The notes below the pieces were generated by a model. That model was not told the DNA's origin. It saw nothing but the letters and a program-made list of their open reading frames with translations, and ran no database searches. Both the position numbers and the translations under genes were made by a program. Below, piece after piece: positions 1 through 58,051 of a DNA stretch of 58,051 bases (position 1 is its first letter; every line of letters starts with the position of its first letter). The stretch is from an uncultured archaeon (GTDB lineage Archaea > Asgardarchaeota > Thorarchaeia > Thorarchaeales > Thorarchaeaceae): NCBI GenBank assembly GCA_964458565.1, contig CAYWJO010000018.1:1-58051 (forward strand). Direction: 5' to 3'.

Positions 1-20
1 GGAGCATCTCCCTCAACCAT
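1..20 (-). CDS. Possible 5' end of a gene running off the left edge (MVEGDA...)
   Basis: Minus-strand ATG at 20-18 preceded by RBS-like AGGTG; too short to assign. Confidence 0.35.
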
Positions 21-147
21 GGTTTACACCTGGCTTTATTGAGACAAGACTCCTCAAAAAGCCTTGTGCTACTGTATCGTTTTGAAAAATGGATACTCGG
101 AAAAGCTCAATAGTATGCATTCAAATTACAGGATTGAGCTGAAGTTA

Positions 148-690
148 ATGACTAACTATCTACACGATCTACCTCCGGGTCCGAATCCACCAAGTGAAAT
201 TTATGTAGTAATTGAGATGACCAGAGCGAGTAAGAACAAGTTTGAATATGAACCAGAATTTAACATCTTCAAACTAGACCGCGTGTTGTATACCTTTGCT
301 CCATTTGACTATGGATTTATACCAAGAACTTTGGATGATGATGGAGACCCATTAGATGTAGTCCTGCTAATTGAAGAACCGACCTTCACCTCATGTGTTG
401 TACATGCTCGTCCATTAGGAATCATGGAGATGGATGACGCAGGAAGAGTTGATGACAAAATTATCGCGGTTCCTCTGAATGAACCATATTATCGTGATGT
501 AAAGAGTATCTTGGATTTACCTAGAAGCAGAATTGATGAGTTGACACATTTCTATGCAACCTATAAGATACAAGAGGGTGGTCATACTGAAGTCCGAAAA
601 TTCCGAGAACTAGGAGAAGCATATCAAACAATCAAACGATGCATAACTGAATATTCTATGGCTAATATGAAAGATGAGAAAGCGGACTAG
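148..690 (+). CDS. ppa: Inorganic pyrophosphatase (family I)
   Basis: KNKFEY, LDRVL, DYGFIPRT, DGDPLDV and DDKIIAV motifs; likely start ATG 148 (MTNYLHDL). Confidence 0.95.
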   Translation: MTNYLHDLPPGPNPPSEIYVVIEMTRASKNKFEYEPEFNIFKLDRVLYTFAPFDYGFIPRTLDDDGDPLDVVLLIEEPTFTSCVVHARPLGIMEMDDAGRVDDKIIAVPLNEPYYRDVKSILDLPRSRIDELTHFYATYKIQEGGHTEVRKFRELGEAYQTIKRCITEYSMANMKDEKAD

Positions 691-725
691 ATAGTTTAAT
701 AGAGGACAATTATTCGGTCCATACT

Positions 726-1382
726 ATGAATTCCCCACTCTTATGTCGTGCTGTGATTTTCGATTTTGATGGGACATTGGCAGATAGTATGCCGTTCTTG
801 GAAAAGATTGGTGTCCAAGTTATGATCAAGTATTTTGGAGTGACCAGGGAAGAAGCGACAAAGAGATACAGAACAACAACAGGACTACCCTACGAACATC
901 AGGTAAAAATGAATTTCCCAGATAACGAATATAATGAGCAGGCAATAAAAGAGTTTGAAGAACTCAAAATCGTAAGAATTTTTGAACAAGAGTTGTTTGA
1001 AGACTGCGTTGATGCTCTTGAAACCATTAATAAGAAGGGATTAAAGATCTTTGTTTCATCATCTACATTCCAACCAACGATTGAAGAGTATTTTAAGAAA
1101 CTAAATCTATCACATTTGTTCACAGAGATTGTTGGATATCGACCGGGATTCGAAAAAGGAGCAGACCATTTCAATCATATCAAGGAAAAGCATAATCTTT
1201 CTCTGAATGATGTCGTCTTTGTTGGAGACTCATTGAAAGACTATGAAAGGTCAGTTGGGTTCTGTTCATTTATAGGTATAGAAAGAATGTTCACCCTTCA
1301 GGACTTCAAAAAGGTTGGACACCAAGGGTTTGTTGTAAAATCCCTTTCAGAAATTCCCCCACACCTAACTGCTATTGTGTAA
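726..1382 (+). CDS. HAD-superfamily hydrolase (phosphoglycolate-phosphatase-like)
   Basis: Motif I FDFDGT and motif IV FVGDSLKD. Confidence 0.88.
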   Translation: MNSPLLCRAVIFDFDGTLADSMPFLEKIGVQVMIKYFGVTREEATKRYRTTTGLPYEHQVKMNFPDNEYNEQAIKEFEELKIVRIFEQELFEDCVDALETINKKGLKIFVSSSTFQPTIEEYFKKLNLSHLFTEIVGYRPGFEKGADHFNHIKEKHNLSLNDVVFVGDSLKDYERSVGFCSFIGIERMFTLQDFKKVGHQGFVVKSLSEIPPHLTAIV

Positions 1383-2337
1383 CTTCTGCAGTAACTTTGG
1401 TTTTCATTTCCGGAGCAATATTCATTCGCTCCAGAATTTCAAGGATATGAGGGACATATTGGGGGGGTACAGTAACTAGATTCTCTTTTGGAAGCTCCTC
1501 TAATACTCTAAGTATTTTCTCTAGCGAATTCTTCTTCATTTGCCTGCAGACTGCTTTTTCATAAGCAGGGAGGATTACTTTTTCAGGATGCTTTGCTTGG
1601 AGCTGTTGTACAAGCCCTAGTTCAGTGGCAATAATGAATGTCTTATGTTCAGATTCCTCAACAGTTCGAACCATCATCCCAGTCGAGCCAACTAAATCAG
1701 CAAAATCCTGTACTTCTGGTGAACACTCAGGATGAGCAATAACAATCGCATCAGGGTATTTCTCTTTCAATAATGCGATCTGAGCGACATCGAATTGCCT
1801 ATGAACATAACAATGTCCTCTAGGTTCAATGTCGATAATTTCAACATTCGTCAACCTTCGCACATACTCCGCCAGATTTGCATCAGGCCCAAAAAGTAGC
1901 TGCTTTACACCCAATTTCTTCACAATCTCAACAGCACTACCTGATGTGACAACAATATCCGCCTCTGATTTTGTTTCTGCTGTTGTATTCACATATACAG
2001 CCACAGGGACTCCAGGATGCGCTTCCTTTTGCACTTTTAATTTGTCTGCATTCACAAACGCTGCCAATGGACAGAGTGCATCTGGAGCAGGAATGTACAC
2101 AGGTGTATCTGGTGCCAAAACAGCAGACATCTCTGCCATGAATTTAACACCTGAGAAGATTATTATCTCGTATCCATTAACGTCCGCGGATTTTCGCGCT
2201 AATTGAAGAGAATCACCCACAAAATCAGCAATCTCCTGAATCTCAAGCGGTTGATAATTATGAGCAAGTAAAAGAGCTTTTCGTTCTTTTTTCAATTTGA
2301 GAATCTTCTTTTGTAGTACTGTAAATTCTTTATCCAA
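1372..2337 (-). CDS. nadA: Quinolinate synthase
   Basis: LAHNYQ, VGDSLQL, FMAE, YVNT, CYVH, AHPEC and C-terminal CRQMK Fe-S cysteine motifs. Confidence 0.96.
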   Translation of the reverse strand: MDKEFTVLQKKILKLKKERKALLLAHNYQPLEIQEIADFVGDSLQLARKSADVNGYEIIIFSGVKFMAEMSAVLAPDTPVYIPAPDALCPLAAFVNADKLKVQKEAHPGVPVAVYVNTTAETKSEADIVVTSGSAVEIVKKLGVKQLLFGPDANLAEYVRRLTNVEIIDIEPRGHCYVHRQFDVAQIALLKEKYPDAIVIAHPECSPEVQDFADLVGSTGMMVRTVEESEHKTFIIATELGLVQQLQAKHPEKVILPAYEKAVCRQMKKNSLEKILRVLEELPKENLVTVPPQYVPHILEILERMNIAPEMKTKVTAEVTQ

Positions 2338-2392
2338 TCCTATACACTGTCCAAGCTTGATGTTTCATTAATCCTTTTAACAGAACTTCAAA

Positions 2393-2436
2393 AGGCAAAT
2401 CGTTGTAATCCATTTTAAAAACAGGCAAATGTTGCC
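2393..2436. promoter_or_regulatory. Candidate operator between divergent nadA and NAD kinase-HTH
   Basis: AGGCAAAT repeated at 2393 and 2423; the second copy forms palindrome GGCAA-ATG-TTGCC. Confidence 0.4.
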
Positions 2437-2508
2437 GCTATTCAAAATACGATACGGGTTATTTAAGAGGAGAATGTCACCTTGTAGAAACCTACGTTTC
2501 AACGGAGG

Positions 2509-3588
2509 ATGACAGAAATGAAAGTGGCTTTAATCTCCGGACTCGAATCTACAATGGTTGACGATGCGAGGGAAATTTATGCAATACTTAGCACTTCAGG
2601 TGCTGATATTGAACTAGAAGAGAAATTAGCCAAATCATTGAAGAAGTCTGGTACGTCAATGAAGCGACTGAGTTCAGATGTAATCCTAGTTGTCGGATCC
2701 GATAGAGTACTGCTTGATACATTCCTAAAAAGGGGGCAATCGGATACACCCATATTGCCAATCTCCTCAAAGGGTCAACCAGATTTCTTATTCGATATCA
2801 CCATTCCATCATTCGAGAGCGTCATAAATGACTTAATTGATCGTAAATGGTCAGAAGATAGGAGAATGCGTTTAGAAGCTAACATTGACGGTAGTAAATC
2901 TCCACCTATTTTGAATGATATAGCAATATTCGCTCGGCGTAGCGCGACTCTGATTCGCTATTCACTACATATAGATGGTGAGAGTTTTTGGAAAGATGGA
3001 AGTGATGGTCTGATCATATCAACTCCAACAGGCAGTACAGCTTATTCAATGAGTGTTGGAGGACCTGTAGTATTAAATCCAGCAGAAGTCATATCATTGA
3101 TCCCAGTAAACAGTGTAAATCCAGCTCAGAGACCTATGATTTTGCCTGACAGTATGGAGATAGAAATTAGAGACCTATCAAGTGCAGTAGCGATTGAAGC
3201 AGTCTTTGATGGCCAAATTCGAAAGAAAGTAGATGGTGGACCTGTGTTAATTCGTAGGTCCGAATGTGATGCAATATTTGTGAAATTCTCTGAAGAAAAA
3301 ATTGCTGCCTTGCGAGGGAAGCTTCAAAGAAAAACAGAGGAATTCGAAGACTTGGCTCATGAACTCCCACCAAGTGCCAAACTAGTGTTAAAAGTGCTGG
3401 AATATGAAGATCAACTAACCCAGAAAGAGATTATAGAAGAAACAATGCTACCTCCAAGAACAGTGAGATACGCACTATCATTGTTAATATCAGAGGGTTT
3501 TGTTCAGAAACGAGTATCATTACGAGATAGTAGACAGGGACTCTATCGTGTTACAAAGAAAATGAAGAAGAAATCCCCAAAAACATAA
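2509..3588 (+). CDS. NAD+ kinase-family domain fused to C-terminal winged HTH
   Basis: LNDIAI and DGLIISTPTGSTAYSMSVGGP; GGDG motif altered to GSDR; C-terminal LPPSAKLVLKVLE...LPPRTVRYALSLL...SLRDSRQGLY wHTH. Confidence 0.88.
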   Translation: MTEMKVALISGLESTMVDDAREIYAILSTSGADIELEEKLAKSLKKSGTSMKRLSSDVILVVGSDRVLLDTFLKRGQSDTPILPISSKGQPDFLFDITIPSFESVINDLIDRKWSEDRRMRLEANIDGSKSPPILNDIAIFARRSATLIRYSLHIDGESFWKDGSDGLIISTPTGSTAYSMSVGGPVVLNPAEVISLIPVNSVNPAQRPMILPDSMEIEIRDLSSAVAIEAVFDGQIRKKVDGGPVLIRRSECDAIFVKFSEEKIAALRGKLQRKTEEFEDLAHELPPSAKLVLKVLEYEDQLTQKEIIEETMLPPRTVRYALSLLISEGFVQKRVSLRDSRQGLYRVTKKMKKKSPKT

Positions 3589-3599
3589 TGTGATGACAA

Positions 3600-5747
3600 A
3601 TGACGATTCCAATAAAGAAGCTACCGGGTAAGTATCCTACAAAACTTCAACGCTTGATTGACCAAGAATATGAGACTGTTGAGAGGATGATGCAGGGGAA
3701 GGGGATTGAGGACGAGGAGAAAGATTTCTTTGGGTATTCGAAGGATCTTTTCGCATTTGAAATAGTTCGTGCCAATAATATTGATGCATCCGGATTTGCA
3801 AGAGCTTCTGAAGTACACGCTCTTTTAATGAAGATGTTCAGAGACGTTCTAGAAGAGATTGAAACGAATTCTTTGTTGGAGTGCATGACATTATGCGTTT
3901 ACGGATATGTTTTGAATAATTACATTGATGAAGATGTAAGGTATCTGTATCGATATTCACTAAATCAAGTGAGAGATCACGGTGAATTAGAACGATGGCT
4001 TCGACGCGCTATCACATTCATATCATCAATTGAAGAACAAAGTCCGAAAGACATATTGAATAGAATTAGGCATTGGTTGGGATTTTTCGGAGCACCTCTT
4101 CACAATCCGAAAGGATTCACGGAATTTTCTCAAGAACTAGGCATAGATTTGGATCCAATTCTAGAAGAGGAGAATTTCAAACTTGTCGATACGCTTCGAA
4201 GGCATTCACAATATCTCAATGAAGCTGTGATAGGTAGAAATTATGATGATATCTGGAACGCCACTAAAGATTGGTTGCCTGATGTCCTATCTTCTGAAAT
4301 CCTCAGCATATTTAGAAAACAGGTATACCAAGAGTCTCAGAATAAGATTGACAGTGACTCAACTGTAGAAGAATCTTACAAATCAGTGAAGAAGATATTT
4401 GAGAGAGTTGGGTTCAGAAGTCAGGACCGGACTACGCTACCTGTCAGACTTCAGGAGTTGGAATCACCACCAATTGGAGAAGCCATTGATCCCGTTGTAT
4501 TTGAGATGATTCCCCAGAAACTTCGAAGGGACCTCTTACCTGCAGTAGCTTATTATAGACCTACGAAGACCATTGAGATACATTTTCTTGGGGGACGAAT
4601 AATAGGCCGTAGTGGTATTCTAATTAAGACAGACACAGGAGGTATTCTTCTTGATTATGGCTTGTCAGTAGCAAATCAGAGAATACCTGAGTGGATTCCG
4701 GAATTAGAAATGATAGACACAGTTTTGATATCTCATTCACATCTTGACCATATTGGTGGATTGCCTGTACTCTATGAGAAATATGAGGGAAAGTGGTGTT
4801 CTACATCAGCAACCGGAGTAATAACTAAGGCTTTACTTGATGATGCAATAAAAATTGGTACACCGGCACTACCTAGAAGAAGAGATAGGACTGACTTGAT
4901 TTCAAGATTTAAGCAGGATAATATCGATAAAGTCGCTAAGAATCACGTGAGATTAGAAATTGGTAAGAGCAGTGAGGTAGGCCCTGGAATTGTTGTGACA
5001 CCTATCGATGCAGCTCACATTCCTGGTAGTGTGTCGTATCTAATCGATATTGAGGGAAAGAGGATTCTCTATACTGGAGATTTTAATTTAGATAAATCAG
5101 TACTATTTCCTGGAGCAACTCTACCAACAGATTCGGATGTTGTAATTTTTGATGGAACATATTGGGACAGAGCGGATTTTGATAGAACTAAGGTGTATCA
5201 GCAGATATCAAGTGTGATTGAAAAACATGGACCTGTTATCATTCCTTCCTTTGCGGTTGGCCGAAGTCAAGAGATACTTGTAATGTTAGATGAATTAGGC
5301 ATTACCAGGAATAGGAATGTTATGGTTGCGGGAATGGCTGAGCAAGTTACTAAATTGGTTGGAATATCTGGTAATTGGCAAGGAATGAAGAAAAATAAGG
5401 TGGTATTGGATAAACAAGATGTATTAGTTGCAGGAGGTGGGATGCTAGGAGGCGGACTTGCTAGACACCATTTCAAGGAGCAAAGAGCGAATCCAAAAGC
5501 TGCAATCATTCCATGTGGATACCTAGCACCACGAACACCGGGATGGAATTTAGTTAACGGATATGAACCGCATGATTGTACTGTTTCATATGCACGACTA
5601 AGTGCTCATTCCTCATCCGGAAATCTACAGGAGTATATCAGGTCGTGCAAGGGTAAGAAAGTAATAGTACATACTCCACTGACACAGGCTCCTAAAGGTG
5701 TGATAATGCCAGGTTTTGCTGAGAGATTAATTATCCCTGTCAAATAG
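3600..5747 (+). CDS. Metallo-beta-lactamase/beta-CASP ribonuclease (aCPSF-like) with long unassigned N-terminal domain
   Basis: LLDYG, HSHLDH, AHIPGS, YTGD, PSFAVGRSQE and LSAHSS motifs. Confidence 0.85.
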   Translation: MTIPIKKLPGKYPTKLQRLIDQEYETVERMMQGKGIEDEEKDFFGYSKDLFAFEIVRANNIDASGFARASEVHALLMKMFRDVLEEIETNSLLECMTLCVYGYVLNNYIDEDVRYLYRYSLNQVRDHGELERWLRRAITFISSIEEQSPKDILNRIRHWLGFFGAPLHNPKGFTEFSQELGIDLDPILEEENFKLVDTLRRHSQYLNEAVIGRNYDDIWNATKDWLPDVLSSEILSIFRKQVYQESQNKIDSDSTVEESYKSVKKIFERVGFRSQDRTTLPVRLQELESPPIGEAIDPVVFEMIPQKLRRDLLPAVAYYRPTKTIEIHFLGGRIIGRSGILIKTDTGGILLDYGLSVANQRIPEWIPELEMIDTVLISHSHLDHIGGLPVLYEKYEGKWCSTSATGVITKALLDDAIKIGTPALPRRRDRTDLISRFKQDNIDKVAKNHVRLEIGKSSEVGPGIVVTPIDAAHIPGSVSYLIDIEGKRILYTGDFNLDKSVLFPGATLPTDSDVVIFDGTYWDRADFDRTKVYQQISSVIEKHGPVIIPSFAVGRSQEILVMLDELGITRNRNVMVAGMAEQVTKLVGISGNWQGMKKNKVVLDKQDVLVAGGGMLGGGLARHHFKEQRANPKAAIIPCGYLAPRTPGWNLVNGYEPHDCTVSYARLSAHSSSGNLQEYIRSCKGKKVIVHTPLTQAPKGVIMPGFAERLIIPVK

Positions 5748-5752
5748 TAACC

Positions 5753-7699
5753 CTATGCAACCACTTCAAGCACACCATCAAGGACTAGTTTCTGTGCAAC
5801 AAATCGCATAGCTTGAATACTAATGCTAGGAATCTTTCTAACGACTTCTTCAAGAGAGAGTGTTCCATCACAATAATTCACAAATCGTACGACTGGGTCT
5901 CCATATGCCTTACGTGTATCAGCATCCACCTCTCCTATTTTTTTGAGGTGAATGACAGGTGTAATTTCGACCTTGAAATCTAACCAACCATAACGGTTCA
6001 TGATCTGCAAACAACCAATGACAGACTCCCGGGGTAAATCAAGAGCTCTAACCAACCCACCTACACTCATATTGTTCTCAATAGCCATTTTGACTTCAAC
6101 TATCGCTTTCCCTACATCACGATTAACAAATGGCAACGGTCGGCCAGCTTCCCTTTGACGAATTGTATAGTCTAAACTAACAGGACGTAATGGGAGCTTA
6201 GATAGCACACCAAAGACAGATGGTTCGAAGATACTAGGTTCACCATCCCAATCATCCCAGATATCAGCGAACATTTGTTCCATGTCAACGAGTATAGAGC
6301 TCATTATCTGGCGTTGATGCTCTTCATTACTATCATTAGATACAATCAATGCCAATACAAAATGACTTGTCTTTTCAACAAGTACTAAATTGCCTTCATG
6401 TTCTATTGTTTCTAGTGCATCAGTACTATCGGATGAACCATCCTGTTCTGCATCAATTCCACCAAAGGAGTCAAGTGCAGAAATCAGAGATGTGACAGAA
6501 TTAATGTCAATTGATTCATCTTGATATTGAAGATAGTACGAAACATCGAAGAGCCCAGGTTTTTGAATGATAAGTGCTAGATGAAGTACTTTGGAAATAT
6601 CAACTAGTTCCTTGGATGTATCTAGTGAATCTGCAGTTGGATCTATGTCAGCAAGCGATTCGTATTCCAACTCCGTCGTTGTGCCACCAGGATTTTGAGA
6701 GAACGTAGTTTCACTTGTTGTCGCACTTTCTTCATAAGGCACATCAATGAAACCAGTTTCAGTGATGTCACGGACTTTATCTTGAGCCCTGTCAATATCC
6801 TCAGTTTTTCTACGTACCGTTATCATATCAGATATTGGGATATCAGGCAGCTGAACTCCAACAGATTTAGATGCTACTTCCAACATCAGTCGGATGAACT
6901 CATCACGTCTACTTTTGTCTGTCGCAACCATAGCAAAAGTTGGTGCTCCTAACAATCGTTGGATTTTTTCACCTTTCATAGATTCAGGTAAGTCTTGTTT
7001 ATTAGCTATAATGAATAATGGAACTGCTGGAGCTTCCTTCTTAATATTTCTCAATAACGTTTTTGTCTGCATCACATTTCTAAAACTTGAATCAGTAATC
7101 AGGAAGATTACATCAGTTCCTTGGAAATAGAATGACCAGAGATCTTGGAAAACAGCCTGTCCCGCAAAATCCCAAATCGTCACCAAGAATGTACCAAATT
7201 GAATTGTTTCGCTAGAATCAACTGCTACATTGATAGTTGGCACATATCCACCAGGCGCAGGATCCCTTCCAAAGAGGAGTCTTAACAAAGTACTCTTGCC
7301 AACACCTCCACTTCCTACAAAAGATATTTTGAATCTAGTAAAAATCAATTCACCAAGGATGTCCTGTAGGTTATCTCGGATGTACCCAATACTGTTTCCT
7401 CTAAGTGCTGTAGCGATACGAGAAGCGCCTTCACGGACCTTGGATTTTATGGTTCGGTCTTCATCACGTCCATCAGTGACAAAAAGCAATACCAATTCAT
7501 CACTGATATCGCCATGGAATACCTTATGATTACCAACGAAAACTGGTGTGTCTTTTGCTAAACCCTCTGTATTGTGTAAATCTCTATAACCAGCCAAAAA
7601 TTCAATAACATCTGGATCGAGGAAGTCAATCTTCCAGAAACGAGTTCTTGCCACGATGTTGCCATCATGCGTTTCGATAATCATAACGTTATGAATCAC
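5753..7699 (-). CDS. Multidomain small GTPase: longin-like + Arf/Rab-like GTPase + longin + tandem wHTH
   Basis: G1 GSGGVGKS, G2 PTI, G3 WDFAGQ, G4 NKQD; longin-like LISALDSF...IEHEGNLVLVEK...WDG; two wHTH-like C-terminal repeats. Confidence 0.88.
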   Translation of the reverse strand: MIHNVMIIETHDGNIVARTRFWKIDFLDPDVIEFLAGYRDLHNTEGLAKDTPVFVGNHKVFHGDISDELVLLFVTDGRDEDRTIKSKVREGASRIATALRGNSIGYIRDNLQDILGELIFTRFKISFVGSGGVGKSTLLRLLFGRDPAPGGYVPTINVAVDSSETIQFGTFLVTIWDFAGQAVFQDLWSFYFQGTDVIFLITDSSFRNVMQTKTLLRNIKKEAPAVPLFIIANKQDLPESMKGEKIQRLLGAPTFAMVATDKSRRDEFIRLMLEVASKSVGVQLPDIPISDMITVRRKTEDIDRAQDKVRDITETGFIDVPYEESATTSETTFSQNPGGTTTELEYESLADIDPTADSLDTSKELVDISKVLHLALIIQKPGLFDVSYYLQYQDESIDINSVTSLISALDSFGGIDAEQDGSSDSTDALETIEHEGNLVLVEKTSHFVLALIVSNDSNEEHQRQIMSSILVDMEQMFADIWDDWDGEPSIFEPSVFGVLSKLPLRPVSLDYTIRQREAGRPLPFVNRDVGKAIVEVKMAIENNMSVGGLVRALDLPRESVIGCLQIMNRYGWLDFKVEITPVIHLKKIGEVDADTRKAYGDPVVRFVNYCDGTLSLEEVVRKIPSISIQAMRFVAQKLVLDGVLEVVA

Positions 7700-7789
7700 T
7701 AATTGTCACACTCAAATTTGGACTGAGTTCTATTTCTCAATGTATATTCGCTGTTACAAATCTGCTAAGAAGGTTGTGCTGATGAACTA

Positions 7790-9430
7790 TTACTCACGAA
7801 TACTAATTATATTTTGTCTTAGGAGTTCAGTTAATACCATGATAACGACGGAAAGATCGATACTTGCTTTATATGCAATCTGGTCAATTGATTGATTTCC
7901 ATCTATTAATTCAAAAAGTTCATCCAATCCGGAATATATTCGCTTTAATTCATTAGTGAGTTCACGCAATCGAATTGGTATGTCATTCTTTTCCAGTACA
8001 AGAGATACGGTAATATATCCGAGAAGTTCAAGCAGATGAAGCGCACCTAGCAACAATCCTGACGATTCACCTTCAATTAAATTATCCAGTCGCGTTTTCT
8101 CTTCGATGGTATTCCATACGGTATGCATGAATTCTCTCACAAGAGGAATTGAGAAACGTGCCCATTCAGGTTCACTTTGTTTTATGGGAGTATAGTGCTT
8201 TGGCCAAAATTTAGGAGGAAAGGTTGCTAGGAGTTTCAATGTGAATGCAGGAGAGTTATAGAGGTCTTCTGAGTCCATCAATTGATTTGGAGGATCCTCT
8301 AAATATAGTGCAGGTAATGAACCAAATTTTTCCCTTATTTGTTCAATATCTTCATCAGTTCCTGTGACCATGGTAAAAAGAAGATTCTCTTTTTCGATCA
8401 CGGCATATTTCAGCTCACCAGTTTGAACAACTGAAGTTTCGTCTGATCCTAAAGGCTCAATTTTGAACATTGAGATAGCAGCTAACAGATTTGGAGCTCT
8501 TTCTAGAATTTTGGATTTCTCATGGTAATAGAATGAATATCTAGGTTCACCAAGATATTTATCGATAACAAAGAACGCTTGTAATCCGGAGGAGGAACTT
8601 TCAATAGACGTAGGAGTTTTAGATAGTCCATCAATCTTTAATCTCTTTTCTGCTAGTTCAGGATGCATATCGATGTGTCCTGTGACTGCTAAAATAGAGA
8701 GAGTGAGGTATGATGGTGAAACTTCAACAGAATCACACAATATCAAATCATAATTCATTTCATACTCTCTAGCTAGCTCTAAATCTTCATCAGTTTCAGG
8801 CAGAACAACAATCATTGAGATAGAATTCTTCCTCAGGAATTCAATTGCTTGTATTAGTAAATTTGATGCAATTTCGGAGGAAATCACCATTACCACAATA
8901 TCTGATGATTTCAAAACATCCTCTGCATGTGAAATATCAGAATACGGGGCTCTGATGAAAAATGTTGAATATGGCCCAACATTGAAAGCATCAAGATTAT
9001 CGCACAATCTGTTTATTGATTTTATAGATTGCAGTGATTTGGAGGTATAGATGAAACAGATTTTTCTCCTCTTGCGTAATTCACGTTCGACAAGATGTGT
9101 AAATAGCTCACGTGCAGGGCGTTGCCCCATTTTTTCGACTCTTTCGCGATAGGTACTTGCTAAATTATTTGCAAGTTGTTTATTCTCCTCAAGATACCCA
9201 TCCTCTGGATAACACACCAAAATAACGAATTCCTCAACACGACAAATGAGAACGCTTTCTTGATTGTGTTCAATCTCAATACATGAATCGGATATGGCAT
9301 CGCCCAATGTTTCAAAGAAGGCATTAGCTATATTCTCTAAATCAGTATCATCGGTGGGCTCCACATGGAAAGAGTGAGAAACCAGTGTTTTGTAACTTCT
9401 GATATCGTAGAGAACTGCCTGTCGTATCAC
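7790..9430 (-). CDS. Paralog of the downstream GTPase with degenerate G-domain (pseudo-GTPase) + longin + tandem wHTH
   Basis: Colinear similarity (KICFI~KISFV, KSSDIVVMVI~QGTDVIFLIT, LLAAISMF~LISALDSF, IDGNQSIDQI~CDGTLSLEEV); no P-loop or NKxD; likely GTG start 9430 after GAGG. Confidence 0.72.
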   Translation of the reverse strand: MIRQAVLYDIRSYKTLVSHSFHVEPTDDTDLENIANAFFETLGDAISDSCIEIEHNQESVLICRVEEFVILVCYPEDGYLEENKQLANNLASTYRERVEKMGQRPARELFTHLVERELRKRRKICFIYTSKSLQSIKSINRLCDNLDAFNVGPYSTFFIRAPYSDISHAEDVLKSSDIVVMVISSEIASNLLIQAIEFLRKNSISMIVVLPETDEDLELAREYEMNYDLILCDSVEVSPSYLTLSILAVTGHIDMHPELAEKRLKIDGLSKTPTSIESSSSGLQAFFVIDKYLGEPRYSFYYHEKSKILERAPNLLAAISMFKIEPLGSDETSVVQTGELKYAVIEKENLLFTMVTGTDEDIEQIREKFGSLPALYLEDPPNQLMDSEDLYNSPAFTLKLLATFPPKFWPKHYTPIKQSEPEWARFSIPLVREFMHTVWNTIEEKTRLDNLIEGESSGLLLGALHLLELLGYITVSLVLEKNDIPIRLRELTNELKRIYSGLDELFELIDGNQSIDQIAYKASIDLSVVIMVLTELLRQNIISIRE

Positions 9431-9478
9431 GTACTCAACCTCAGATTGAATCCTACAGTTGAAACCCACATTGCTAAA

Positions 9479-10711
9479 TCAGTGTTGTTCGGCTCTATGT
9501 CTGATGAAGGTATCAAATGAGATTGCACCTCGCATCAATAACTGATAATATGATTCTAACCGTTCCGGATTGTAGAGAGTCTGATGTTCACCCATATTAT
9601 GGTCAAGAGGTGGCAAATCTGATATAGCTTCCCGAACAGTAATCGGAGGTGGCAAATCTGAATTTATCAGTTTTATTTGTTGATGTTTCCTTGTATAGAC
9701 AACACTTGAAAAGATTGGTTCAGGTTTAGGAATATCGCATCCATCTCTATTTGACAGGATAAATACTCTACGACGTCTCTGAGGAACACCAAATTCTTCT
9801 GCATGAAGTGAAAATATTTCAGTTGTGTATCCAAGAGTACTCAACCGATCTTTCAATGACTCAAGAATTTCACCTTTATTCATCCATTTGATGCCTAAAA
9901 CATTTTCAATTACCAACCACTCAGGTTGAAAGAGTTCCGCAAAATCATACATCATATAGACGAGCGAATTTCGTTCATCACTAGTATTCCAATGACCAGC
10001 TGTTGAGAATCCTTGGCAAGGAGGACCTCCAGCAAGCAAATTTAATGTTTGGCCTTTCAACCTTGTTTCAATTTCTTCACACAGAGTCTGATAGTCAATT
10101 GGATTGAGTATATCCAAGTTCAGGACAGTTGTATCTTCGTGGTTCTGATCATAGCTTTCACACATATGATGATTCAAATCAGTAGCCAAGACAATATCAT
10201 GACCTGCTTGCTTTAATCCCTCAGAGAGTCCTCCAGCACCTGCAAATAGGTCAATAACATTACCGGAAGGCAAGATTTTACCCAATGCTCGTGATAGCAA
10301 TGGAGGAACTGCATTGCCTACTTGTTTGTACATTGATGAGGTACTGCCAAGAAAACGATAATCATCAGTGAATGACTGAAGTCTAGCTGCTTCTCTTATT
10401 GATATTAGCCGATTCTGGTCTGGATGAATGAATGTTCCATTACCAGGTCTATTGAAGTACGTGTTAATTGTATAAGCAGGAAGGTCATATTTCATCCGAC
10501 CGTAGTATGTTGTACGTCCTCCAGATTCTCGAATTTTCATAACTCTTTTTGACTTCAATGCGGTTTTTTCAGGAATATCTTTCCAGTTTCCTCCGGGAGG
10601 TATTGAATAGACCATTTCGAGATCAAGATCACTCAATTTAGCACAAACATGATTATAGAGTGGACTATCCAAATCTGCGTCCTGTATCTGGGTTTCTGAA
10701 GAGAGAAGCAT
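9479..10711 (-). CDS. Circularly permuted DNA (cytosine-5)-methyltransferase
   Basis: TRD and motifs IX (REAARLQSF) and X (KQVGNAVPP) precede motif I (DLFAGAGG), IV (GGPPCQGFS), VI (ENV) and VIII (QRRRR). Confidence 0.93.
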   Translation of the reverse strand: MLLSSETQIQDADLDSPLYNHVCAKLSDLDLEMVYSIPPGGNWKDIPEKTALKSKRVMKIRESGGRTTYYGRMKYDLPAYTINTYFNRPGNGTFIHPDQNRLISIREAARLQSFTDDYRFLGSTSSMYKQVGNAVPPLLSRALGKILPSGNVIDLFAGAGGLSEGLKQAGHDIVLATDLNHHMCESYDQNHEDTTVLNLDILNPIDYQTLCEEIETRLKGQTLNLLAGGPPCQGFSTAGHWNTSDERNSLVYMMYDFAELFQPEWLVIENVLGIKWMNKGEILESLKDRLSTLGYTTEIFSLHAEEFGVPQRRRRVFILSNRDGCDIPKPEPIFSSVVYTRKHQQIKLINSDLPPPITVREAISDLPPLDHNMGEHQTLYNPERLESYYQLLMRGAISFDTFIRHRAEQH

Positions 10712-10765
10712 CCTGTTAATACGAATAAGAAAACGATAAGAAAGCGTGTATTCTATAACTAATGT

Positions 10766-12988
10766 TTACTGTAGGTTATTCATCTCCTCCAGAATCAGTT
10801 CTTGATCTGGTTTTGGAGTTCCTCTAGATTGTAGAATTTCAAAGATACCATCAATATCAACATTGTATAAATAGAAAACTCTGGCATCGATTAAAGGTGA
10901 TACTTCTGTACTCCCCTTTGAAATACTCTGAACAAGAAGACTAACTTCCTTCACGAGATTTTGGTTATCCGGATTAATCTTTGAAGGATTCAATACAGGC
11001 ATTAATGAAAGCTCTCTATTGGAAACATGATTATTGGAATTACCTAGATGGAATCTCCAATTCATCAATTCCGAGTTGAGTACACCGAGAATAAAATCAA
11101 GTGAGTCATCACTCGCTTCTCTTTCTATCATATAATTACATGAATTTGCTAGAACCATCCTAGGTTGAATTCGGGTAAACTTTAACCTCCATCTCTGATT
11201 TCGATTGGATATTTGTTGACAGGCGAGTCTCTTCTCGTTTATATGTGCTATTCGATTCGAGTTATGTTTCGATAATCTAAAAGATTCCAAATCAACATAT
11301 CTGAAATTGGAATCTGGTCTAAGTTGATATCTACTGATATCAGATCCCCGTATTAGAGGAAAGGAAGTATCAGTCTTAGTCAGAAATCGTTTGTCAAGTG
11401 TTAGGTCGAATTCACCTCTCCAATTCTCTAACTGTTGGTTAAGATGATGTTCCGGATTTGCATGAATTTGCTTCAGAATTCTAAGTTCGTTTTCATTAAC
11501 ACAGGGGATGACATGAGACCTTCCCATAGTCTGAGTTATATCGTCAAAATGAATGGTGACAGGATTCTTTTTTGATACAATCGAATCAAGAGAATATCTT
11601 AAATCAAAAGATGATGAAGTTCCACCTCGTTCAATGATCACAATACAAACTGACTGAGTAATATGCGGAAAGAGACGCGCAGATTCCGAAAATTCATTAA
11701 TAGATAGTATTCTATTTGAGGTCAGAAGATGGGTTCTGATTTTTGAAGCTGATATATCACCAAGTAAAGAAGATGGAACTACAAAACCAATGCGGGCATT
11801 CTCCGATGCAACCTGAAGAGCTCGTTCAATGAATAAACGGTATGTGTCTATTGTATAGTAATTCCCAAGATTGTACTCTCCAGATTTTCGAAAATATGTC
11901 ACTTCTTCATTCAGAATTTCTTTATGATTCTCAAATTCCGAAAACACTATATTTCTTTGGCCCTGTTCTAGCCTATTTCTGACAAATTCAGCAAAATTAG
12001 ATTTAAGTCTATTATAAGGAGGATTCATTAAGACTATGTCAAATCCTGAACCCTCAGGTGGTAAGATATCAGGATATGCATCGGTCCACTCAAACGCATC
12101 ACTCAGACTTCTATTAATAAAGTAACTTGAAAGATCCTTAGAACCACAGATTCCTTTCAGAGATATCAATGAATTTCCTTTTCTTAAATCTAAACATCTG
12201 CTAGAAAACTCCGAGTAGCTTGTTGCGAGTTCATATAGGAGAGAAACTCTAGCAATCTCCAAAGCGGCGGAATCTAAATCAATTCCATAGAGATAACCAG
12301 CAGGTGTTGCATCTGATCCAAGTAAATACGAATCTTCTAGGTCACACTCTAATAACCCACAATCAGTGCATGTATTTAGAATTTTATCCCACCTTCTGTG
12401 AATTACTCTGATTGCAGAGAGAAGGAATGTACCAGGACCACATGCTGGGTCGAGAATCCGTAGATTTGTTATTTTCCGGAGGCTTTCAACTCCATTTCTT
12501 CGAATGTCCCTAATGCATGATTCAATTTTGGGACCAAGTGTCGATTCAGTGATAGTATCAGCGAGGTGTATCGGGGTATACACAGATCCTGTAACTCTTC
12601 GAGATAGCGATGTAAGACCCCTAGAGGAGATTGCATGAGAACCATACGAATGAATCCAACTTAATATTTCATTGAGATTTCGTGATGTACAATTTTTCAG
12701 ATACTGGGGTTCTGAAACCTTCTTAACAAGTTGACATGCATTGTCAAGTATAGGTTTGGATTCGATTTGGTTTTGAATACCAAGCGGAGAGAGCTTTGTG
12801 AAGATTTGATTGTCAGAAAAGAGATGTTGAATCCTTTTTATTATTGGAGCAATAGCAATATTTAGTGAGGTAATACGAGATATCTCAGCAATTTCCAAAG
12901 GTGAATAGTCAGTTCCTAATTCTTCTAGAGATACAGATTGGACTTCGGATAAAATATTCCAAGCAATATCACTAGGATTTATTGACAA
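10766..12988 (-). CDS. N6-adenine DNA methyltransferase, Alw26I/Eco31I/Esp3I-like
   Basis: GSVYTP, LDPACGPG, NPPY; C-terminal QQISN...RLKF, LANSCNY, LNSELMNWRF, SNNHV. Confidence 0.88.
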   Translation of the reverse strand: MSINPSDIAWNILSEVQSVSLEELGTDYSPLEIAEISRITSLNIAIAPIIKRIQHLFSDNQIFTKLSPLGIQNQIESKPILDNACQLVKKVSEPQYLKNCTSRNLNEILSWIHSYGSHAISSRGLTSLSRRVTGSVYTPIHLADTITESTLGPKIESCIRDIRRNGVESLRKITNLRILDPACGPGTFLLSAIRVIHRRWDKILNTCTDCGLLECDLEDSYLLGSDATPAGYLYGIDLDSAALEIARVSLLYELATSYSEFSSRCLDLRKGNSLISLKGICGSKDLSSYFINRSLSDAFEWTDAYPDILPPEGSGFDIVLMNPPYNRLKSNFAEFVRNRLEQGQRNIVFSEFENHKEILNEEVTYFRKSGEYNLGNYYTIDTYRLFIERALQVASENARIGFVVPSSLLGDISASKIRTHLLTSNRILSINEFSESARLFPHITQSVCIVIIERGGTSSSFDLRYSLDSIVSKKNPVTIHFDDITQTMGRSHVIPCVNENELRILKQIHANPEHHLNQQLENWRGEFDLTLDKRFLTKTDTSFPLIRGSDISRYQLRPDSNFRYVDLESFRLSKHNSNRIAHINEKRLACQQISNRNQRWRLKFTRIQPRMVLANSCNYMIEREASDDSLDFILGVLNSELMNWRFHLGNSNNHVSNRELSLMPVLNPSKINPDNQNLVKEVSLLVQSISKGSTEVSPLIDARVFYLYNVDIDGIFEILQSRGTPKPDQELILEEMNNLQ

Positions 12989-13055
12989 GCAAATTTCTCT
13001 CCACTCAATTGATGTAGTTTCATATGAAATATGTTATTACTAAATGACAAAGTAC

Positions 13056-13826
13056 CTATTGTAGAATATAATATACATTATAGGAACGAGGATTGGAATA
13101 ACCTAGTTTCTGAGCAAGATAAACAGAAGGTTCGTTTGCCGCATCCCAATGGGGAACCAATCCATTCTCTAAAGCATACTCAACAATTCTAGCACCAACA
13201 ACGGTAGCCAATCCTTTCCGTCTATATTCAGGTGAATCTAGGGTCTCTATATGGATTTCAAATTCCTCTTCAAAGGGGTGGCCAGGATAAGCCATGCTGA
13301 CAACTCGATTATCATGGAGAATACAGAATCCCGTATATTTTTCTAGATATGCCTCAATAGAACCATGGAATGTATACATTATTTGAAGGAAGCTTTTTTC
13401 ACATTTGTTAATGTTCACTTCGTCTATTTTTTTTAAAATGAAACTTGAGTTCAAACCAGCCACCAACTTATGAACATGGTCAATATCTAGTTTGGAATGG
13501 TCAAGTTTCCATCTCTTTTGGTCCCTTAGCTTATCACCTAATTCTTCCCTGAGAAGATTAACCCATAAATCGTTTGATGGAACTATGATATGCATCGCAG
13601 GTAAAGACCGAACCAATGCGAGTGCTTCCATTGTTTCTGCGTTTCCAGAGAGATATATCAGTGGAGGAAATGAATAGGATGCGACCATCGGTTCAGCACC
13701 CGTATCAGTTTTGAGAATTCCCAATCCTAATTTCAAACCCTGATTCAGCAACACCCGGAGATTGGTGACAGCATCAAACATACCGCTAAACCTAAGACGA
13801 GAAGGATGTGCAAACTCTTGAAACAT
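13056..13826 (-). CDS. GNAT family acetyltransferase
   Basis: YRRKGLA acetyl-CoA motif; PHWDAANEPSVYLAQKLGY. Confidence 0.88.
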   Translation of the reverse strand: MFQEFAHPSRLRFSGMFDAVTNLRVLLNQGLKLGLGILKTDTGAEPMVASYSFPPLIYLSGNAETMEALALVRSLPAMHIIVPSNDLWVNLLREELGDKLRDQKRWKLDHSKLDIDHVHKLVAGLNSSFILKKIDEVNINKCEKSFLQIMYTFHGSIEAYLEKYTGFCILHDNRVVSMAYPGHPFEEEFEIHIETLDSPEYRRKGLATVVGARIVEYALENGLVPHWDAANEPSVYLAQKLGYSNPRSYNVYYILQ

Positions 13827-13858
13827 GGTACTTACCCCCTGATTCTGGATGATATCGA

Positions 13859-15724
13859 TTATTTAGGCCTAGTGTATATCCAGAAAACCACAATACAACC
13901 TAGAATACCTGATCCAATAAGAATCGGTACTATAAGATTATCTTCCACTTCAGGTATACCAGATTCATGGGATATGACGAATATTTTGCTGGTGATCTCA
14001 GTACTCATTCCAGCGACTTCTAAAGCAACTATCTTAATCATGTATTGGGAGCCTTCAGACATATTTCTGATGTCCCACACATATTCAGACTCAAGAAGTT
14101 CTGCAACGATAAGATTCCACGTAACACCTGCATCCTCAGAATAGTGAACACTATACGTGACAGTGTGATTCCAACTGTCAAAGACATCCACCCAATTTAT
14201 TGTAATAGCCTCATCATAAGTATAATTCAAAATAGGAGTTTGGATATACGGAAGAGTCATTGTATGAGGGATTAGTGAGAAGGCACCGTCAGTTGTATCA
14301 GATGAGGTAGCACCATGGTCACACTTCGCTGTCACTAAGACTATGTAACCCCATTTTGGAGTTAAAGAGGTCACATTCCATGTATAACTAGTCCAAGTAG
14401 TATCAGTCCAAGGAAGATCGGATACAATAGAGATCCAATTTACTCCGTTATCTGGAGAGTAATATAGATCATAAGACACTTGATGACCATAGGAATCCTC
14501 GCAGTTCCTCCAAATTATCTCAATTATCTCCCCAAAACGTCCAGTACCGTATGGATTGTTAACTCTTGGTGGTTCTATAACATGAGGAACCACATTGATC
14601 TCGAGTGAAGTAGATGCTAGAGAGTGCTTATTTTCAGAATAGGCAATCACTCTAAACACACAACTATTTTGATCCAATTCATCCAAGTCAATAGTATAGT
14701 TTGTCCTCAAAGTCAAGTGTGTGATTGTTATAAAGGATCCACCTTCTTCTTTGATTGCAACGCTATATCTAACATCTTGACCGAATGTATCACACGAGGG
14801 CCTCCAGGAAATTAGAAACATACCATAGAGATTTGTGGAATAGTGACTCATATTTGGGGAGGTGATGAAGGGTGAACTAACAACATGTAACTGTGGATTC
14901 AAGAATGCTTTTGCATGAGGTTTGAGGTCATATAATTCAGGCACTCCATAAATGTGGTATGGCAGGTCAATGAAATCATCTCCATCAGCATTAGGAGACG
15001 TCCAATCACTATAGAAATTGTTTTTGAGTATACAATCACCGTAAGCGAGATTTACCTGTAAGTAGCCGTAAGCGTTATCGATGAAGTTGTTCGATGAAAT
15101 TTCTAGATTGTGTGACGCTGTTAGTATGCCAGAACGGTGATTATTGTAGAATGTGTTTCCATTAATTGTACAATTATCAGAATAATCAATCTTCAAGCCA
15201 TCATAGGTGCAATTTGCTATCGTGTTATCTGCAATATCACATTCAGGACTTAAGTCAATGTTAATCCCAGATTGGCATCGGTATAGTTGATTGTCAATGA
15301 TTTGGATAGGACCACATTGTTCAATTTCTATACCGTATAAGGATATTTCACCAATTGTATTGGATGCGAGGACTGCATTTGTAACATTCACTAAATGTAT
15401 TCCAGCAAAACCTCTTACCAACGTACATTGAGATATCACAAAATGAACACGCGTATTCCATACCGAAATTGCGGGAGCGATATATCCTGAAGTAATCGTT
15501 AGATTCTCGATTTGAAACGGATGCGAAGAACTTCCATCTCCACTCCATCCATAGAGTTGAGATTGATTTACAAAATCTCCATCTCCATTGATAGTAAACC
15601 CAACGTCTGAAATCATGAAGTCTTTTGGTTCAAGATGTGAGATATCGGACATATTGTGAACAGACAAGGGAATCAGGGAATATACAAGGATTATTACAAT
15701 GATTCCCAATCTTCGCGACTTCAT
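13859..15724 (-). CDS. Membrane-anchored surface protein: NosD-like beta-helix + three Ig/FnIII-like repeats
   Basis: Signal peptide; GDGSSSHPFQIENLTI; Asn-rich beta-helix repeats; three W...D(T/S)xG/N..V.Y repeats (YSxDxGvxW in two); C-terminal TM + RPK. Confidence 0.85.
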   Translation of the reverse strand: MKSRRLGIIVIILVYSLIPLSVHNMSDISHLEPKDFMISDVGFTINGDGDFVNQSQLYGWSGDGSSSHPFQIENLTITSGYIAPAISVWNTRVHFVISQCTLVRGFAGIHLVNVTNAVLASNTIGEISLYGIEIEQCGPIQIIDNQLYRCQSGINIDLSPECDIADNTIANCTYDGLKIDYSDNCTINGNTFYNNHRSGILTASHNLEISSNNFIDNAYGYLQVNLAYGDCILKNNFYSDWTSPNADGDDFIDLPYHIYGVPELYDLKPHAKAFLNPQLHVVSSPFITSPNMSHYSTNLYGMFLISWRPSCDTFGQDVRYSVAIKEEGGSFITITHLTLRTNYTIDLDELDQNSCVFRVIAYSENKHSLASTSLEINVVPHVIEPPRVNNPYGTGRFGEIIEIIWRNCEDSYGHQVSYDLYYSPDNGVNWISIVSDLPWTDTTWTSYTWNVTSLTPKWGYIVLVTAKCDHGATSSDTTDGAFSLIPHTMTLPYIQTPILNYTYDEAITINWVDVFDSWNHTVTYSVHYSEDAGVTWNLIVAELLESEYVWDIRNMSEGSQYMIKIVALEVAGMSTEITSKIFVISHESGIPEVEDNLIVPILIGSGILGCIVVFWIYTRPK

Positions 15725-15798
15725 TCTGAACGATTAATATTCTAAGGATACATTCAATTTAAACATTCTATCAAAGCCAATTTAATTGCTTCAGAGAA

Positions 15799-16449
15799 TT
15801 ACTCATGAGCAAGGTCTGACTCAATTTTCTGAAGGCCTTGAATCAAAGAGTCGGAACCATAAGAATCGAGAGCTTCATTTACTTCGGCTAGTATTCCTGG
15901 ATATTCACAGCTAAGACATTCGATGAATTCTTCTTCAGATTTCGAAAGTGCTATTCTTATCTCCTCGATACACTCTCGAAGGATCACAACATCAATTTGT
16001 GAGAGACCTGATTCTTTCAATAACCAATCTTTCAGACTTTGAAGAATTTTTTGACCAAGTTTCTCAGCATCCACACGTTTAGATTCTGTTTTCTTTTCCA
16101 GAGTTCTAGCTTTCATACCTCCAATAGCTAACCTCATTTCATCATTTGGCTGCGATGGCTTTGCTGAAGTCTGTAGTTCACTATCAACAATCAATTTTCT
16201 AAAAGCCTTCTTACCTTGAAATGACAACTCCTGCAAGAATCCTTTTGATTCCATATTTCTGAGGATTTCCTTAAATTCCTCAAAGGCCATGAGTGATCCT
16301 TCTATAGACAGACTTAGAAACTTTTGATAAAGAGTCATTTCAAATTCGATCAGAGACCATCCAAATGCTCGTATGACATTTGTCTCCAGAGGATTGGGCA
16401 TACTATAACGCATATCATACTCTGTCATCACAGCGTACCATCCTTTCAT
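15799..16449 (-). CDS. Hypothetical protein (possible N-terminal wHTH)
   Basis: 216-aa ORF; EFKEILRNMESKGFLQE looks wHTH-like. Confidence 0.6.
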   Translation of the reverse strand: MKGWYAVMTEYDMRYSMPNPLETNVIRAFGWSLIEFEMTLYQKFLSLSIEGSLMAFEEFKEILRNMESKGFLQELSFQGKKAFRKLIVDSELQTSAKPSQPNDEMRLAIGGMKARTLEKKTESKRVDAEKLGQKILQSLKDWLLKESGLSQIDVVILRECIEEIRIALSKSEEEFIECLSCEYPGILAEVNEALDSYGSDSLIQGLQKIESDLAHE

Positions 16450-16793
16450 TAATTAGTTGCAAAGAAATCTAATAAGTAATTTCATCTACTCGTATTTTGT
16501 GCATAATTCCGATTTTAGGTCATCCAATATCAACTCATTGGGAATATGATGTGTTTTACATACTGCTGGTAATCAACAGTATTCAACATTGTAAATAGAA
16601 TTATGAATAATGCAGATTATAAATCAGCAAGAAGATTCAAATGTATGATTGTGTTAAATGAAATTCATTGTTGACCCGTGAGTTTTTTCCATTGTAAGAA
16701 TATTTCATTCGAAAATCTAAAAGAATTCATTCATTATATTGTGTACATAATAATGTATATATAACAATGAAGTATCAGTTATAATGAATAACA

Positions 16794-17096
16794 ATGTCAG
16801 TAAATCCTGTACCACGCGTTGGATATGGAGACGCAATTAGAGCTGTGATGAACGAGTTAGCAAAGGGGACACCAATGTCTATCTCCACTTTGTCTAGGAA
16901 ACTCAATATCGATCGTCGTACAATTGGAAATGTGATTGACATTCTATTAGACGTACAGGAAGTACTTGTAGTAAAACGAATCGAAACTATGAAAATTGGG
17001 CGTCGATTTGTAATTAAATTCAACAATAGGGCAGCTTCAACCCGTAAGAAACTGGAGTCAGCCCTTAATGTCATTCGAAGAAAGACACAACGATAG
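16794..17096 (+). CDS. Small basic HTH protein
   Basis: MSISTLSRKLNIDRRTIGNVIDIL helix-turn-helix; AT-rich upstream region. Confidence 0.7.
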   Translation: MSVNPVPRVGYGDAIRAVMNELAKGTPMSISTLSRKLNIDRRTIGNVIDILLDVQEVLVVKRIETMKIGRRFVIKFNNRAASTRKKLESALNVIRRKTQR

Positions 17097-17128
17097 TGTA
17101 TACGAATTGTAATGTGCAGGTGGTAGAC

Positions 17129-17650
17129 ATGTCTGAGATCATAGGTGGGGGACTAACATTTGCATTTGTAGTTCTAAGTTTCATTACATGTAACCTCCTA
17201 TGGAGCCTAGTTGGATGGTATGTATATCCACAAGCAGGTATGGTTCTATTGATAGCAGCTCTGGGTGAAAACCATGTGTCAGGAAAAGGATATTACTCGT
17301 ACACCTCCGTGAACAGATACTTTGTTGGACGGGTTCCGCTATGGATTCCATTCATGTGGGTCTTCGTCGTTCAAGGTGCATTACTTATGTGTCTACTCTC
17401 TGGGTTCACTGGATTTGTAGCTGTGTATGTATCCGGGATAATGTGTATACTTGGTGATTTTCTATTCGCTGAACCATATCTGTGTGCTCAGAAGAAGCTA
17501 TGGGAATGGAAACCAGTAGAGAAAGGATACTTCAAGTTCGTCCCTGCAAAGATAAATCGATTCACAGCACCATTGGGTAATTATGTTGTTTGGTTCGTAT
17601 TCCCCTTTCTACTAAATTCTGCATTGTACATTACAAGTTTTGTCATCTGA
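17129..17650 (+). CDS. Integral membrane protein, carotenoid-biosynthesis (CruF/DUF422-like) family
   Basis: 4-5 TM helices; G.Y.Y, GRVPLWIPFMW, D...EP...WEW and PLGNYVVWF pattern; ATG 17129 after AGGTGG. Confidence 0.55.
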   Translation: MSEIIGGGLTFAFVVLSFITCNLLWSLVGWYVYPQAGMVLLIAALGENHVSGKGYYSYTSVNRYFVGRVPLWIPFMWVFVVQGALLMCLLSGFTGFVAVYVSGIMCILGDFLFAEPYLCAQKKLWEWKPVEKGYFKFVPAKINRFTAPLGNYVVWFVFPFLLNSALYITSFVI

Positions 17651-17814
17651 TAGTCCTGAAATATTGAATTTTCATTCAGCTCATTTTGAAAAATTATCCG
17701 TGTCTGAGAATCTCATTACTCGTTTATACCTCATATCTTGGAATACTGAAATACCTTAGAGTCGCTTCCAAGTATTCTTTGTAGGAATCATCATACTCGT
17801 ACGTCAAGAAGAAA

Positions 17815-17890
17815 TGGAGCCGGCCTTGGGATTTGCACCCAAGTAAAACAGCTCTGCAGGCTGTCGCGTCAGCTACTCCGCCAGACCGGC
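17815..17890 (-). tRNA. tRNA-Cys (GCA), intronless, CCA encoded
   Basis: Cloverleaf GCCGGTC/GGCCGGC; anticodon arm ACAGC-CTGCAGA-GCTGT; T arm TTGGG-TGCAAAT-CCCAA; U73 + CCA; 76 nt. Confidence 0.95.
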
Positions 17891-17971
17891 TTAGATATAG
17901 AGCCTATAACCTATTCTGGATTTAAGGATGTCGGCAAAATTGGCATGTAATTTTATTTTCAGTTGAAGATT

Positions 17972-18318
17972 TTAATAGCCTTCGGTTTTGGGTTTCATAA
18001 TAGAGAAGACAAACAGTATAGCTGCAAGGGGAATAATAATGAAATCCCCAATTGCTCCGGGTGCTGTTCCAACTGTTTCAATTGGTTTGAGTAATCCCAT
18101 TGCCAATCGTCCTATATACTCTAAAACAATAATCAGGTCCATTAGAAGCTGCGAAAGACCCCACTGACCCGGCTCCTCCATCTGGAAGGATTATGTGTGC
18201 TATGCTTCTTGCTATCGTAATGAATACAAGTACAACGAAAGCATACTGTGCGATTTTGTATTCCGGAAATTCATTGTTTACTTGTTTGGGGAGAATTTTA
18301 TCTCTGATTTTTGGCATT
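17972..18318 (-). pseudogene. Frameshifted, internally deleted paralog of the membrane protein at 28859-29320
   Basis: KILP.Q.NNE, LPDGGA, GLSQLLM and LLKPIET.G.APGAIG shared, split over two frames with two blocks missing. Confidence 0.85.
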
Positions 18319-18553
18319 TTATTTATCCCACTACAACGGGCGGATATTCGCATCGGTTAAATGTACCTAAGTAACTTATGTAGTACTCTTTAGTATCTCG
18401 GAGGGAACCCTTTGTACAACATTGAGGGCATGTCGGCAAGAAGTAGGGCAGTTCGTAAGGATACTGCAGGAATTCTATACTAACAAGGAAGCGAAGGAGC
18501 ATCTCGAGAGTATTTGTCTTGGGGTTCTCCCCTTCCTTTTTTATTGCAGGAAA

Positions 18554-19003
18554 TCATTCAATATAGGATACTAGTAACCTAGATACATCTTCAACATATT
18601 TCAAACACTTGTCGAATGCCCCACTCTCGAATGCTTTCATCATATCCACATCATCTGTGCCCCCGTCATATTGAATTAGGTCTTGACATAGGATTGACCC
18701 ATTGATTGCCTTGAATTCTTCAAGTAATCGAGTAGAGATTTCAGCTACCTTTGGGTTCATTGGGTTTCCATCACCAAATTCTAGGCCAATTGCCATTAGA
18801 GCACCTGTCAAAGCCCCGCAGACATTACCGGTGAGATTTATTCCCCCACCGAAGGCAGATGCGATCTTCATACAGGTTTCGACGTCAACTCCTTTTTCTC
18901 CCATGTAGGGACCAAACGTAGCGAAGATTGCTTGCGAACAACTTGCCTTCATGCCATTCATTAGCTCCTTTGCAGCGCATGTATTCTTAGATGAATCACT
19001 CAT
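18554..19003 (-). CDS. C_GCAxxG_C_C family putative redox protein
   Basis: CSQA, FGGG, CGALTG, GSILCQDL, KC. Confidence 0.9.
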   Translation of the reverse strand: MSDSSKNTCAAKELMNGMKASCSQAIFATFGPYMGEKGVDVETCMKIASAFGGGINLTGNVCGALTGALMAIGLEFGDGNPMNPKVAEISTRLLEEFKAINGSILCQDLIQYDGGTDDVDMMKAFESGAFDKCLKYVEDVSRLLVSYIE

Positions 19004-19974
19004 TGAATCACTTCCTCTGTGTACACTGAAATCGCAACACTACCCACTTTATGTCCTTTATCCGCATAAGCATGAGCTTCTGCAATCTGTTCAATGGGAT
19101 AGGTCCTATCAATAACTATACGCAATTTGTTTGCTTCTACAAGCTCTTTAAGAAAAATCAAATTTTCCGGACCACTTGCTATTGCAAATATCGCCTTCTT
19201 TTTACCAATCTTTGAAGTCCAAAGCATTTGCATAAGGAGTCGATATGAGGGTACAGTTGATAGATAGATACCATCTTCTCGGAGCCGCTTCTTGCATTTT
19301 GAGAAAGAGCTCTTCCCCACGGCATCAAATATTATGTCATATACTTCTTCTTCTTTGGTAAAATCGATTTTGGTATAATCAATTACTCTATCTGCACCCA
19401 ATGATTTCACCAATTCAATGTTCTTTGTACTGCAAACTCCTGTAACTTCAGCACCAAAATACTTCGCTAGTTGTACAGCAAATACTCCAACTCCTCCTGA
19501 TGCACCATTGATGAGAATCCGTTGTCCTTTCTGAATATTTGCTAGTGTTCTAAGGAAGTGTAATGATGTTATACCTCCAAATCCAATGGACGCTCCTTCT
19601 TCATAACTCATACCAGGAGGCATTGTAGTTATTGTTGCATTTTCTGTGCAGACAACATACTCTGCATATGATCTAGAAACACATCCGAATATCTTATCTC
19701 CTTTCTCGAACTTGGTCACATTACTGCCAACCTCAACGATTTCTCCTGCCACTTCGTTTCCCAAGATTTCCTCTTCTGATGGTTTTAAACCCATCATCAA
19801 CCTTCCAAAGGGCCAAATTGGTGCGTCTGCGCTCCTCGTTCTATAATCCATTGCGTTTACAGATGTGGCGTGAACCTTCACCAACACTTGATTGTCCTCA
19901 ATACTTGGTTTCTCTATCTCATCTAAGACTAGAACATCTGGTGGTCCGAATCTTGTCAAAATTGCTGCTTTCAT
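19000..19974 (-). CDS. NAD(P)-dependent MDR oxidoreductase (quinone-oxidoreductase-like, catalytic Zn Cys absent)
   Basis: FGPPDVL, ATSVN, NGASGGVG, LGADRVIDY, DAVG. Confidence 0.9.
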   Translation of the reverse strand: MKAAILTRFGPPDVLVLDEIEKPSIEDNQVLVKVHATSVNAMDYRTRSADAPIWPFGRLMMGLKPSEEEILGNEVAGEIVEVGSNVTKFEKGDKIFGCVSRSYAEYVVCTENATITTMPPGMSYEEGASIGFGGITSLHFLRTLANIQKGQRILINGASGGVGVFAVQLAKYFGAEVTGVCSTKNIELVKSLGADRVIDYTKIDFTKEEEVYDIIFDAVGKSSFSKCKKRLREDGIYLSTVPSYRLLMQMLWTSKIGKKKAIFAIASGPENLIFLKELVEANKLRIVIDRTYPIEQIAEAHAYADKGHKVGSVAISVYTEEVIQ

Positions 19975-19991
19975 CTTTAATTCCTCTTATC

Positions 19992-20714
19992 CTAGATCGT
20001 TCGTTCATAACTCATGATATTTTCAAGATCAATTAGAGATCCAATTTCCTTTGAGCTTTCATAGAGGTCTTTGTGGAAGAAAGAATAATGTCCAAAAATA
20101 TTCATCAACATATCCAAATCAATCTTCGAGTTGTATAGATGGGGGTATTTTGCTTTTATCCATGAAATAAGCCTACTATAGAAATCATATATAGATGATA
20201 GATTATCGTCCACAAGTTGACTGATATAATCGAATTCTAAGTCTGGATTCATGTCTTTTATCACTCTCTTCAAAGGTTCAAAGAAATCTTGACCTATTTT
20301 TGATTGAAGAGGTGCATCATATTGATCAATAAATGCAATCGAAGTTCGCCCATAGTATGTTGTATAATGGCGACCTTCAAGGATTTTGGCAACTTCCTTT
20401 AGATATCCATGTTCTACTAAGCTCTTAATATGAAAATGAAAGTTGGAAAGAGAACATCTCTCACCCGCAGAGCTATTGATGTAGGCTTTATGCAGTTCTT
20501 TGGCTGAAAATGCATGTCTGCGAGAGAGATTGTTTTCATTGCCAAATTCGTCCTCAATTCCGTCACGAATGAATTTGATGATAAACCATTTTACTTCTGA
20601 CTGACGTACTTGTCCGATATATGTGGACTCCTTTTCAGTAAAGAAATCTAGATTGTGCCAGTATTTGTAAAGCGTTTTCCTAACTTCATCCATTGTAGAT
20701 TTTTCGGACTTCAT
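19992..20714 (-). CDS. Winged-HTH transcriptional regulator
   Basis: FSAKEL...SLSNFHFHIKSLVEHGYL...YYGRT; first gene of a three-gene operon. Confidence 0.72.
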   Translation of the reverse strand: MKSEKSTMDEVRKTLYKYWHNLDFFTEKESTYIGQVRQSEVKWFIIKFIRDGIEDEFGNENNLSRRHAFSAKELHKAYINSSAGERCSLSNFHFHIKSLVEHGYLKEVAKILEGRHYTTYYGRTSIAFIDQYDAPLQSKIGQDFFEPLKRVIKDMNPDLEFDYISQLVDDNLSSIYDFYSRLISWIKAKYPHLYNSKIDLDMLMNIFGHYSFFHKDLYESSKEIGSLIDLENIMSYERTI

Positions 20715-20729
20715 GTATCATTCCCACCA

Positions 20730-20775
20730 TTTAGTCTTAACTGAACGGTACGATTTAGTATAGACTGAATCGTAC
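20730..20775. promoter_or_regulatory. Tandem palindromic operator upstream of the wHTH operon
   Basis: TTTAGT-N4-ACTGAA at 20730 and 20754; the second lies within GTACGATTTAGT-atag-ACTGAATCGTAC (one mismatch). Confidence 0.7.
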
Positions 20776-20851
20776 AATATTTCCATATATATGTATCTAT
20801 TGAGAATTTCTCAGAAAAATGAGATGCTAAGGTGGAGGAACGACAATAATT

Positions 20852-21337
20852 TTAAAAACGAGCTAGTAGCTCTGTGTATTCCAAGAGCGCGTGTGATGTG
20901 GAAGAACCAATATCGATACCAACACTCAACAACTGAAGACTAGTTGCGCTATCATACAATGGGATAGTTCGAATCTTAGGTTCAGAGTATGTTCTAGGAG
21001 ACATCTTTGAACTAGCTGTTGATTGTATTCTCATCCCTTCAATTCTTGATAAAGCGGTATTAAGAATCGGACCAATTATCCCCATCAATCTGTCAAATTG
21101 CTCTCCAGGTTGTAGAACAGATTCGAGAGCTGGTTTGAATTCTATAATAAGGTGATGAAGCTTAGAGTTTTCTGAGACATCATTTGTATCATGCTGTTGC
21201 AATAGCATTTCATATTGACGTGTAAAGGATTCTTCAAGATCCGATGCGTCTTCACTATAATACTCCTCAAAGAATTTACTCACGGTTTCAATGACTCGCC
21301 ACTTCAAGCGGTTTACATCAAGCTCAGTAATCTTCAA
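20852..21337 (-). pseudogene. Truncated or internally deleted second eutA-like copy
   Basis: N-terminal ~90 aa homologous to 21334-23385; similarity stops right after LSVGIDIGSSTSH. Confidence 0.75.
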
Positions 21338-23385
21338 TCAACCTCCAAATACTCCTTGTTCTCGTTAAAGACCAAACTTTTTACTGTAACAGGAAACGCT
21401 TGAGTCGATTTGAAGGGCGCACCAATGTCAATCCAGTCACCTGCTTCCAGTAACAATTCGTCTAGGCATAGGATATTGTTCTTTATTGAGGTTTCATCGC
21501 GTATAGCGAGTCCCAACATCTTAGCCATGTCATAAGCGAACAATAAGATAATCAGTTTCTTCTTGCTAACGGAATTTGGGAGTGCTTTTTCAAGTGCCTT
21601 TGCGAATTGATGTAACAAGTTATCGAAAGAATAAACTGTTGAGGACATTCGATCTTTGAAGTAAAGTGCAACTAAGTCCTCTCCTTCAATCATATCAAAA
21701 GTCTTGAAAGCTCTCTTGACTGCTTCGATTACTCTCTCATGAGAGAATTCATCTGCCCCTAGGTTGACAGGTAGAACCGGGATATTTCCAATTGGAAGTT
21801 CAATGCTTTCATCGAAGAATGTAGTGGACCCTGAAACAGAGAGAGAGAAGGCTCCAGCACCGATGACTGTGGCTCTAATCTTGTTCTCAGGTTCTACCAT
21901 TGGTAGATTGTATTCCTCCACCAAAGCCTTGAGTTCCTGAGCTATATAATTCCCGATGTCATCGTAATTTGCCTCACTCCCATAGAACATCTCTGCTACT
22001 CCACCAGAGAATGAGTACACATCTACTGGTATAGAAAAATCAAGATCCTCGGTCATCATCAGTTCCTTAGCAACAGTACTCTTTGCAGAACCCCTCATAA
22101 CTTCAACCAAAGCCTTAGCATATTCGCGAGCAATAGTTCGGACATCTTCTTCAGAAATGAAGTCGTCAATCTTGTAGCTCATGCCGAGTTCGTTCATCAG
22201 AAACTGGGTGGGCCCATCTATTCTCCAAATCTTGAAGTCTTTGTCAATCCCCAATAGTCGACCACCAACATTGATGCAGGATGTACTGAGGACCTGACCC
22301 CGTGACGCAATGGCTAAATTACTAGTACCTCCACCAAGGTCTACATGCAATACGGATTTCTGAGTCTTGAGGGATTGGTCTACGATACCACTTCCCATGG
22401 CTCCAAGAAGTGATTCAAGATTTGGTCCTGCGGCTGCACTGACGAACTTCCCTGATTCAGATGACAAGCGCCTCACAATTTCTTCAGCATTCTGTTTCTT
22501 CGCAGTCTCACCGGTCACCAATACTGCACCCGTTTCAACCATCTCAGGCATCATACCAGCTTTCTTGTACTCTTCTTTGCAGAACTCAACCACTGCCTCG
22601 ATATCGATATTATAGCGGTCAATCAGAGGTGTGAAGATTATGGAGCTCTCATAAATTACCTCACGGTTGACAAGATTGAAGCGATTCGTAATATTGAAGA
22701 AACTAGTCTCTCGCTTTAATGTGAGTCGTGAGAAGATGAGGTGCGATGTGGTCGATCCAATATCGATACCGACACTCAAGACCCTGAGATATTCGACATT
22801 ATCTGCTGGTAGATGACTCATCAAAAGTTCTACTGGTACAAATGGTTCGTCTTCTTCGGTTTCTTCAACTGGAAGTTCTTCGTGTTTCTTGGAGACGCTG
22901 ATTTTCACATCCTGCCCACAGTGAGTTGGTAGTTCTGCTTCGTCTTCTGAATTTAGGATTTGTTTTTTCACTTCATGTGAAACATCTATTTTCTCTCCGC
23001 ACACTGCACAATAGAAAGTGATGTCGATGGATGGGTCACTCCCAGGAACAATGGGTCCATCTCTCTTGGGAGAAGGCTTTTTCTTGCGTCGATGTGCCCC
23101 TTCCCAAGGAGCCTTGAACATCCACAAAACCATGGTCAACAGTTGATCAAATTCCTCACTTGGTTGCATGACAGAGGACAAGGCAGGTTTGAAGGAAGTG
23201 ATAAGCTGACGCATTCCGTCCACTTCCGAAGTGACTTCCGGATCATACTGCTGTAGCAATGATGAATACTGTACTTCAAATGAATCCCCTAGATTCACTG
23301 CATCTTCTCCAAAGTGTTTCTCAAAAAATCCTTTGACGACTCCAATGACATTATGCTTCATACTCTCAACATTGCTTTCGGTCAT
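21334..23385 (-). CDS. eutA: EutA-family reactivase (ASKHA ATPase) with N-terminal helical and Zn-ribbon-like extension
   Basis: SVGIDIGSTTSH, SSIIFTP, VTGETAKKQNA, FVSAAAGPNLESLL, DLGGGTSN, IRATVIGAG, GDWIDIGAP...PVTVKSLVF; CAVC...HCG. Confidence 0.88.
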   Translation of the reverse strand: MTESNVESMKHNVIGVVKGFFEKHFGEDAVNLGDSFEVQYSSLLQQYDPEVTSEVDGMRQLITSFKPALSSVMQPSEEFDQLLTMVLWMFKAPWEGAHRRKKKPSPKRDGPIVPGSDPSIDITFYCAVCGEKIDVSHEVKKQILNSEDEAELPTHCGQDVKISVSKKHEELPVEETEEDEPFVPVELLMSHLPADNVEYLRVLSVGIDIGSTTSHLIFSRLTLKRETSFFNITNRFNLVNREVIYESSIIFTPLIDRYNIDIEAVVEFCKEEYKKAGMMPEMVETGAVLVTGETAKKQNAEEIVRRLSSESGKFVSAAAGPNLESLLGAMGSGIVDQSLKTQKSVLHVDLGGGTSNLAIASRGQVLSTSCINVGGRLLGIDKDFKIWRIDGPTQFLMNELGMSYKIDDFISEEDVRTIAREYAKALVEVMRGSAKSTVAKELMMTEDLDFSIPVDVYSFSGGVAEMFYGSEANYDDIGNYIAQELKALVEEYNLPMVEPENKIRATVIGAGAFSLSVSGSTTFFDESIELPIGNIPVLPVNLGADEFSHERVIEAVKRAFKTFDMIEGEDLVALYFKDRMSSTVYSFDNLLHQFAKALEKALPNSVSKKKLIILLFAYDMAKMLGLAIRDETSIKNNILCLDELLLEAGDWIDIGAPFKSTQAFPVTVKSLVFNENKEYLEVD

Positions 23386-23435
23386 AGTTGATCATCCAAA
23401 TTGAAAGTTCTCAAAAGAAAGAGAAACTCGTCCAC

Positions 23436-23480
23436 ATATAAACAATATGTTTATATATTAATTAATACAATATTGTATTA
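23436..23480. promoter_or_regulatory. Two palindromes around a TATA box between divergent eutA and an HTH gene
   Basis: ATATAAACA-ata-TGTTTATAT (23436-23456) and perfect TAATACAATATTGTATTA (23463-23480). Confidence 0.6.
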
Positions 23481-23833
23481 TGCCCAAGAAGAGACGGACT
23501 CTAGCAGAACGTGCAAAATCGATCTTCAGGTTCATCGAACTACAAGAAGAACCATTTCCAAAATCAGAGCTACAAAGAATAGGTCTCAATCCAACTACAG
23601 CAGAGAGTTGGGTTCGTCTCATCGAGTATATACAGGGCCAACCTAGAATTAGAGTGACTCGAATTGGATCCTCGACCTACATCGAGAAACTTGAGAATCG
23701 ATATCTCAGTATGTTGAGGAAGCGGATACTTGATTCTAGTCTTTCTATGAAAGAGCGAGAAACAACTATGGATGATTATATTTCAGCTCTCATTACTCTT
23801 GAGAAAATTGAGATGGGTCGAATCAAGAAGTAG
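23480..23833 (+). CDS. Small HTH-like protein, probably leaderless
   Basis: FPKSELQRIGLNPTTAESWVRLIE; TTTATATA ~25-30 bp upstream of ATG. Confidence 0.65.
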   Translation: MPKKRRTLAERAKSIFRFIELQEEPFPKSELQRIGLNPTTAESWVRLIEYIQGQPRIRVTRIGSSTYIEKLENRYLSMLRKRILDSSLSMKERETTMDDYISALITLEKIEMGRIKK

Positions 23834-23887
23834 ATATATTTTGAGAATTTTTTTTTCCTTCAAAAGATTTCATCAATTCATGTTACT

Positions 23888-24301
23888 TCATCCGATCTTA
23901 TCTAATACTAGGATTTTTGGAAGTTTCAGTAGCTTTCCTAAGTTTCGACCCGTTGTTCCACCACTATAACGCAATCTTCTCTTACCGAATCGGTTCGTCC
24001 CCGTCATCATCTTCACGGTTGAATACTCCCCGTTGGTGAAGTACATCAAGTCCTCTGGATCAGCTATAAGCTCCAAATCATACTCGACCAGTCTCCCCTT
24101 ATTGAGGGCGTAATTACCGCTATTAGCAACCAGGTTCACCCATATGATGACCTCCTCCTCCACATGCAAGCCAATGTTTATCCTTGCTTGGAACTCATCA
24201 AGAGTCTTTGAGTTCTTGTGATTCTTCCGCTTATCAGTAATAACGTCTTCAATCACAGCCTTGAAAGTTTGGAACAAGGTCTCTTGTGCTGCTACATCCA
24301 A
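23888..24301 (-). CDS. SCP2-like (sterol carrier fold) protein
   Basis: YDLELIADPEDLMYFTNG...LRYSG...LLKL pattern; cotranscribed with SCP2. Confidence 0.55.
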   Translation of the reverse strand: MDVAAQETLFQTFKAVIEDVITDKRKNHKNSKTLDEFQARINIGLHVEEEVIIWVNLVANSGNYALNKGRLVEYDLELIADPEDLMYFTNGEYSTVKMMTGTNRFGKRRLRYSGGTTGRNLGKLLKLPKILVLDKIG

Positions 24302-24321
24302 TATGCTTCACTCCACTACGT

Positions 24322-24780
24322 TCAATACAATTCCGTATCAACTAAGGTTGCAGTACGTACTAACTCTTTAGCTGCATCTGTGGCTTTGAGAACTTTTGCC
24401 ATGTTACCCACAATTTTTGCTTTCCCACTAAGAAGCCCGCGGACAGGATCCAGATCGCCCTTCAATATTTGTAACCAAGTTTCATAATTAGCCTCGTAGG
24501 TGTATTCTACTGCAATTTTATCAGCGTTACTTGCTTTCTCATCAGGTCCTACAACCTCGAATTCGTCTTCACTTAAAATGGGCTTTACACCTGTACACTT
24601 CCCATGAGTTAGTCCAATGAAAGCCATCACATCGTGGTCTAAATTTCCGCTAGCTCTCACGATGAAAATAAAGTCCCCAGTCCACCAAGAGGCAGCTTTA
24701 GCATACGCTTCGTTACCATTTAGTGCAACCTTGTACAATTCTAACCATTCTTCTGACATGAATTTTGGCATCGTAAACAT
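24322..24780 (-). CDS. SCP2 sterol/lipid-binding protein
   Basis: FMSEEW...YAKAASWWTGDF; TWLQILKGDLDPVRGLLSGKAKIVGNM; start ATG 24780 or 24771. Confidence 0.85.
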   Translation of the reverse strand: MFTMPKFMSEEWLELYKVALNGNEAYAKAASWWTGDFIFIVRASGNLDHDVMAFIGLTHGKCTGVKPILSEDEFEVVGPDEKASNADKIAVEYTYEANYETWLQILKGDLDPVRGLLSGKAKIVGNMAKVLKATDAAKELVRTATLVDTELY

Positions 24781-24842
24781 TCCTTGTATTTGCGTTTGGG
24801 TCATTAATGCTGTGTTATGCAAACCAGTTGATAAATAGTGCT

Positions 24843-25124
24843 TCAACCACCTGTAACTAATGGAAAGAGGGATATTTCATCTCCCTCGTTCACCTGAGTC
24901 TCCAGTCCTCCAAGAAACTTAATCTCCCTACCGTTACATAAAATGGTGATGTCAGATTTAATTTCTTGATTTTCATCAAGTAGGACATCTTTCATCTTCG
25001 AGTCAAGAAATAATTCTTCTAAGAGATCGGAGATAGTTGCACCATCTATTAAATCCAATTCGACGATCACCTTCCGACCAACGAGGTTACGAAGATATGA
25101 GTAAAATCTCACTTCTACCTTCAA
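24843..25124 (-). CDS. MoaD/SAMP ubiquitin-like sulfur carrier
   Basis: Beta-grasp pattern, NGREI, GDEISLFPLVTGG C-terminal diglycine; divergent from AOR. Confidence 0.9.
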   Translation of the reverse strand: MKVEVRFYSYLRNLVGRKVIVELDLIDGATISDLLEELFLDSKMKDVLLDENQEIKSDITILCNGREIKFLGGLETQVNEGDEISLFPLVTGG

Positions 25125-25207
25125 GCAAGGTCCTTCCAGACTCTGAAATACATCAAGCTTATAAAAGCGTGTAGAACTGTTTTCTGATTAACTGGGGTCA
25201 TTACATC

Positions 25208-28200
25208 ATGTATGGGTATATGGGCAAAATCCTGCGAGCCAATTTAACAACATTGACTATTACGGAGGAATTTCCTGATGATGAAACCTTGAGGAAGTAC
25301 CTTGGGGGTGCGGGATTAGCGACTAAGATCCTTTTTGATGAAACCGAGCCAGGTATAGATCCTCTCGGACCTGATAATAAGCTCATTTTCATGACAGGTC
25401 CGTTAACAGGTACAAGTTCCCCAAGCACCGGACGTTATAGTGTAGTAACCAAGGCTCCACTCACCAATGGCTGGGGTCAAGCTAATTCAGCAGGCTTTTG
25501 GGGTAGGGATTTCAAGCGCTCAGGATTCGACGGTGTGATTTTCGAGGGGAAGGCACCAAAGCCTGTTTACCTCCTTACAGAAGATGGAAGAGCTGAATTA
25601 CGGGATGCAGGAGAAATATGGGGAAAGAACACCTCTGAAACTACTAAACTCCTGAGGGACAAGCATGGATCTAAATTCAATGTCGCTTGTATTGGTATTG
25701 CAGGTGAAAATCTCGTTAAGTATGCTGCCATTATGAATGATTGCGATGAAGAACACTGGGGCAGGGCAGCTGGTCGATGTGGTGTCGGTGCAGTTATGGG
25801 CTCAAAAAACCTCAAAGCAATTGTATCAAAAGGAACCATGACCATACCTATTGCTAATCCCGATGCATATAGAGAAGAGGCAAAACAAAGGTTCGATTGG
25901 GTGAACCAGAGCATCCTGAAGATGACCCTCGAGGTTTACGGAACAGCAACGATGGTTGACCTAGTAGGTGTCAAGGGTGGAATCCCAACGAGGAACTGGC
26001 AGACTGGCGTCTTCGAGAACACGGAGAGCATCAACGGACAAGCAATAAATGATAGCATCTTGGTGAAACGAAAGCCTTGTTTCGCCTGCCCCATCCATTG
26101 TGGGAGAATCTCTGAAATAAAGAATGGTCCATTCAAGAGCAAGGGAGAAGGTCCTGAATACGAAACCCTGAGTTCATTTGGGACTATGTGTGGAGTAGAC
26201 AATTTAGAAGCTATAACGTTGGCTCACTTCTTATGCAACGAATACGGGATTGATACAATTTCAGCAGGGAATACAGTAGGGTTTGCAATGGAGTGTTACC
26301 AGAGAGGTATTTTGAAAGACAAGGATGTCGACGGAATGGACTTCTCTTGGGGAAATGCGCAATTAATAGTCGACATTGTTCACAAGATTGGGAACCGTGA
26401 AGGAATAGGGGATTTACTAGCTGAAGGTACAAAGAGGATAGCTGAAAAACTTGGTAACGGTTCAGAAAGATTCGCGATGCATGTCAAGGGTCTCGAACTT
26501 CCCGGTTACGATAGTCGGGCAGCAAAGATAACAGGGTTGGCCTATGCAGTAGCTAATCGTGGTGGTGACCATATCACTGCATACATCGAAGGTCCTGCGT
26601 TCCTTGCCATGCCATTTATGATAGTCGATGATGCGGACATAGGAGATCCCTTGAAAGAAATCCCAGAAACGACATTGATAGTTAAAAACTTCGAAGATGC
26701 ATTTGGAATCTTTGATGCCATCGGAGGTTGTAAGTTCATGGGGATGGTACTTACCACAGAAGATTGGGCAGGTTTAATCTCATCATTGATGGGAATTGAA
26801 TATACGGCAGATGACTTTCGAAAAACTGGCGAGCGGATTTACAATCTTGAGCGCGCGTATATAATAAGAGAAGGGTTCACTCGAGCTGACGACACATTAC
26901 CACCAAGGTTACTTGAAGATCCAATGCCCGAAGGTCCCGCGGAAGGACATGTTGTAGACTTGGATATCCTCCTAGATGCCTACTACAAGTACCGTGGGTG
27001 GGATGAGCAAGGTAGACCAACCAAGGAGAAGCTCAGAGAGCTCGACCTAGAGTGGCTAATTGATATAGTTCACTCAGATGTGATAATGGGTAAGGAAGTT
27101 GTCAAAGAAAAAACGCAGCATGTTACTCCGAGCGTCAAAAAAACTACCACAATAATTGATTCACAAAAAGTGATCTCAGAGAGACCTTGGCTTGAGAGTT
27201 ATAAGATTGGCCCATTCAAACTGGAACACTCGATGGCACCCTATCCTGAGATGAATGTGTATAAATTTCTTGAAAATACAACAGAGGAATTTCCCGACAT
27301 CGTGGCATGTGAATATGCTGATGAGCAGATGACATACCCTGAACTGAAGCAGAAAGTGGATAAACTGGCATCCGCTTTCGTCGCACTCGGTGTGAAGAAA
27401 GGTGATACCATCGCGACTGTGCTTCCATCATGTCCAGAATTTGTGATTGCGGATTATGCAGCAATGAAGATTGGTGCCATTCATGTCCCCCTAAGCATAT
27501 TGCACAAGGCTGATGACCTGCAATACGAACTCAATGAGAGTAATGCAGAACTCGTCGTTTGCTCATATAGACGTATCGAACGTATCAACCAAGTGAAACC
27601 CAGGACAAATGTGAAGACTGTCATCTATGCGCCGACAAAGTTGTTTCCGGACTATAAGTACCCAAACATGGAAGATATCAAAGATGATAATTACTATCTC
27701 ATGGATGATTTAATTGAGAAATATGAACCACACACGGAGACTGTAGATATCAACCCGAGGGAAGACATTGCTCTTTTGCCATTCACTGGAGGCACGACAG
27801 GTCTTCCAAAAGGGACCATGTTGACCCACTATAACATAACATCAAATGTGAGACAAACAATCCATTGGATGATGGAGCCCCTGAAGGAAGGCATCATTGG
27901 CAAGAGCGCGGGGGTGATTTGCGTGCCAATCTTTCATGCATATGGTCACTGGGCTGTACATGCATGCATCTCGTGGGGAATCAAGATGTACCTAATGGAT
28001 CCACGTGATATATCGAAGATTGTTGATGTCATTAACAAACACCGTCCGTTCATGGTTTTTGGAGTTCCAACACATTACATGCTGTTCTCAAAGATGGACC
28101 TCATCAAGGGACAAATCTTCTACTTCTCCGGTGCAGCAGCACTTCCAGAAGACCTAGCAGAAGAGTTTGAAGAGAAGGCAGGTGTACCGATGGGAGAAGG

Positions 28201-28849
28201 ATATGGTGCAACAGAGACCTCTGGTGTTGCTACAATCAACATTTCAGCGCTGTCAAAGGTGACAGGGTTCATGGCTGAAACAAAGAGAGGCGTAGGAATT
28301 CCTATCCCTGATACGGAGATTATGATAGTGGACCCCGACTCAGGTGAGGTGTTGCCTATTGGTGAACATGGTGAGATTTGGGTCAGAGGTCCTCAGATTA
28401 TGAAGGGGTATTGGCCAACACCGGGGAGTGGACTAAAAGGAGAAGGCTGGTTGCCCATGGGAGATATCGTCGAAATTGACAATGATGGTTATTTCAAAGT
28501 TGTTGATCGGATAAAGGATATGATCAATGTTTCCGGTAACAAGGTATACAGTAGGGTAATTGATGATATACTTCATGAGCATGAAGCAGTCGATGTAGCT
28601 GGTGTAATTGGCATCCCCGATCCTGAGAGACCAGGGAGTGAGAGAGTGAAGGCGTTCATTCAGTTAAAGCCTGAGTATAAGGGGAAAGTCACAGAGCAGG
28701 AAATCGTCGATTTTCTGAAGGGAAAGGTGAAACCGTACGCGATTCCCAAATGGGTTGAGTTTCGAGATGAATTACCCATGACAATTGTGATGAAACTATT
28801 CAAGAAGAAACTTAGAGAAGAAGAACTTGCGAAAACAGGTGAAAAGTAG
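25208..28849 (+). CDS. Fusion of tungsten aldehyde:ferredoxin oxidoreductase and AMP-forming (long-chain) acyl-CoA ligase
   Basis: AOR: GAVMGSKNLKA, CFACPIHC, GPEYET, HVKGLE, YYKYRGWD. Ligase: FTGGTTGLPKG, EGYGATE, MGD, DRIKDMI, terminal Lys motif. One uninterrupted frame. Confidence 0.92.
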   Translation: MYGYMGKILRANLTTLTITEEFPDDETLRKYLGGAGLATKILFDETEPGIDPLGPDNKLIFMTGPLTGTSSPSTGRYSVVTKAPLTNGWGQANSAGFWGRDFKRSGFDGVIFEGKAPKPVYLLTEDGRAELRDAGEIWGKNTSETTKLLRDKHGSKFNVACIGIAGENLVKYAAIMNDCDEEHWGRAAGRCGVGAVMGSKNLKAIVSKGTMTIPIANPDAYREEAKQRFDWVNQSILKMTLEVYGTATMVDLVGVKGGIPTRNWQTGVFENTESINGQAINDSILVKRKPCFACPIHCGRISEIKNGPFKSKGEGPEYETLSSFGTMCGVDNLEAITLAHFLCNEYGIDTISAGNTVGFAMECYQRGILKDKDVDGMDFSWGNAQLIVDIVHKIGNREGIGDLLAEGTKRIAEKLGNGSERFAMHVKGLELPGYDSRAAKITGLAYAVANRGGDHITAYIEGPAFLAMPFMIVDDADIGDPLKEIPETTLIVKNFEDAFGIFDAIGGCKFMGMVLTTEDWAGLISSLMGIEYTADDFRKTGERIYNLERAYIIREGFTRADDTLPPRLLEDPMPEGPAEGHVVDLDILLDAYYKYRGWDEQGRPTKEKLRELDLEWLIDIVHSDVIMGKEVVKEKTQHVTPSVKKTTTIIDSQKVISERPWLESYKIGPFKLEHSMAPYPEMNVYKFLENTTEEFPDIVACEYADEQMTYPELKQKVDKLASAFVALGVKKGDTIATVLPSCPEFVIADYAAMKIGAIHVPLSILHKADDLQYELNESNAELVVCSYRRIERINQVKPRTNVKTVIYAPTKLFPDYKYPNMEDIKDDNYYLMDDLIEKYEPHTETVDINPREDIALLPFTGGTTGLPKGTMLTHYNITSNVRQTIHWMMEPLKEGIIGKSAGVICVPIFHAYGHWAVHACISWGIKMYLMDPRDISKIVDVINKHRPFMVFGVPTHYMLFSKMDLIKGQIFYFSGAAALPEDLAEEFEEKAGVPMGEGYGATETSGVATINISALSKVTGFMAETKRGVGIPIPDTEIMIVDPDSGEVLPIGEHGEIWVRGPQIMKGYWPTPGSGLKGEGWLPMGDIVEIDNDGYFKVVDRIKDMINVSGNKVYSRVIDDILHEHEAVDVAGVIGIPDPERPGSERVKAFIQLKPEYKGKVTEQEIVDFLKGKVKPYAIPKWVEFRDELPMTIVMKLFKKKLREEELAKTGEK

Positions 28850-28858
28850 GGGTGTTCA

Positions 28859-29320
28859 ATGACGAGTATGTTTGAGAAGATTCTCCCTGGACAAATAAAC
28901 AATGAGTATAATGGTTACAAGGTTTCTGAGATTGCGTTTCTTATCATTGCAATCATATCTGTAGCAAGGAGTTTACTTCACATCTTTCTTCCTGATGGAG
29001 GAGCTGAATCGATAGCAACAATTGATTTGAATATAGAAGGAGCAAATGTAATTGTTAGTATGTTTGCCCTGTGGGGGCTCTCACAGATACTAATGGCAAC
29101 ATTCTATCTTATTGTGTATTTTCGCTATAAGAGCCTGATACCTTTGATGTATATCTTCATTATCATGGAGTATGCTACCAGAATTGGAATAGGTCTATTG
29201 AAGCCAATAGAAACCATGGGGATAGCACCTGGAGCTATTGGCAATTTCATAATTGTTCCTCTTGCGGTGATTCTGTTCATCTTTGCCATAATAGAACCTC
29301 ATCGGGCTGCACATGTTTGA
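28859..29320 (+). CDS. 4-TM membrane protein of unknown function
   Basis: Hydrophobic helices; PDGGA and APGAIGN motifs; directly follows AOR fusion. Confidence 0.8.
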   Translation: MTSMFEKILPGQINNEYNGYKVSEIAFLIIAIISVARSLLHIFLPDGGAESIATIDLNIEGANVIVSMFALWGLSQILMATFYLIVYFRYKSLIPLMYIFIIMEYATRIGIGLLKPIETMGIAPGAIGNFIIVPLAVILFIFAIIEPHRAAHV

Positions 29321-29476
29321 ATCGTCTGGGATTCAAAAACAAAGTCAAAGAATAATACGTGTAGCTGTGGTTATTATTCAGGAGAGTGACTGTATATCGA
29401 ACGTGATTTGATAGACGCAAGACGGTTTTTATAATGGATTTTAATTTTCACTAGAATATACTTGGAGATATCATGC

Positions 29477-31510
29477 ATGACTGAACCAGTACCATATCTA
29501 GATGAGAGGCGAAGCATCGAAGATAGAATAGAAGACTTGCTCTCACGACTCACACTTAAAGAGAAATTCTCTCTTCTCAGTAGCCAGGGGCGTCATAGAA
29601 TCTATACAACAAAGGAAATTAAACGACTTAAAATTCCAGGTTACAAGGTGACTGATGGACCTTTTGGTGTTGCCGGTCACTCAAGTGGGTTCAAGAAAAA
29701 CACTAGGTTTCCAGCTACCATTTCACTTGCAGCTTCATGGAATAGAGAACTCGCACGGAATGTAGGAACTGCTATAGGTAGGGAAACAAGAGCTACTGGT
29801 CGACATGTGCTTCTCGCGCCAGGAATAAATATCCAACGAACTCCTTTAGGAGGTAGGACATTTGAGTACTATAGTGAGGACCCATTTCTAACAAAGGAAC
29901 TGGCGGTTCAGTTTGTTAAGGGAGTTCAGAGTCAAGGGATTGCTGCGTGTGCAAAACACTACGCCGCAAATAATCAAGATAAAGATCGAAAGACCATGAG
30001 CACTGAGATAGACGAACGTACATTGCATGAGATATACCTTCGAGCATTCAGAGCACTAGTGAAGGATGCAGATGTCTGGACATTCATGACTTGTTATAAT
30101 AAGGTAAATGGGACCTATGGAGCTGAAAATCAGTATCTGATCCGTGATATTCTGATGGACAAGTGGGGATTTGATGGGATGGTTATGACAGACTGGCTTG
30201 CTACTGGAAAAATCCAGACAACAGAGGGATGTGTGGATGCAGGTCTTTCCCTTGAGATGCCATTTCCTACAAGATACAAAATCAGTTCGCTACAGAAAGC
30301 ATACAATGATGCTAAATTCAGTGATGATGCATTGAATTCTCTTGTAAGAAGAAATCTAAGAACGATGATGCGAACCAGAGCATTTGACAGACCCAAGTCT
30401 ATTAACCCTGGAGTTCGTAACACTCCTGAGCATCAAGAGTTAGCACGACATGCAGCTGAAGAGGGTATGGTTCTGCTGAAGAATGAGAGAAGACTTCTTC
30501 CGCTAAACATTGAAGATTTAGAGAGTATTGCATTACTAGGTCCTAACCTGAGGAAGAAGTTCGGAAGGATTGGGTATGGAGGATCCTCAGCAGTTGTGCC
30601 GCCTTATGAAATAACTCCATTTCAAGGAATGAAAAACAAATGTAAGGGGAAGGTAAAAATCATACAGAATCCAGCTCAAGCGGATGCAGTCATTCTTTTT
30701 GTAGGTTTGAATCACAGCAAGGGAATGGACGCTGAAACTGATGATAGAAGTACACTTGACCTTCCAGAACAACAAGTGGAGTTGATTAGAGAAACAGCTG
30801 CACAAAATGAAAATACGATTGTCGTTCTCATCGCTGGAAGCCCTATTGCCATGGAGCCATGGTTAAATGAAGTACCTGTGGTTCTCGATGCATGGTACTC
30901 TGGAATGGAGGGAGGAAATGCAATTGCCAATGTTCTCTTTGGAGATATCTGCCCTTCAGGTCGATTGCCCATAACATTTCCAAAGAAGCTCTCTGATTCT
31001 CCAGCACATCATTCAGGAGACCCACGAAATTATCCTGGTGATGATCAGAAGAAAGTTTTCTATGATGAAGGTATCTTTGTGGGATATCGCTGGTTCGATG
31101 AGAAGGATATTGAACCTCTATTTCCATTTGGTTATGGCCTCTCGTACACAGCGTTTGAACTAGATTCAATTACACCAGATAAAGAAACATTATCCTCGAC
31201 TGAAGATACGGTGACTCTTAGCATCGAGTTGAAGAATACAGGAGATGCCTCTGGCTCTGAAGTTGTCCAAGTATATTCCAGAAACCTTCAATCATCAGTC
31301 GAGAAACCTCCAAAGGAGTTAGTCGGATTCGAAAAGGTCTTCCTACATCCAAATGAAAGAAAGACTGTAAATATTCAAATCAAAGCAGAGGATCTTGGCG
31401 TCTATGATATATCTTCACATGATTGGTTTATTGAGCCAGGTGAGTTCCAATTGGAGATTGGACGATCATCACGTGAAACTCTAATAACGACTAAAATAAG
31501 CTACGAGTAA
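29477..31510 (+). CDS. GH3 beta-glucosidase with FnIII-like C-terminus (no signal peptide)
   Basis: TDGPFG, GRTFEYYSEDP, KHY, MTDW nucleophile, EGIFVGYRWF, PFGYGLSY. Confidence 0.95.
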   Translation: MTEPVPYLDERRSIEDRIEDLLSRLTLKEKFSLLSSQGRHRIYTTKEIKRLKIPGYKVTDGPFGVAGHSSGFKKNTRFPATISLAASWNRELARNVGTAIGRETRATGRHVLLAPGINIQRTPLGGRTFEYYSEDPFLTKELAVQFVKGVQSQGIAACAKHYAANNQDKDRKTMSTEIDERTLHEIYLRAFRALVKDADVWTFMTCYNKVNGTYGAENQYLIRDILMDKWGFDGMVMTDWLATGKIQTTEGCVDAGLSLEMPFPTRYKISSLQKAYNDAKFSDDALNSLVRRNLRTMMRTRAFDRPKSINPGVRNTPEHQELARHAAEEGMVLLKNERRLLPLNIEDLESIALLGPNLRKKFGRIGYGGSSAVVPPYEITPFQGMKNKCKGKVKIIQNPAQADAVILFVGLNHSKGMDAETDDRSTLDLPEQQVELIRETAAQNENTIVVLIAGSPIAMEPWLNEVPVVLDAWYSGMEGGNAIANVLFGDICPSGRLPITFPKKLSDSPAHHSGDPRNYPGDDQKKVFYDEGIFVGYRWFDEKDIEPLFPFGYGLSYTAFELDSITPDKETLSSTEDTVTLSIELKNTGDASGSEVVQVYSRNLQSSVEKPPKELVGFEKVFLHPNERKTVNIQIKAEDLGVYDISSHDWFIEPGEFQLEIGRSSRETLITTKISYE

Positions 31511-31665
31511 AGGAATCAATGTAGATACACGGAGTTACCCAAAGTCATTGATCTTGGTACATTCATAGATGATGATGTGTGTCTACCGGTCTGCATCGAA
31601 TGCAAAGTATCGGGGATGGTCGCTGATTGAATCATTATTTGGTTTAGGTTCACGTATCTAATCAA

Positions 31666-32166
31666 TTAGGGAAGTTCAAGTTTTATGGTCTTGATCTCGG
31701 TTACAGATTCAGGTGCTACATCTTGGAAAGGTCCGGTTGCCTCTCGATAAGTAACTGTGCCATTCTCATCCAATCCATCTAACCAGCTGCCTTTATGGAC
31801 ACCCCAAGAGCCTGTATCTGTATACTCTCGCGCATATCTTGACTTGTAGAGTGCCCAATCATCAAGCTCACTTTGATCTGAAACTTCAGAAGGTGCAGTA
31901 TCTGCAGGACCTATCCAATCAAATCTAGCTAAAGCACTATAAGGATCGCCACCAACTCGATCAGTAGTAGGATCCATTGTACTGCCCGAATAGGTTATTT
32001 CTACAACAACAGATAACCATAAACCCACATGCTGTAATCTGACCTCACCCTCAGGAGGACCATCATCATTGAAAGAACCGAAGTCAGTGTACCCAGATAA
32101 CCAGGGAAGACAGACTTCGCTTTCCACTTCTTTACATAACTGCTCTAGAAGCTTTTTAGTCTTCAT
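31666..32166 (-). CDS. Hypothetical acidic protein
   Basis: Open frame; likely ATG 32166 (MKTKKLL). Confidence 0.6.
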   Translation of the reverse strand: MKTKKLLEQLCKEVESEVCLPWLSGYTDFGSFNDDGPPEGEVRLQHVGLWLSVVVEITYSGSTMDPTTDRVGGDPYSALARFDWIGPADTAPSEVSDQSELDDWALYKSRYAREYTDTGSWGVHKGSWLDGLDENGTVTYREATGPFQDVAPESVTEIKTIKLELP

Positions 32167-32435
32167 AGGAATCCCAAGTTTGATTGCATCTCTAATTAAT
32201 AAATTGAGCTTGACAATCTGATTCAAGGAAAACTATTGAAATCTGGTATTATGAATTGACATGTTGCATCATAGAGCTCCTGTGAGAGTTTGCTGTATCG
32301 CTCTTGATCATCACCACACAAAGCTAAATCGTTTCAAGAGCCCAAGCCACCAGATAATTTCTAGTGGAATGACTAAAATAACCAAAGAATCCACTTCAAT
32401 GATTAGTAAAACACAGAGAAATAGGGGTACAAGAT

Positions 32436-33140
32436 TTGACCGAATCCACAATAGAAATCAAATGCATCAGAGTAAAAGGTACCTCACGATATCTGCTTGA
32501 TGAGAGAATTGCTGTTGAAGCACATCTAAAGCTGATCATAAATGGTGAAATCACATATTCTTTTATTCATAGTCCAGGTTTGGCTGAACAACTTGTAATT
32601 GGACACCTCTTGTCCGAAGGAGTAATCTCCACACGCAATGATATTGATAGAATTGAAATCACCAGTGACCATATCATAGAACTCTGGTTGAAGAGAACCA
32701 ACGAATTAAAAGAAGATTCGAGTTCTGAGATTCCACTCTCTATGGAAAATCTCCTTGGATTTCGAAAGATTCTGCGTGATAGTCAAAAACTTCACAAATC
32801 AACTCGAGGATTTCACGGAGCTTTGCTAGTTAATCTTGCAAACAAAAACTGGTTTATGTGCGAGGACATTGGTAGGCATAATGCGGTTGACAAAGTTATC
32901 GGATTTGGATCCGAGATGAATTATAATTTTGTAGAATGTCTACTCCTGGTATCTGGACGGCTTATCTCCAACATTGTATCCAAAGGAAGCAAAACAGGAA
33001 TAGCTGCAATGGCGTCAATGACTGTTGCTACCGATGAAGGAATTCGTATTGCTCAGCAATCCAATATGACCTTGATTGGAGCACTCTCAGATGCGGGATT
33101 CTGGCTGTACAATGAAGGAAGGGTTAAGATATCTCCATGA
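32436..33140 (+). CDS. fdhD: Formate dehydrogenase accessory sulfurtransferase
   Basis: GHLLSEG, TRGFHGA, EDIGRHNAVDKVIG, SGR. Confidence 0.9.
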   Translation: MTESTIEIKCIRVKGTSRYLLDERIAVEAHLKLIINGEITYSFIHSPGLAEQLVIGHLLSEGVISTRNDIDRIEITSDHIIELWLKRTNELKEDSSSEIPLSMENLLGFRKILRDSQKLHKSTRGFHGALLVNLANKNWFMCEDIGRHNAVDKVIGFGSEMNYNFVECLLLVSGRLISNIVSKGSKTGIAAMASMTVATDEGIRIAQQSNMTLIGALSDAGFWLYNEGRVKISP

Positions 33141-33159
33141 AGAATGATGAATAAGTAGA

Positions 33160-34590
33160 TCAGAAGATAGATTCAATAGTTAAATCATATTTCTTGATAA
33201 GATTTGTGAAAACTCGATAGAGTTCAGGATTAGGTTCTTTTTGAATGACCTCATTCAATATTTTGTTAACAAACTCTTTAGCCCTTGTTAGGGTTGATTT
33301 TGATCCCTCCTTTATCCACTGCCCTATTGTCAATCTATCAATTATAGGTGAAGGCATAAAATGCTCACTTCGCAGATATTGGGAAGTATGTTTCTGCTTT
33401 AGAAAGTCGCCACCATGACCAACTTGCTGGATCAAAGCAATCTCTGAATCAATATCTTCGGAACTAGATTCTTTGATGAATCGATATGCAGAACCACAGA
33501 GTTCATTGTCAATAACTAGTTTTTCTAGTGATTGACAGTTAATGTATGCCAGTACTCCAGGTCCAGATACAATATTGATTCCTACTAAAGCAGCTAGAAC
33601 TAGACCTATTCCAGATTCATAACCTGCTTGACTATCCTCAGTCTTTGAATCACTGAGTCCAATATAGGCGTGTGTGGGTAGGTTGTACATCTTACCAATT
33701 TCAGCAGATGAACATGAGGCTATCATAGCCTCACTTGAAGCAAAACGAGGAGTTGTATATCTCATATCCATTGGAGCGATTGCACCACCGTATATGACTG
33801 GAATACCAGGATTGACCAATTGAGCTAATACTACTCCACTCAATATCTCAGCATTTGTTTGTATCAATGTTCCACGGATCGTAATTGGACTTGTAGCCCC
33901 CATGAGGGGTGCCGGTACAATTTCAACAGGTAGACCAAGTTTGGCGCAGTCAATCAAGTTTTGAGCTGCTACTTCTGACCAGGTCAAAGGTGACGTTGGA
34001 CAACAATCAAAGATAGCTGATGGGTTTGATCTGAGTTCATCAGCTCCACGGATAGCCACCAGTAGGTCCCACATTTCGTTTATTCCATCTTTCCTAAATG
34101 CCCCGGTTATTACTGGTTTCGTTGAATGATTCAATACTAAGTACAAACGCGTGAAGTCTTTTACTACTTCAGGGATATCTGAAGGTATCAATGCTGTACT
34201 CTGCGCGTTGATGTATTCTAATTTCTCAACAATTTGAATAATCTCGATTAAATCATCAACAGTACCTTTTCTAATTTCACTGTTTTTTCGGTCTTTCATA
34301 AAGGATACAGATGACCCCGGATTGTATATGACATTATCATCACCTACTATCCAACTGCGTTTTTCATCTTGTGAATGTAATTCAAATGAAGAAGGTGATT
34401 TCTTTAGACTCTCTTCAATTAAATGGGGAGGAATCTTACAAAGGTTTGATTCTATCTCGCATCCAGCTTTCCCTAGGATTTGAATAGATTCCGCATTCTT
34501 GATTCTAATCCCAGTATTCTCCAAAATATTAAGTGATCCATCATGAATCGATTTCTTTTCAGTCGAGGAGAGAAATTGAATACGAGTCAT
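33160..34590 (-). CDS. MttB-superfamily methyltransferase, non-pyrrolysine
   Basis: SPL, LMGATSPIT..GTL.Q.NAEILSG, PMDMR, GLSDSK..D.QAGYES, EKLVIDNE, VGHGGDFL...HT. Confidence 0.92.
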   Translation of the reverse strand: MTRIQFLSSTEKKSIHDGSLNILENTGIRIKNAESIQILGKAGCEIESNLCKIPPHLIEESLKKSPSSFELHSQDEKRSWIVGDDNVIYNPGSSVSFMKDRKNSEIRKGTVDDLIEIIQIVEKLEYINAQSTALIPSDIPEVVKDFTRLYLVLNHSTKPVITGAFRKDGINEMWDLLVAIRGADELRSNPSAIFDCCPTSPLTWSEVAAQNLIDCAKLGLPVEIVPAPLMGATSPITIRGTLIQTNAEILSGVVLAQLVNPGIPVIYGGAIAPMDMRYTTPRFASSEAMIASCSSAEIGKMYNLPTHAYIGLSDSKTEDSQAGYESGIGLVLAALVGINIVSGPGVLAYINCQSLEKLVIDNELCGSAYRFIKESSSEDIDSEIALIQQVGHGGDFLKQKHTSQYLRSEHFMPSPIIDRLTIGQWIKEGSKSTLTRAKEFVNKILNEVIQKEPNPELYRVFTNLIKKYDLTIESIF

Positions 34591-34745
34591 AGGTAATATA
34601 TCACCTAATAGTCAACATGCGGTTTACCAAAATAAGTTATGGATTAAGAGAATTCAAAATATTGTGTACGAACCACAAGAATCAACATGAAAAAGAAATG
34701 TCTATATAAAAACAGGTTGACTGGTACCTGAGCTTAGGAGTAAAT

Positions 34746-35372
34746 TTGAGACCTAGATTGCGATTACTGAAGGTGCTAATTGTCTTTTCAATTATTTTCG
34801 CTGGTTTCTCTTTAGTAGTAGCACCCAGAATTGGTTTCACAAAAACGGAATACATTATCGAACAAGATTGGGGAATAGATTCCTCTTTCAGCCAAGATAT
34901 GATCCTTCAAGCAAATCATTCGTACAAGATTCAGATAACATATCATGATTCTGATGACTACGTAGCAGAAGTAGAGGGAACTGTACTTATTTATGTAAAC
35001 TCAGAGTTGATGAACGTATTGAGCTTCTCAAATATTGATCAAAAAGATATAGATGAAAACTCGATTTCTGTTAGTGATACTGAATTAATTTGGTTGTATC
35101 CTGACTATAATGGTGAATTACTTATTACAGGTCAGATGATAAAGGGGGATAATTGGTCAAGTATCATTTACAAGGACTTACCAGAGGATTTAGATAACCA
35201 AGAACTACTTTGGGCCATTTCAACAGCTATCGGAATTATCCTTGTAACAATCTTCGTTTTTGCATACTTACACTTTTCCCCAAAACATAACGAAGGATTG
35301 GTAATTGAATGCAAGGAACAAGATGAGGAAGGATTAGCTAATGAAAACTTGCTAGCTACAAATTACGATTGA
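34746..35372 (+). CDS. Hypothetical membrane protein (2 TM flanking an external domain)
   Basis: N- and C-terminal hydrophobic helices; RBS GGAG. Confidence 0.7.
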   Translation: MRPRLRLLKVLIVFSIIFAGFSLVVAPRIGFTKTEYIIEQDWGIDSSFSQDMILQANHSYKIQITYHDSDDYVAEVEGTVLIYVNSELMNVLSFSNIDQKDIDENSISVSDTELIWLYPDYNGELLITGQMIKGDNWSSIIYKDLPEDLDNQELLWAISTAIGIILVTIFVFAYLHFSPKHNEGLVIECKEQDEEGLANENLLATNYD

Positions 35373-35447
35373 ATCAACCTGTTTCAGTCAATGGTTGCAT
35401 AAATTATTATTGAATTATAGTTATGATTTGAGGAGAGATGAAGGTAT

Positions 35448-36215
35448 ATGGGAATTGTGAAAACAAAAGAAGAACTTGCAATGCGAGCCAAGAAATTTAC
35501 AGAGGGTTATACTCTCAGTGAAGTTACAATGGTAAATCTCATGTTTTCCACAACTATGGAAGCGATCGAGAATGTGTTACCACCACCTCTCGAACTACCT
35601 TCTGCACCTTTAGGAAGTGTCTATGTTGCTGAATTTCATAAATCGAGTTTCTGTCCACCGTACAATGAGGCAGCTATCTTTGTATCATGTGAGTATAAGG
35701 GGATATCAGGAAGTTATTGTCTATCAATGCCAGTTACAAATGACATTGCAATGATTGGAGGGAGAGAGATCTATGGATATCCAAAGAAAATTGCTGAGCA
35801 AATTGAAGTGACTCGTAATGGCGACAGAGTCACTGGTATGTGTGTGCGAAGAGGGGTGCCGATTATTGAAATTGATGCAACAATCACGGAACCATTTGAA
35901 GATGAAATTGGTTCATCGCCTCATTTTCTTTTGAAAACGTTCGCTAATGAAAAGGGATTAGGACCCGATATCAATCCAAGAATTGTAAAACAATTGAATC
36001 ATGTAAAATGGGGGACCAAGGAAGTCGGAAAAGCAACACTCTCGTTTGGTAAATCTACGCATGATCCATTTCATGAGATTCCGATTGAACAGGTATTAAT
36101 GGCACTATACACCGAAGGAACGGAGATACAAATGCCACCAGGAGAGATTCTTGTCGAAGTAAATCCCAAAGATATAGAGCCATATATTTGGATCAAGTAT
36201 GATTGGGACATCTAG
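35448..36215 (+). CDS. Acetoacetate decarboxylase family protein
   Basis: LPPPLE, PYNEAA, GREIYGYPKK Schiff-base Lys motif. Confidence 0.9.
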   Translation: MGIVKTKEELAMRAKKFTEGYTLSEVTMVNLMFSTTMEAIENVLPPPLELPSAPLGSVYVAEFHKSSFCPPYNEAAIFVSCEYKGISGSYCLSMPVTNDIAMIGGREIYGYPKKIAEQIEVTRNGDRVTGMCVRRGVPIIEIDATITEPFEDEIGSSPHFLLKTFANEKGLGPDINPRIVKQLNHVKWGTKEVGKATLSFGKSTHDPFHEIPIEQVLMALYTEGTEIQMPPGEILVEVNPKDIEPYIWIKYDWDI

Positions 36216-38392
36216 CAAGTATCCTTGATATTGGATGGAAGATCTCTACAGCTATTGAATTTATGAATTGAATGACTGATTTGTTCCATTTCAACTAAGA
36301 ACTCAATTCTTGATATTAAATTAATAATTTCATGTGCAGATTTACTCACATCAATCATGAAAGCGATATCATCAGCTCTGCTAGTCAATGCAGCTTTTAT
36401 TGAATCATTTTCAAGAATTTTTTCAAGAGGCTTTATTCGTCCAATATTCCAAGGAGTTGGATTATTTTCAATAACAAATACTAAACCTGAGATTATAGAT
36501 TCGTGGTCTAAAATAAATTCCAAATTATTCAATTGCTCGATAACATTCCAAGGGTCAAATCTCGTACGTATTTCATGGACAAGATCAGCAACACGTTCCG
36601 TGATAGTGGTTTGAAGATAGCCGTTTTTGCGAAGATATTCAACAGATCCAATATCTTTGAGTGACCACCAATACTCCCGATTACTTCGAATTATCTGAGC
36701 ATATCTTTCAACTGAGTTTTGCAGTGCTACCTGTAAATCAGAATTATTCTTGAGAGAAGGATATTCAAGAAATCCAGCTAATTGGTAGAGGGGCGTTTCG
36801 TTATCGATAAGCTCAATTATATCAGGTATGCTCAACTCTATTGAATTTTGGACAATTTCCGAATTATAAAACTCAGGATGTGTTTTCAGAGCATCAAAAA
36901 TCATCCAAGATTGATCACCCAAACCTATCGAATTAAAAATTGCACTTTGAATCGCCTTGTTTTCTGTGATATGACTGTGCATGATTATATTCTTAATTGG
37001 AATCCAAGGTGCTGGTCCTTCCTTTATCTCTTTGATGATATCGGATAACCGATTACCCAATTCTGATTGAATGAAATTATTTTTCATTAGCACAGGGCTA
37101 GCTGTAACTGCATCCACAAAATAAGATGGAATTTGAGTATTCCTTATTGCATCTATAATAGCATCCGTGATTGAGGGATCTACCATTAAATTGGAATACC
37201 CAGCAAATACTTTGATCGTACTGAAATCTTGATAGTTTCTAATATAATCTGCAAATTCAGAACGAATATTTGGGTCATCATAGATTATTGATACTGACGA
37301 TCCTCTACGCATGATATCAATAATAACCATGATACCATCATCAAAATGTACACGTCTTATAATATCAGGAATCTTATCTTTGATTGTGAGGCTTATCACA
37401 GGGTGATTCATAATCGATGGTATCTCATAGAGATAGCCTAAGACATACTCATCATCCCTAAGACCTTCAGCAATATAGTCAATCTGCTCATCAATAGCCT
37501 GTTGAATGAGTTTGTTCTCTAGTAATTCCCGACTGTATCGGATTGAGTAGAGAACATCCCATGGAGATTTATGTTTGCGGATTAATGTTGCGACAGCTCT
37601 TTGAATCTGAGGATTACTCATGAGTTTCCTGATATCAGAAATATCGAATATTATGGAGGCTGATGTTTCGAAAGTTTCTAATGATTCCACTATTGACTCA
37701 ACTATTAATGGATGCTCAATAATGGGGGGATAATTCCTAATCGCATAGATTACGAATGGTGCTTTTTCTGGGTTCTGTATTTGTTTAATAATATCATCTA
37801 GCCGATTTTCAATAGCACTCCAAACTGGTTTACTTTCATAAATAGCTCGTGACGTGAATGCTTCTTGTATTATTAAATGACAGTTTTCGTTCTTTTCAAT
37901 AGCAGTAGTAATCACTTCGGCTAGGTCGTGATTACCAATTAGAGATTCGTCTTCAATAATTGGCCTAATTAGTGGTGATCCATTCACATTATATACCACG
38001 GTATCAACAACAGCGGTTTGGATGGCTTCTATTGAAGTGAGACCTGGTACCTTTTGTAGTTCATAAAAGACATTCCAAGGAATTTCTGAATCGCGTATGG
38101 CTTTCGCTGAAGCCAGGATAATTCTATCATCACTGAAGATCCATGGTATGCAACATAGACCGTAGAGAATTACACTTGGAAATCTCGAGGACTCAATCGA
38201 TTCTTTGATGAACTCTATTCGGGGAATAATTAGTAACTTTGCTTCTTCTTGAACTTTAGCATCATCAGCTTCCTGAATATAGTAGAACCCATGCCATGGT
38301 TCACTTGAAGTTTTGATTGCTTCTAGAATTGAATCAATCCCTTCAGATGAAAGCCTTTGAAATCGCTCTCTTTCAGAATCATAATTCGCCAA
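36212..38392 (-). CDS. Alpha-helical repeat (HEAT/ARM-like solenoid) protein
   Basis: Recurrent I...PW.(I/V)...(I/L)...L..N..IQ.AI units along 726 aa. Confidence 0.7.
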   Translation of the reverse strand: MANYDSERERFQRLSSEGIDSILEAIKTSSEPWHGFYYIQEADDAKVQEEAKLLIIPRIEFIKESIESSRFPSVILYGLCCIPWIFSDDRIILASAKAIRDSEIPWNVFYELQKVPGLTSIEAIQTAVVDTVVYNVNGSPLIRPIIEDESLIGNHDLAEVITTAIEKNENCHLIIQEAFTSRAIYESKPVWSAIENRLDDIIKQIQNPEKAPFVIYAIRNYPPIIEHPLIVESIVESLETFETSASIIFDISDIRKLMSNPQIQRAVATLIRKHKSPWDVLYSIRYSRELLENKLIQQAIDEQIDYIAEGLRDDEYVLGYLYEIPSIMNHPVISLTIKDKIPDIIRRVHFDDGIMVIIDIMRRGSSVSIIYDDPNIRSEFADYIRNYQDFSTIKVFAGYSNLMVDPSITDAIIDAIRNTQIPSYFVDAVTASPVLMKNNFIQSELGNRLSDIIKEIKEGPAPWIPIKNIIMHSHITENKAIQSAIFNSIGLGDQSWMIFDALKTHPEFYNSEIVQNSIELSIPDIIELIDNETPLYQLAGFLEYPSLKNNSDLQVALQNSVERYAQIIRSNREYWWSLKDIGSVEYLRKNGYLQTTITERVADLVHEIRTRFDPWNVIEQLNNLEFILDHESIISGLVFVIENNPTPWNIGRIKPLEKILENDSIKAALTSRADDIAFMIDVSKSAHEIINLISRIEFLVEMEQISHSIHKFNSCRDLPSNIKDTC

Positions 38393-38837
38393 ACTTTTGC
38401 CCTCCTTTAGAACCTTGATTTCAAAGGGCTTGAATTCAGTGGTAAAGATTAACGAGAGCTTGCTCAGTGGTTTATATATTTGGTTGCAATAAGGTTCTTG
38501 ATATACATCAACAATGATAGTAGTGAATGCAACTCTCGCCCTTAAGGAAAAATGAATTCATTTCATTTTTACCTTTTCATAAAATAGAATCAAAATATGG
38601 ATACATGAAACCCTTGATTTTACTAGCTGTATGAAAGAAGTCAGGAGGGGAGGACCCCTCCATCACGCCTTATTTCGTCACACTCTCTCTTTCAAATATT
38701 ATTTCAGAAGGTGTTATTTAGTTCTGGACAACTACTGATTGACAAATTGTACAATTTGGGAGGAAAGTATCAATTTTGTTGCACACTACAACAACAATAT
38801 GGATTCATTCTGGTACATGCTTGTATTGATTAAATTG

Positions 38838-39788
38838 CTATCTCATTCCAGAGAGTAATTCTTCCAGTCTTACCCGACCAAGGCTACGACTAGCATGACA
38901 TGGATATAATATCATTGGCTCTGCTGATATTGTGAAAGAGGCGTTCTTAGCATCTAGCGTGATTCGTTCTACATCCTTCAGATTTGAACATGTAAAAAAG
39001 TTCAGTAGGGTTGGTTCACTAACAATTAGGAAGGAATTCCAATATTCATGACTGTGGCGTTTTTGTATCCACTTAACAATATCTTTGGGTTTAAAAGAGG
39101 ATTCATTAAATTTGAGCTTAAGTATGAAATTAGTATTACCTCGCGCACTGAAATTGAATTTTATGGTGAAATGAACGGCACCAGATGTCTGTAATTCGTC
39201 TAGTAGTACCCTAATACGTTTAGAACTCATTCCAGTTTTCGCGGAAATTGCTGAAATTGGAATCCTTGCATCATCCAGCAGTGATTGAAGTAATCGCAGT
39301 TGACCATTTGTCAATTGTATTGCTTCACCAGAACTCTGAAACCAGCTTCTTGAAGACAGAATCTGATTCGTTACAGGTAGCATCGGTTGAAGTTCTGCAC
39401 TTGTAACCTCTTTCTGGCTTCGTAAGAACTTTCCAATTTCATAAGATCCGTACTGACTGTCAACGTGGCAGTAGATCAAGTATTTTTCATTTCTTAACCA
39501 AGCTGTAACAAAGGTCATTGGATGCTTGTTGATTCTTTCAATAAATTTCCTGACATCTTCGTTTCCAGTTGTGGTGAGTTCAACAGACATCCATTCACAA
39601 TTAACCATTTTACGACTTAGTTCGATTGAAAATCGCTCGATTACTCCCAATTTCACTAGCTTATCCACTCTGCGTTTAATAGCTGATCGTGTAAGCCCAA
39701 GATTATCTGCTATTGTTTGAAAAGTAAGACGACAGTTACCATCCAGCTCGATCAATATCTGCTTATCAATCGCATCCAATTCGAACAC
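38838..39788 (-). CDS. Tandem-duplicated Lrp/AsnC regulator
   Basis: LDAIDKQILIELDGNCR...IKRRVDKLVKLGVI and second LLDDARIPISAIS HTH. Confidence 0.9.
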   Translation of the reverse strand: MFELDAIDKQILIELDGNCRLTFQTIADNLGLTRSAIKRRVDKLVKLGVIERFSIELSRKMVNCEWMSVELTTTGNEDVRKFIERINKHPMTFVTAWLRNEKYLIYCHVDSQYGSYEIGKFLRSQKEVTSAELQPMLPVTNQILSSRSWFQSSGEAIQLTNGQLRLLQSLLDDARIPISAISAKTGMSSKRIRVLLDELQTSGAVHFTIKFNFSARGNTNFILKLKFNESSFKPKDIVKWIQKRHSHEYWNSFLIVSEPTLLNFFTCSNLKDVERITLDAKNASFTISAEPMILYPCHASRSLGRVRLEELLSGMR

Positions 39789-40105
39789 TATTCCCTTGTT
39801 GAGAATAATATTGCTATCCTAGATGTAAGTATTCTCTTTTTTGCCGGCGCTGTACAATTAGCTCCGAAGGACTATCTTCACACACTTCAAGGAGAAATGT
39901 GGTCAATAATAAAAATCAGAAATCACATAACATTCACAAAAGGACGAGAATCAATTCCAACTGTTCTCGTAATTGGGATAGCTTCACACGTCTATCTCTA
40001 GATAACTTTCATGTTAAACACTGCGCTGGTCATTTGCTTTAAGTAGTAAATTGAAGGAATTAATGTTGAATACTGATAGAACTCGGTGACATTGGTTTGA
40101 TACGT

Positions 40106-40972
40106 ATGTGGTCAAGAATAAATCCAAGCAAATATCAACGATCATTACTCCTTATACTATTTCTATTATCACCAAGTGTTCTACCAATCATTACTGTTCA
40201 AGCCGAGAGAATACCAGAACCAAGACCAGATGCACCAACGTGGCTAGAACCACCTCAAAACCAGACGATTGAATATGGTACAAGGTTTAGGTATAAGGTC
40301 AATATAACACAACCCGATGGAGCCTATTGGTGGTTTGTCAGTGATACAGAAAATTTCAGAATTGCTGGAGGTTTTTTTTCCGCTCTAATTCAAGACAATC
40401 AACTCCTTGCAGTAGGTAAATATTTCCTTGGAATTAAGGTGTGGGATGTCCATTACAATAGTCTTGAAAGCTGGATTATCATCACAATCATAGATTCAGT
40501 TCCACCTACAATCACTACCTCAGGAAGTATTAATTTCACTAGAGGCGCACGTGACCAGGTATTGTCTTGGACAATTTATGACTTGAATCCATCAAATTAC
40601 ATCGTAACAAGAAATGGAGTGCAATTTGAAGGAGGTGAGTGGACGGAAAACGAAAAGATTGTTGAAATTCTTCTGGATTATATCCCTCCTGGATCTCACT
40701 ATTTTGTACTAACTGCGACTGATATCGGAGGTAATTCAGTTTCGAGTGTTGTCAAAGTAAAAGTCTTTGATAATGAAACAGCGGATCAACAGCCGCACAA
40801 CCCCTCAGCATTTGCTGGTGGAAATGTGTTTGGTAACTTCGGAAGATATGCACCCCCAAGAATAGCATTGCCGTTCATGGAGCTTTTTGCAGCTACAGTA
40901 TTGATGGGACTTGCATTTCTTGTTGCAGTTGCCGTTATTTCTGACAAAGAGAAAGGATTCGGTTTTGATTAG
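40106..40972 (+). CDS. Membrane-anchored Ig-like surface protein
   Basis: Signal peptide; PTWLEPPQNQTIEYG; DSVPPTI; ATDIGGN; C-terminal TM. Confidence 0.78.
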   Translation: MWSRINPSKYQRSLLLILFLLSPSVLPIITVQAERIPEPRPDAPTWLEPPQNQTIEYGTRFRYKVNITQPDGAYWWFVSDTENFRIAGGFFSALIQDNQLLAVGKYFLGIKVWDVHYNSLESWIIITIIDSVPPTITTSGSINFTRGARDQVLSWTIYDLNPSNYIVTRNGVQFEGGEWTENEKIVEILLDYIPPGSHYFVLTATDIGGNSVSSVVKVKVFDNETADQQPHNPSAFAGGNVFGNFGRYAPPRIALPFMELFAATVLMGLAFLVAVAVISDKEKGFGFD

Positions 40973-40982
40973 CAGTAATCAA

Positions 40983-41486
40983 TCAGCTAGCATCTGTCCA
41001 TTCTATTGGTTCTAGGTCCTTTCTCCGAAGGCGTTCTTGTCTTCGTTCCTTTGCGTTGCGGAAGCGTGTTTCTTCATCTATTGTTTCTAATTGCAGTCGC
41101 GGTACTTCTTTCGGTGTTCCATTTTTGTCCATGGCTACATAAGTCAAAAATGCTCGACATGTTTTTCGTATTTCACCAGTAATAGGATTCTCTGACCTGA
41201 CACGTACTTCAATTTCCATAGAGGTTCGTCCAACATAGTTTACGAATGCCTCTAGCATGACAATATCTCTCTGATGAATGGGACTAAGAAAATTAAGGGA
41301 ATCAATTGACGCAGTCACAATGTCACTTCTTGAATGACGTTTTGCCACAATCCCACCAAGAGTATCAATCCAATCAAGTAATCGACCTCCATACAGAGTT
41401 CCATTGTTGTTCACATCATTAGGAAATACAGTTTGTATCATCTGAGTTATGGAGTCTTGCACTCGCTTCGAATTCATCCTATTCAC
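40983..41486 (-). CDS. Hotdog-fold acyl-CoA thioesterase (YciA-like)
   Basis: PNDVNNNGTLYGG, VTASID, VGRTSMEIEV. Confidence 0.92.
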   Translation of the reverse strand: MNRMNSKRVQDSITQMIQTVFPNDVNNNGTLYGGRLLDWIDTLGGIVAKRHSRSDIVTASIDSLNFLSPIHQRDIVMLEAFVNYVGRTSMEIEVRVRSENPITGEIRKTCRAFLTYVAMDKNGTPKEVPRLQLETIDEETRFRNAKERRQERLRRKDLEPIEWTDAS

Positions 41487-41586
41487 CTTTACACGTTGAA
41501 ATGATGTCCTGATTTTAGTTTTGCCAATACGGTCTTAGAGTTAGGCTTATCACTGATTTGAAAAACTAGATTTCAAGTGATATAGA

Positions 41587-41874
41587 ATGCGTATCAAAGC
41601 TGTACTTCGTGATAGTGAAATCCTAAAAATGGATTCGGGTTCCCAACAAAGAATTGATGCTACCACGGCGAAGAATTTAGAACGCTTTGTTGGCTGGAGC
41701 AGTCTGCTGAAGGTTATGGGGCTGAAATTCGAAGAACGCACAAAAATGCTTGATGCTCTAAAAGATAAAGACTTGAAGATATGGCTTGGAATTGAAGGAA
41801 ATCAGCATATAATTTTCCTTAGTAAAGATACACTTCCGAATGAATCCGATTATGTTGGTTATCAATGGCAGTAA
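41587..41874 (+). CDS. Small hypothetical protein
   Basis: 95-aa ORF filling the gap between neighbours. Confidence 0.65.
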   Translation: MRIKAVLRDSEILKMDSGSQQRIDATTAKNLERFVGWSSLLKVMGLKFEERTKMLDALKDKDLKIWLGIEGNQHIIFLSKDTLPNESDYVGYQWQ

Positions 41875-41880
41875 AAATCA

Positions 41881-42657
41881 TTAATCACTGTTAATACTAT
41901 AGCGTGATTCAATGGATTTAACAGCTATATTTATTCGCTGCATCAAGTTATCAGGTATAATTGCATTCTGACCATTAAGAATAGATTGAAGCTGTTTCAC
42001 TTCTCCAAATGAACGTATAATATCGTCTTCTAAGCATTCGATGTCCAATTCGGATAAGGAGTTCACATTTGATTCAATCTTTTGGAAGATTTCAAATTGA
42101 TGCAAGTGATTTTCAAGAAGCTTGAGTCGAGATTTTGCTGAATAGTTGCTTTCCTCCACCTCCACCTCAAGACGGTCCTCAATCTGTAATAGAAGAAAAC
42201 GGATTGGATTGTATGCATCAATATCCTCAGGATATGCAGATGCATGTGCAGTAGCAATAGATAGCGATTCCTCTATTCTACCTTCACTCTCTAGGAGTCT
42301 GCATAGGTCTTCTGTAATGCAATGACTTGCATCATAGCCTTCGAGGAAAAATCTATAGAGTTCTTCAGCTTCCACTGTTCTCAAGGAATTATCTAGAATG
42401 TGACCCAAAGATGATACAGCTCTCTCGAACTTAGGATCTTTTTTAATAACTTCTCTCAATAGTAGTTCAGCTTTGTGATCTTTTTGAAGTTTGGCGTAGA
42501 TAATTCCGAGTTCAGTCGTTACACGAAGATCCTCTGGAAATTTCTGAGAGAGATCAACTAATAATTCACGGGCTTTTTCAATATCTTCCTCATAAACGGA
42601 TTTGGCTGCTAGTCTTAATACTTGGTCAATTTCCTCGTTCATTTTCAAAACTACCAT
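41881..42657 (-). CDS. TPR-repeat protein
   Basis: ELGIIYAKL...AE.LL...DP; SLGHIL...AEELY TPR patterns. Confidence 0.8.
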   Translation of the reverse strand: MVVLKMNEEIDQVLRLAAKSVYEEDIEKARELLVDLSQKFPEDLRVTTELGIIYAKLQKDHKAELLLREVIKKDPKFERAVSSLGHILDNSLRTVEAEELYRFFLEGYDASHCITEDLCRLLESEGRIEESLSIATAHASAYPEDIDAYNPIRFLLLQIEDRLEVEVEESNYSAKSRLKLLENHLHQFEIFQKIESNVNSLSELDIECLEDDIIRSFGEVKQLQSILNGQNAIIPDNLMQRINIAVKSIESRYSINSD

Positions 42658-42844
42658 GAAATTCGTTTTGTATAATAATTTAAGTATGTAGGGAAATGAA
42701 CCCGTTTTCTATGATATCCGAGGAATGGAAAAATTACTTCCTTCAATCCAAACATTTCAGCCAGAACATTTTAGCATGCAATGATTTCCATATACGTAAA
42801 TCCATTCTGTAAGAATTTTCTGTAACATATCCTTTTATGCAAAG

Positions 42845-45800
42845 ATGGGAATTGTATATAATCCGTTGAAAAACAGCAGCGTGAAAGAGGAGGAGAACAG
42901 TATTTCGAAAGAAAACGGAAAACGAATTATTGCGATAATTTGCATAGTAATAATTGCTACACCAATACTACTACAAATTAATAGTTTAGTATCAAATGAT
43001 CTAACAAATGCAGTAGTTGAGGATGATGGCAATTCCCATATTGAAATTCAAGAATATCAAGGCGAAATAGTTAGAGCTGAGAATGGAGGTACATGGATAC
43101 CCTTTTCTCCCGGAGCAGGAGAGGGAACACCTCAAATTATACTGCCGAAAACTAGTACAACTACGAGCATGCTGATTGATACGTCCTTTAGTGGAGCATA
43201 CAACATCAGCGTTGAAATCGATGAAACATGGTATAACTATCTGCATATGCCAAATGTTGGAACTCTTGGAGAAGTAGGAATGCCTTCAGTTCCAATTCTT
43301 ACAAGATATTTCATTGTTCCAGAGAACGTGGATTTGGAAATAGATATCGAATACGCCTTAGGGTCAGTTTTGGATGGTTTCAGATTAGCGCCTTCGCAAG
43401 AACCCATTCCCAACCTAAAAGATTACGATCCTCCACCATTTGAACTGCATAACGAAACATACATGACAGATGAGTTCTACCCATCAGAGATCGTGACCGC
43501 AGAAGGGCTTTCTGAATCTAGTCCAATGTATATGAGAGGCTATAGATTCATTCCGATAACATTCTATCCATTGCAGTTCAATCCAGTCACTCATCAGATT
43601 CGTATATTTTCGAAAATCGAGGTTCGGATAATATACTCAGAAGCAGCACAAATTGAAATGGTGCCATTTAGATTATGTTCATCAGCGTTCTTCAAGATAT
43701 TTGATGCACTATTTCCAAATTTTGGATCTATTTCTGAAACAGAAGATTGTCCTAGTGGCGCTGAATATCTGATAATTACAAACGATACATTCTACGATGC
43801 GGTAGTACCACTAGCAGAATGGAAGACACAGAAGGGAATCAAGGCAACAATTGTGAAGACTTCAGAAATCAATCCCTCAGGACCAACTGCAAACGAAATA
43901 AGAGATTATATCATGAATGCATACAACACTTGGACACCCGCTCCGAGTTATGTACTACTTGTGGGAGACGTTGAACATCTACCCACCAATTATGGATTAC
44001 CTCATCCTTATGACCGACATGGTGGGTTTCATATAGCTACCGATTTGTATTACGGAACTGTTCATGGCAATGATACGTTTCCGGATGTCTTCGTAGGGAG
44101 ACTACCAGTGGATACATACATCGAATGTGTGAATCTTACATACAAGATCATAAATTACGAGAGAAATCCCGATCCAAATCCTTTCTTCTACAATAGCACA
44201 ATTGTAGCAGGAGAGTTTCAGGATAATGATGGAGATGGTTTCGAAGATAGGAGATTTATCCTAACTTGTGAAGAAATTCGAGATTTTCTATTGGATGAGG
44301 GTAATGGTGTAACCAGAATCTACCATCATGATAATCCTGCTGCTAATAATCCCACTAATTACAATTTGGGCAATTACGGTATTGGAGACCCCCTACCAGC
44401 TGATTTGCTATGGAATGGATTTAGATGGAACGGCGATACATCTCACGTTGTTGGTAATATATCTCTTGGATCATTCCTGGTTGTCCATAGAGACCATGGA
44501 AGCTCCCAGAATTACTGGAGTCATTTGGGAGGATATTTCCCCTCAACATATGATGGATGGACATCTCCAAGATTCACAACCGCAGACGTGGGTGCATTGA
44601 CAAATTCTCTCATGTGGCCAGTTGTATTTAATATAGAATGCATGGGAGGTTGGTTTGATGGTGAAACTGACCAGACAGATGACCCAGCGCTTACGAACAA
44701 CTTCGAATCACTTTGTGAGGAATTACTCGTTGCACCAGCTACAGGAGCGATTGCAACAATTGGGGCTTCAAGAGTTAGTTATAGTGGTGTTAATGACGAT
44801 TTAGCAGAGGGATTCATCGACGCAATCTGGCCGGACTTCAATGTGGACTTTAATTCAGGAGGGCTCTATAGTTTTGGACAAATAATGACTTATGGAAAAG
44901 CATACATGGCAACAAGAGACTTCTGGACAGGAAATACACTAGTAGATGAAACTTTCGAACTTTTCAATCTCTTTGGTGACCCAGAATTGGAGCTCTGGAC
45001 GGACTATCCTGAAACACTAGATGTGACACACCCAAGTACTATTGGTTCACAGGGACTGCAATCATTTGTTGTAAAGGTGAATGATGCTAGTCTCGCTCCA
45101 GTTAACCATGCAAGAGTCTGTCTTTGGAAGGCAAGTGACATATATGAGGTTGAATACACTGATGCACTTGGTTGTGCATATTTTGAAATCACACCAGCAT
45201 CCTCTGGGGATCTCTTAATCACCGTTACAAAACACAATTTTATCCCATATGAAAGCATCATATCTGTGACAGGATCAGGTGCCACAATATCTGTAACTCC
45301 AGAACAGGGACCTGATGGAATCAATGTGCAGATTATGGGAACCGGATTTGATGGTAGTGAAACTGTTTCCATTTACTTCGGAGGTCCTTCTGTTGACACA
45401 ACAACATCAGCTAGTAGTGGATCATTTACAATCCCTACATTCGCAGTTCCAGCAGGTGATGACGGCCCGTTGAACGTGTACGCATTAGGACAAACCTCAG
45501 GTCGAGCCGCGTTAACACTCTTTAGACGACTTCCTGACACTCCATTACCAGATCCATATCTCTATTGTCAATGGGATTCTAGTACATGGCACCTGAATCC
45601 AGCAGGTGGAGACCCTAGATGGAATAATCCAGTTATTCAATTATATGACCAAGCCACAATGAACCCTGTTGCTTCAAACGATTTAGAAATTGGTCATTTG
45701 TACGTAATCGAAGCAACAATTCATAACGACGCGACAGTAGATGCAGTAGATACGAGTGTCACTTTTGAGTGGGCATTCTGGGGTGCAGGACAAAAGACTT

Positions 45801-46495
45801 GGCATCTTATTGAAACTGATGTAGTGACAGTTCCTGCTGGTAGTCAAGTCTCTACTGATGCCGAGTGGACTCCATCTGTTACAGGGCATACTTGTCTAAT
45901 GATTTCAATAACACATGCTACTGATTCAGATCTCGATAATAACAAAGGCCAAGAAAACACACATGTTCATCCTGTTAGTTCACCTGGAGAGGTTAACTTC
46001 ATGGTCGAAAACCCGTCCGGAGCTGTAGGCACACCTTTCTTGTCTGTTAGGCAGGTCGGAAATCCGAACTTTACTATATGGGAAAATACGATCGGGAGAG
46101 AAACTCAAATTCTAGGTCCTGGTGCGAATCAGACTGTAACTCTTGGTTTCAATGCGCCAGACATTGCAACAGTGGGAGAATTTCGAGAAGTTGTCGTTGA
46201 TGTATTTCTGTATGATGTGCTCATTGGAGGAATAGAAGTAGTCATAGAAAAAGTAGAACCGACGGTAATAACGAATACATCAACAACTACGACCACAACT
46301 ACAACAAATACTAGTTTAACCACATCAACTGTACCAAATGGATCTACAAGCACATCGACCATGTCAACAACAATAACAAATACTTCACCTACTACGCCAG
46401 AACCTACTACACCAGATTGGACACTAGTAATCATAGTTGGAGTCGTATTCTTTGCCGTCGTGGTTATTGCTGTTGTCTTACTTCGAAGGAGATGA
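42845..46495 (+). CDS. Gingipain-like C25 cysteine peptidase with propeptide, Ig/CARDB-like domains, Thr-rich stalk and TM anchor
   Basis: G.PSVP propeptide; YLIIT, YVLLVGD, TDLYY, VGRLP; catalytic DHG and ECM; FNLFGDP; poly-Thr; TM + RRR. Confidence 0.92.
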   Translation: MGIVYNPLKNSSVKEEENSISKENGKRIIAIICIVIIATPILLQINSLVSNDLTNAVVEDDGNSHIEIQEYQGEIVRAENGGTWIPFSPGAGEGTPQIILPKTSTTTSMLIDTSFSGAYNISVEIDETWYNYLHMPNVGTLGEVGMPSVPILTRYFIVPENVDLEIDIEYALGSVLDGFRLAPSQEPIPNLKDYDPPPFELHNETYMTDEFYPSEIVTAEGLSESSPMYMRGYRFIPITFYPLQFNPVTHQIRIFSKIEVRIIYSEAAQIEMVPFRLCSSAFFKIFDALFPNFGSISETEDCPSGAEYLIITNDTFYDAVVPLAEWKTQKGIKATIVKTSEINPSGPTANEIRDYIMNAYNTWTPAPSYVLLVGDVEHLPTNYGLPHPYDRHGGFHIATDLYYGTVHGNDTFPDVFVGRLPVDTYIECVNLTYKIINYERNPDPNPFFYNSTIVAGEFQDNDGDGFEDRRFILTCEEIRDFLLDEGNGVTRIYHHDNPAANNPTNYNLGNYGIGDPLPADLLWNGFRWNGDTSHVVGNISLGSFLVVHRDHGSSQNYWSHLGGYFPSTYDGWTSPRFTTADVGALTNSLMWPVVFNIECMGGWFDGETDQTDDPALTNNFESLCEELLVAPATGAIATIGASRVSYSGVNDDLAEGFIDAIWPDFNVDFNSGGLYSFGQIMTYGKAYMATRDFWTGNTLVDETFELFNLFGDPELELWTDYPETLDVTHPSTIGSQGLQSFVVKVNDASLAPVNHARVCLWKASDIYEVEYTDALGCAYFEITPASSGDLLITVTKHNFIPYESIISVTGSGATISVTPEQGPDGINVQIMGTGFDGSETVSIYFGGPSVDTTTSASSGSFTIPTFAVPAGDDGPLNVYALGQTSGRAALTLFRRLPDTPLPDPYLYCQWDSSTWHLNPAGGDPRWNNPVIQLYDQATMNPVASNDLEIGHLYVIEATIHNDATVDAVDTSVTFEWAFWGAGQKTWHLIETDVVTVPAGSQVSTDAEWTPSVTGHTCLMISITHATDSDLDNNKGQENTHVHPVSSPGEVNFMVENPSGAVGTPFLSVRQVGNPNFTIWENTIGRETQILGPGANQTVTLGFNAPDIATVGEFREVVVDVFLYDVLIGGIEVVIEKVEPTVITNTSTTTTTTTTNTSLTTSTVPNGSTSTSTMSTTITNTSPTTPEPTTPDWTLVIIVGVVFFAVVVIAVVLLRRR

Positions 46496-46530
46496 GCTGA
46501 AAACGGATAGTAACTGTCAAGAATCTCTTT

Positions 46531-46565
46531 AGGGGGCTCAGATGAGACCCCTATCATCTTTTTTT
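46531..46565 (+). terminator. Hairpin plus T-tract after gingipain gene
   Basis: AGGGGGCTCA-ga-TGAGACCCCT followed by TTTTTTT. Confidence 0.6.
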
Positions 46566-46651
46566 CAAGCCTATAACCGATTCGTTATATAAGAAACAGG
46601 CAATTATTGCAGACGTCTTTTTATGGAGACTAAGATACGTAGGCACAGGTA

Positions 46652-48091
46652 GTGAAGATGTTGCAAGTTTACAATACACTGTCTAGGAATAAAGAGGAAT
46701 TTCAACCACTTGAAGGAAACCATGTTAGAATGTATGTCTGTGGTCCGACAGTGTATGACTATCCACATATTGGAAATGCTCGATCATTTTCAGTATTTGA
46801 CACAATCCGAAGATATCTGGAATATAAAGGGTATCGCGTCACCTACATCACAAACTTCACTGATATTGATGACAAAATGATAACCCGAGCAAATGAGCAA
46901 GGAATATCTGTATCAGAATTAGCAGCACGATTTATTGTGGAATACAATATTATCGCAGAGCAACTAAATCTGAAACCAGCTACAGTAAATCCCAGAGCGA
47001 CAGAACATATCGATGATATCATAGAAATGGTGGAATTGATTGTAAAGAATGGCAAGGGATATGCTGTTGAGGGGGATGTCTATTTTGATGTCAGTGAATG
47101 GAAAGATTATGGAGCTCTATCTAAAATTCAAGCAGATGAACTCTCAGCTGGTGCGAGAGTAGACGTGGATGATAAGAAACAAGATCCAAGAGATTTCGCA
47201 CTATGGAAAGCAGAGAAACCTGGTGAACCATCATGGGACTCTCCATGGGGTAAGGGACGCCCAGGATGGCACGCTGAATGCTCAGTTATGGGCAAAGCAT
47301 ACCTTGACCTGCCTTTCGATATACATGGTGGAGGACAAGACCTAATCTTTCCCCATCATGAAAATGAAATTGCGCAGTCCTCGGCGGCTTACAATGTTGA
47401 TACTCCTGTGAAGTATTGGATGCATAATGGTTTCCTCACAATCGATGCAGACAAGATGTCGAAATCAGAAGGGAACTTCTTTACAGCACGGGAAGTTTTG
47501 GACAATTATGATCATCAAGCAGTAAGATTGTATCTTGTTTCGGGGCAATATAGGCAGCCGCTTGACTACAATCAAAAGGCGTTGGAACAAGCTTTGCAAT
47601 CATTAAATCGAATTCGCAATGTAGCTGACACTCTCAGAGGTAGAATCTCAATACTTGAGAAGAGCGGAGGACACCAATCAAAAGTCGACGATCAAATTGC
47701 TGATGCGATAAGAAAAGTGCGTGAAGGATTTGAACGGGAAATGGATGATGATTTCAATACTCCAGGAGCATTGGCAGAAATCTTTACTTTCGTTAAATCC
47801 ATCAATACGTACACAGTTGATGTTGATGGGGCCGCAGTTTTACGCGAAGCTCTCTCAGTCCTCATTGAGATTGTTGGTATCCTTGGAATAGATTTGGTTT
47901 CAACTGGAAAGGATGAAACAGCAGGTGATATGGGCACTCTCAAGGCAATCATTGAACTTATGCTTGAGCTTAGAGAGGATGCCAGAGTTAACAAAGATTG
48001 GTCAACAGCAGATAAAATTAGAGACCGTCTTAGTGAGCTAGGAATTTCCATAGCTGATTCAAAAGATGGGCCAACATGGAAGATGAGTTAG
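46652..48091 (+). CDS. cysS: Cysteine--tRNA ligase
   Basis: YVCGPTVYD, HIGN, DFALWK, GRPGWHAEC, FPHHENE, KMSKS. Confidence 0.97.
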   Translation: MKMLQVYNTLSRNKEEFQPLEGNHVRMYVCGPTVYDYPHIGNARSFSVFDTIRRYLEYKGYRVTYITNFTDIDDKMITRANEQGISVSELAARFIVEYNIIAEQLNLKPATVNPRATEHIDDIIEMVELIVKNGKGYAVEGDVYFDVSEWKDYGALSKIQADELSAGARVDVDDKKQDPRDFALWKAEKPGEPSWDSPWGKGRPGWHAECSVMGKAYLDLPFDIHGGGQDLIFPHHENEIAQSSAAYNVDTPVKYWMHNGFLTIDADKMSKSEGNFFTAREVLDNYDHQAVRLYLVSGQYRQPLDYNQKALEQALQSLNRIRNVADTLRGRISILEKSGGHQSKVDDQIADAIRKVREGFEREMDDDFNTPGALAEIFTFVKSINTYTVDVDGAAVLREALSVLIEIVGILGIDLVSTGKDETAGDMGTLKAIIELMLELREDARVNKDWSTADKIRDRLSELGISIADSKDGPTWKMS

Positions 48092-48119
48092 CCAGACCAA
48101 ACCATGCAAATAAAATCAA

Positions 48120-48166
48120 GACCTCGCTGAGGTCACTGGAGAATCAATATTTGGTTCTCCAGTTTC
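48120..48166 (+). terminator. Two adjacent hairpins downstream of cysS
   Basis: GACCTC-gct-GAGGTC then ACTGGAGAATCAA-tat-TTGGTTCTCCAGT. Confidence 0.5.
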
Positions 48167-48231
48167 AAACCTTGTTCTCAATCTAGTAAAACATATCTGG
48201 AGTCATTCCTTTATTAATATGGGTTAATTAA

Positions 48232-48477
48232 GTGGATGAATCAGAGTATTTCATGAATTGGCAGAAAAAGAGAGAAAGGTATTTCCTCCTTTTATCGATT
48301 ATTGCTGTTTCATTATTTGTAGCTACTCCAATCCTATTCTTCATATATTCACTAAACAATTTGGTTTCTTCATTTTCAATAATTATTTTAATCTCAACAT
48401 ATCTTATGATTAGTGTTTGTGTAGTAATAGTAGCTGGATATCTCGTTGTAAATAAACCGATTAATGAAATTGTTTGA
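48232..48477 (+). CDS. Small 2-TM membrane protein
   Basis: Basic N-terminus, two hydrophobic helices. Confidence 0.55.
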   Translation: MDESEYFMNWQKKRERYFLLLSIIAVSLFVATPILFFIYSLNNLVSSFSIIILISTYLMISVCVVIVAGYLVVNKPINEIV

Positions 48478-48516
48478 TAGACCTAAAGCATTTCAAAGAA
48501 TATTGCATAATTCTAA

Positions 48517-49272
48517 ATTCATGATTTTTCTCTAAACAAAATTATCTGGGATTCAAGTGCACATAAAACTCACACCTTCATTGATCTCGGAGTAGGAGTC
48601 AGCTGTAAAGAATATCCAAGGCAAACTATCTATGATCCATATGGCGTAACCCAATATTTCTACAAATATTACGTTCAATACGTGAAGATAAGAGTTGAAC
48701 TCTGTCCGAGCGGAGGGTAGCCATTTGTATCTGAATCAATCGGACAATAGCTTACTGTCCACGCTGCAGGTGAATCAGTAGATGATGGAGCATATTATGC
48801 ATGTCCTGAGACAAATCAAATACAGCAGGATGCAGCGATAATGGTTGTGTCACTTGTAGTAGGGGCAGCTATTGGTGGATTAATTGCAGGATATGCTACG
48901 GCTGCATTAAGTACCTCAATCATTCAAGGTATTTCAGTGGCAGTAGGTAAGGCTACAGGAACCGGTACAATGATAGCATTAGACTGTGTAACTCAGGACT
49001 GGGCGTACAACGACATTAAGGCAACAGGAGATCTTGACTACTTCTCACAAATTGTATGGGACCACAATTGGGGAGGATTCACACCTTACTACAAATTCAC
49101 AAGAAATGTAGGAGCTTCAATAATTCTACAATGGACTCGTCCAGATACTGCGACAAACGCATATCTCAAGGTGTATATCGAAGTTGGATATGGCACAATG
49201 AGACAGATTACATCATTAATCGGATTCCACACCGTGTCTACTTTCAGTAGAACAATGTACATCTATGCTTAA
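48517..49272 (+). pseudogene. 5'-truncated gene remnant with two in-frame TAG stops
   Basis: Frame of ORF 48841-49272 reads protein-like from 48517 except for TAG at 48718 and 48748; no ATG at the 5' end of the frame. Confidence 0.6.
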
Positions 49273-49280
49273 ACCATCAG

Positions 49281-49316
49281 GAAGATGTAGAATGTTCTAC
49301 ATCTTCAACTTTTTTT
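49281..49316 (+). terminator. Perfect inverted repeat plus T-tract between convergent genes
   Basis: GAAGATGTAGAA-tg-TTCTACATCTTC then TTTTTTT. Confidence 0.7.
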
Positions 49317-49342
49317 ATCGAAGCAATATAGTAGATTCGATC

Positions 49343-50731
49343 TCAATGCTGCTGATGCTTAACATTGACTAATAGACCAGCGTCTGGTAGGATATAGATT
49401 CTCGGATTATCTTTACCCATTTCCGTTCTATAGCGATTAACTAGTTCTCTAAGAATGCGTTGGCTATCTTGTGGGGATGATGGATTGATTCCTTCCATGC
49501 GATAGATCGTGCTCAATTCATCTGGATCATACTCCGTAACAACCTTGATGTTTCGCTCTTCAACATCCAAGAGTATTCTGAAAAGGTCAGGTGGTTTTTG
49601 ATTTCCAATCTTGAATGTCTTTTCAGAACAATATGTTTCTATCGCAAACCGAAGAGCATCCTTCACAGAGAGATTTTTAGCAGCATGCATTGCTTCTGCA
49701 TATCCATCACTACCAATGCCATCCTGACAAGGTGCGAGTAGAACAATCCACCCTTTCTTATCATGTCTTACAGCATTCCATGCAGCATGTATTCCCTTTC
49801 CAGCTTGATAGAGATTAAGTCCAAGTTCACCTACTGACACAAACACAATATCAGCTCCATGTTCAACATCAACAACACGGAGGTTCCGCAAAGGAGCTGC
49901 AGCAGCCTTGTGACATTCAATAAGGTCTCCTGCCTGTATATACACAATCTCACCATTATCAACGATTGTGTCGATACAGAACATGGGTATGAATTTCTTG
50001 CATTCTGTTGCAATCTCAATCATGTCCTGAATGACTTCATTTCCATCTGTGTTACCTAATCGGCAACCTGGTTTAAAGCCAAGTTCTAAATCAAACATCC
50101 TTGGATGATTAATGCGTATGGTTTCACGTCCTGCTACTCCTGGACAGAATAACTTTACAGTGCCGGCCTGTCCTGCAAAATAATGATACTCTGAATCACT
50201 CAGTACAATGACCATACTTGAGTCAATGACACGTTCATCTATGTAGATAGGGGTTCCTCGTGTAGTAGAGCCGAGATGCCGATTTCCAGAGTCGCAATCA
50301 TGAATCAGAACATTATCTTTCCATTCCATGTAGAGTTCTAATCCAAGTATCCGGTTCTGTATCTGTTCAGGTGATGGTTGTTTATGAGATCCGCTAGCAA
50401 TAATGATTGCAATATCATCCCGAGCTACATTGTTTTCAAGGAGACGCATCAAGACATGTGGAAGAAGTTCACGGGTATGAATGTTCGGTCGCGTGTTATC
50501 ATCAACGATGATCATAATCTTCTTTCTGGATTGATATGAGTCAGCTACCAGATTATCGAAGGGTTTAGTCCCAATTGGGTTTGCCATGACATCATTGAAT
50601 TTTTTCTTGAAGTCATCAAAATCAGGAATGTACTCTTCAATTTCCAAAACTCTTGCATCACTTATCTCATTCGGAATGAATTCATCCACGGTGAAACTAC
50701 CATATTTGATTGGTGTCTTATGAAAACTCAT
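49343..50731 (-). CDS. LarA-family (nickel-pincer) racemase/epimerase
   Basis: IIVDDNTRP, IASGSH, HYFAG.AG..K...PGVA, NLYQAGKG, C.DG.G. Confidence 0.85.
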   Translation of the reverse strand: MSFHKTPIKYGSFTVDEFIPNEISDARVLEIEEYIPDFDDFKKKFNDVMANPIGTKPFDNLVADSYQSRKKIMIIVDDNTRPNIHTRELLPHVLMRLLENNVARDDIAIIIASGSHKQPSPEQIQNRILGLELYMEWKDNVLIHDCDSGNRHLGSTTRGTPIYIDERVIDSSMVIVLSDSEYHYFAGQAGTVKLFCPGVAGRETIRINHPRMFDLELGFKPGCRLGNTDGNEVIQDMIEIATECKKFIPMFCIDTIVDNGEIVYIQAGDLIECHKAAAAPLRNLRVVDVEHGADIVFVSVGELGLNLYQAGKGIHAAWNAVRHDKKGWIVLLAPCQDGIGSDGYAEAMHAAKNLSVKDALRFAIETYCSEKTFKIGNQKPPDLFRILLDVEERNIKVVTEYDPDELSTIYRMEGINPSSPQDSQRILRELVNRYRTEMGKDNPRIYILPDAGLLVNVKHQQH

Positions 50732-50842
50732 CAGAATCCCTAAACGGACATTCGTGAAATCAATATGTAATCGTTGTGGTAAGGAATCATGGATTTGCTA
50801 CCAACTCATTTCTTTGTTTTATATATGACCAATCAATAAAAG

Positions 50843-50884
50843 TTATAAGTCGAATTTAGGCTCGTCTAACTTAGACGAAACTAA
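50843..50884 (+). promoter_or_regulatory. TATA box and tandem DtxR/MntR-type boxes upstream of feo operon
   Basis: TTATAAG followed by TTAGGCTCGTCTAA (50856) and TTAGACGAAACTAA (50871), both TTAG-N6-CTAA. Confidence 0.75.
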
Positions 50885-50930
50885 CTTGTGGTAAAATAAA
50901 CCTCAGGAAATGCCTTTCGGTGGGAACTCT

Positions 50931-51299
50931 ATGACCAGTTCGAATACTGAACCAACAAAGGATATTGACTCCAAAAATCTGACAAGTATGAGAGCCGGTG
51001 CATATTGTATCCTTATTGGCATTGATTCCTCGACATCAAGAAGAGGACATAGACATCGACCTCCATGGCATGGTCGAAAGAAAGGACCAATGAAGATGGG
51101 ACGATTTGGTCAAAAGATGAGATATGGTATGATTATGTCTAGACTTCTTGATTTAGGGCTAACAAAGGGGTGTGTATTTCAAGTCATTCAATCAGCACAA
51201 CGAGGACCAGTGCTTCTGCAAGTGAGAGGAACTCGCATAGCTTTGGGACATGGGCTAGCAAGCAAAGTTCTCGTCAGGGAGGTGCCTTCGCCAATATGA
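50931..51299 (+). CDS. feoA: Ferrous iron transport protein A
   Basis: RLLDLGLTKG, GPVLLQVRGTRIALG..LA.K. Confidence 0.9.
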   Translation: MTSSNTEPTKDIDSKNLTSMRAGAYCILIGIDSSTSRRGHRHRPPWHGRKKGPMKMGRFGQKMRYGMIMSRLLDLGLTKGCVFQVIQSAQRGPVLLQVRGTRIALGHGLASKVLVREVPSPI

Positions 51300-52105
51300 A
51301 AATTCGAGTTGCCCTAATCGGGAATCCAAATGTTGGTAAGTCGGTAATTTTCAACAATCTAACAGGTTCGAAACAACACACAGGAAACTGGCCTGGCAAG
51401 ACTGTTGAGAAGAAATCAGGATATTATACATACAAGGACTGTGAATTCGAAGTCATAGATCTGCCAGGTGTTTACAGTCTAAGTGCGATGTCTGAGGACG
51501 AAGAAGTTGCTAGGCATTACCTTATTGACCATCGTCCAGATGTGGTTGTAGATATTCTTAATGCATCGCAGTTAGAGAGAAACCTCTATCTTACCCTCCT
51601 TCTCATTGAATTTCAGGTCAACCTTGTTATTGCTCTGAACATGTATGATGTGGTTGAAGCACGAGGGGACAAAATAGACATTGATGCTCTGTCTAGTCAT
51701 CTTGGTGCACCCATAGTAAAGACATCAGCCACAAAAAAAGAGGGGATGGATGAACTTAAGGAAGCCATTCTAAAAGCTGTTCCAAAGGGTCTAATCTGTG
51801 ATATTGAGGATTATGCAACAGAACATCTTCCTGGAGACCTTAATGGTGAAGATCATCTTCATTACCACCCGAGACATCATCATCATGGTCAATATGAAAA
51901 GATAAAACCACCTGCAATCAAGTATAGTAAAGACATTGAATTTCGACTCAAGCAAATAGTTGAACTCGTAAAGGAAGACAAGGAGTTGTTTGAAAATTAC
52001 CCTCCGCGTTGGCTTGCTCTGCGTTTATTTGAAAAGGATGAATCAATCCTTCAAATGATTCGCGATCCAAACCTGCGAGAACGAATAGTGGAGGTAACAA
52101 GATGA
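51296..52105 (+). CDS. feoB: FeoB N-terminal GTPase half (split feoB)
   Basis: GNPNVGKS, GNWPGKTVE, DLPG, LERNL, NMYD; ATG overlaps feoA stop (ATGA). Confidence 0.92.
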   Translation: MKIRVALIGNPNVGKSVIFNNLTGSKQHTGNWPGKTVEKKSGYYTYKDCEFEVIDLPGVYSLSAMSEDEEVARHYLIDHRPDVVVDILNASQLERNLYLTLLLIEFQVNLVIALNMYDVVEARGDKIDIDALSSHLGAPIVKTSATKKEGMDELKEAILKAVPKGLICDIEDYATEHLPGDLNGEDHLHYHPRHHHHGQYEKIKPPAIKYSKDIEFRLKQIVELVKEDKELFENYPPRWLALRLFEKDESILQMIRDPNLRERIVEVTR

Positions 52106-53445
52106 ATCTCCCTGAAGAGTCATTGGATTTTGATGACGAGGACGATATTGATGAGGACGGAATAATCGATTCACAAATTCTACTCGCAGATGAGCGGTAC
52201 GAAATAATTGGGTCCATTCTTTGTGATGTTTATGAACCAGGAGAGAAAAAATGGCTTCTTAGTGACATGTTAGATACAGTTCTTCTTCATCGATATCTAG
52301 GATTACCTATATTTTTAATCACGATTTGGGCGATGTTTCATTTTACATTTGAAGCGTCACGTGTTTTCATGTCTATGATTGAAGCTTCTTTCGATTGGAT
52401 CAGTGTCTATACTCAGCAAATACCAATAGAGTGGCTTGCATCTCTGATAACCGATGGTCTCATTGGAGGTGTAGGGTTCATCATTGTTTTCCTACCCCCA
52501 ATTCTATTCATGTATATAGCAATCTCCATTCTTGAGGACACAGGATATCTCGCAAGAGCTGCTTTTGTAATGGATAAAGTTATGATGAAGATGGGGCTTC
52601 ATGGAAGATCCTTCATTCCTCTATTACTCGGATTCGGATGTAGTGTACCCGCAATAATGGCAGCAAGAACTGTTGATGGCGAATCAAATAGACTCACGAC
52701 CATACTGGTCACCCCTTTAATGTCTTGTGCCGCCAGACTACCTGTATATGTCCTAATAGCTGGAGTGTTCTTCCCTGAATTGGCAGGAACAGTGATCTTC
52801 CTGATGTACATTCTAGGTATTTTTATGGCAGTAGTTGTTGCACTTCTACTAAAGAAACTAGTATTTAGAGGTGAATCATCGCCTCTCTTAATGGAACTTC
52901 CAATGTATCAAAGACCTACAATACATGGAACATTCAGACATGCATGGGAAAGAGGTGTATTATTCCTCAAGAAAGCAGGTAGCTATCTTCTTATTGGAGC
53001 ACTAATTCTTTGGTTCATCTCTAACTGGGGACTTTCTGGTTATGTTAATGGTGACGTAAATTCATCATTTGTTGCCATAATTGGACAGAGTTTACAGCCA
53101 ATATTTGCACCACTGGGTTTTAGCTGGGAGATAGTTGCAGCTTTAGTCTTCGGATTACTTGCAAAAGAAATTGTAGTTGAATCCCTAGGAATCATATTAG
53201 CACCAGCAGGAGTTGGAATCGAAGTAGCACTACAAGGTCTGATTTCCCCACTATCTGCTTTCGCTCTGATGGTTTTTGTGCTTCTTTACACACCATGCAT
53301 TGCAGCAGTAGCTACGGTGAAATCTGAAACAGGCTCATGGAAATGGACTGCTTTTTCAGTTGCCTATCAATTGATTCTAGCATATCTCATGGCCCTGAGT
53401 ATTGTGGTAATCGGAACGCTATTATTAGGAGGACTAGTAGTATGA
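52102..53445 (+). CDS. feoB: FeoB membrane half (split feoB)
   Basis: LEDTGYLARAA, GFGCSVPA, MSCAARLPVY, MELP.Y, LAKEIVV, LYTPC. Confidence 0.92.
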   Translation: MNLPEESLDFDDEDDIDEDGIIDSQILLADERYEIIGSILCDVYEPGEKKWLLSDMLDTVLLHRYLGLPIFLITIWAMFHFTFEASRVFMSMIEASFDWISVYTQQIPIEWLASLITDGLIGGVGFIIVFLPPILFMYIAISILEDTGYLARAAFVMDKVMMKMGLHGRSFIPLLLGFGCSVPAIMAARTVDGESNRLTTILVTPLMSCAARLPVYVLIAGVFFPELAGTVIFLMYILGIFMAVVVALLLKKLVFRGESSPLLMELPMYQRPTIHGTFRHAWERGVLFLKKAGSYLLIGALILWFISNWGLSGYVNGDVNSSFVAIIGQSLQPIFAPLGFSWEIVAALVFGLLAKEIVVESLGIILAPAGVGIEVALQGLISPLSAFALMVFVLLYTPCIAAVATVKSETGSWKWTAFSVAYQLILAYLMALSIVVIGTLLLGGLVV

Positions 53446-53906
53446 GCCAAGATGAGATTAATCCTAAATATCTCATGATTTTCACTAGTTTTGTAGGATT
53501 TTCATATTTGACTGCAGGGATTTTACAAATCATACTTGGATTTACGGATTTGATAATTCCATTCATCCCAAGTGATCCAATTGTTGGGATGATATTGGTA
53601 TGCGTATCACTTGTTTTCACCATTGGTGCCGTTCATTATAGAAGAAAGAAGAGAGACGCCTATGCGTTCATGATTGTTGGAATGATACTTGCTGGGATAA
53701 TTTTTGTACTCCATATCATTACGATTCTTACTAATGGATTAGGGTGGGTTTTACAATTGGAGGACTTCGTTACATGGAATATTCAAAGTGAAGTTGTACC
53801 TGCAATCTGGCTATTCCCAATCTATGCGCTGATTCTTAGAGTGATGAATAAGGATGGAAGTTCATTATTTGATTTGAAACTAATACCGGGAGGAGAAAAG
53901 AATTGA
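53442..53906 (+). CDS. 4-TM membrane protein in feo operon
   Basis: ATG 53442 overlaps feoB stop; hydrophobic helices. Confidence 0.72.
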   Translation: MSQDEINPKYLMIFTSFVGFSYLTAGILQIILGFTDLIIPFIPSDPIVGMILVCVSLVFTIGAVHYRRKKRDAYAFMIVGMILAGIIFVLHIITILTNGLGWVLQLEDFVTWNIQSEVVPAIWLFPIYALILRVMNKDGSSLFDLKLIPGGEKN

Positions 53907-54169
53907 TAAAGCAGGTGTTACATCTAATGATTAATGAAGGAATTGTCACGAAGAAGCAGATGGCACAATCACTTGGAATTGAGGAGGAAACACTTGACGA
54001 TATACTCCAATTGTTAGTATCTCGTGGAATGCTTCGTGTGAATGATTGTAAACAAATCGATTCAACACTCTGCTCGTCTTGTGCCTATAGCGAAGGATGC
54101 AGTCCTGAAGCATCAACAAGAATGGAATACTTTGTCACTGAGAAAGGAAGGAGGTATGCAGCACAGTGA
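53903..54169 (+). CDS. feoC: FeoC-like wHTH with Cys cluster
   Basis: wHTH plus C..C....C (CSSCAYSEGC); operon context. Confidence 0.75.
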   Translation: MIKQVLHLMINEGIVTKKQMAQSLGIEEETLDDILQLLVSRGMLRVNDCKQIDSTLCSSCAYSEGCSPEASTRMEYFVTEKGRRYAAQ

Positions 54170-54606
54170 AATCGGATAGCCAAATACAGACAGAACTGAG
54201 CAAGTCTCTTGAAGAATACCTGAAGATCGCACATGAATTAGAAACTGAAACCGGAGCAGCCGCAGCCTCAGATATCGCAGATCGCCTAGGAGTCAAAGCA
54301 CCGAGTGTAACATCTGCATTAAAGAGATTGAGAAACCTAGGTCTGATAGAATATGAACCATACAGCAACGTCACCTTGACAGATGAAGGAAGATTGAAAG
54401 CTAATGAACTCGCTCTAAGAAAACGGATTCTAGTTGAGTTCTTAACACTCATCAATGTTGACAAAGAGATTGCATCAGAAGATGCATGTGAAATCGAACA
54501 TATCCTCAATCAGAAGACTATTCAGAAACTTATGCGTTTCGTGGTTTTTCTGCAGACGAATCAAAACGCTATCAAAATGATGGAGAAATTCAGACAGGGC
54601 ACATAG
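54166..54606 (+). CDS. DtxR/MntR-family metal-dependent repressor
   Basis: EEYLK, DIADRLGVKAPSVT, LTDEG, DACEIEH. Confidence 0.93.
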   Translation: MKSDSQIQTELSKSLEEYLKIAHELETETGAAAASDIADRLGVKAPSVTSALKRLRNLGLIEYEPYSNVTLTDEGRLKANELALRKRILVEFLTLINVDKEIASEDACEIEHILNQKTIQKLMRFVVFLQTNQNAIKMMEKFRQGT

Positions 54607-54763
54607 AGATAACCACTTTGATCATTATACCTGAATGAAAATCCCAACTCGCTTCCAAGGTGTCTATATGGTTTTTAACGATAAAATTCCAAATCACCCG
54701 CGGAAATATATGAGACGATGAACATGATAAATTTGTAATATATTATAACCAGGAGGTCATTAT

Positions 54764-55561
54764 TTGATTATCAATCCATTAGGTACAGATTTAGAGACTT
54801 TGTGGGATTTAGTAGCAGCTTTCATCTCTATTATTGCAGTGATGATGGTCGTGCTGATCAACGGTGCTATCCAAAAGAAAGGAATTCTTTCAACGGATGT
54901 AACAAGAAAGATTGTACATATATTCGCAGGACCTGTTTTTCTTGTAACTTGGTTACTATATAGCGGCGGACTGTTTAGCCGCTTCATAGCAATGATAGTG
55001 CCAATACTATTTGTACTACTATTTGTGGGAATTGGAACAGGAAAAGTAGAGAATGAAGCTTTTGTAGCATCAATGTCACGTTCAGGTAATCCAGCAGAAC
55101 TTTTGAAAGGTACACTATACTATGCAATCTGGATTGTGATTATCACTATCGTTTGGTTCTATGTCCCTGCAGGTAACCTAGCAGGAGCGAATCCTATGGC
55201 ATTTGTAATCATAGGATGCATTGCTGGTGGAGATGGACTCGCAGACGTAATTGGACGCAAGTTCGGGGGTGACAGGAAATTTGGAATTGGCGGAGCTGAG
55301 AAGACGATAGTAGGTTCAGTAGGAATGTTCATCGGAGCATTTCTTTTTAGCTCCATATTAGTATTCATTTTCTCATTGGAGGTACCATTTGATTTGATAG
55401 CACTTCTAATCCCAATTCTTATCATTAGCTTTTTTGTCACTATTGTAGAAGCACTATCACCACCAAATCTCGACAACTGGACTATTCCAATCACTGTTAT
55501 TGTATTAGTAGTTCTCCTAAGCTCAATTGGCTTGTGGCCATATTCACTTACAACATTCTAG
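54764..55561 (+). CDS. CTP-dependent prenol (phytol/farnesol/dolichol) kinase-like membrane protein
   Basis: TRKIVHI, MSRSG...ELLKG.LYY, GDGLADVIGRKFG, KT..GS, VEA...DN. Confidence 0.85.
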   Translation: MIINPLGTDLETLWDLVAAFISIIAVMMVVLINGAIQKKGILSTDVTRKIVHIFAGPVFLVTWLLYSGGLFSRFIAMIVPILFVLLFVGIGTGKVENEAFVASMSRSGNPAELLKGTLYYAIWIVIITIVWFYVPAGNLAGANPMAFVIIGCIAGGDGLADVIGRKFGGDRKFGIGGAEKTIVGSVGMFIGAFLFSSILVFIFSLEVPFDLIALLIPILIISFFVTIVEALSPPNLDNWTIPITVIVLVVLLSSIGLWPYSLTTF

Positions 55562-55573
55562 ACAGGTGACATA

Positions 55574-56392
55574 ATGTTGACAAAGGATCTCACAATCCTC
55601 AAACTGGGTGGTTCTCTGCTTACAGATAAGACTAAACCCTATTCACTTCGTGAAGATATACTTAAACAAGTTACTCACGAGATTAAGGAGTGTATCGAAA
55701 TAGGGCTCCTCGATTCGATGATAATTCTTCATGGTGTGGGATCCTTTGGTCATCCCCCAGTCTTAGAATACAAATTACATCGTGGATTCAGTGGCCCTGA
55801 GCAGCTCAGTCCCTTATCTAAGACACAGCAGATTGTTAATAGGTTTAGACTTCAGTTGGTCGAAGCATTCCATGAAGCTAATGTACCTATTATCCTGATG
55901 CATCCATCCTCAATTATCGTATCTAAGAAGATGAAAATGACCAATTTTTTCCTAGAATCATTGAAGGGATTCATGAAACTTGGCATGACTCCTTTACTAG
56001 GTGGAGATCTTCTCTATGATACAGTAATGGGATTCAGTGTCGGAAGTGCTGATCAGCTAGCATCAATTTTAGCGGATCAATTGGGGGCAAATCGGTTGAT
56101 ATTTGCAACAGATGTGGATGGTGTGTACAATGGAGACCCCAAGGTAGATTCTAATGCTGAATTAATTTCTGAAATCAATTTGGACAATATAGAAGAAGTC
56201 ATGCAGAAAATGGGGCAAGCTGGTCAAGTTGATGCTAGTGGAGCCATGAAAGGTAAGTTGGTATCATTGCTTCATATCAAGGAGAAGATTAAGAGAGGTC
56301 TCAAAGTGTCCATCATCTCGATGCTATCTGAAGGGAACCTAATATCTGCTCTGCAAGACAAAAATCCAAATTGTACAAAAATCGTAGCATAG
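55574..56392 (+). CDS. ipk: Isopentenyl phosphate kinase
   Basis: KLGGSLLTDK, HGVGSFGH (IPK His), TDVDGVY, DASGAMKGK. Confidence 0.88.
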   Translation: MLTKDLTILKLGGSLLTDKTKPYSLREDILKQVTHEIKECIEIGLLDSMIILHGVGSFGHPPVLEYKLHRGFSGPEQLSPLSKTQQIVNRFRLQLVEAFHEANVPIILMHPSSIIVSKKMKMTNFFLESLKGFMKLGMTPLLGGDLLYDTVMGFSVGSADQLASILADQLGANRLIFATDVDGVYNGDPKVDSNAELISEINLDNIEEVMQKMGQAGQVDASGAMKGKLVSLLHIKEKIKRGLKVSIISMLSEGNLISALQDKNPNCTKIVA

Positions 56393-56456
56393 AACGTTAT
56401 ACTCCTTAAGAAAGGTCTATATCATTTGAGTTCAAGGATTAGATAGGTATATTGTA

Positions 56457-56735
56457 TTGAGTGGAAATGTTCAGGATTCTAAGTTCTACGAAAAGAGATA
56501 CCATCTTGAGGAAAGAGAACGGAGACGTCGATTGGTATGTAATGGTGTGTTTATTGCATTTACTCTGGTTCTGGCAATCGGATTTGCACAATCACTTTTT
56601 GTTGAGGCTATAAGTGGCTATCAGGTTTATCTGATATTGATACCATATGCGTTTCTCTCAGCAGGATCATTCATAGCTTGGATTCTGTACCACATCTACT
56701 CACGTCGTGTCCTTCGTGGTCTTAGAGATAGCTGA
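56457..56735 (+). CDS. Small 2-TM membrane protein
   Basis: Charged N-terminus, two hydrophobic helices. Confidence 0.6.
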   Translation: MSGNVQDSKFYEKRYHLEERERRRRLVCNGVFIAFTLVLAIGFAQSLFVEAISGYQVYLILIPYAFLSAGSFIAWILYHIYSRRVLRGLRDS

Positions 56736-56754
56736 TACTCATCGAGGTATTGCA

Positions 56755-58051
56755 TTATTGTTTCCGTCGTAATAAGACAATGATCACAATTGCGATGACA
56801 CAAATTCCAATACCAATTATCACAAAACTCAGTCCGTAATCTTCAGGGCCACTTACCTCACCATTAAGAATAGCACCAGCTTCATACCAAGAATCAGCAA
56901 TCATCATGAGATGAGAGGAAATCTCTTCAATATCATTCGTATAATCTTGAAGGATTGAAGACAAATCATCAGATGTTTGATAATCCTCAGCGATAGCACT
57001 GAATGTGTCTAACAATAGGGAACTATGTCCGAGAGGATTCATTACATCAATCAGAGAACTATTGTGACTAAGAGATTCAAAATGTGGTATTGCTTCCTCA
57101 CATTTCGATAAAAATAAGCTGAGATCAATGTTTGGTAAAAGATTAGGTAGAGCCCTTATACTAACCTTATATGCTAGATATTGTAGGGTAATCATTGACT
57201 CTAGTCCAACAGCTAAAGAATAGAGAACAATGGTTTGGTTTTCTTTACCATCAAATTCTTGAATATAGGCGTGGATACCAATGGTTGTCAAATCAAGACT
57301 TAATCCTCTGAATGCCTTCTCTCCTACACTTAAGTAATAGAAGCTATCTGTTCCTTGAAAGTATGAAGAGCGATTTCCAAGTAACCTATCCACAAGATAG
57401 CTACCGAGCTCTTTATCGAAATTATTCGTAGGAGTATCATTTGGTATGAAAGACTCGGTCCAATACCCTAATGCAGCCCAAGCAAGACTAAAGCGATTAT
57501 ATGAAATTGTATATTCATATCTACCGTCCTCAGGATATCCATAATTATCACCCAAAGCCCCCACTCCTGGGTCAAGCACGTAGACTTCATGGTTGAGGTC
57601 GTCATATCCTGTAATGACAATCATATGAGCTGAACCTGTGTTGGTGCTACGAATATCATAAATTCTTGTAAACTCATAATCTTCAGGAGGAAGGTAATAC
57701 GGGTCTACAGCAACAACCAAAGGATAACCCGCATCGATAATACTTCTCATGATATTGAACGCATCAATTTCTGATTCTATATGGACAAAATCTTGACCAC
57801 TCATATACACTTGATGCGCAACTGTTGAAGCTATTTCGTGATATCCATCTGCATATAATCTATGACTAAGTCCATAAAGTTCACAAACTTTGGAAGCAGA
57901 AAGGAATTGATCGTAGAAAGGGCCAGGCTTGAAAAACATTATTCTATCAGATCGAACATAGAAGGCAGATAGACCAAGCCCCGAAGCTGCGAGAAATTCA
58001 TGTAGTGAAATGTCAATTCCAGCATATTGTAAAGCCATAGTTGCAGCTGCT
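56755..58051 (-). CDS. Partial C39-like/BtrH-like papain-fold peptidase with C-terminal TM anchor
   Basis: Frame open to the window edge (...AAATMALQY); GYPLVV.VDPYYL, AHMIVITGYD, VLDPG; TM + RRKQ. Confidence 0.75.
   Translation of the reverse strand, partial: AAATMALQYAGIDISLHEFLAASGLGLSAFYVRSDRIMFFKPGPFYDQFLSASKVCELYGLSHRLYADGYHEIASTVAHQVYMSGQDFVHIESEIDAFNIMRSIIDAGYPLVVAVDPYYLPPEDYEFTRIYDIRSTNTGSAHMIVITGYDDLNHEVYVLDPGVGALGDNYGYPEDGRYEYTISYNRFSLAWAALGYWTESFIPNDTPTNNFDKELGSYLVDRLLGNRSSYFQGTDSFYYLSVGEKAFRGLSLDLTTIGIHAYIQEFDGKENQTIVLYSLAVGLESMITLQYLAYKVSIRALPNLLPNIDLSLFLSKCEEAIPHFESLSHNSSLIDVMNPLGHSSLLLDTFSAIAEDYQTSDDLSSILQDYTNDIEEISSHLMMIADSWYEAGAILNGEVSGPEDYGLSFVIIGIGICVIAIVIIVLLRRKQ

Follow-up and report, generated by a model that had tools for sequence, protein, structure and literature searches.

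What function might be served by joining an aldehyde:ferredoxin oxidoreductase (AOR) and an AMP-forming acyl-CoA ligase on one polypeptide is the question raised by a gene in the window analyzed here, the whole 58,051-nucleotide stretch of DNA from an uncultured thorarchaeon. The gene (25208..28849, + strand) forms an uninterrupted frame of 1213 aa, in which the AOR is followed by a linker and then by the ligase. A sequence-only reading had described this frame as a complete AOR and a complete ANL ligase, and the Pfam search agreed, with four domains assigned to the open frame: AFOR_N (6–210, E 4e-77), AFOR_C (237–614, E 1e-139), AMP-binding (689–1069, E 1e-85), and AMP-binding_C (1118–1193, E 7e-13). 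That reading knew of no characterized AOR-ligase fusion, and our search of the literature for a described one likewise yielded none.

The AOR and ligase modules

The AOR module (aa 1–620; 25208..27067, + strand) was identified from PDB matches and invariant residues as a tungstopterin/[4Fe-4S] aldehyde:ferredoxin oxidoreductase. It was placed in the AOR-proper clade because 1aor, the top match (E 5e-164), outscored FOR (2e-114), WOR5 (7e-81), and BamB (7e-69). Residues 1–601 of P. furiosus AOR aligned to aa 1–614 of the fusion, which belongs to the same three-domain fold family as this enzyme and the AOR-proper enzymes 9MQX, 9G7J, and A. aromaticum AorB (8C0Z). The fusion shares with the AOR-proper enzymes the four Fe-S cysteines (C291, C294, C298, and C508), all present as previously claimed, the arginines at R76 and in the R182 region, and Y318, E319, and H455, the equivalents of P. 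furiosus Y312, E313, and H448. The accompanying claim of intact pterin motifs stood with one departure: the position of P. furiosus Asp338, in one pterin motif, is occupied by Asn344, an Asn that is invariant within the clade. Unlike P. furiosus AOR, the fusion bears a C-terminal ligase of 600 aa, and has Leu and Val at the positions of Glu332 and His383, which we take to be ligands of the dimer-bridging metal. Genes for AorA/AorC-type subunits do not occur near the fusion locus.

The ANL module (aa 655–1213; 27170..28849, + strand), with a “PWLxSY..GP” N-terminus, was identified from NCBIfam and PDB matches as a FadD-like AMP-forming acyl-CoA ligase. Motifs A3, A5, A7, and A8 and the A10 lysine (K1196) were found, and the module resembles FadD-type ligases (3G7S; E. 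coli FadD model NF006523) in its AMP-binding and AMP-binding_C domains, its full set of core ANL motifs, and its FadD-like N-terminal “WL..Y” segment. It covers positions 3–558 of the 561 in NF006523, but scores 266 bits against an equivalog cut-off of 884, and it differs further from FadD-type ligases in having V-M-K rather than G-K in A10 and in being either fused to an AOR or always encoded right behind one. The best NCBIfam models are those of long-chain-fatty-acid-CoA ligases, every one scoring under its cut-off; since all equivalog and subfamily cut-offs are missed, chain-length preference is not fixed by the family models. The top PDB match was A. fulgidus FadD-1 (3g7s), the PDB neighbors include feruloyl-CoA synthetase and 4-coumarate-CoA ligases, and acetyl-CoA synthetase was absent from the matches at E < 1e-40; by these matches, the ligase is assigned to the FadD/4CL class. 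Across 53 fused or paired homologues, the catalytic residues listed above for both modules did not vary, and each module appears to be catalytically intact and under constraint.

These assignments bear on the substrates, which might be amino-acid-derived or aromatic aldehydes rather than fatty or isoprenoid ones. The same sequential chemistry would then convert phenylacetaldehyde, indoleacetaldehyde, isovaleraldehyde, or hydroxycinnamyl aldehydes to aryl- or branched acyl-CoA, salvaging leakage from 2-oxoacid:ferredoxin oxidoreductases. The closest match of the AOR module, P. furiosus AOR, works best on amino-acid-derived aldehydes, a point that counts against a lipid substrate, and the feruloyl and coumarate enzymes lie among the ligase's PDB neighbors. 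We nevertheless consider this substrate class unlikely, as the best NCBIfam models are those of long-chain fatty-acid ligases, and aryl-acetates are usually excreted, with ATP gained via ADP-forming ACS, and not re-activated; the neighboring genes described below argue in the same direction. In its favor, such a role for amino-acid-derived aldehydes has been given to AORs in papers on Asgard archaea (PMC8163825).

The linker and the history of the fusion

The two modules are separated by a variable linker of 35–40 aa (~aa 621–654; 27068..27169, + strand), which on comparison of fused homologues proved K/T/V/E-rich and unconserved; its high content of K, T, and V agrees with the Lys/Thr-rich linker noted earlier. 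Among 32 fused homologues, 39–47 aa lay between the flanking motifs, Thor and Hod linkers were not alignable, and no Met position was kept. The ATG at 27086 (Met627), preceded by GATGTGA and previously suspected to be a relic start, does exist within the linker, but Met627 occurs in no other fused orthologue; the ligases of unfused relatives start ~8–12 residues ahead of a (D/E)(K/R)PW motif, corresponding to ~aa 645–650 here. The length of the linker and its lack of conservation suggest that it acts as a flexible tether and not as a tunnel. The proposed channeling of the intermediate lost ground on the same features, and on the presence of two separate proteins in most lineages, and may amount to mere proximity.

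A domain-architecture search, suggested earlier as a check, recovered the four-domain fusion (AFOR_N and AFOR_C with the AMP-binding domains) in ~45 independent clusters at 90% identity, drawn from NCBI, JGI, ENA, and Logan, and within the window's own family (Thorarchaeota) it is present in ~25 genomes, so that the fusion is not an assembly artefact. Unfused pairs, with the AOR gene directly 5′ of the ANL gene on one strand, were found in Thor, Hod, Heimdall, Hermod, other “Promethearchaeota,” and Bathyarchaeota. Bacterial pairs occurred in Desulfobacterales, Desulfatiglandales, Syntrophaceae, Chloroflexia (Chloroflexota), Spirochaetales (Spirochaetota), and Actinomycetota. The gaps between the unfused genes ranged from 38 to 260 nt. 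In the ancestral state, the two genes are adjacent, the ligase following the AOR, with an SCP2-like gene next to them. The fused forms made up two distinct clades in the tree, and a topology uniting them was rejected by the AU test (delta lnL 470, p 2e-75), indicating two independent origins of the fusion, one in Thorarchaeota and the other in a clade of Hodarchaeota. In each event, the AOR stop codon and a short spacer between the adjacent genes would have been lost, and the resulting flexible tether of 35–45 aa would hold the active sites near each other and fix a 1:1 ratio.

Homologues that are always separate had been named beforehand as a finding that would speak against a joint function; most are indeed separate, yet adjacent, which by Rosetta-stone logic supports functional coupling. 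The earlier claim that the two enzymes act in sequence, on hydrophobic substrates, is strongly supported by the same comparison: both archaea and bacteria keep the AOR-then-ANL order next to an SCP2-like gene, with genes for alcohol dehydrogenases and MaoC hydratase recurring alongside. It seems very improbable that the halves share no substrate and were brought together, as neighbors or in fusion, only for co-regulation or a structural purpose, the ligase activating an unrelated acid or acting on the MoaD-like protein encoded nearby. The unconserved linker would fit such an arrangement, but adjacency and gene order kept across archaea and bacteria, together with two separate origins of the fusion, are hard to explain other than by functional coupling, and the AOR product is exactly the ligase's substrate class.

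Divergent and neighboring genes

The fusion is separated from divergent genes by an intergenic region of 83 bp (25125..25207), in which direct reading revealed a TATA-like TTATAAAA at 25159–25166, ~42 nt ahead of the fusion ATG, a putative promoter element. The first divergent gene (24843..25124, − strand) encodes a MoaD/SAMP1-type ThiS-fold protein of 93 aa with a C-terminal GG, recognized by Pfam ThiS and by NCBIfam. Its scores of 66.3 bits for SAMP1 (cut-off 60) and 65.7 bits for moaD_arch (cut-off 49.5) uphold the earlier MoaD/SAMP assignment. This protein, encoded near the ligase and bearing a free C-terminal Gly-Gly carboxylate, is what would favor a ligase acting on MoaD; against this, MoaD/ThiS adenylation is carried out by E1-like enzymes, not ANL, and many loci lack MoaD, the gene adjoining the AOR/ANL genes in many related loci but not all. 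The protein had been placed within a lipid-aldehyde module, but is more likely a tungsten-cofactor maturation factor, the role proposed for aorD/aorE, the MoaD-like genes adjoining the AOR of A. aromaticum (PMC6365974). The aorABCDE cluster resembles our locus in this adjacency, but encodes a three-subunit AorABC complex working on NAD or viologens, without ligase or SCP2 (PMC6365974).

The next two proteins had been read as SCP2 carriers, and AF2 models with Foldseek gave both the SCP2 fold. SCP2a (24322..24771, − strand; 149 aa) most likely starts at M26 (24771) of a longer ORF (24322..24846), since the resulting length matches that of its orthologues. It scored marginally with Pfam SCP2 (22.7 bits vs 21.3), and its model (pLDDT 95) had only SCP2 proteins as top Foldseek matches (2cx7/1wfr, E ~1e-10 to 3e-11). 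SCP2b (23888..24301, − strand; 137 aa), a second, divergent SCP2-like protein, had no Pfam match and no sequence similarity to SCP2a, while the top Foldseek matches of its model (pLDDT 80) were again all SCP2 (E 4e-5 to 1e-3, TM 0.5–0.58). Among the related loci compared, SCP2b was restricted to Thor loci and L043. Each complete Asgard locus, like many bacterial ones, has an SCP2a homologue next to AOR/ANL, and in L066 (hhalign 99.5%) and L096/L075 (96%) the pair adjoins distant SCP2-like genes. This conserved partner argues against amino-acid-derived or aromatic substrates, SCP2 being known to bind lipids or acyl-CoAs.

Other neighbors were an Fe-ADH gene (L003, L012, L013, L009, L046, L047, L058-60, L044, and L048), a GMC flavoprotein oxidoreductase gene upstream of the pair (L066 and L096), an alpha/beta-hydrolase gene (L096), and, downstream in unfused Thor loci, a MaoC/MFE-2-type hydratase gene. 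They point to a route from alcohol to acyl-CoA and on to beta-oxidation, and the hydratase, GMC alcohol dehydrogenase, and hydrolase genes again disfavor amino-acid-derived or aromatic aldehydes.

A proposed route from aldehyde to acyl-CoA and its direction

On this gene content, we think it reasonably likely that the gene is a covalently fused version of a three-part module that is conserved among anaerobes and consists of a FadD-like ligase, an AOR, and a carrier of the SCP2 type, which would together serve a sequential aldehyde-to-acyl-CoA route. The module probably turns poorly soluble aldehydes into acyl-CoA; whether its substrates are fatty, isoprenoid, or aromatic, and in which direction it runs, is what we infer from sequence comparison. 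A poorly soluble alcohol would be oxidized to the aldehyde by a neighboring or trans-encoded dehydrogenase, Fe-ADH in Asgard archaea and the GMC flavoprotein in Deltaproteobacteria-type bacteria. At the tungstopterin site of the AOR module, the aldehyde would become the free acid, with two electrons passing via the [4Fe-4S] cluster to ferredoxin, and the tethered ligase module would adenylate the acid and form acyl-CoA (ATP to AMP + PPi) for beta-oxidation. The SCP2-fold proteins would bring the hydrophobic substrate or intermediates into solution and present them, and the MoaD/SAMP protein would serve synthesis of the tungsten cofactor of the AOR.

The proposed order, from alcohol via aldehyde and acid to acyl-CoA, is that of the Pseudomonas putida alk pathway, with AlkJ alcohol dehydrogenase, AlkH aldehyde dehydrogenase, and AlkK acyl-CoA synthetase, and a flavoprotein of the GMC family, to which AlkJ belongs, lies upstream in bacterial versions of the module. 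The alk pathway, however, uses an NAD(P)-dependent ALDH in place of the W/ferredoxin AOR, whereas the module has an SCP2 carrier, strictly anaerobic hosts, and, here, two fused steps. If the proposal holds, anaerobes would possess an oxygen- and NAD-independent counterpart of AlkJ-AlkH-AlkK, in which ATP is spent but the very low-potential electrons of the aldehyde are saved as reduced ferredoxin. Counting against it, the route costs two ATP equivalents, compared with none for a CoA-acylating aldehyde dehydrogenase, and the benefit in reduced ferredoxin is an argument. The SCP2-fold carrier also goes with acyl-CoA-handling enzymes in peroxisomal MFE-2 and SCPx, in which an SCP2 domain is fused to beta-oxidation enzymes, and an MFE-2-type hydratase-2 gene adjoins unfused Thor modules; in the module, SCP2 is a separate small protein, and homology of the catalytic parts is not implied.

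Fe-ADH and AOR are each reversible in principle, which counts against a fixed oxidative direction. The ligase might run backwards, cleaving acyl-CoA and forming ATP from AMP + PPi, or free acid might be imported, after which the AOR would reduce the acid to aldehyde with reduced ferredoxin and an ADH would yield the alcohol, as an electron sink or fatty-alcohol source; in an extreme variant, the acyl-adenylate would be reduced directly, which would make the fusion a tungsten counterpart of carboxylic acid reductase (CAR). Fermenting Asgard archaea hold surplus reduced ferredoxin, and acid reduction by AORs is known from acetogens and engineered P. furiosus. This direction is rather improbable in our judgment: GMC flavoproteins, the alcohol-oxidizing partners in bacterial loci, work oxidatively, AMP-forming ligases seldom run in reverse, an AOR can reduce acids without a ligase, which leaves the conserved pairing and fusion unexplained, and the MaoC hydratase neighbors better fit degradation. 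CAR (A domain-PCP-R domain) likewise combines an ANL adenylation domain and an acid/aldehyde-interconverting enzyme on a single polypeptide, but by Pfam the fusion lacks the PCP carrier and the NADPH reductase domain, its domain order is reversed, and its likely direction is opposite (oxidative).

Counting against the oxidative route, no ADH or beta-oxidation gene in the window directly adjoins the fusion, the nearest being a Zn-ADH-family gene (19000–19974). In favor of the route, the same genome encodes four acyl-CoA dehydrogenases, two 3-hydroxyacyl-CoA dehydrogenases, and two MaoC proteins. Also in its favor, a second cluster in this genome has the composition SCP2-NMO-FeADH-AOR-PAP2.

A single reading frame joining an aldehyde oxidoreductase and an acyl-CoA ligase

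The gene at 25208..28849 (+) was an uninterrupted ORF encoding 1213 amino acids, in which Pfam recognized AFOR_N (residues 6-210, E 4e-77) and AFOR_C (237-614, E 1e-139), followed by AMP-binding (689-1069, E 1e-85) and AMP-binding_C (1118-1193, E 7e-13). The ORF reading and the Pfam matches, together with AlphaFold and Foldseek analyses of the divergent small genes, bore out the description given by the sequence-only reading. The domain-architecture search that it had proposed, carried out with the junction region (residues 500-800), recovered approximately 45 clusters at 90% identity that share the four domains in proteins of 1204-1226 aa. These clusters were drawn from NCBI, JGI, ENA, and Logan assemblies and were named as Thorarchaeota (71-82% identity) or Hodarchaeota (56-58%). 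When residues 520-780 were searched against 400 genomes of the phylum, junctions free of stops were matched in about 24 genomes belonging to the family of the window and in two genomes from another family. The genome of the window contains ten AOR genes, only one of which is fused. Another thorarchaeotal genome of the same family, G327, carries two fused copies (C40:25155-25937 and C142:1332-2123), with 77% and 71% identity to the window junction.

Several further candidates were rejected. Three genomes of another Asgard family, f22 (G173, G202, and G222), had appeared fused from their open-frame lengths, but reading of the junctions revealed stop codons and thus separate genes. The protein P0051 ("AOR-only, partial", from the closed Thorarchaeota genome CP070761) was not accepted as an unfused or AOR-ETF form, because a run of N ends it soon after the ligase module has begun. 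In a protein library clustered at 50% identity, none of the 150 best matches to residues 300-1000 was a two-domain protein; since the known Thorarchaeota fusions were missing there too, this library was uninformative on the distribution of the fusion.

The AOR module (N-terminal 620 aa) aligned end to end with Pyrococcus furiosus AOR (1aor, E 5e-164) and was closer to AOR than to FOR (2e-114), GAPOR, WOR4/5 (WOR5, 7e-81), or BamB (7e-69). A BamB-like, acyl-CoA-reducing identity was dismissed, as BamB was the most distant among the nine PDB matches found. Residue-level alignment placed the [4Fe-4S] ligands, a CxxCxxxC motif plus a distal Cys, at C291, C294, C298, and C508 (P. furiosus C288, C291, C295, and C494), all invariant in 53 homologues. 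The equivalents of P. furiosus Y312, E313, H448, R76, D343, and D489 were likewise kept and invariant in the 53 fused or paired homologues; from the 1AOR literature, we take these to be the Tyr-Glu pair and His beside the metal and the Arg and Asp residues at the pterin sites. The position of P. furiosus Asp338, in the first DxxGxD pterin motif, is Asn344 in the fusion and Asn in 53/53 sequences, a signature of this clade. Two further P. furiosus residues, presumably ligands of the dimer-bridging metal, are replaced by Leu and Val. The module thus belongs by sequence to the AOR family and its AOR-proper subfamily, and tungsten use and ferredoxin-linked aldehyde oxidation are predicted for it.

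The ligase module (C-terminal 560 aa) is a class-I ANL enzyme with motifs A3 (TGGTTGxPKG, 860-869), A5 (GYGxTE, 996-1003), A7 (GD, 1085-1086), the A8 hinge (DRxKD, 1100-1104), and the A10 Lys (K1196), all invariant in the 53 homologues. At the A10 motif (residues 1193-1196), most members of the 53-homologue alignment have (V/A/T)-M-K and not the usual G-K, a second clade signature. The best NCBIfam models were long-chain fatty-acid-CoA ligases, every score being under the curated cut-off (369 bits vs. 476 for the best model, NF004837; 266 vs. 884 for NF006523), and the closest solved relative was Archaeoglobus fulgidus FadD-1, with fatty-acyl, feruloyl, and coumaroyl ligases next. The module is therefore best described from its sequence as FadD-like in class, not as a FadD equivalog. 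No acetyl-CoA synthetase occurred among its PDB matches at E < 1e-40. As the ligase falls outside that class, a role in acetaldehyde or acetate metabolism is unlikely. Since their catalytic residues and motifs are present and invariant, both modules look catalytically competent. The fusion differs from a carboxylic acid reductase, which combines an A domain with a phosphopantetheine carrier and an NADPH-dependent thioester reductase, whereas Pfam found only AFOR and AMP-binding domains here.

Origin of the fusion from neighboring genes

Junctions were read in the fetched related loci and in 80 loci found by searching a species-representative genome collection with an alignment of the ligase module. 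In most organisms AOR and the ligase were separate genes, with AOR first, the same order as in the fusion. The AOR of such pairs ended near "...EW.I..IY" and was followed by a spacer of 38-260 nt and by a ligase start about ten residues before (D/E)(K/R)PW. Among archaea, unfused pairs were present in a subset of Thorarchaeota, in Hodarchaeota, Heimdallarchaeota, Hermodarchaeota, and Bathyarchaeota, and in many "Promethearchaeota" MAGs; among bacteria, they were present in Desulfobacterales, Desulfatiglandales, and Syntrophaceae and in one MAG each of Chloroflexia, Spirochaetales, and Actinomycetota. These adjacent pairs upheld the general idea of a fusion between former neighbor genes. The fused form was found in two groups only, namely the Thorarchaeota clade to which the window belongs and a small clade of Hodarchaeota type.

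The AOR and ligase parts were concatenated into 53 rows for a maximum likelihood tree (IQ-TREE quick search, LG+G4). In this tree the two fused groups stood apart, each as a clade with strong support that is nested within unfused relatives. A single all-fused grouping was rejected by the AU test (delta lnL 470, p 2e-75), a p-value that is only indicative, as the grouping was chosen with the tree already known. As bacteria and most archaea have the unfused arrangement, the simplest reading of these sequences is that two fusions occurred independently through loss of the stop codon and spacer. In agreement with this, the linkers, which measure 39-47 aa from one flanking motif to the other and abound in E, T, K, I, V, A, and S, could not be aligned between the two fused clades. 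The Hodarchaeota-type linkers keep a Met at the ancestral start position of the ligase. The ATG at 27086 (Met627), which had been raised as a possible relic start, lies approximately 20 residues upstream of that ancestral position and is conserved in no other fused sequence, and this proposal was not supported. The variability of the linker argues for a flexible tether, which would provide proximity and 1:1 stoichiometry, rather than for a fixed tunnel. A further explanation, that the AOR and ligase halves act without a common substrate, is hard to reconcile with the conserved gene order and the repeated fusion.

SCP2-like proteins and the conserved gene neighborhood

Three small genes are divergent from the fusion, 83 bp from it, and encode a MoaD-like protein (24843..25124, -, 93 aa), SCP2a (24322-24771, -), and SCP2b (23888-24301, -, 137 aa). 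The likeliest start of SCP2a is M26, giving 149 aa as in all orthologues. Its Pfam SCP2 score was marginal (22.7 bits vs. the 21.3 cut-off); an alignment-based AlphaFold (AF2) model had a pLDDT of 95, and its Foldseek matches were all SCP2 proteins, led by Thermus thermophilus SCP2 (2cx7, E 3e-11, TM 0.73/0.84). The Pfam match and the model supported the SCP2 fold suggested for this protein, with lipid carriage as its putative function. For SCP2b, which had no Pfam match, the AF2 model (pLDDT 80) also gave only SCP2 proteins as top Foldseek matches, but these were weaker (E 4e-5, TM 0.5-0.58). No sequence similarity was detectable between SCP2a and SCP2b. A complex prediction for the AOR module with SCP2a scored 0.02 against a mark of 0.32, which counts neither for nor against their pairing.

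The MoaD-like protein has a beta-grasp ThiS fold and a C-terminal ...TGG, and it belonged to both the SAMP1 (66.3 bits vs. 60) and moaD_arch (65.7 vs. 49.5) NCBIfam families. The aor operon of A. aromaticum contains two MoaD-like genes whose products lie outside the enzyme and have been proposed as W-cofactor maturation factors (PMC6365974). By this precedent, the gene in the window is best explained as encoding a probable W-cofactor maturation factor, and a lipid role for it was not supported.

All complete Asgard loci examined, and many of the bacterial ones, had a homologue of SCP2a adjoining the AOR and ligase genes. Profile comparison recovered some bacterial genes that tblastn had missed: in a Desulfobacteraceae locus, one encoding 190 aa upstream of AOR (hhalign probability 99.5%), and in loci of Syntrophaceae and Chloroflexia, ones encoding 163-164 aa downstream of the ligase (96%). 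SCP2b occurred almost only beside Thorarchaeota modules, and a MoaD-like gene was frequent beside these loci, though not universal. Among the other neighbors were an iron-type alcohol dehydrogenase (Fe-ADH) in Hodarchaeota, Heimdallarchaeota, Hermodarchaeota, Bathyarchaeota, and one f22 locus, and, in unfused Thorarchaeota loci, a double-hotdog hydratase of the MaoC/MFE-2 type immediately downstream of the ligase. A flavoprotein oxidoreductase of the GMC family, the family of AlkJ and choline dehydrogenase, was encoded directly upstream of the AOR-ligase pair and SCP2-like gene in the Desulfobacteraceae locus L066 (1748-3364) and the Syntrophaceae locus L096 (2329-4020). In L096, the GMC gene was preceded by that of a 590-aa alpha/beta-hydrolase (234-2006), resembling a 608-aa hydrolase near the module in the Thorarchaeota locus L001. 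In several f22 loci, a DUF1512 protein (380-385 aa) was encoded directly upstream of AOR (L008:1549-2691, L011:5170-6327, and L014:1546-2688).

The genome of the window has a second cluster on another contig (C13:20000-33000; L017:3319-8947, -). It encodes a 164-aa SCP2 paralogue, a flavoprotein resembling NMO/FabK, Fe-ADH, an AOR of 603 aa that stands alone, and a PAP2 lipid phosphatase; an acetoacetate-decarboxylase-family gene adjoins the cluster, which lacks a ligase. This cluster suggests that SCP2 recurs with ADH and AOR as a unit, whose substrates may be lipid or prenyl alcohols set free from phosphates. Elsewhere, the genome encodes acyl-CoA dehydrogenases, 3-hydroxyacyl-CoA dehydrogenases, and MaoC hydratases.

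The flanks of the fusion in the window were uninformative. On one side, two genes from SCP2b, lies a 683-aa EutA-like protein of the ethanolamine ammonia-lyase reactivase family (21334-23385, -), with about 200 extra residues at its N-terminus and no conservation in related loci. On the other, a predicted membrane protein of 153 aa with approximately 3-4 hydrophobic segments (28859-29320, +) starts 10 nt past the fusion stop, after a GGGGTG motif; it had no homologue in any of the 96 related loci and was rejected as a part of the module. A GH3 glycosidase (29462-31510, +) and an FdhD/NarQ-family sulfurtransferase (32436-33140, +) follow within a few kb, and FdhD/NarQ and GH3 genes likewise lie a few kb downstream in another Thorarchaeota genome (L001:14044-14751 and 17454-19487). 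FdhD sulfurates the Mo/W cofactors of formate dehydrogenases, so that a role with the AOR cofactor is conceivable. The window also encodes a Zn-ADH/quinone-oxidoreductase-family protein (19000-19974, -), an MttB-family methyltransferase homologue (33160-34590, -), an acetoacetate-decarboxylase-family protein (35448-36215, +), and a 1216-aa gingipain-type C25 peptidase with propeptide (42845-46495, +).

A predicted route from hydrophobic aldehydes to acyl-CoA

Two intact catalytic modules lie on one polypeptide, the ordered AOR-ligase-SCP2 gene set is conserved in two domains of life, the fusion arose twice independently, and the neighbors come from alcohol oxidation and beta-oxidation. The sequence-only reading had proposed a lipid-aldehyde channelling module; sequential conversion of aldehyde to acyl-CoA on hydrophobic substrates is likely from the conserved gene set, the repeated fusion, and the neighbors, but channelling was not supported, given the variable linker. 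In the route that we propose, the AOR module would oxidize a hydrophobic aldehyde to the acid with reduction of ferredoxin, the tethered FadD-like module would activate the acid to acyl-CoA while splitting ATP into AMP and PPi, the SCP2 proteins would keep the water-insoluble substrate or intermediates available, and the acyl-CoA product would enter beta-oxidation. Because the aldehyde/acid couple is very negative, AOR could capture the electrons as ferredoxin, usable by anaerobes for H2 or CO2 reduction; with a CoA-acylating aldehyde dehydrogenase, ATP would be saved but only NADH gained. The same chemistry might instead serve amino-acid-derived or aromatic aldehydes, which would match the closest characterized AOR and some neighbors of the ligase and yet leave the SCP2, MaoC, and GMC context unexplained.

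The three-step logic of this route is that of AlkJ-AlkH-AlkK in aerobic alkane degraders, which are an alcohol dehydrogenase, an aldehyde-oxidizing enzyme, and an acyl-CoA synthetase, and the enzyme family of AlkJ is found upstream in the bacterial loci. As GMC dehydrogenases act oxidatively, their presence there favors an oxidative direction for the module. Reduction of acyl-CoA or acid to aldehyde and alcohol would be feasible for both redox enzymes; it conflicts with the GMC partner and leaves the ligase without a clear role. We consider it improbable that in Asgard archaea the SCP2-AOR-ligase module, with ADH, runs reductively, driven by ferredoxin and linked to ATP, and makes fatty aldehyde and alcohol out of acyl-CoA or fatty acid; at its most extreme, this reading has the tungsten AOR directly reducing the acyl-adenylate of the ligase. 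If true, long-chain alcohols would be made for ether-type lipids or waxes, the module would represent a carboxylate reductase of a new kind, and the finding would bear on the handling of fatty-acid-derived lipids in the closest archaeal relatives of eukaryotes.

With the oxidative route, the module is a concrete candidate pathway by which fatty or isoprenoid alcohols and aldehydes could be used anaerobically, yielding low-potential ferredoxin. In Asgard archaea it would also link SCP2-fold carriers with enzymes that handle acyl-CoA, a pairing known elsewhere, to our knowledge, from eukaryotic peroxisomes. AORs are abundant and highly expressed in Asgard archaea and other sediment anaerobes, their physiological substrates being mostly unknown (e.g., PMC11291895), and those of Asgard archaea have been regarded as generic, multifunctional aldehyde oxidizers (PMC11291895, PMC8163825). 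The twice-evolved fusion and the neighborhood conserved in archaea and bacteria tie one AOR clade to CoA activation and a lipid-carrier protein. How alkane-oxidizing archaea convert alkyl-CoM to acyl-CoA is an open question, and AOR together with FadD has been suggested for this step (PMC10322722, PMC10811742); the AOR-ligase module is a candidate for part of it.

As had been supposed, no AOR-ligase fusion was found described in the searchable literature, nor was any paper there naming AOR together with a sterol carrier protein. What is new is the domain architecture and the unstudied conserved module, every constituent enzyme family being known. Other natural AOR fusions were also encountered: P0151 (992 aa) and P0123 (832 aa) have AFOR_N and AFOR_C followed by an OMPdecase/HUMPS-family (hexulose-phosphate-synthase-like) domain, and these proteins could couple formaldehyde or sugar-aldehyde chemistry.
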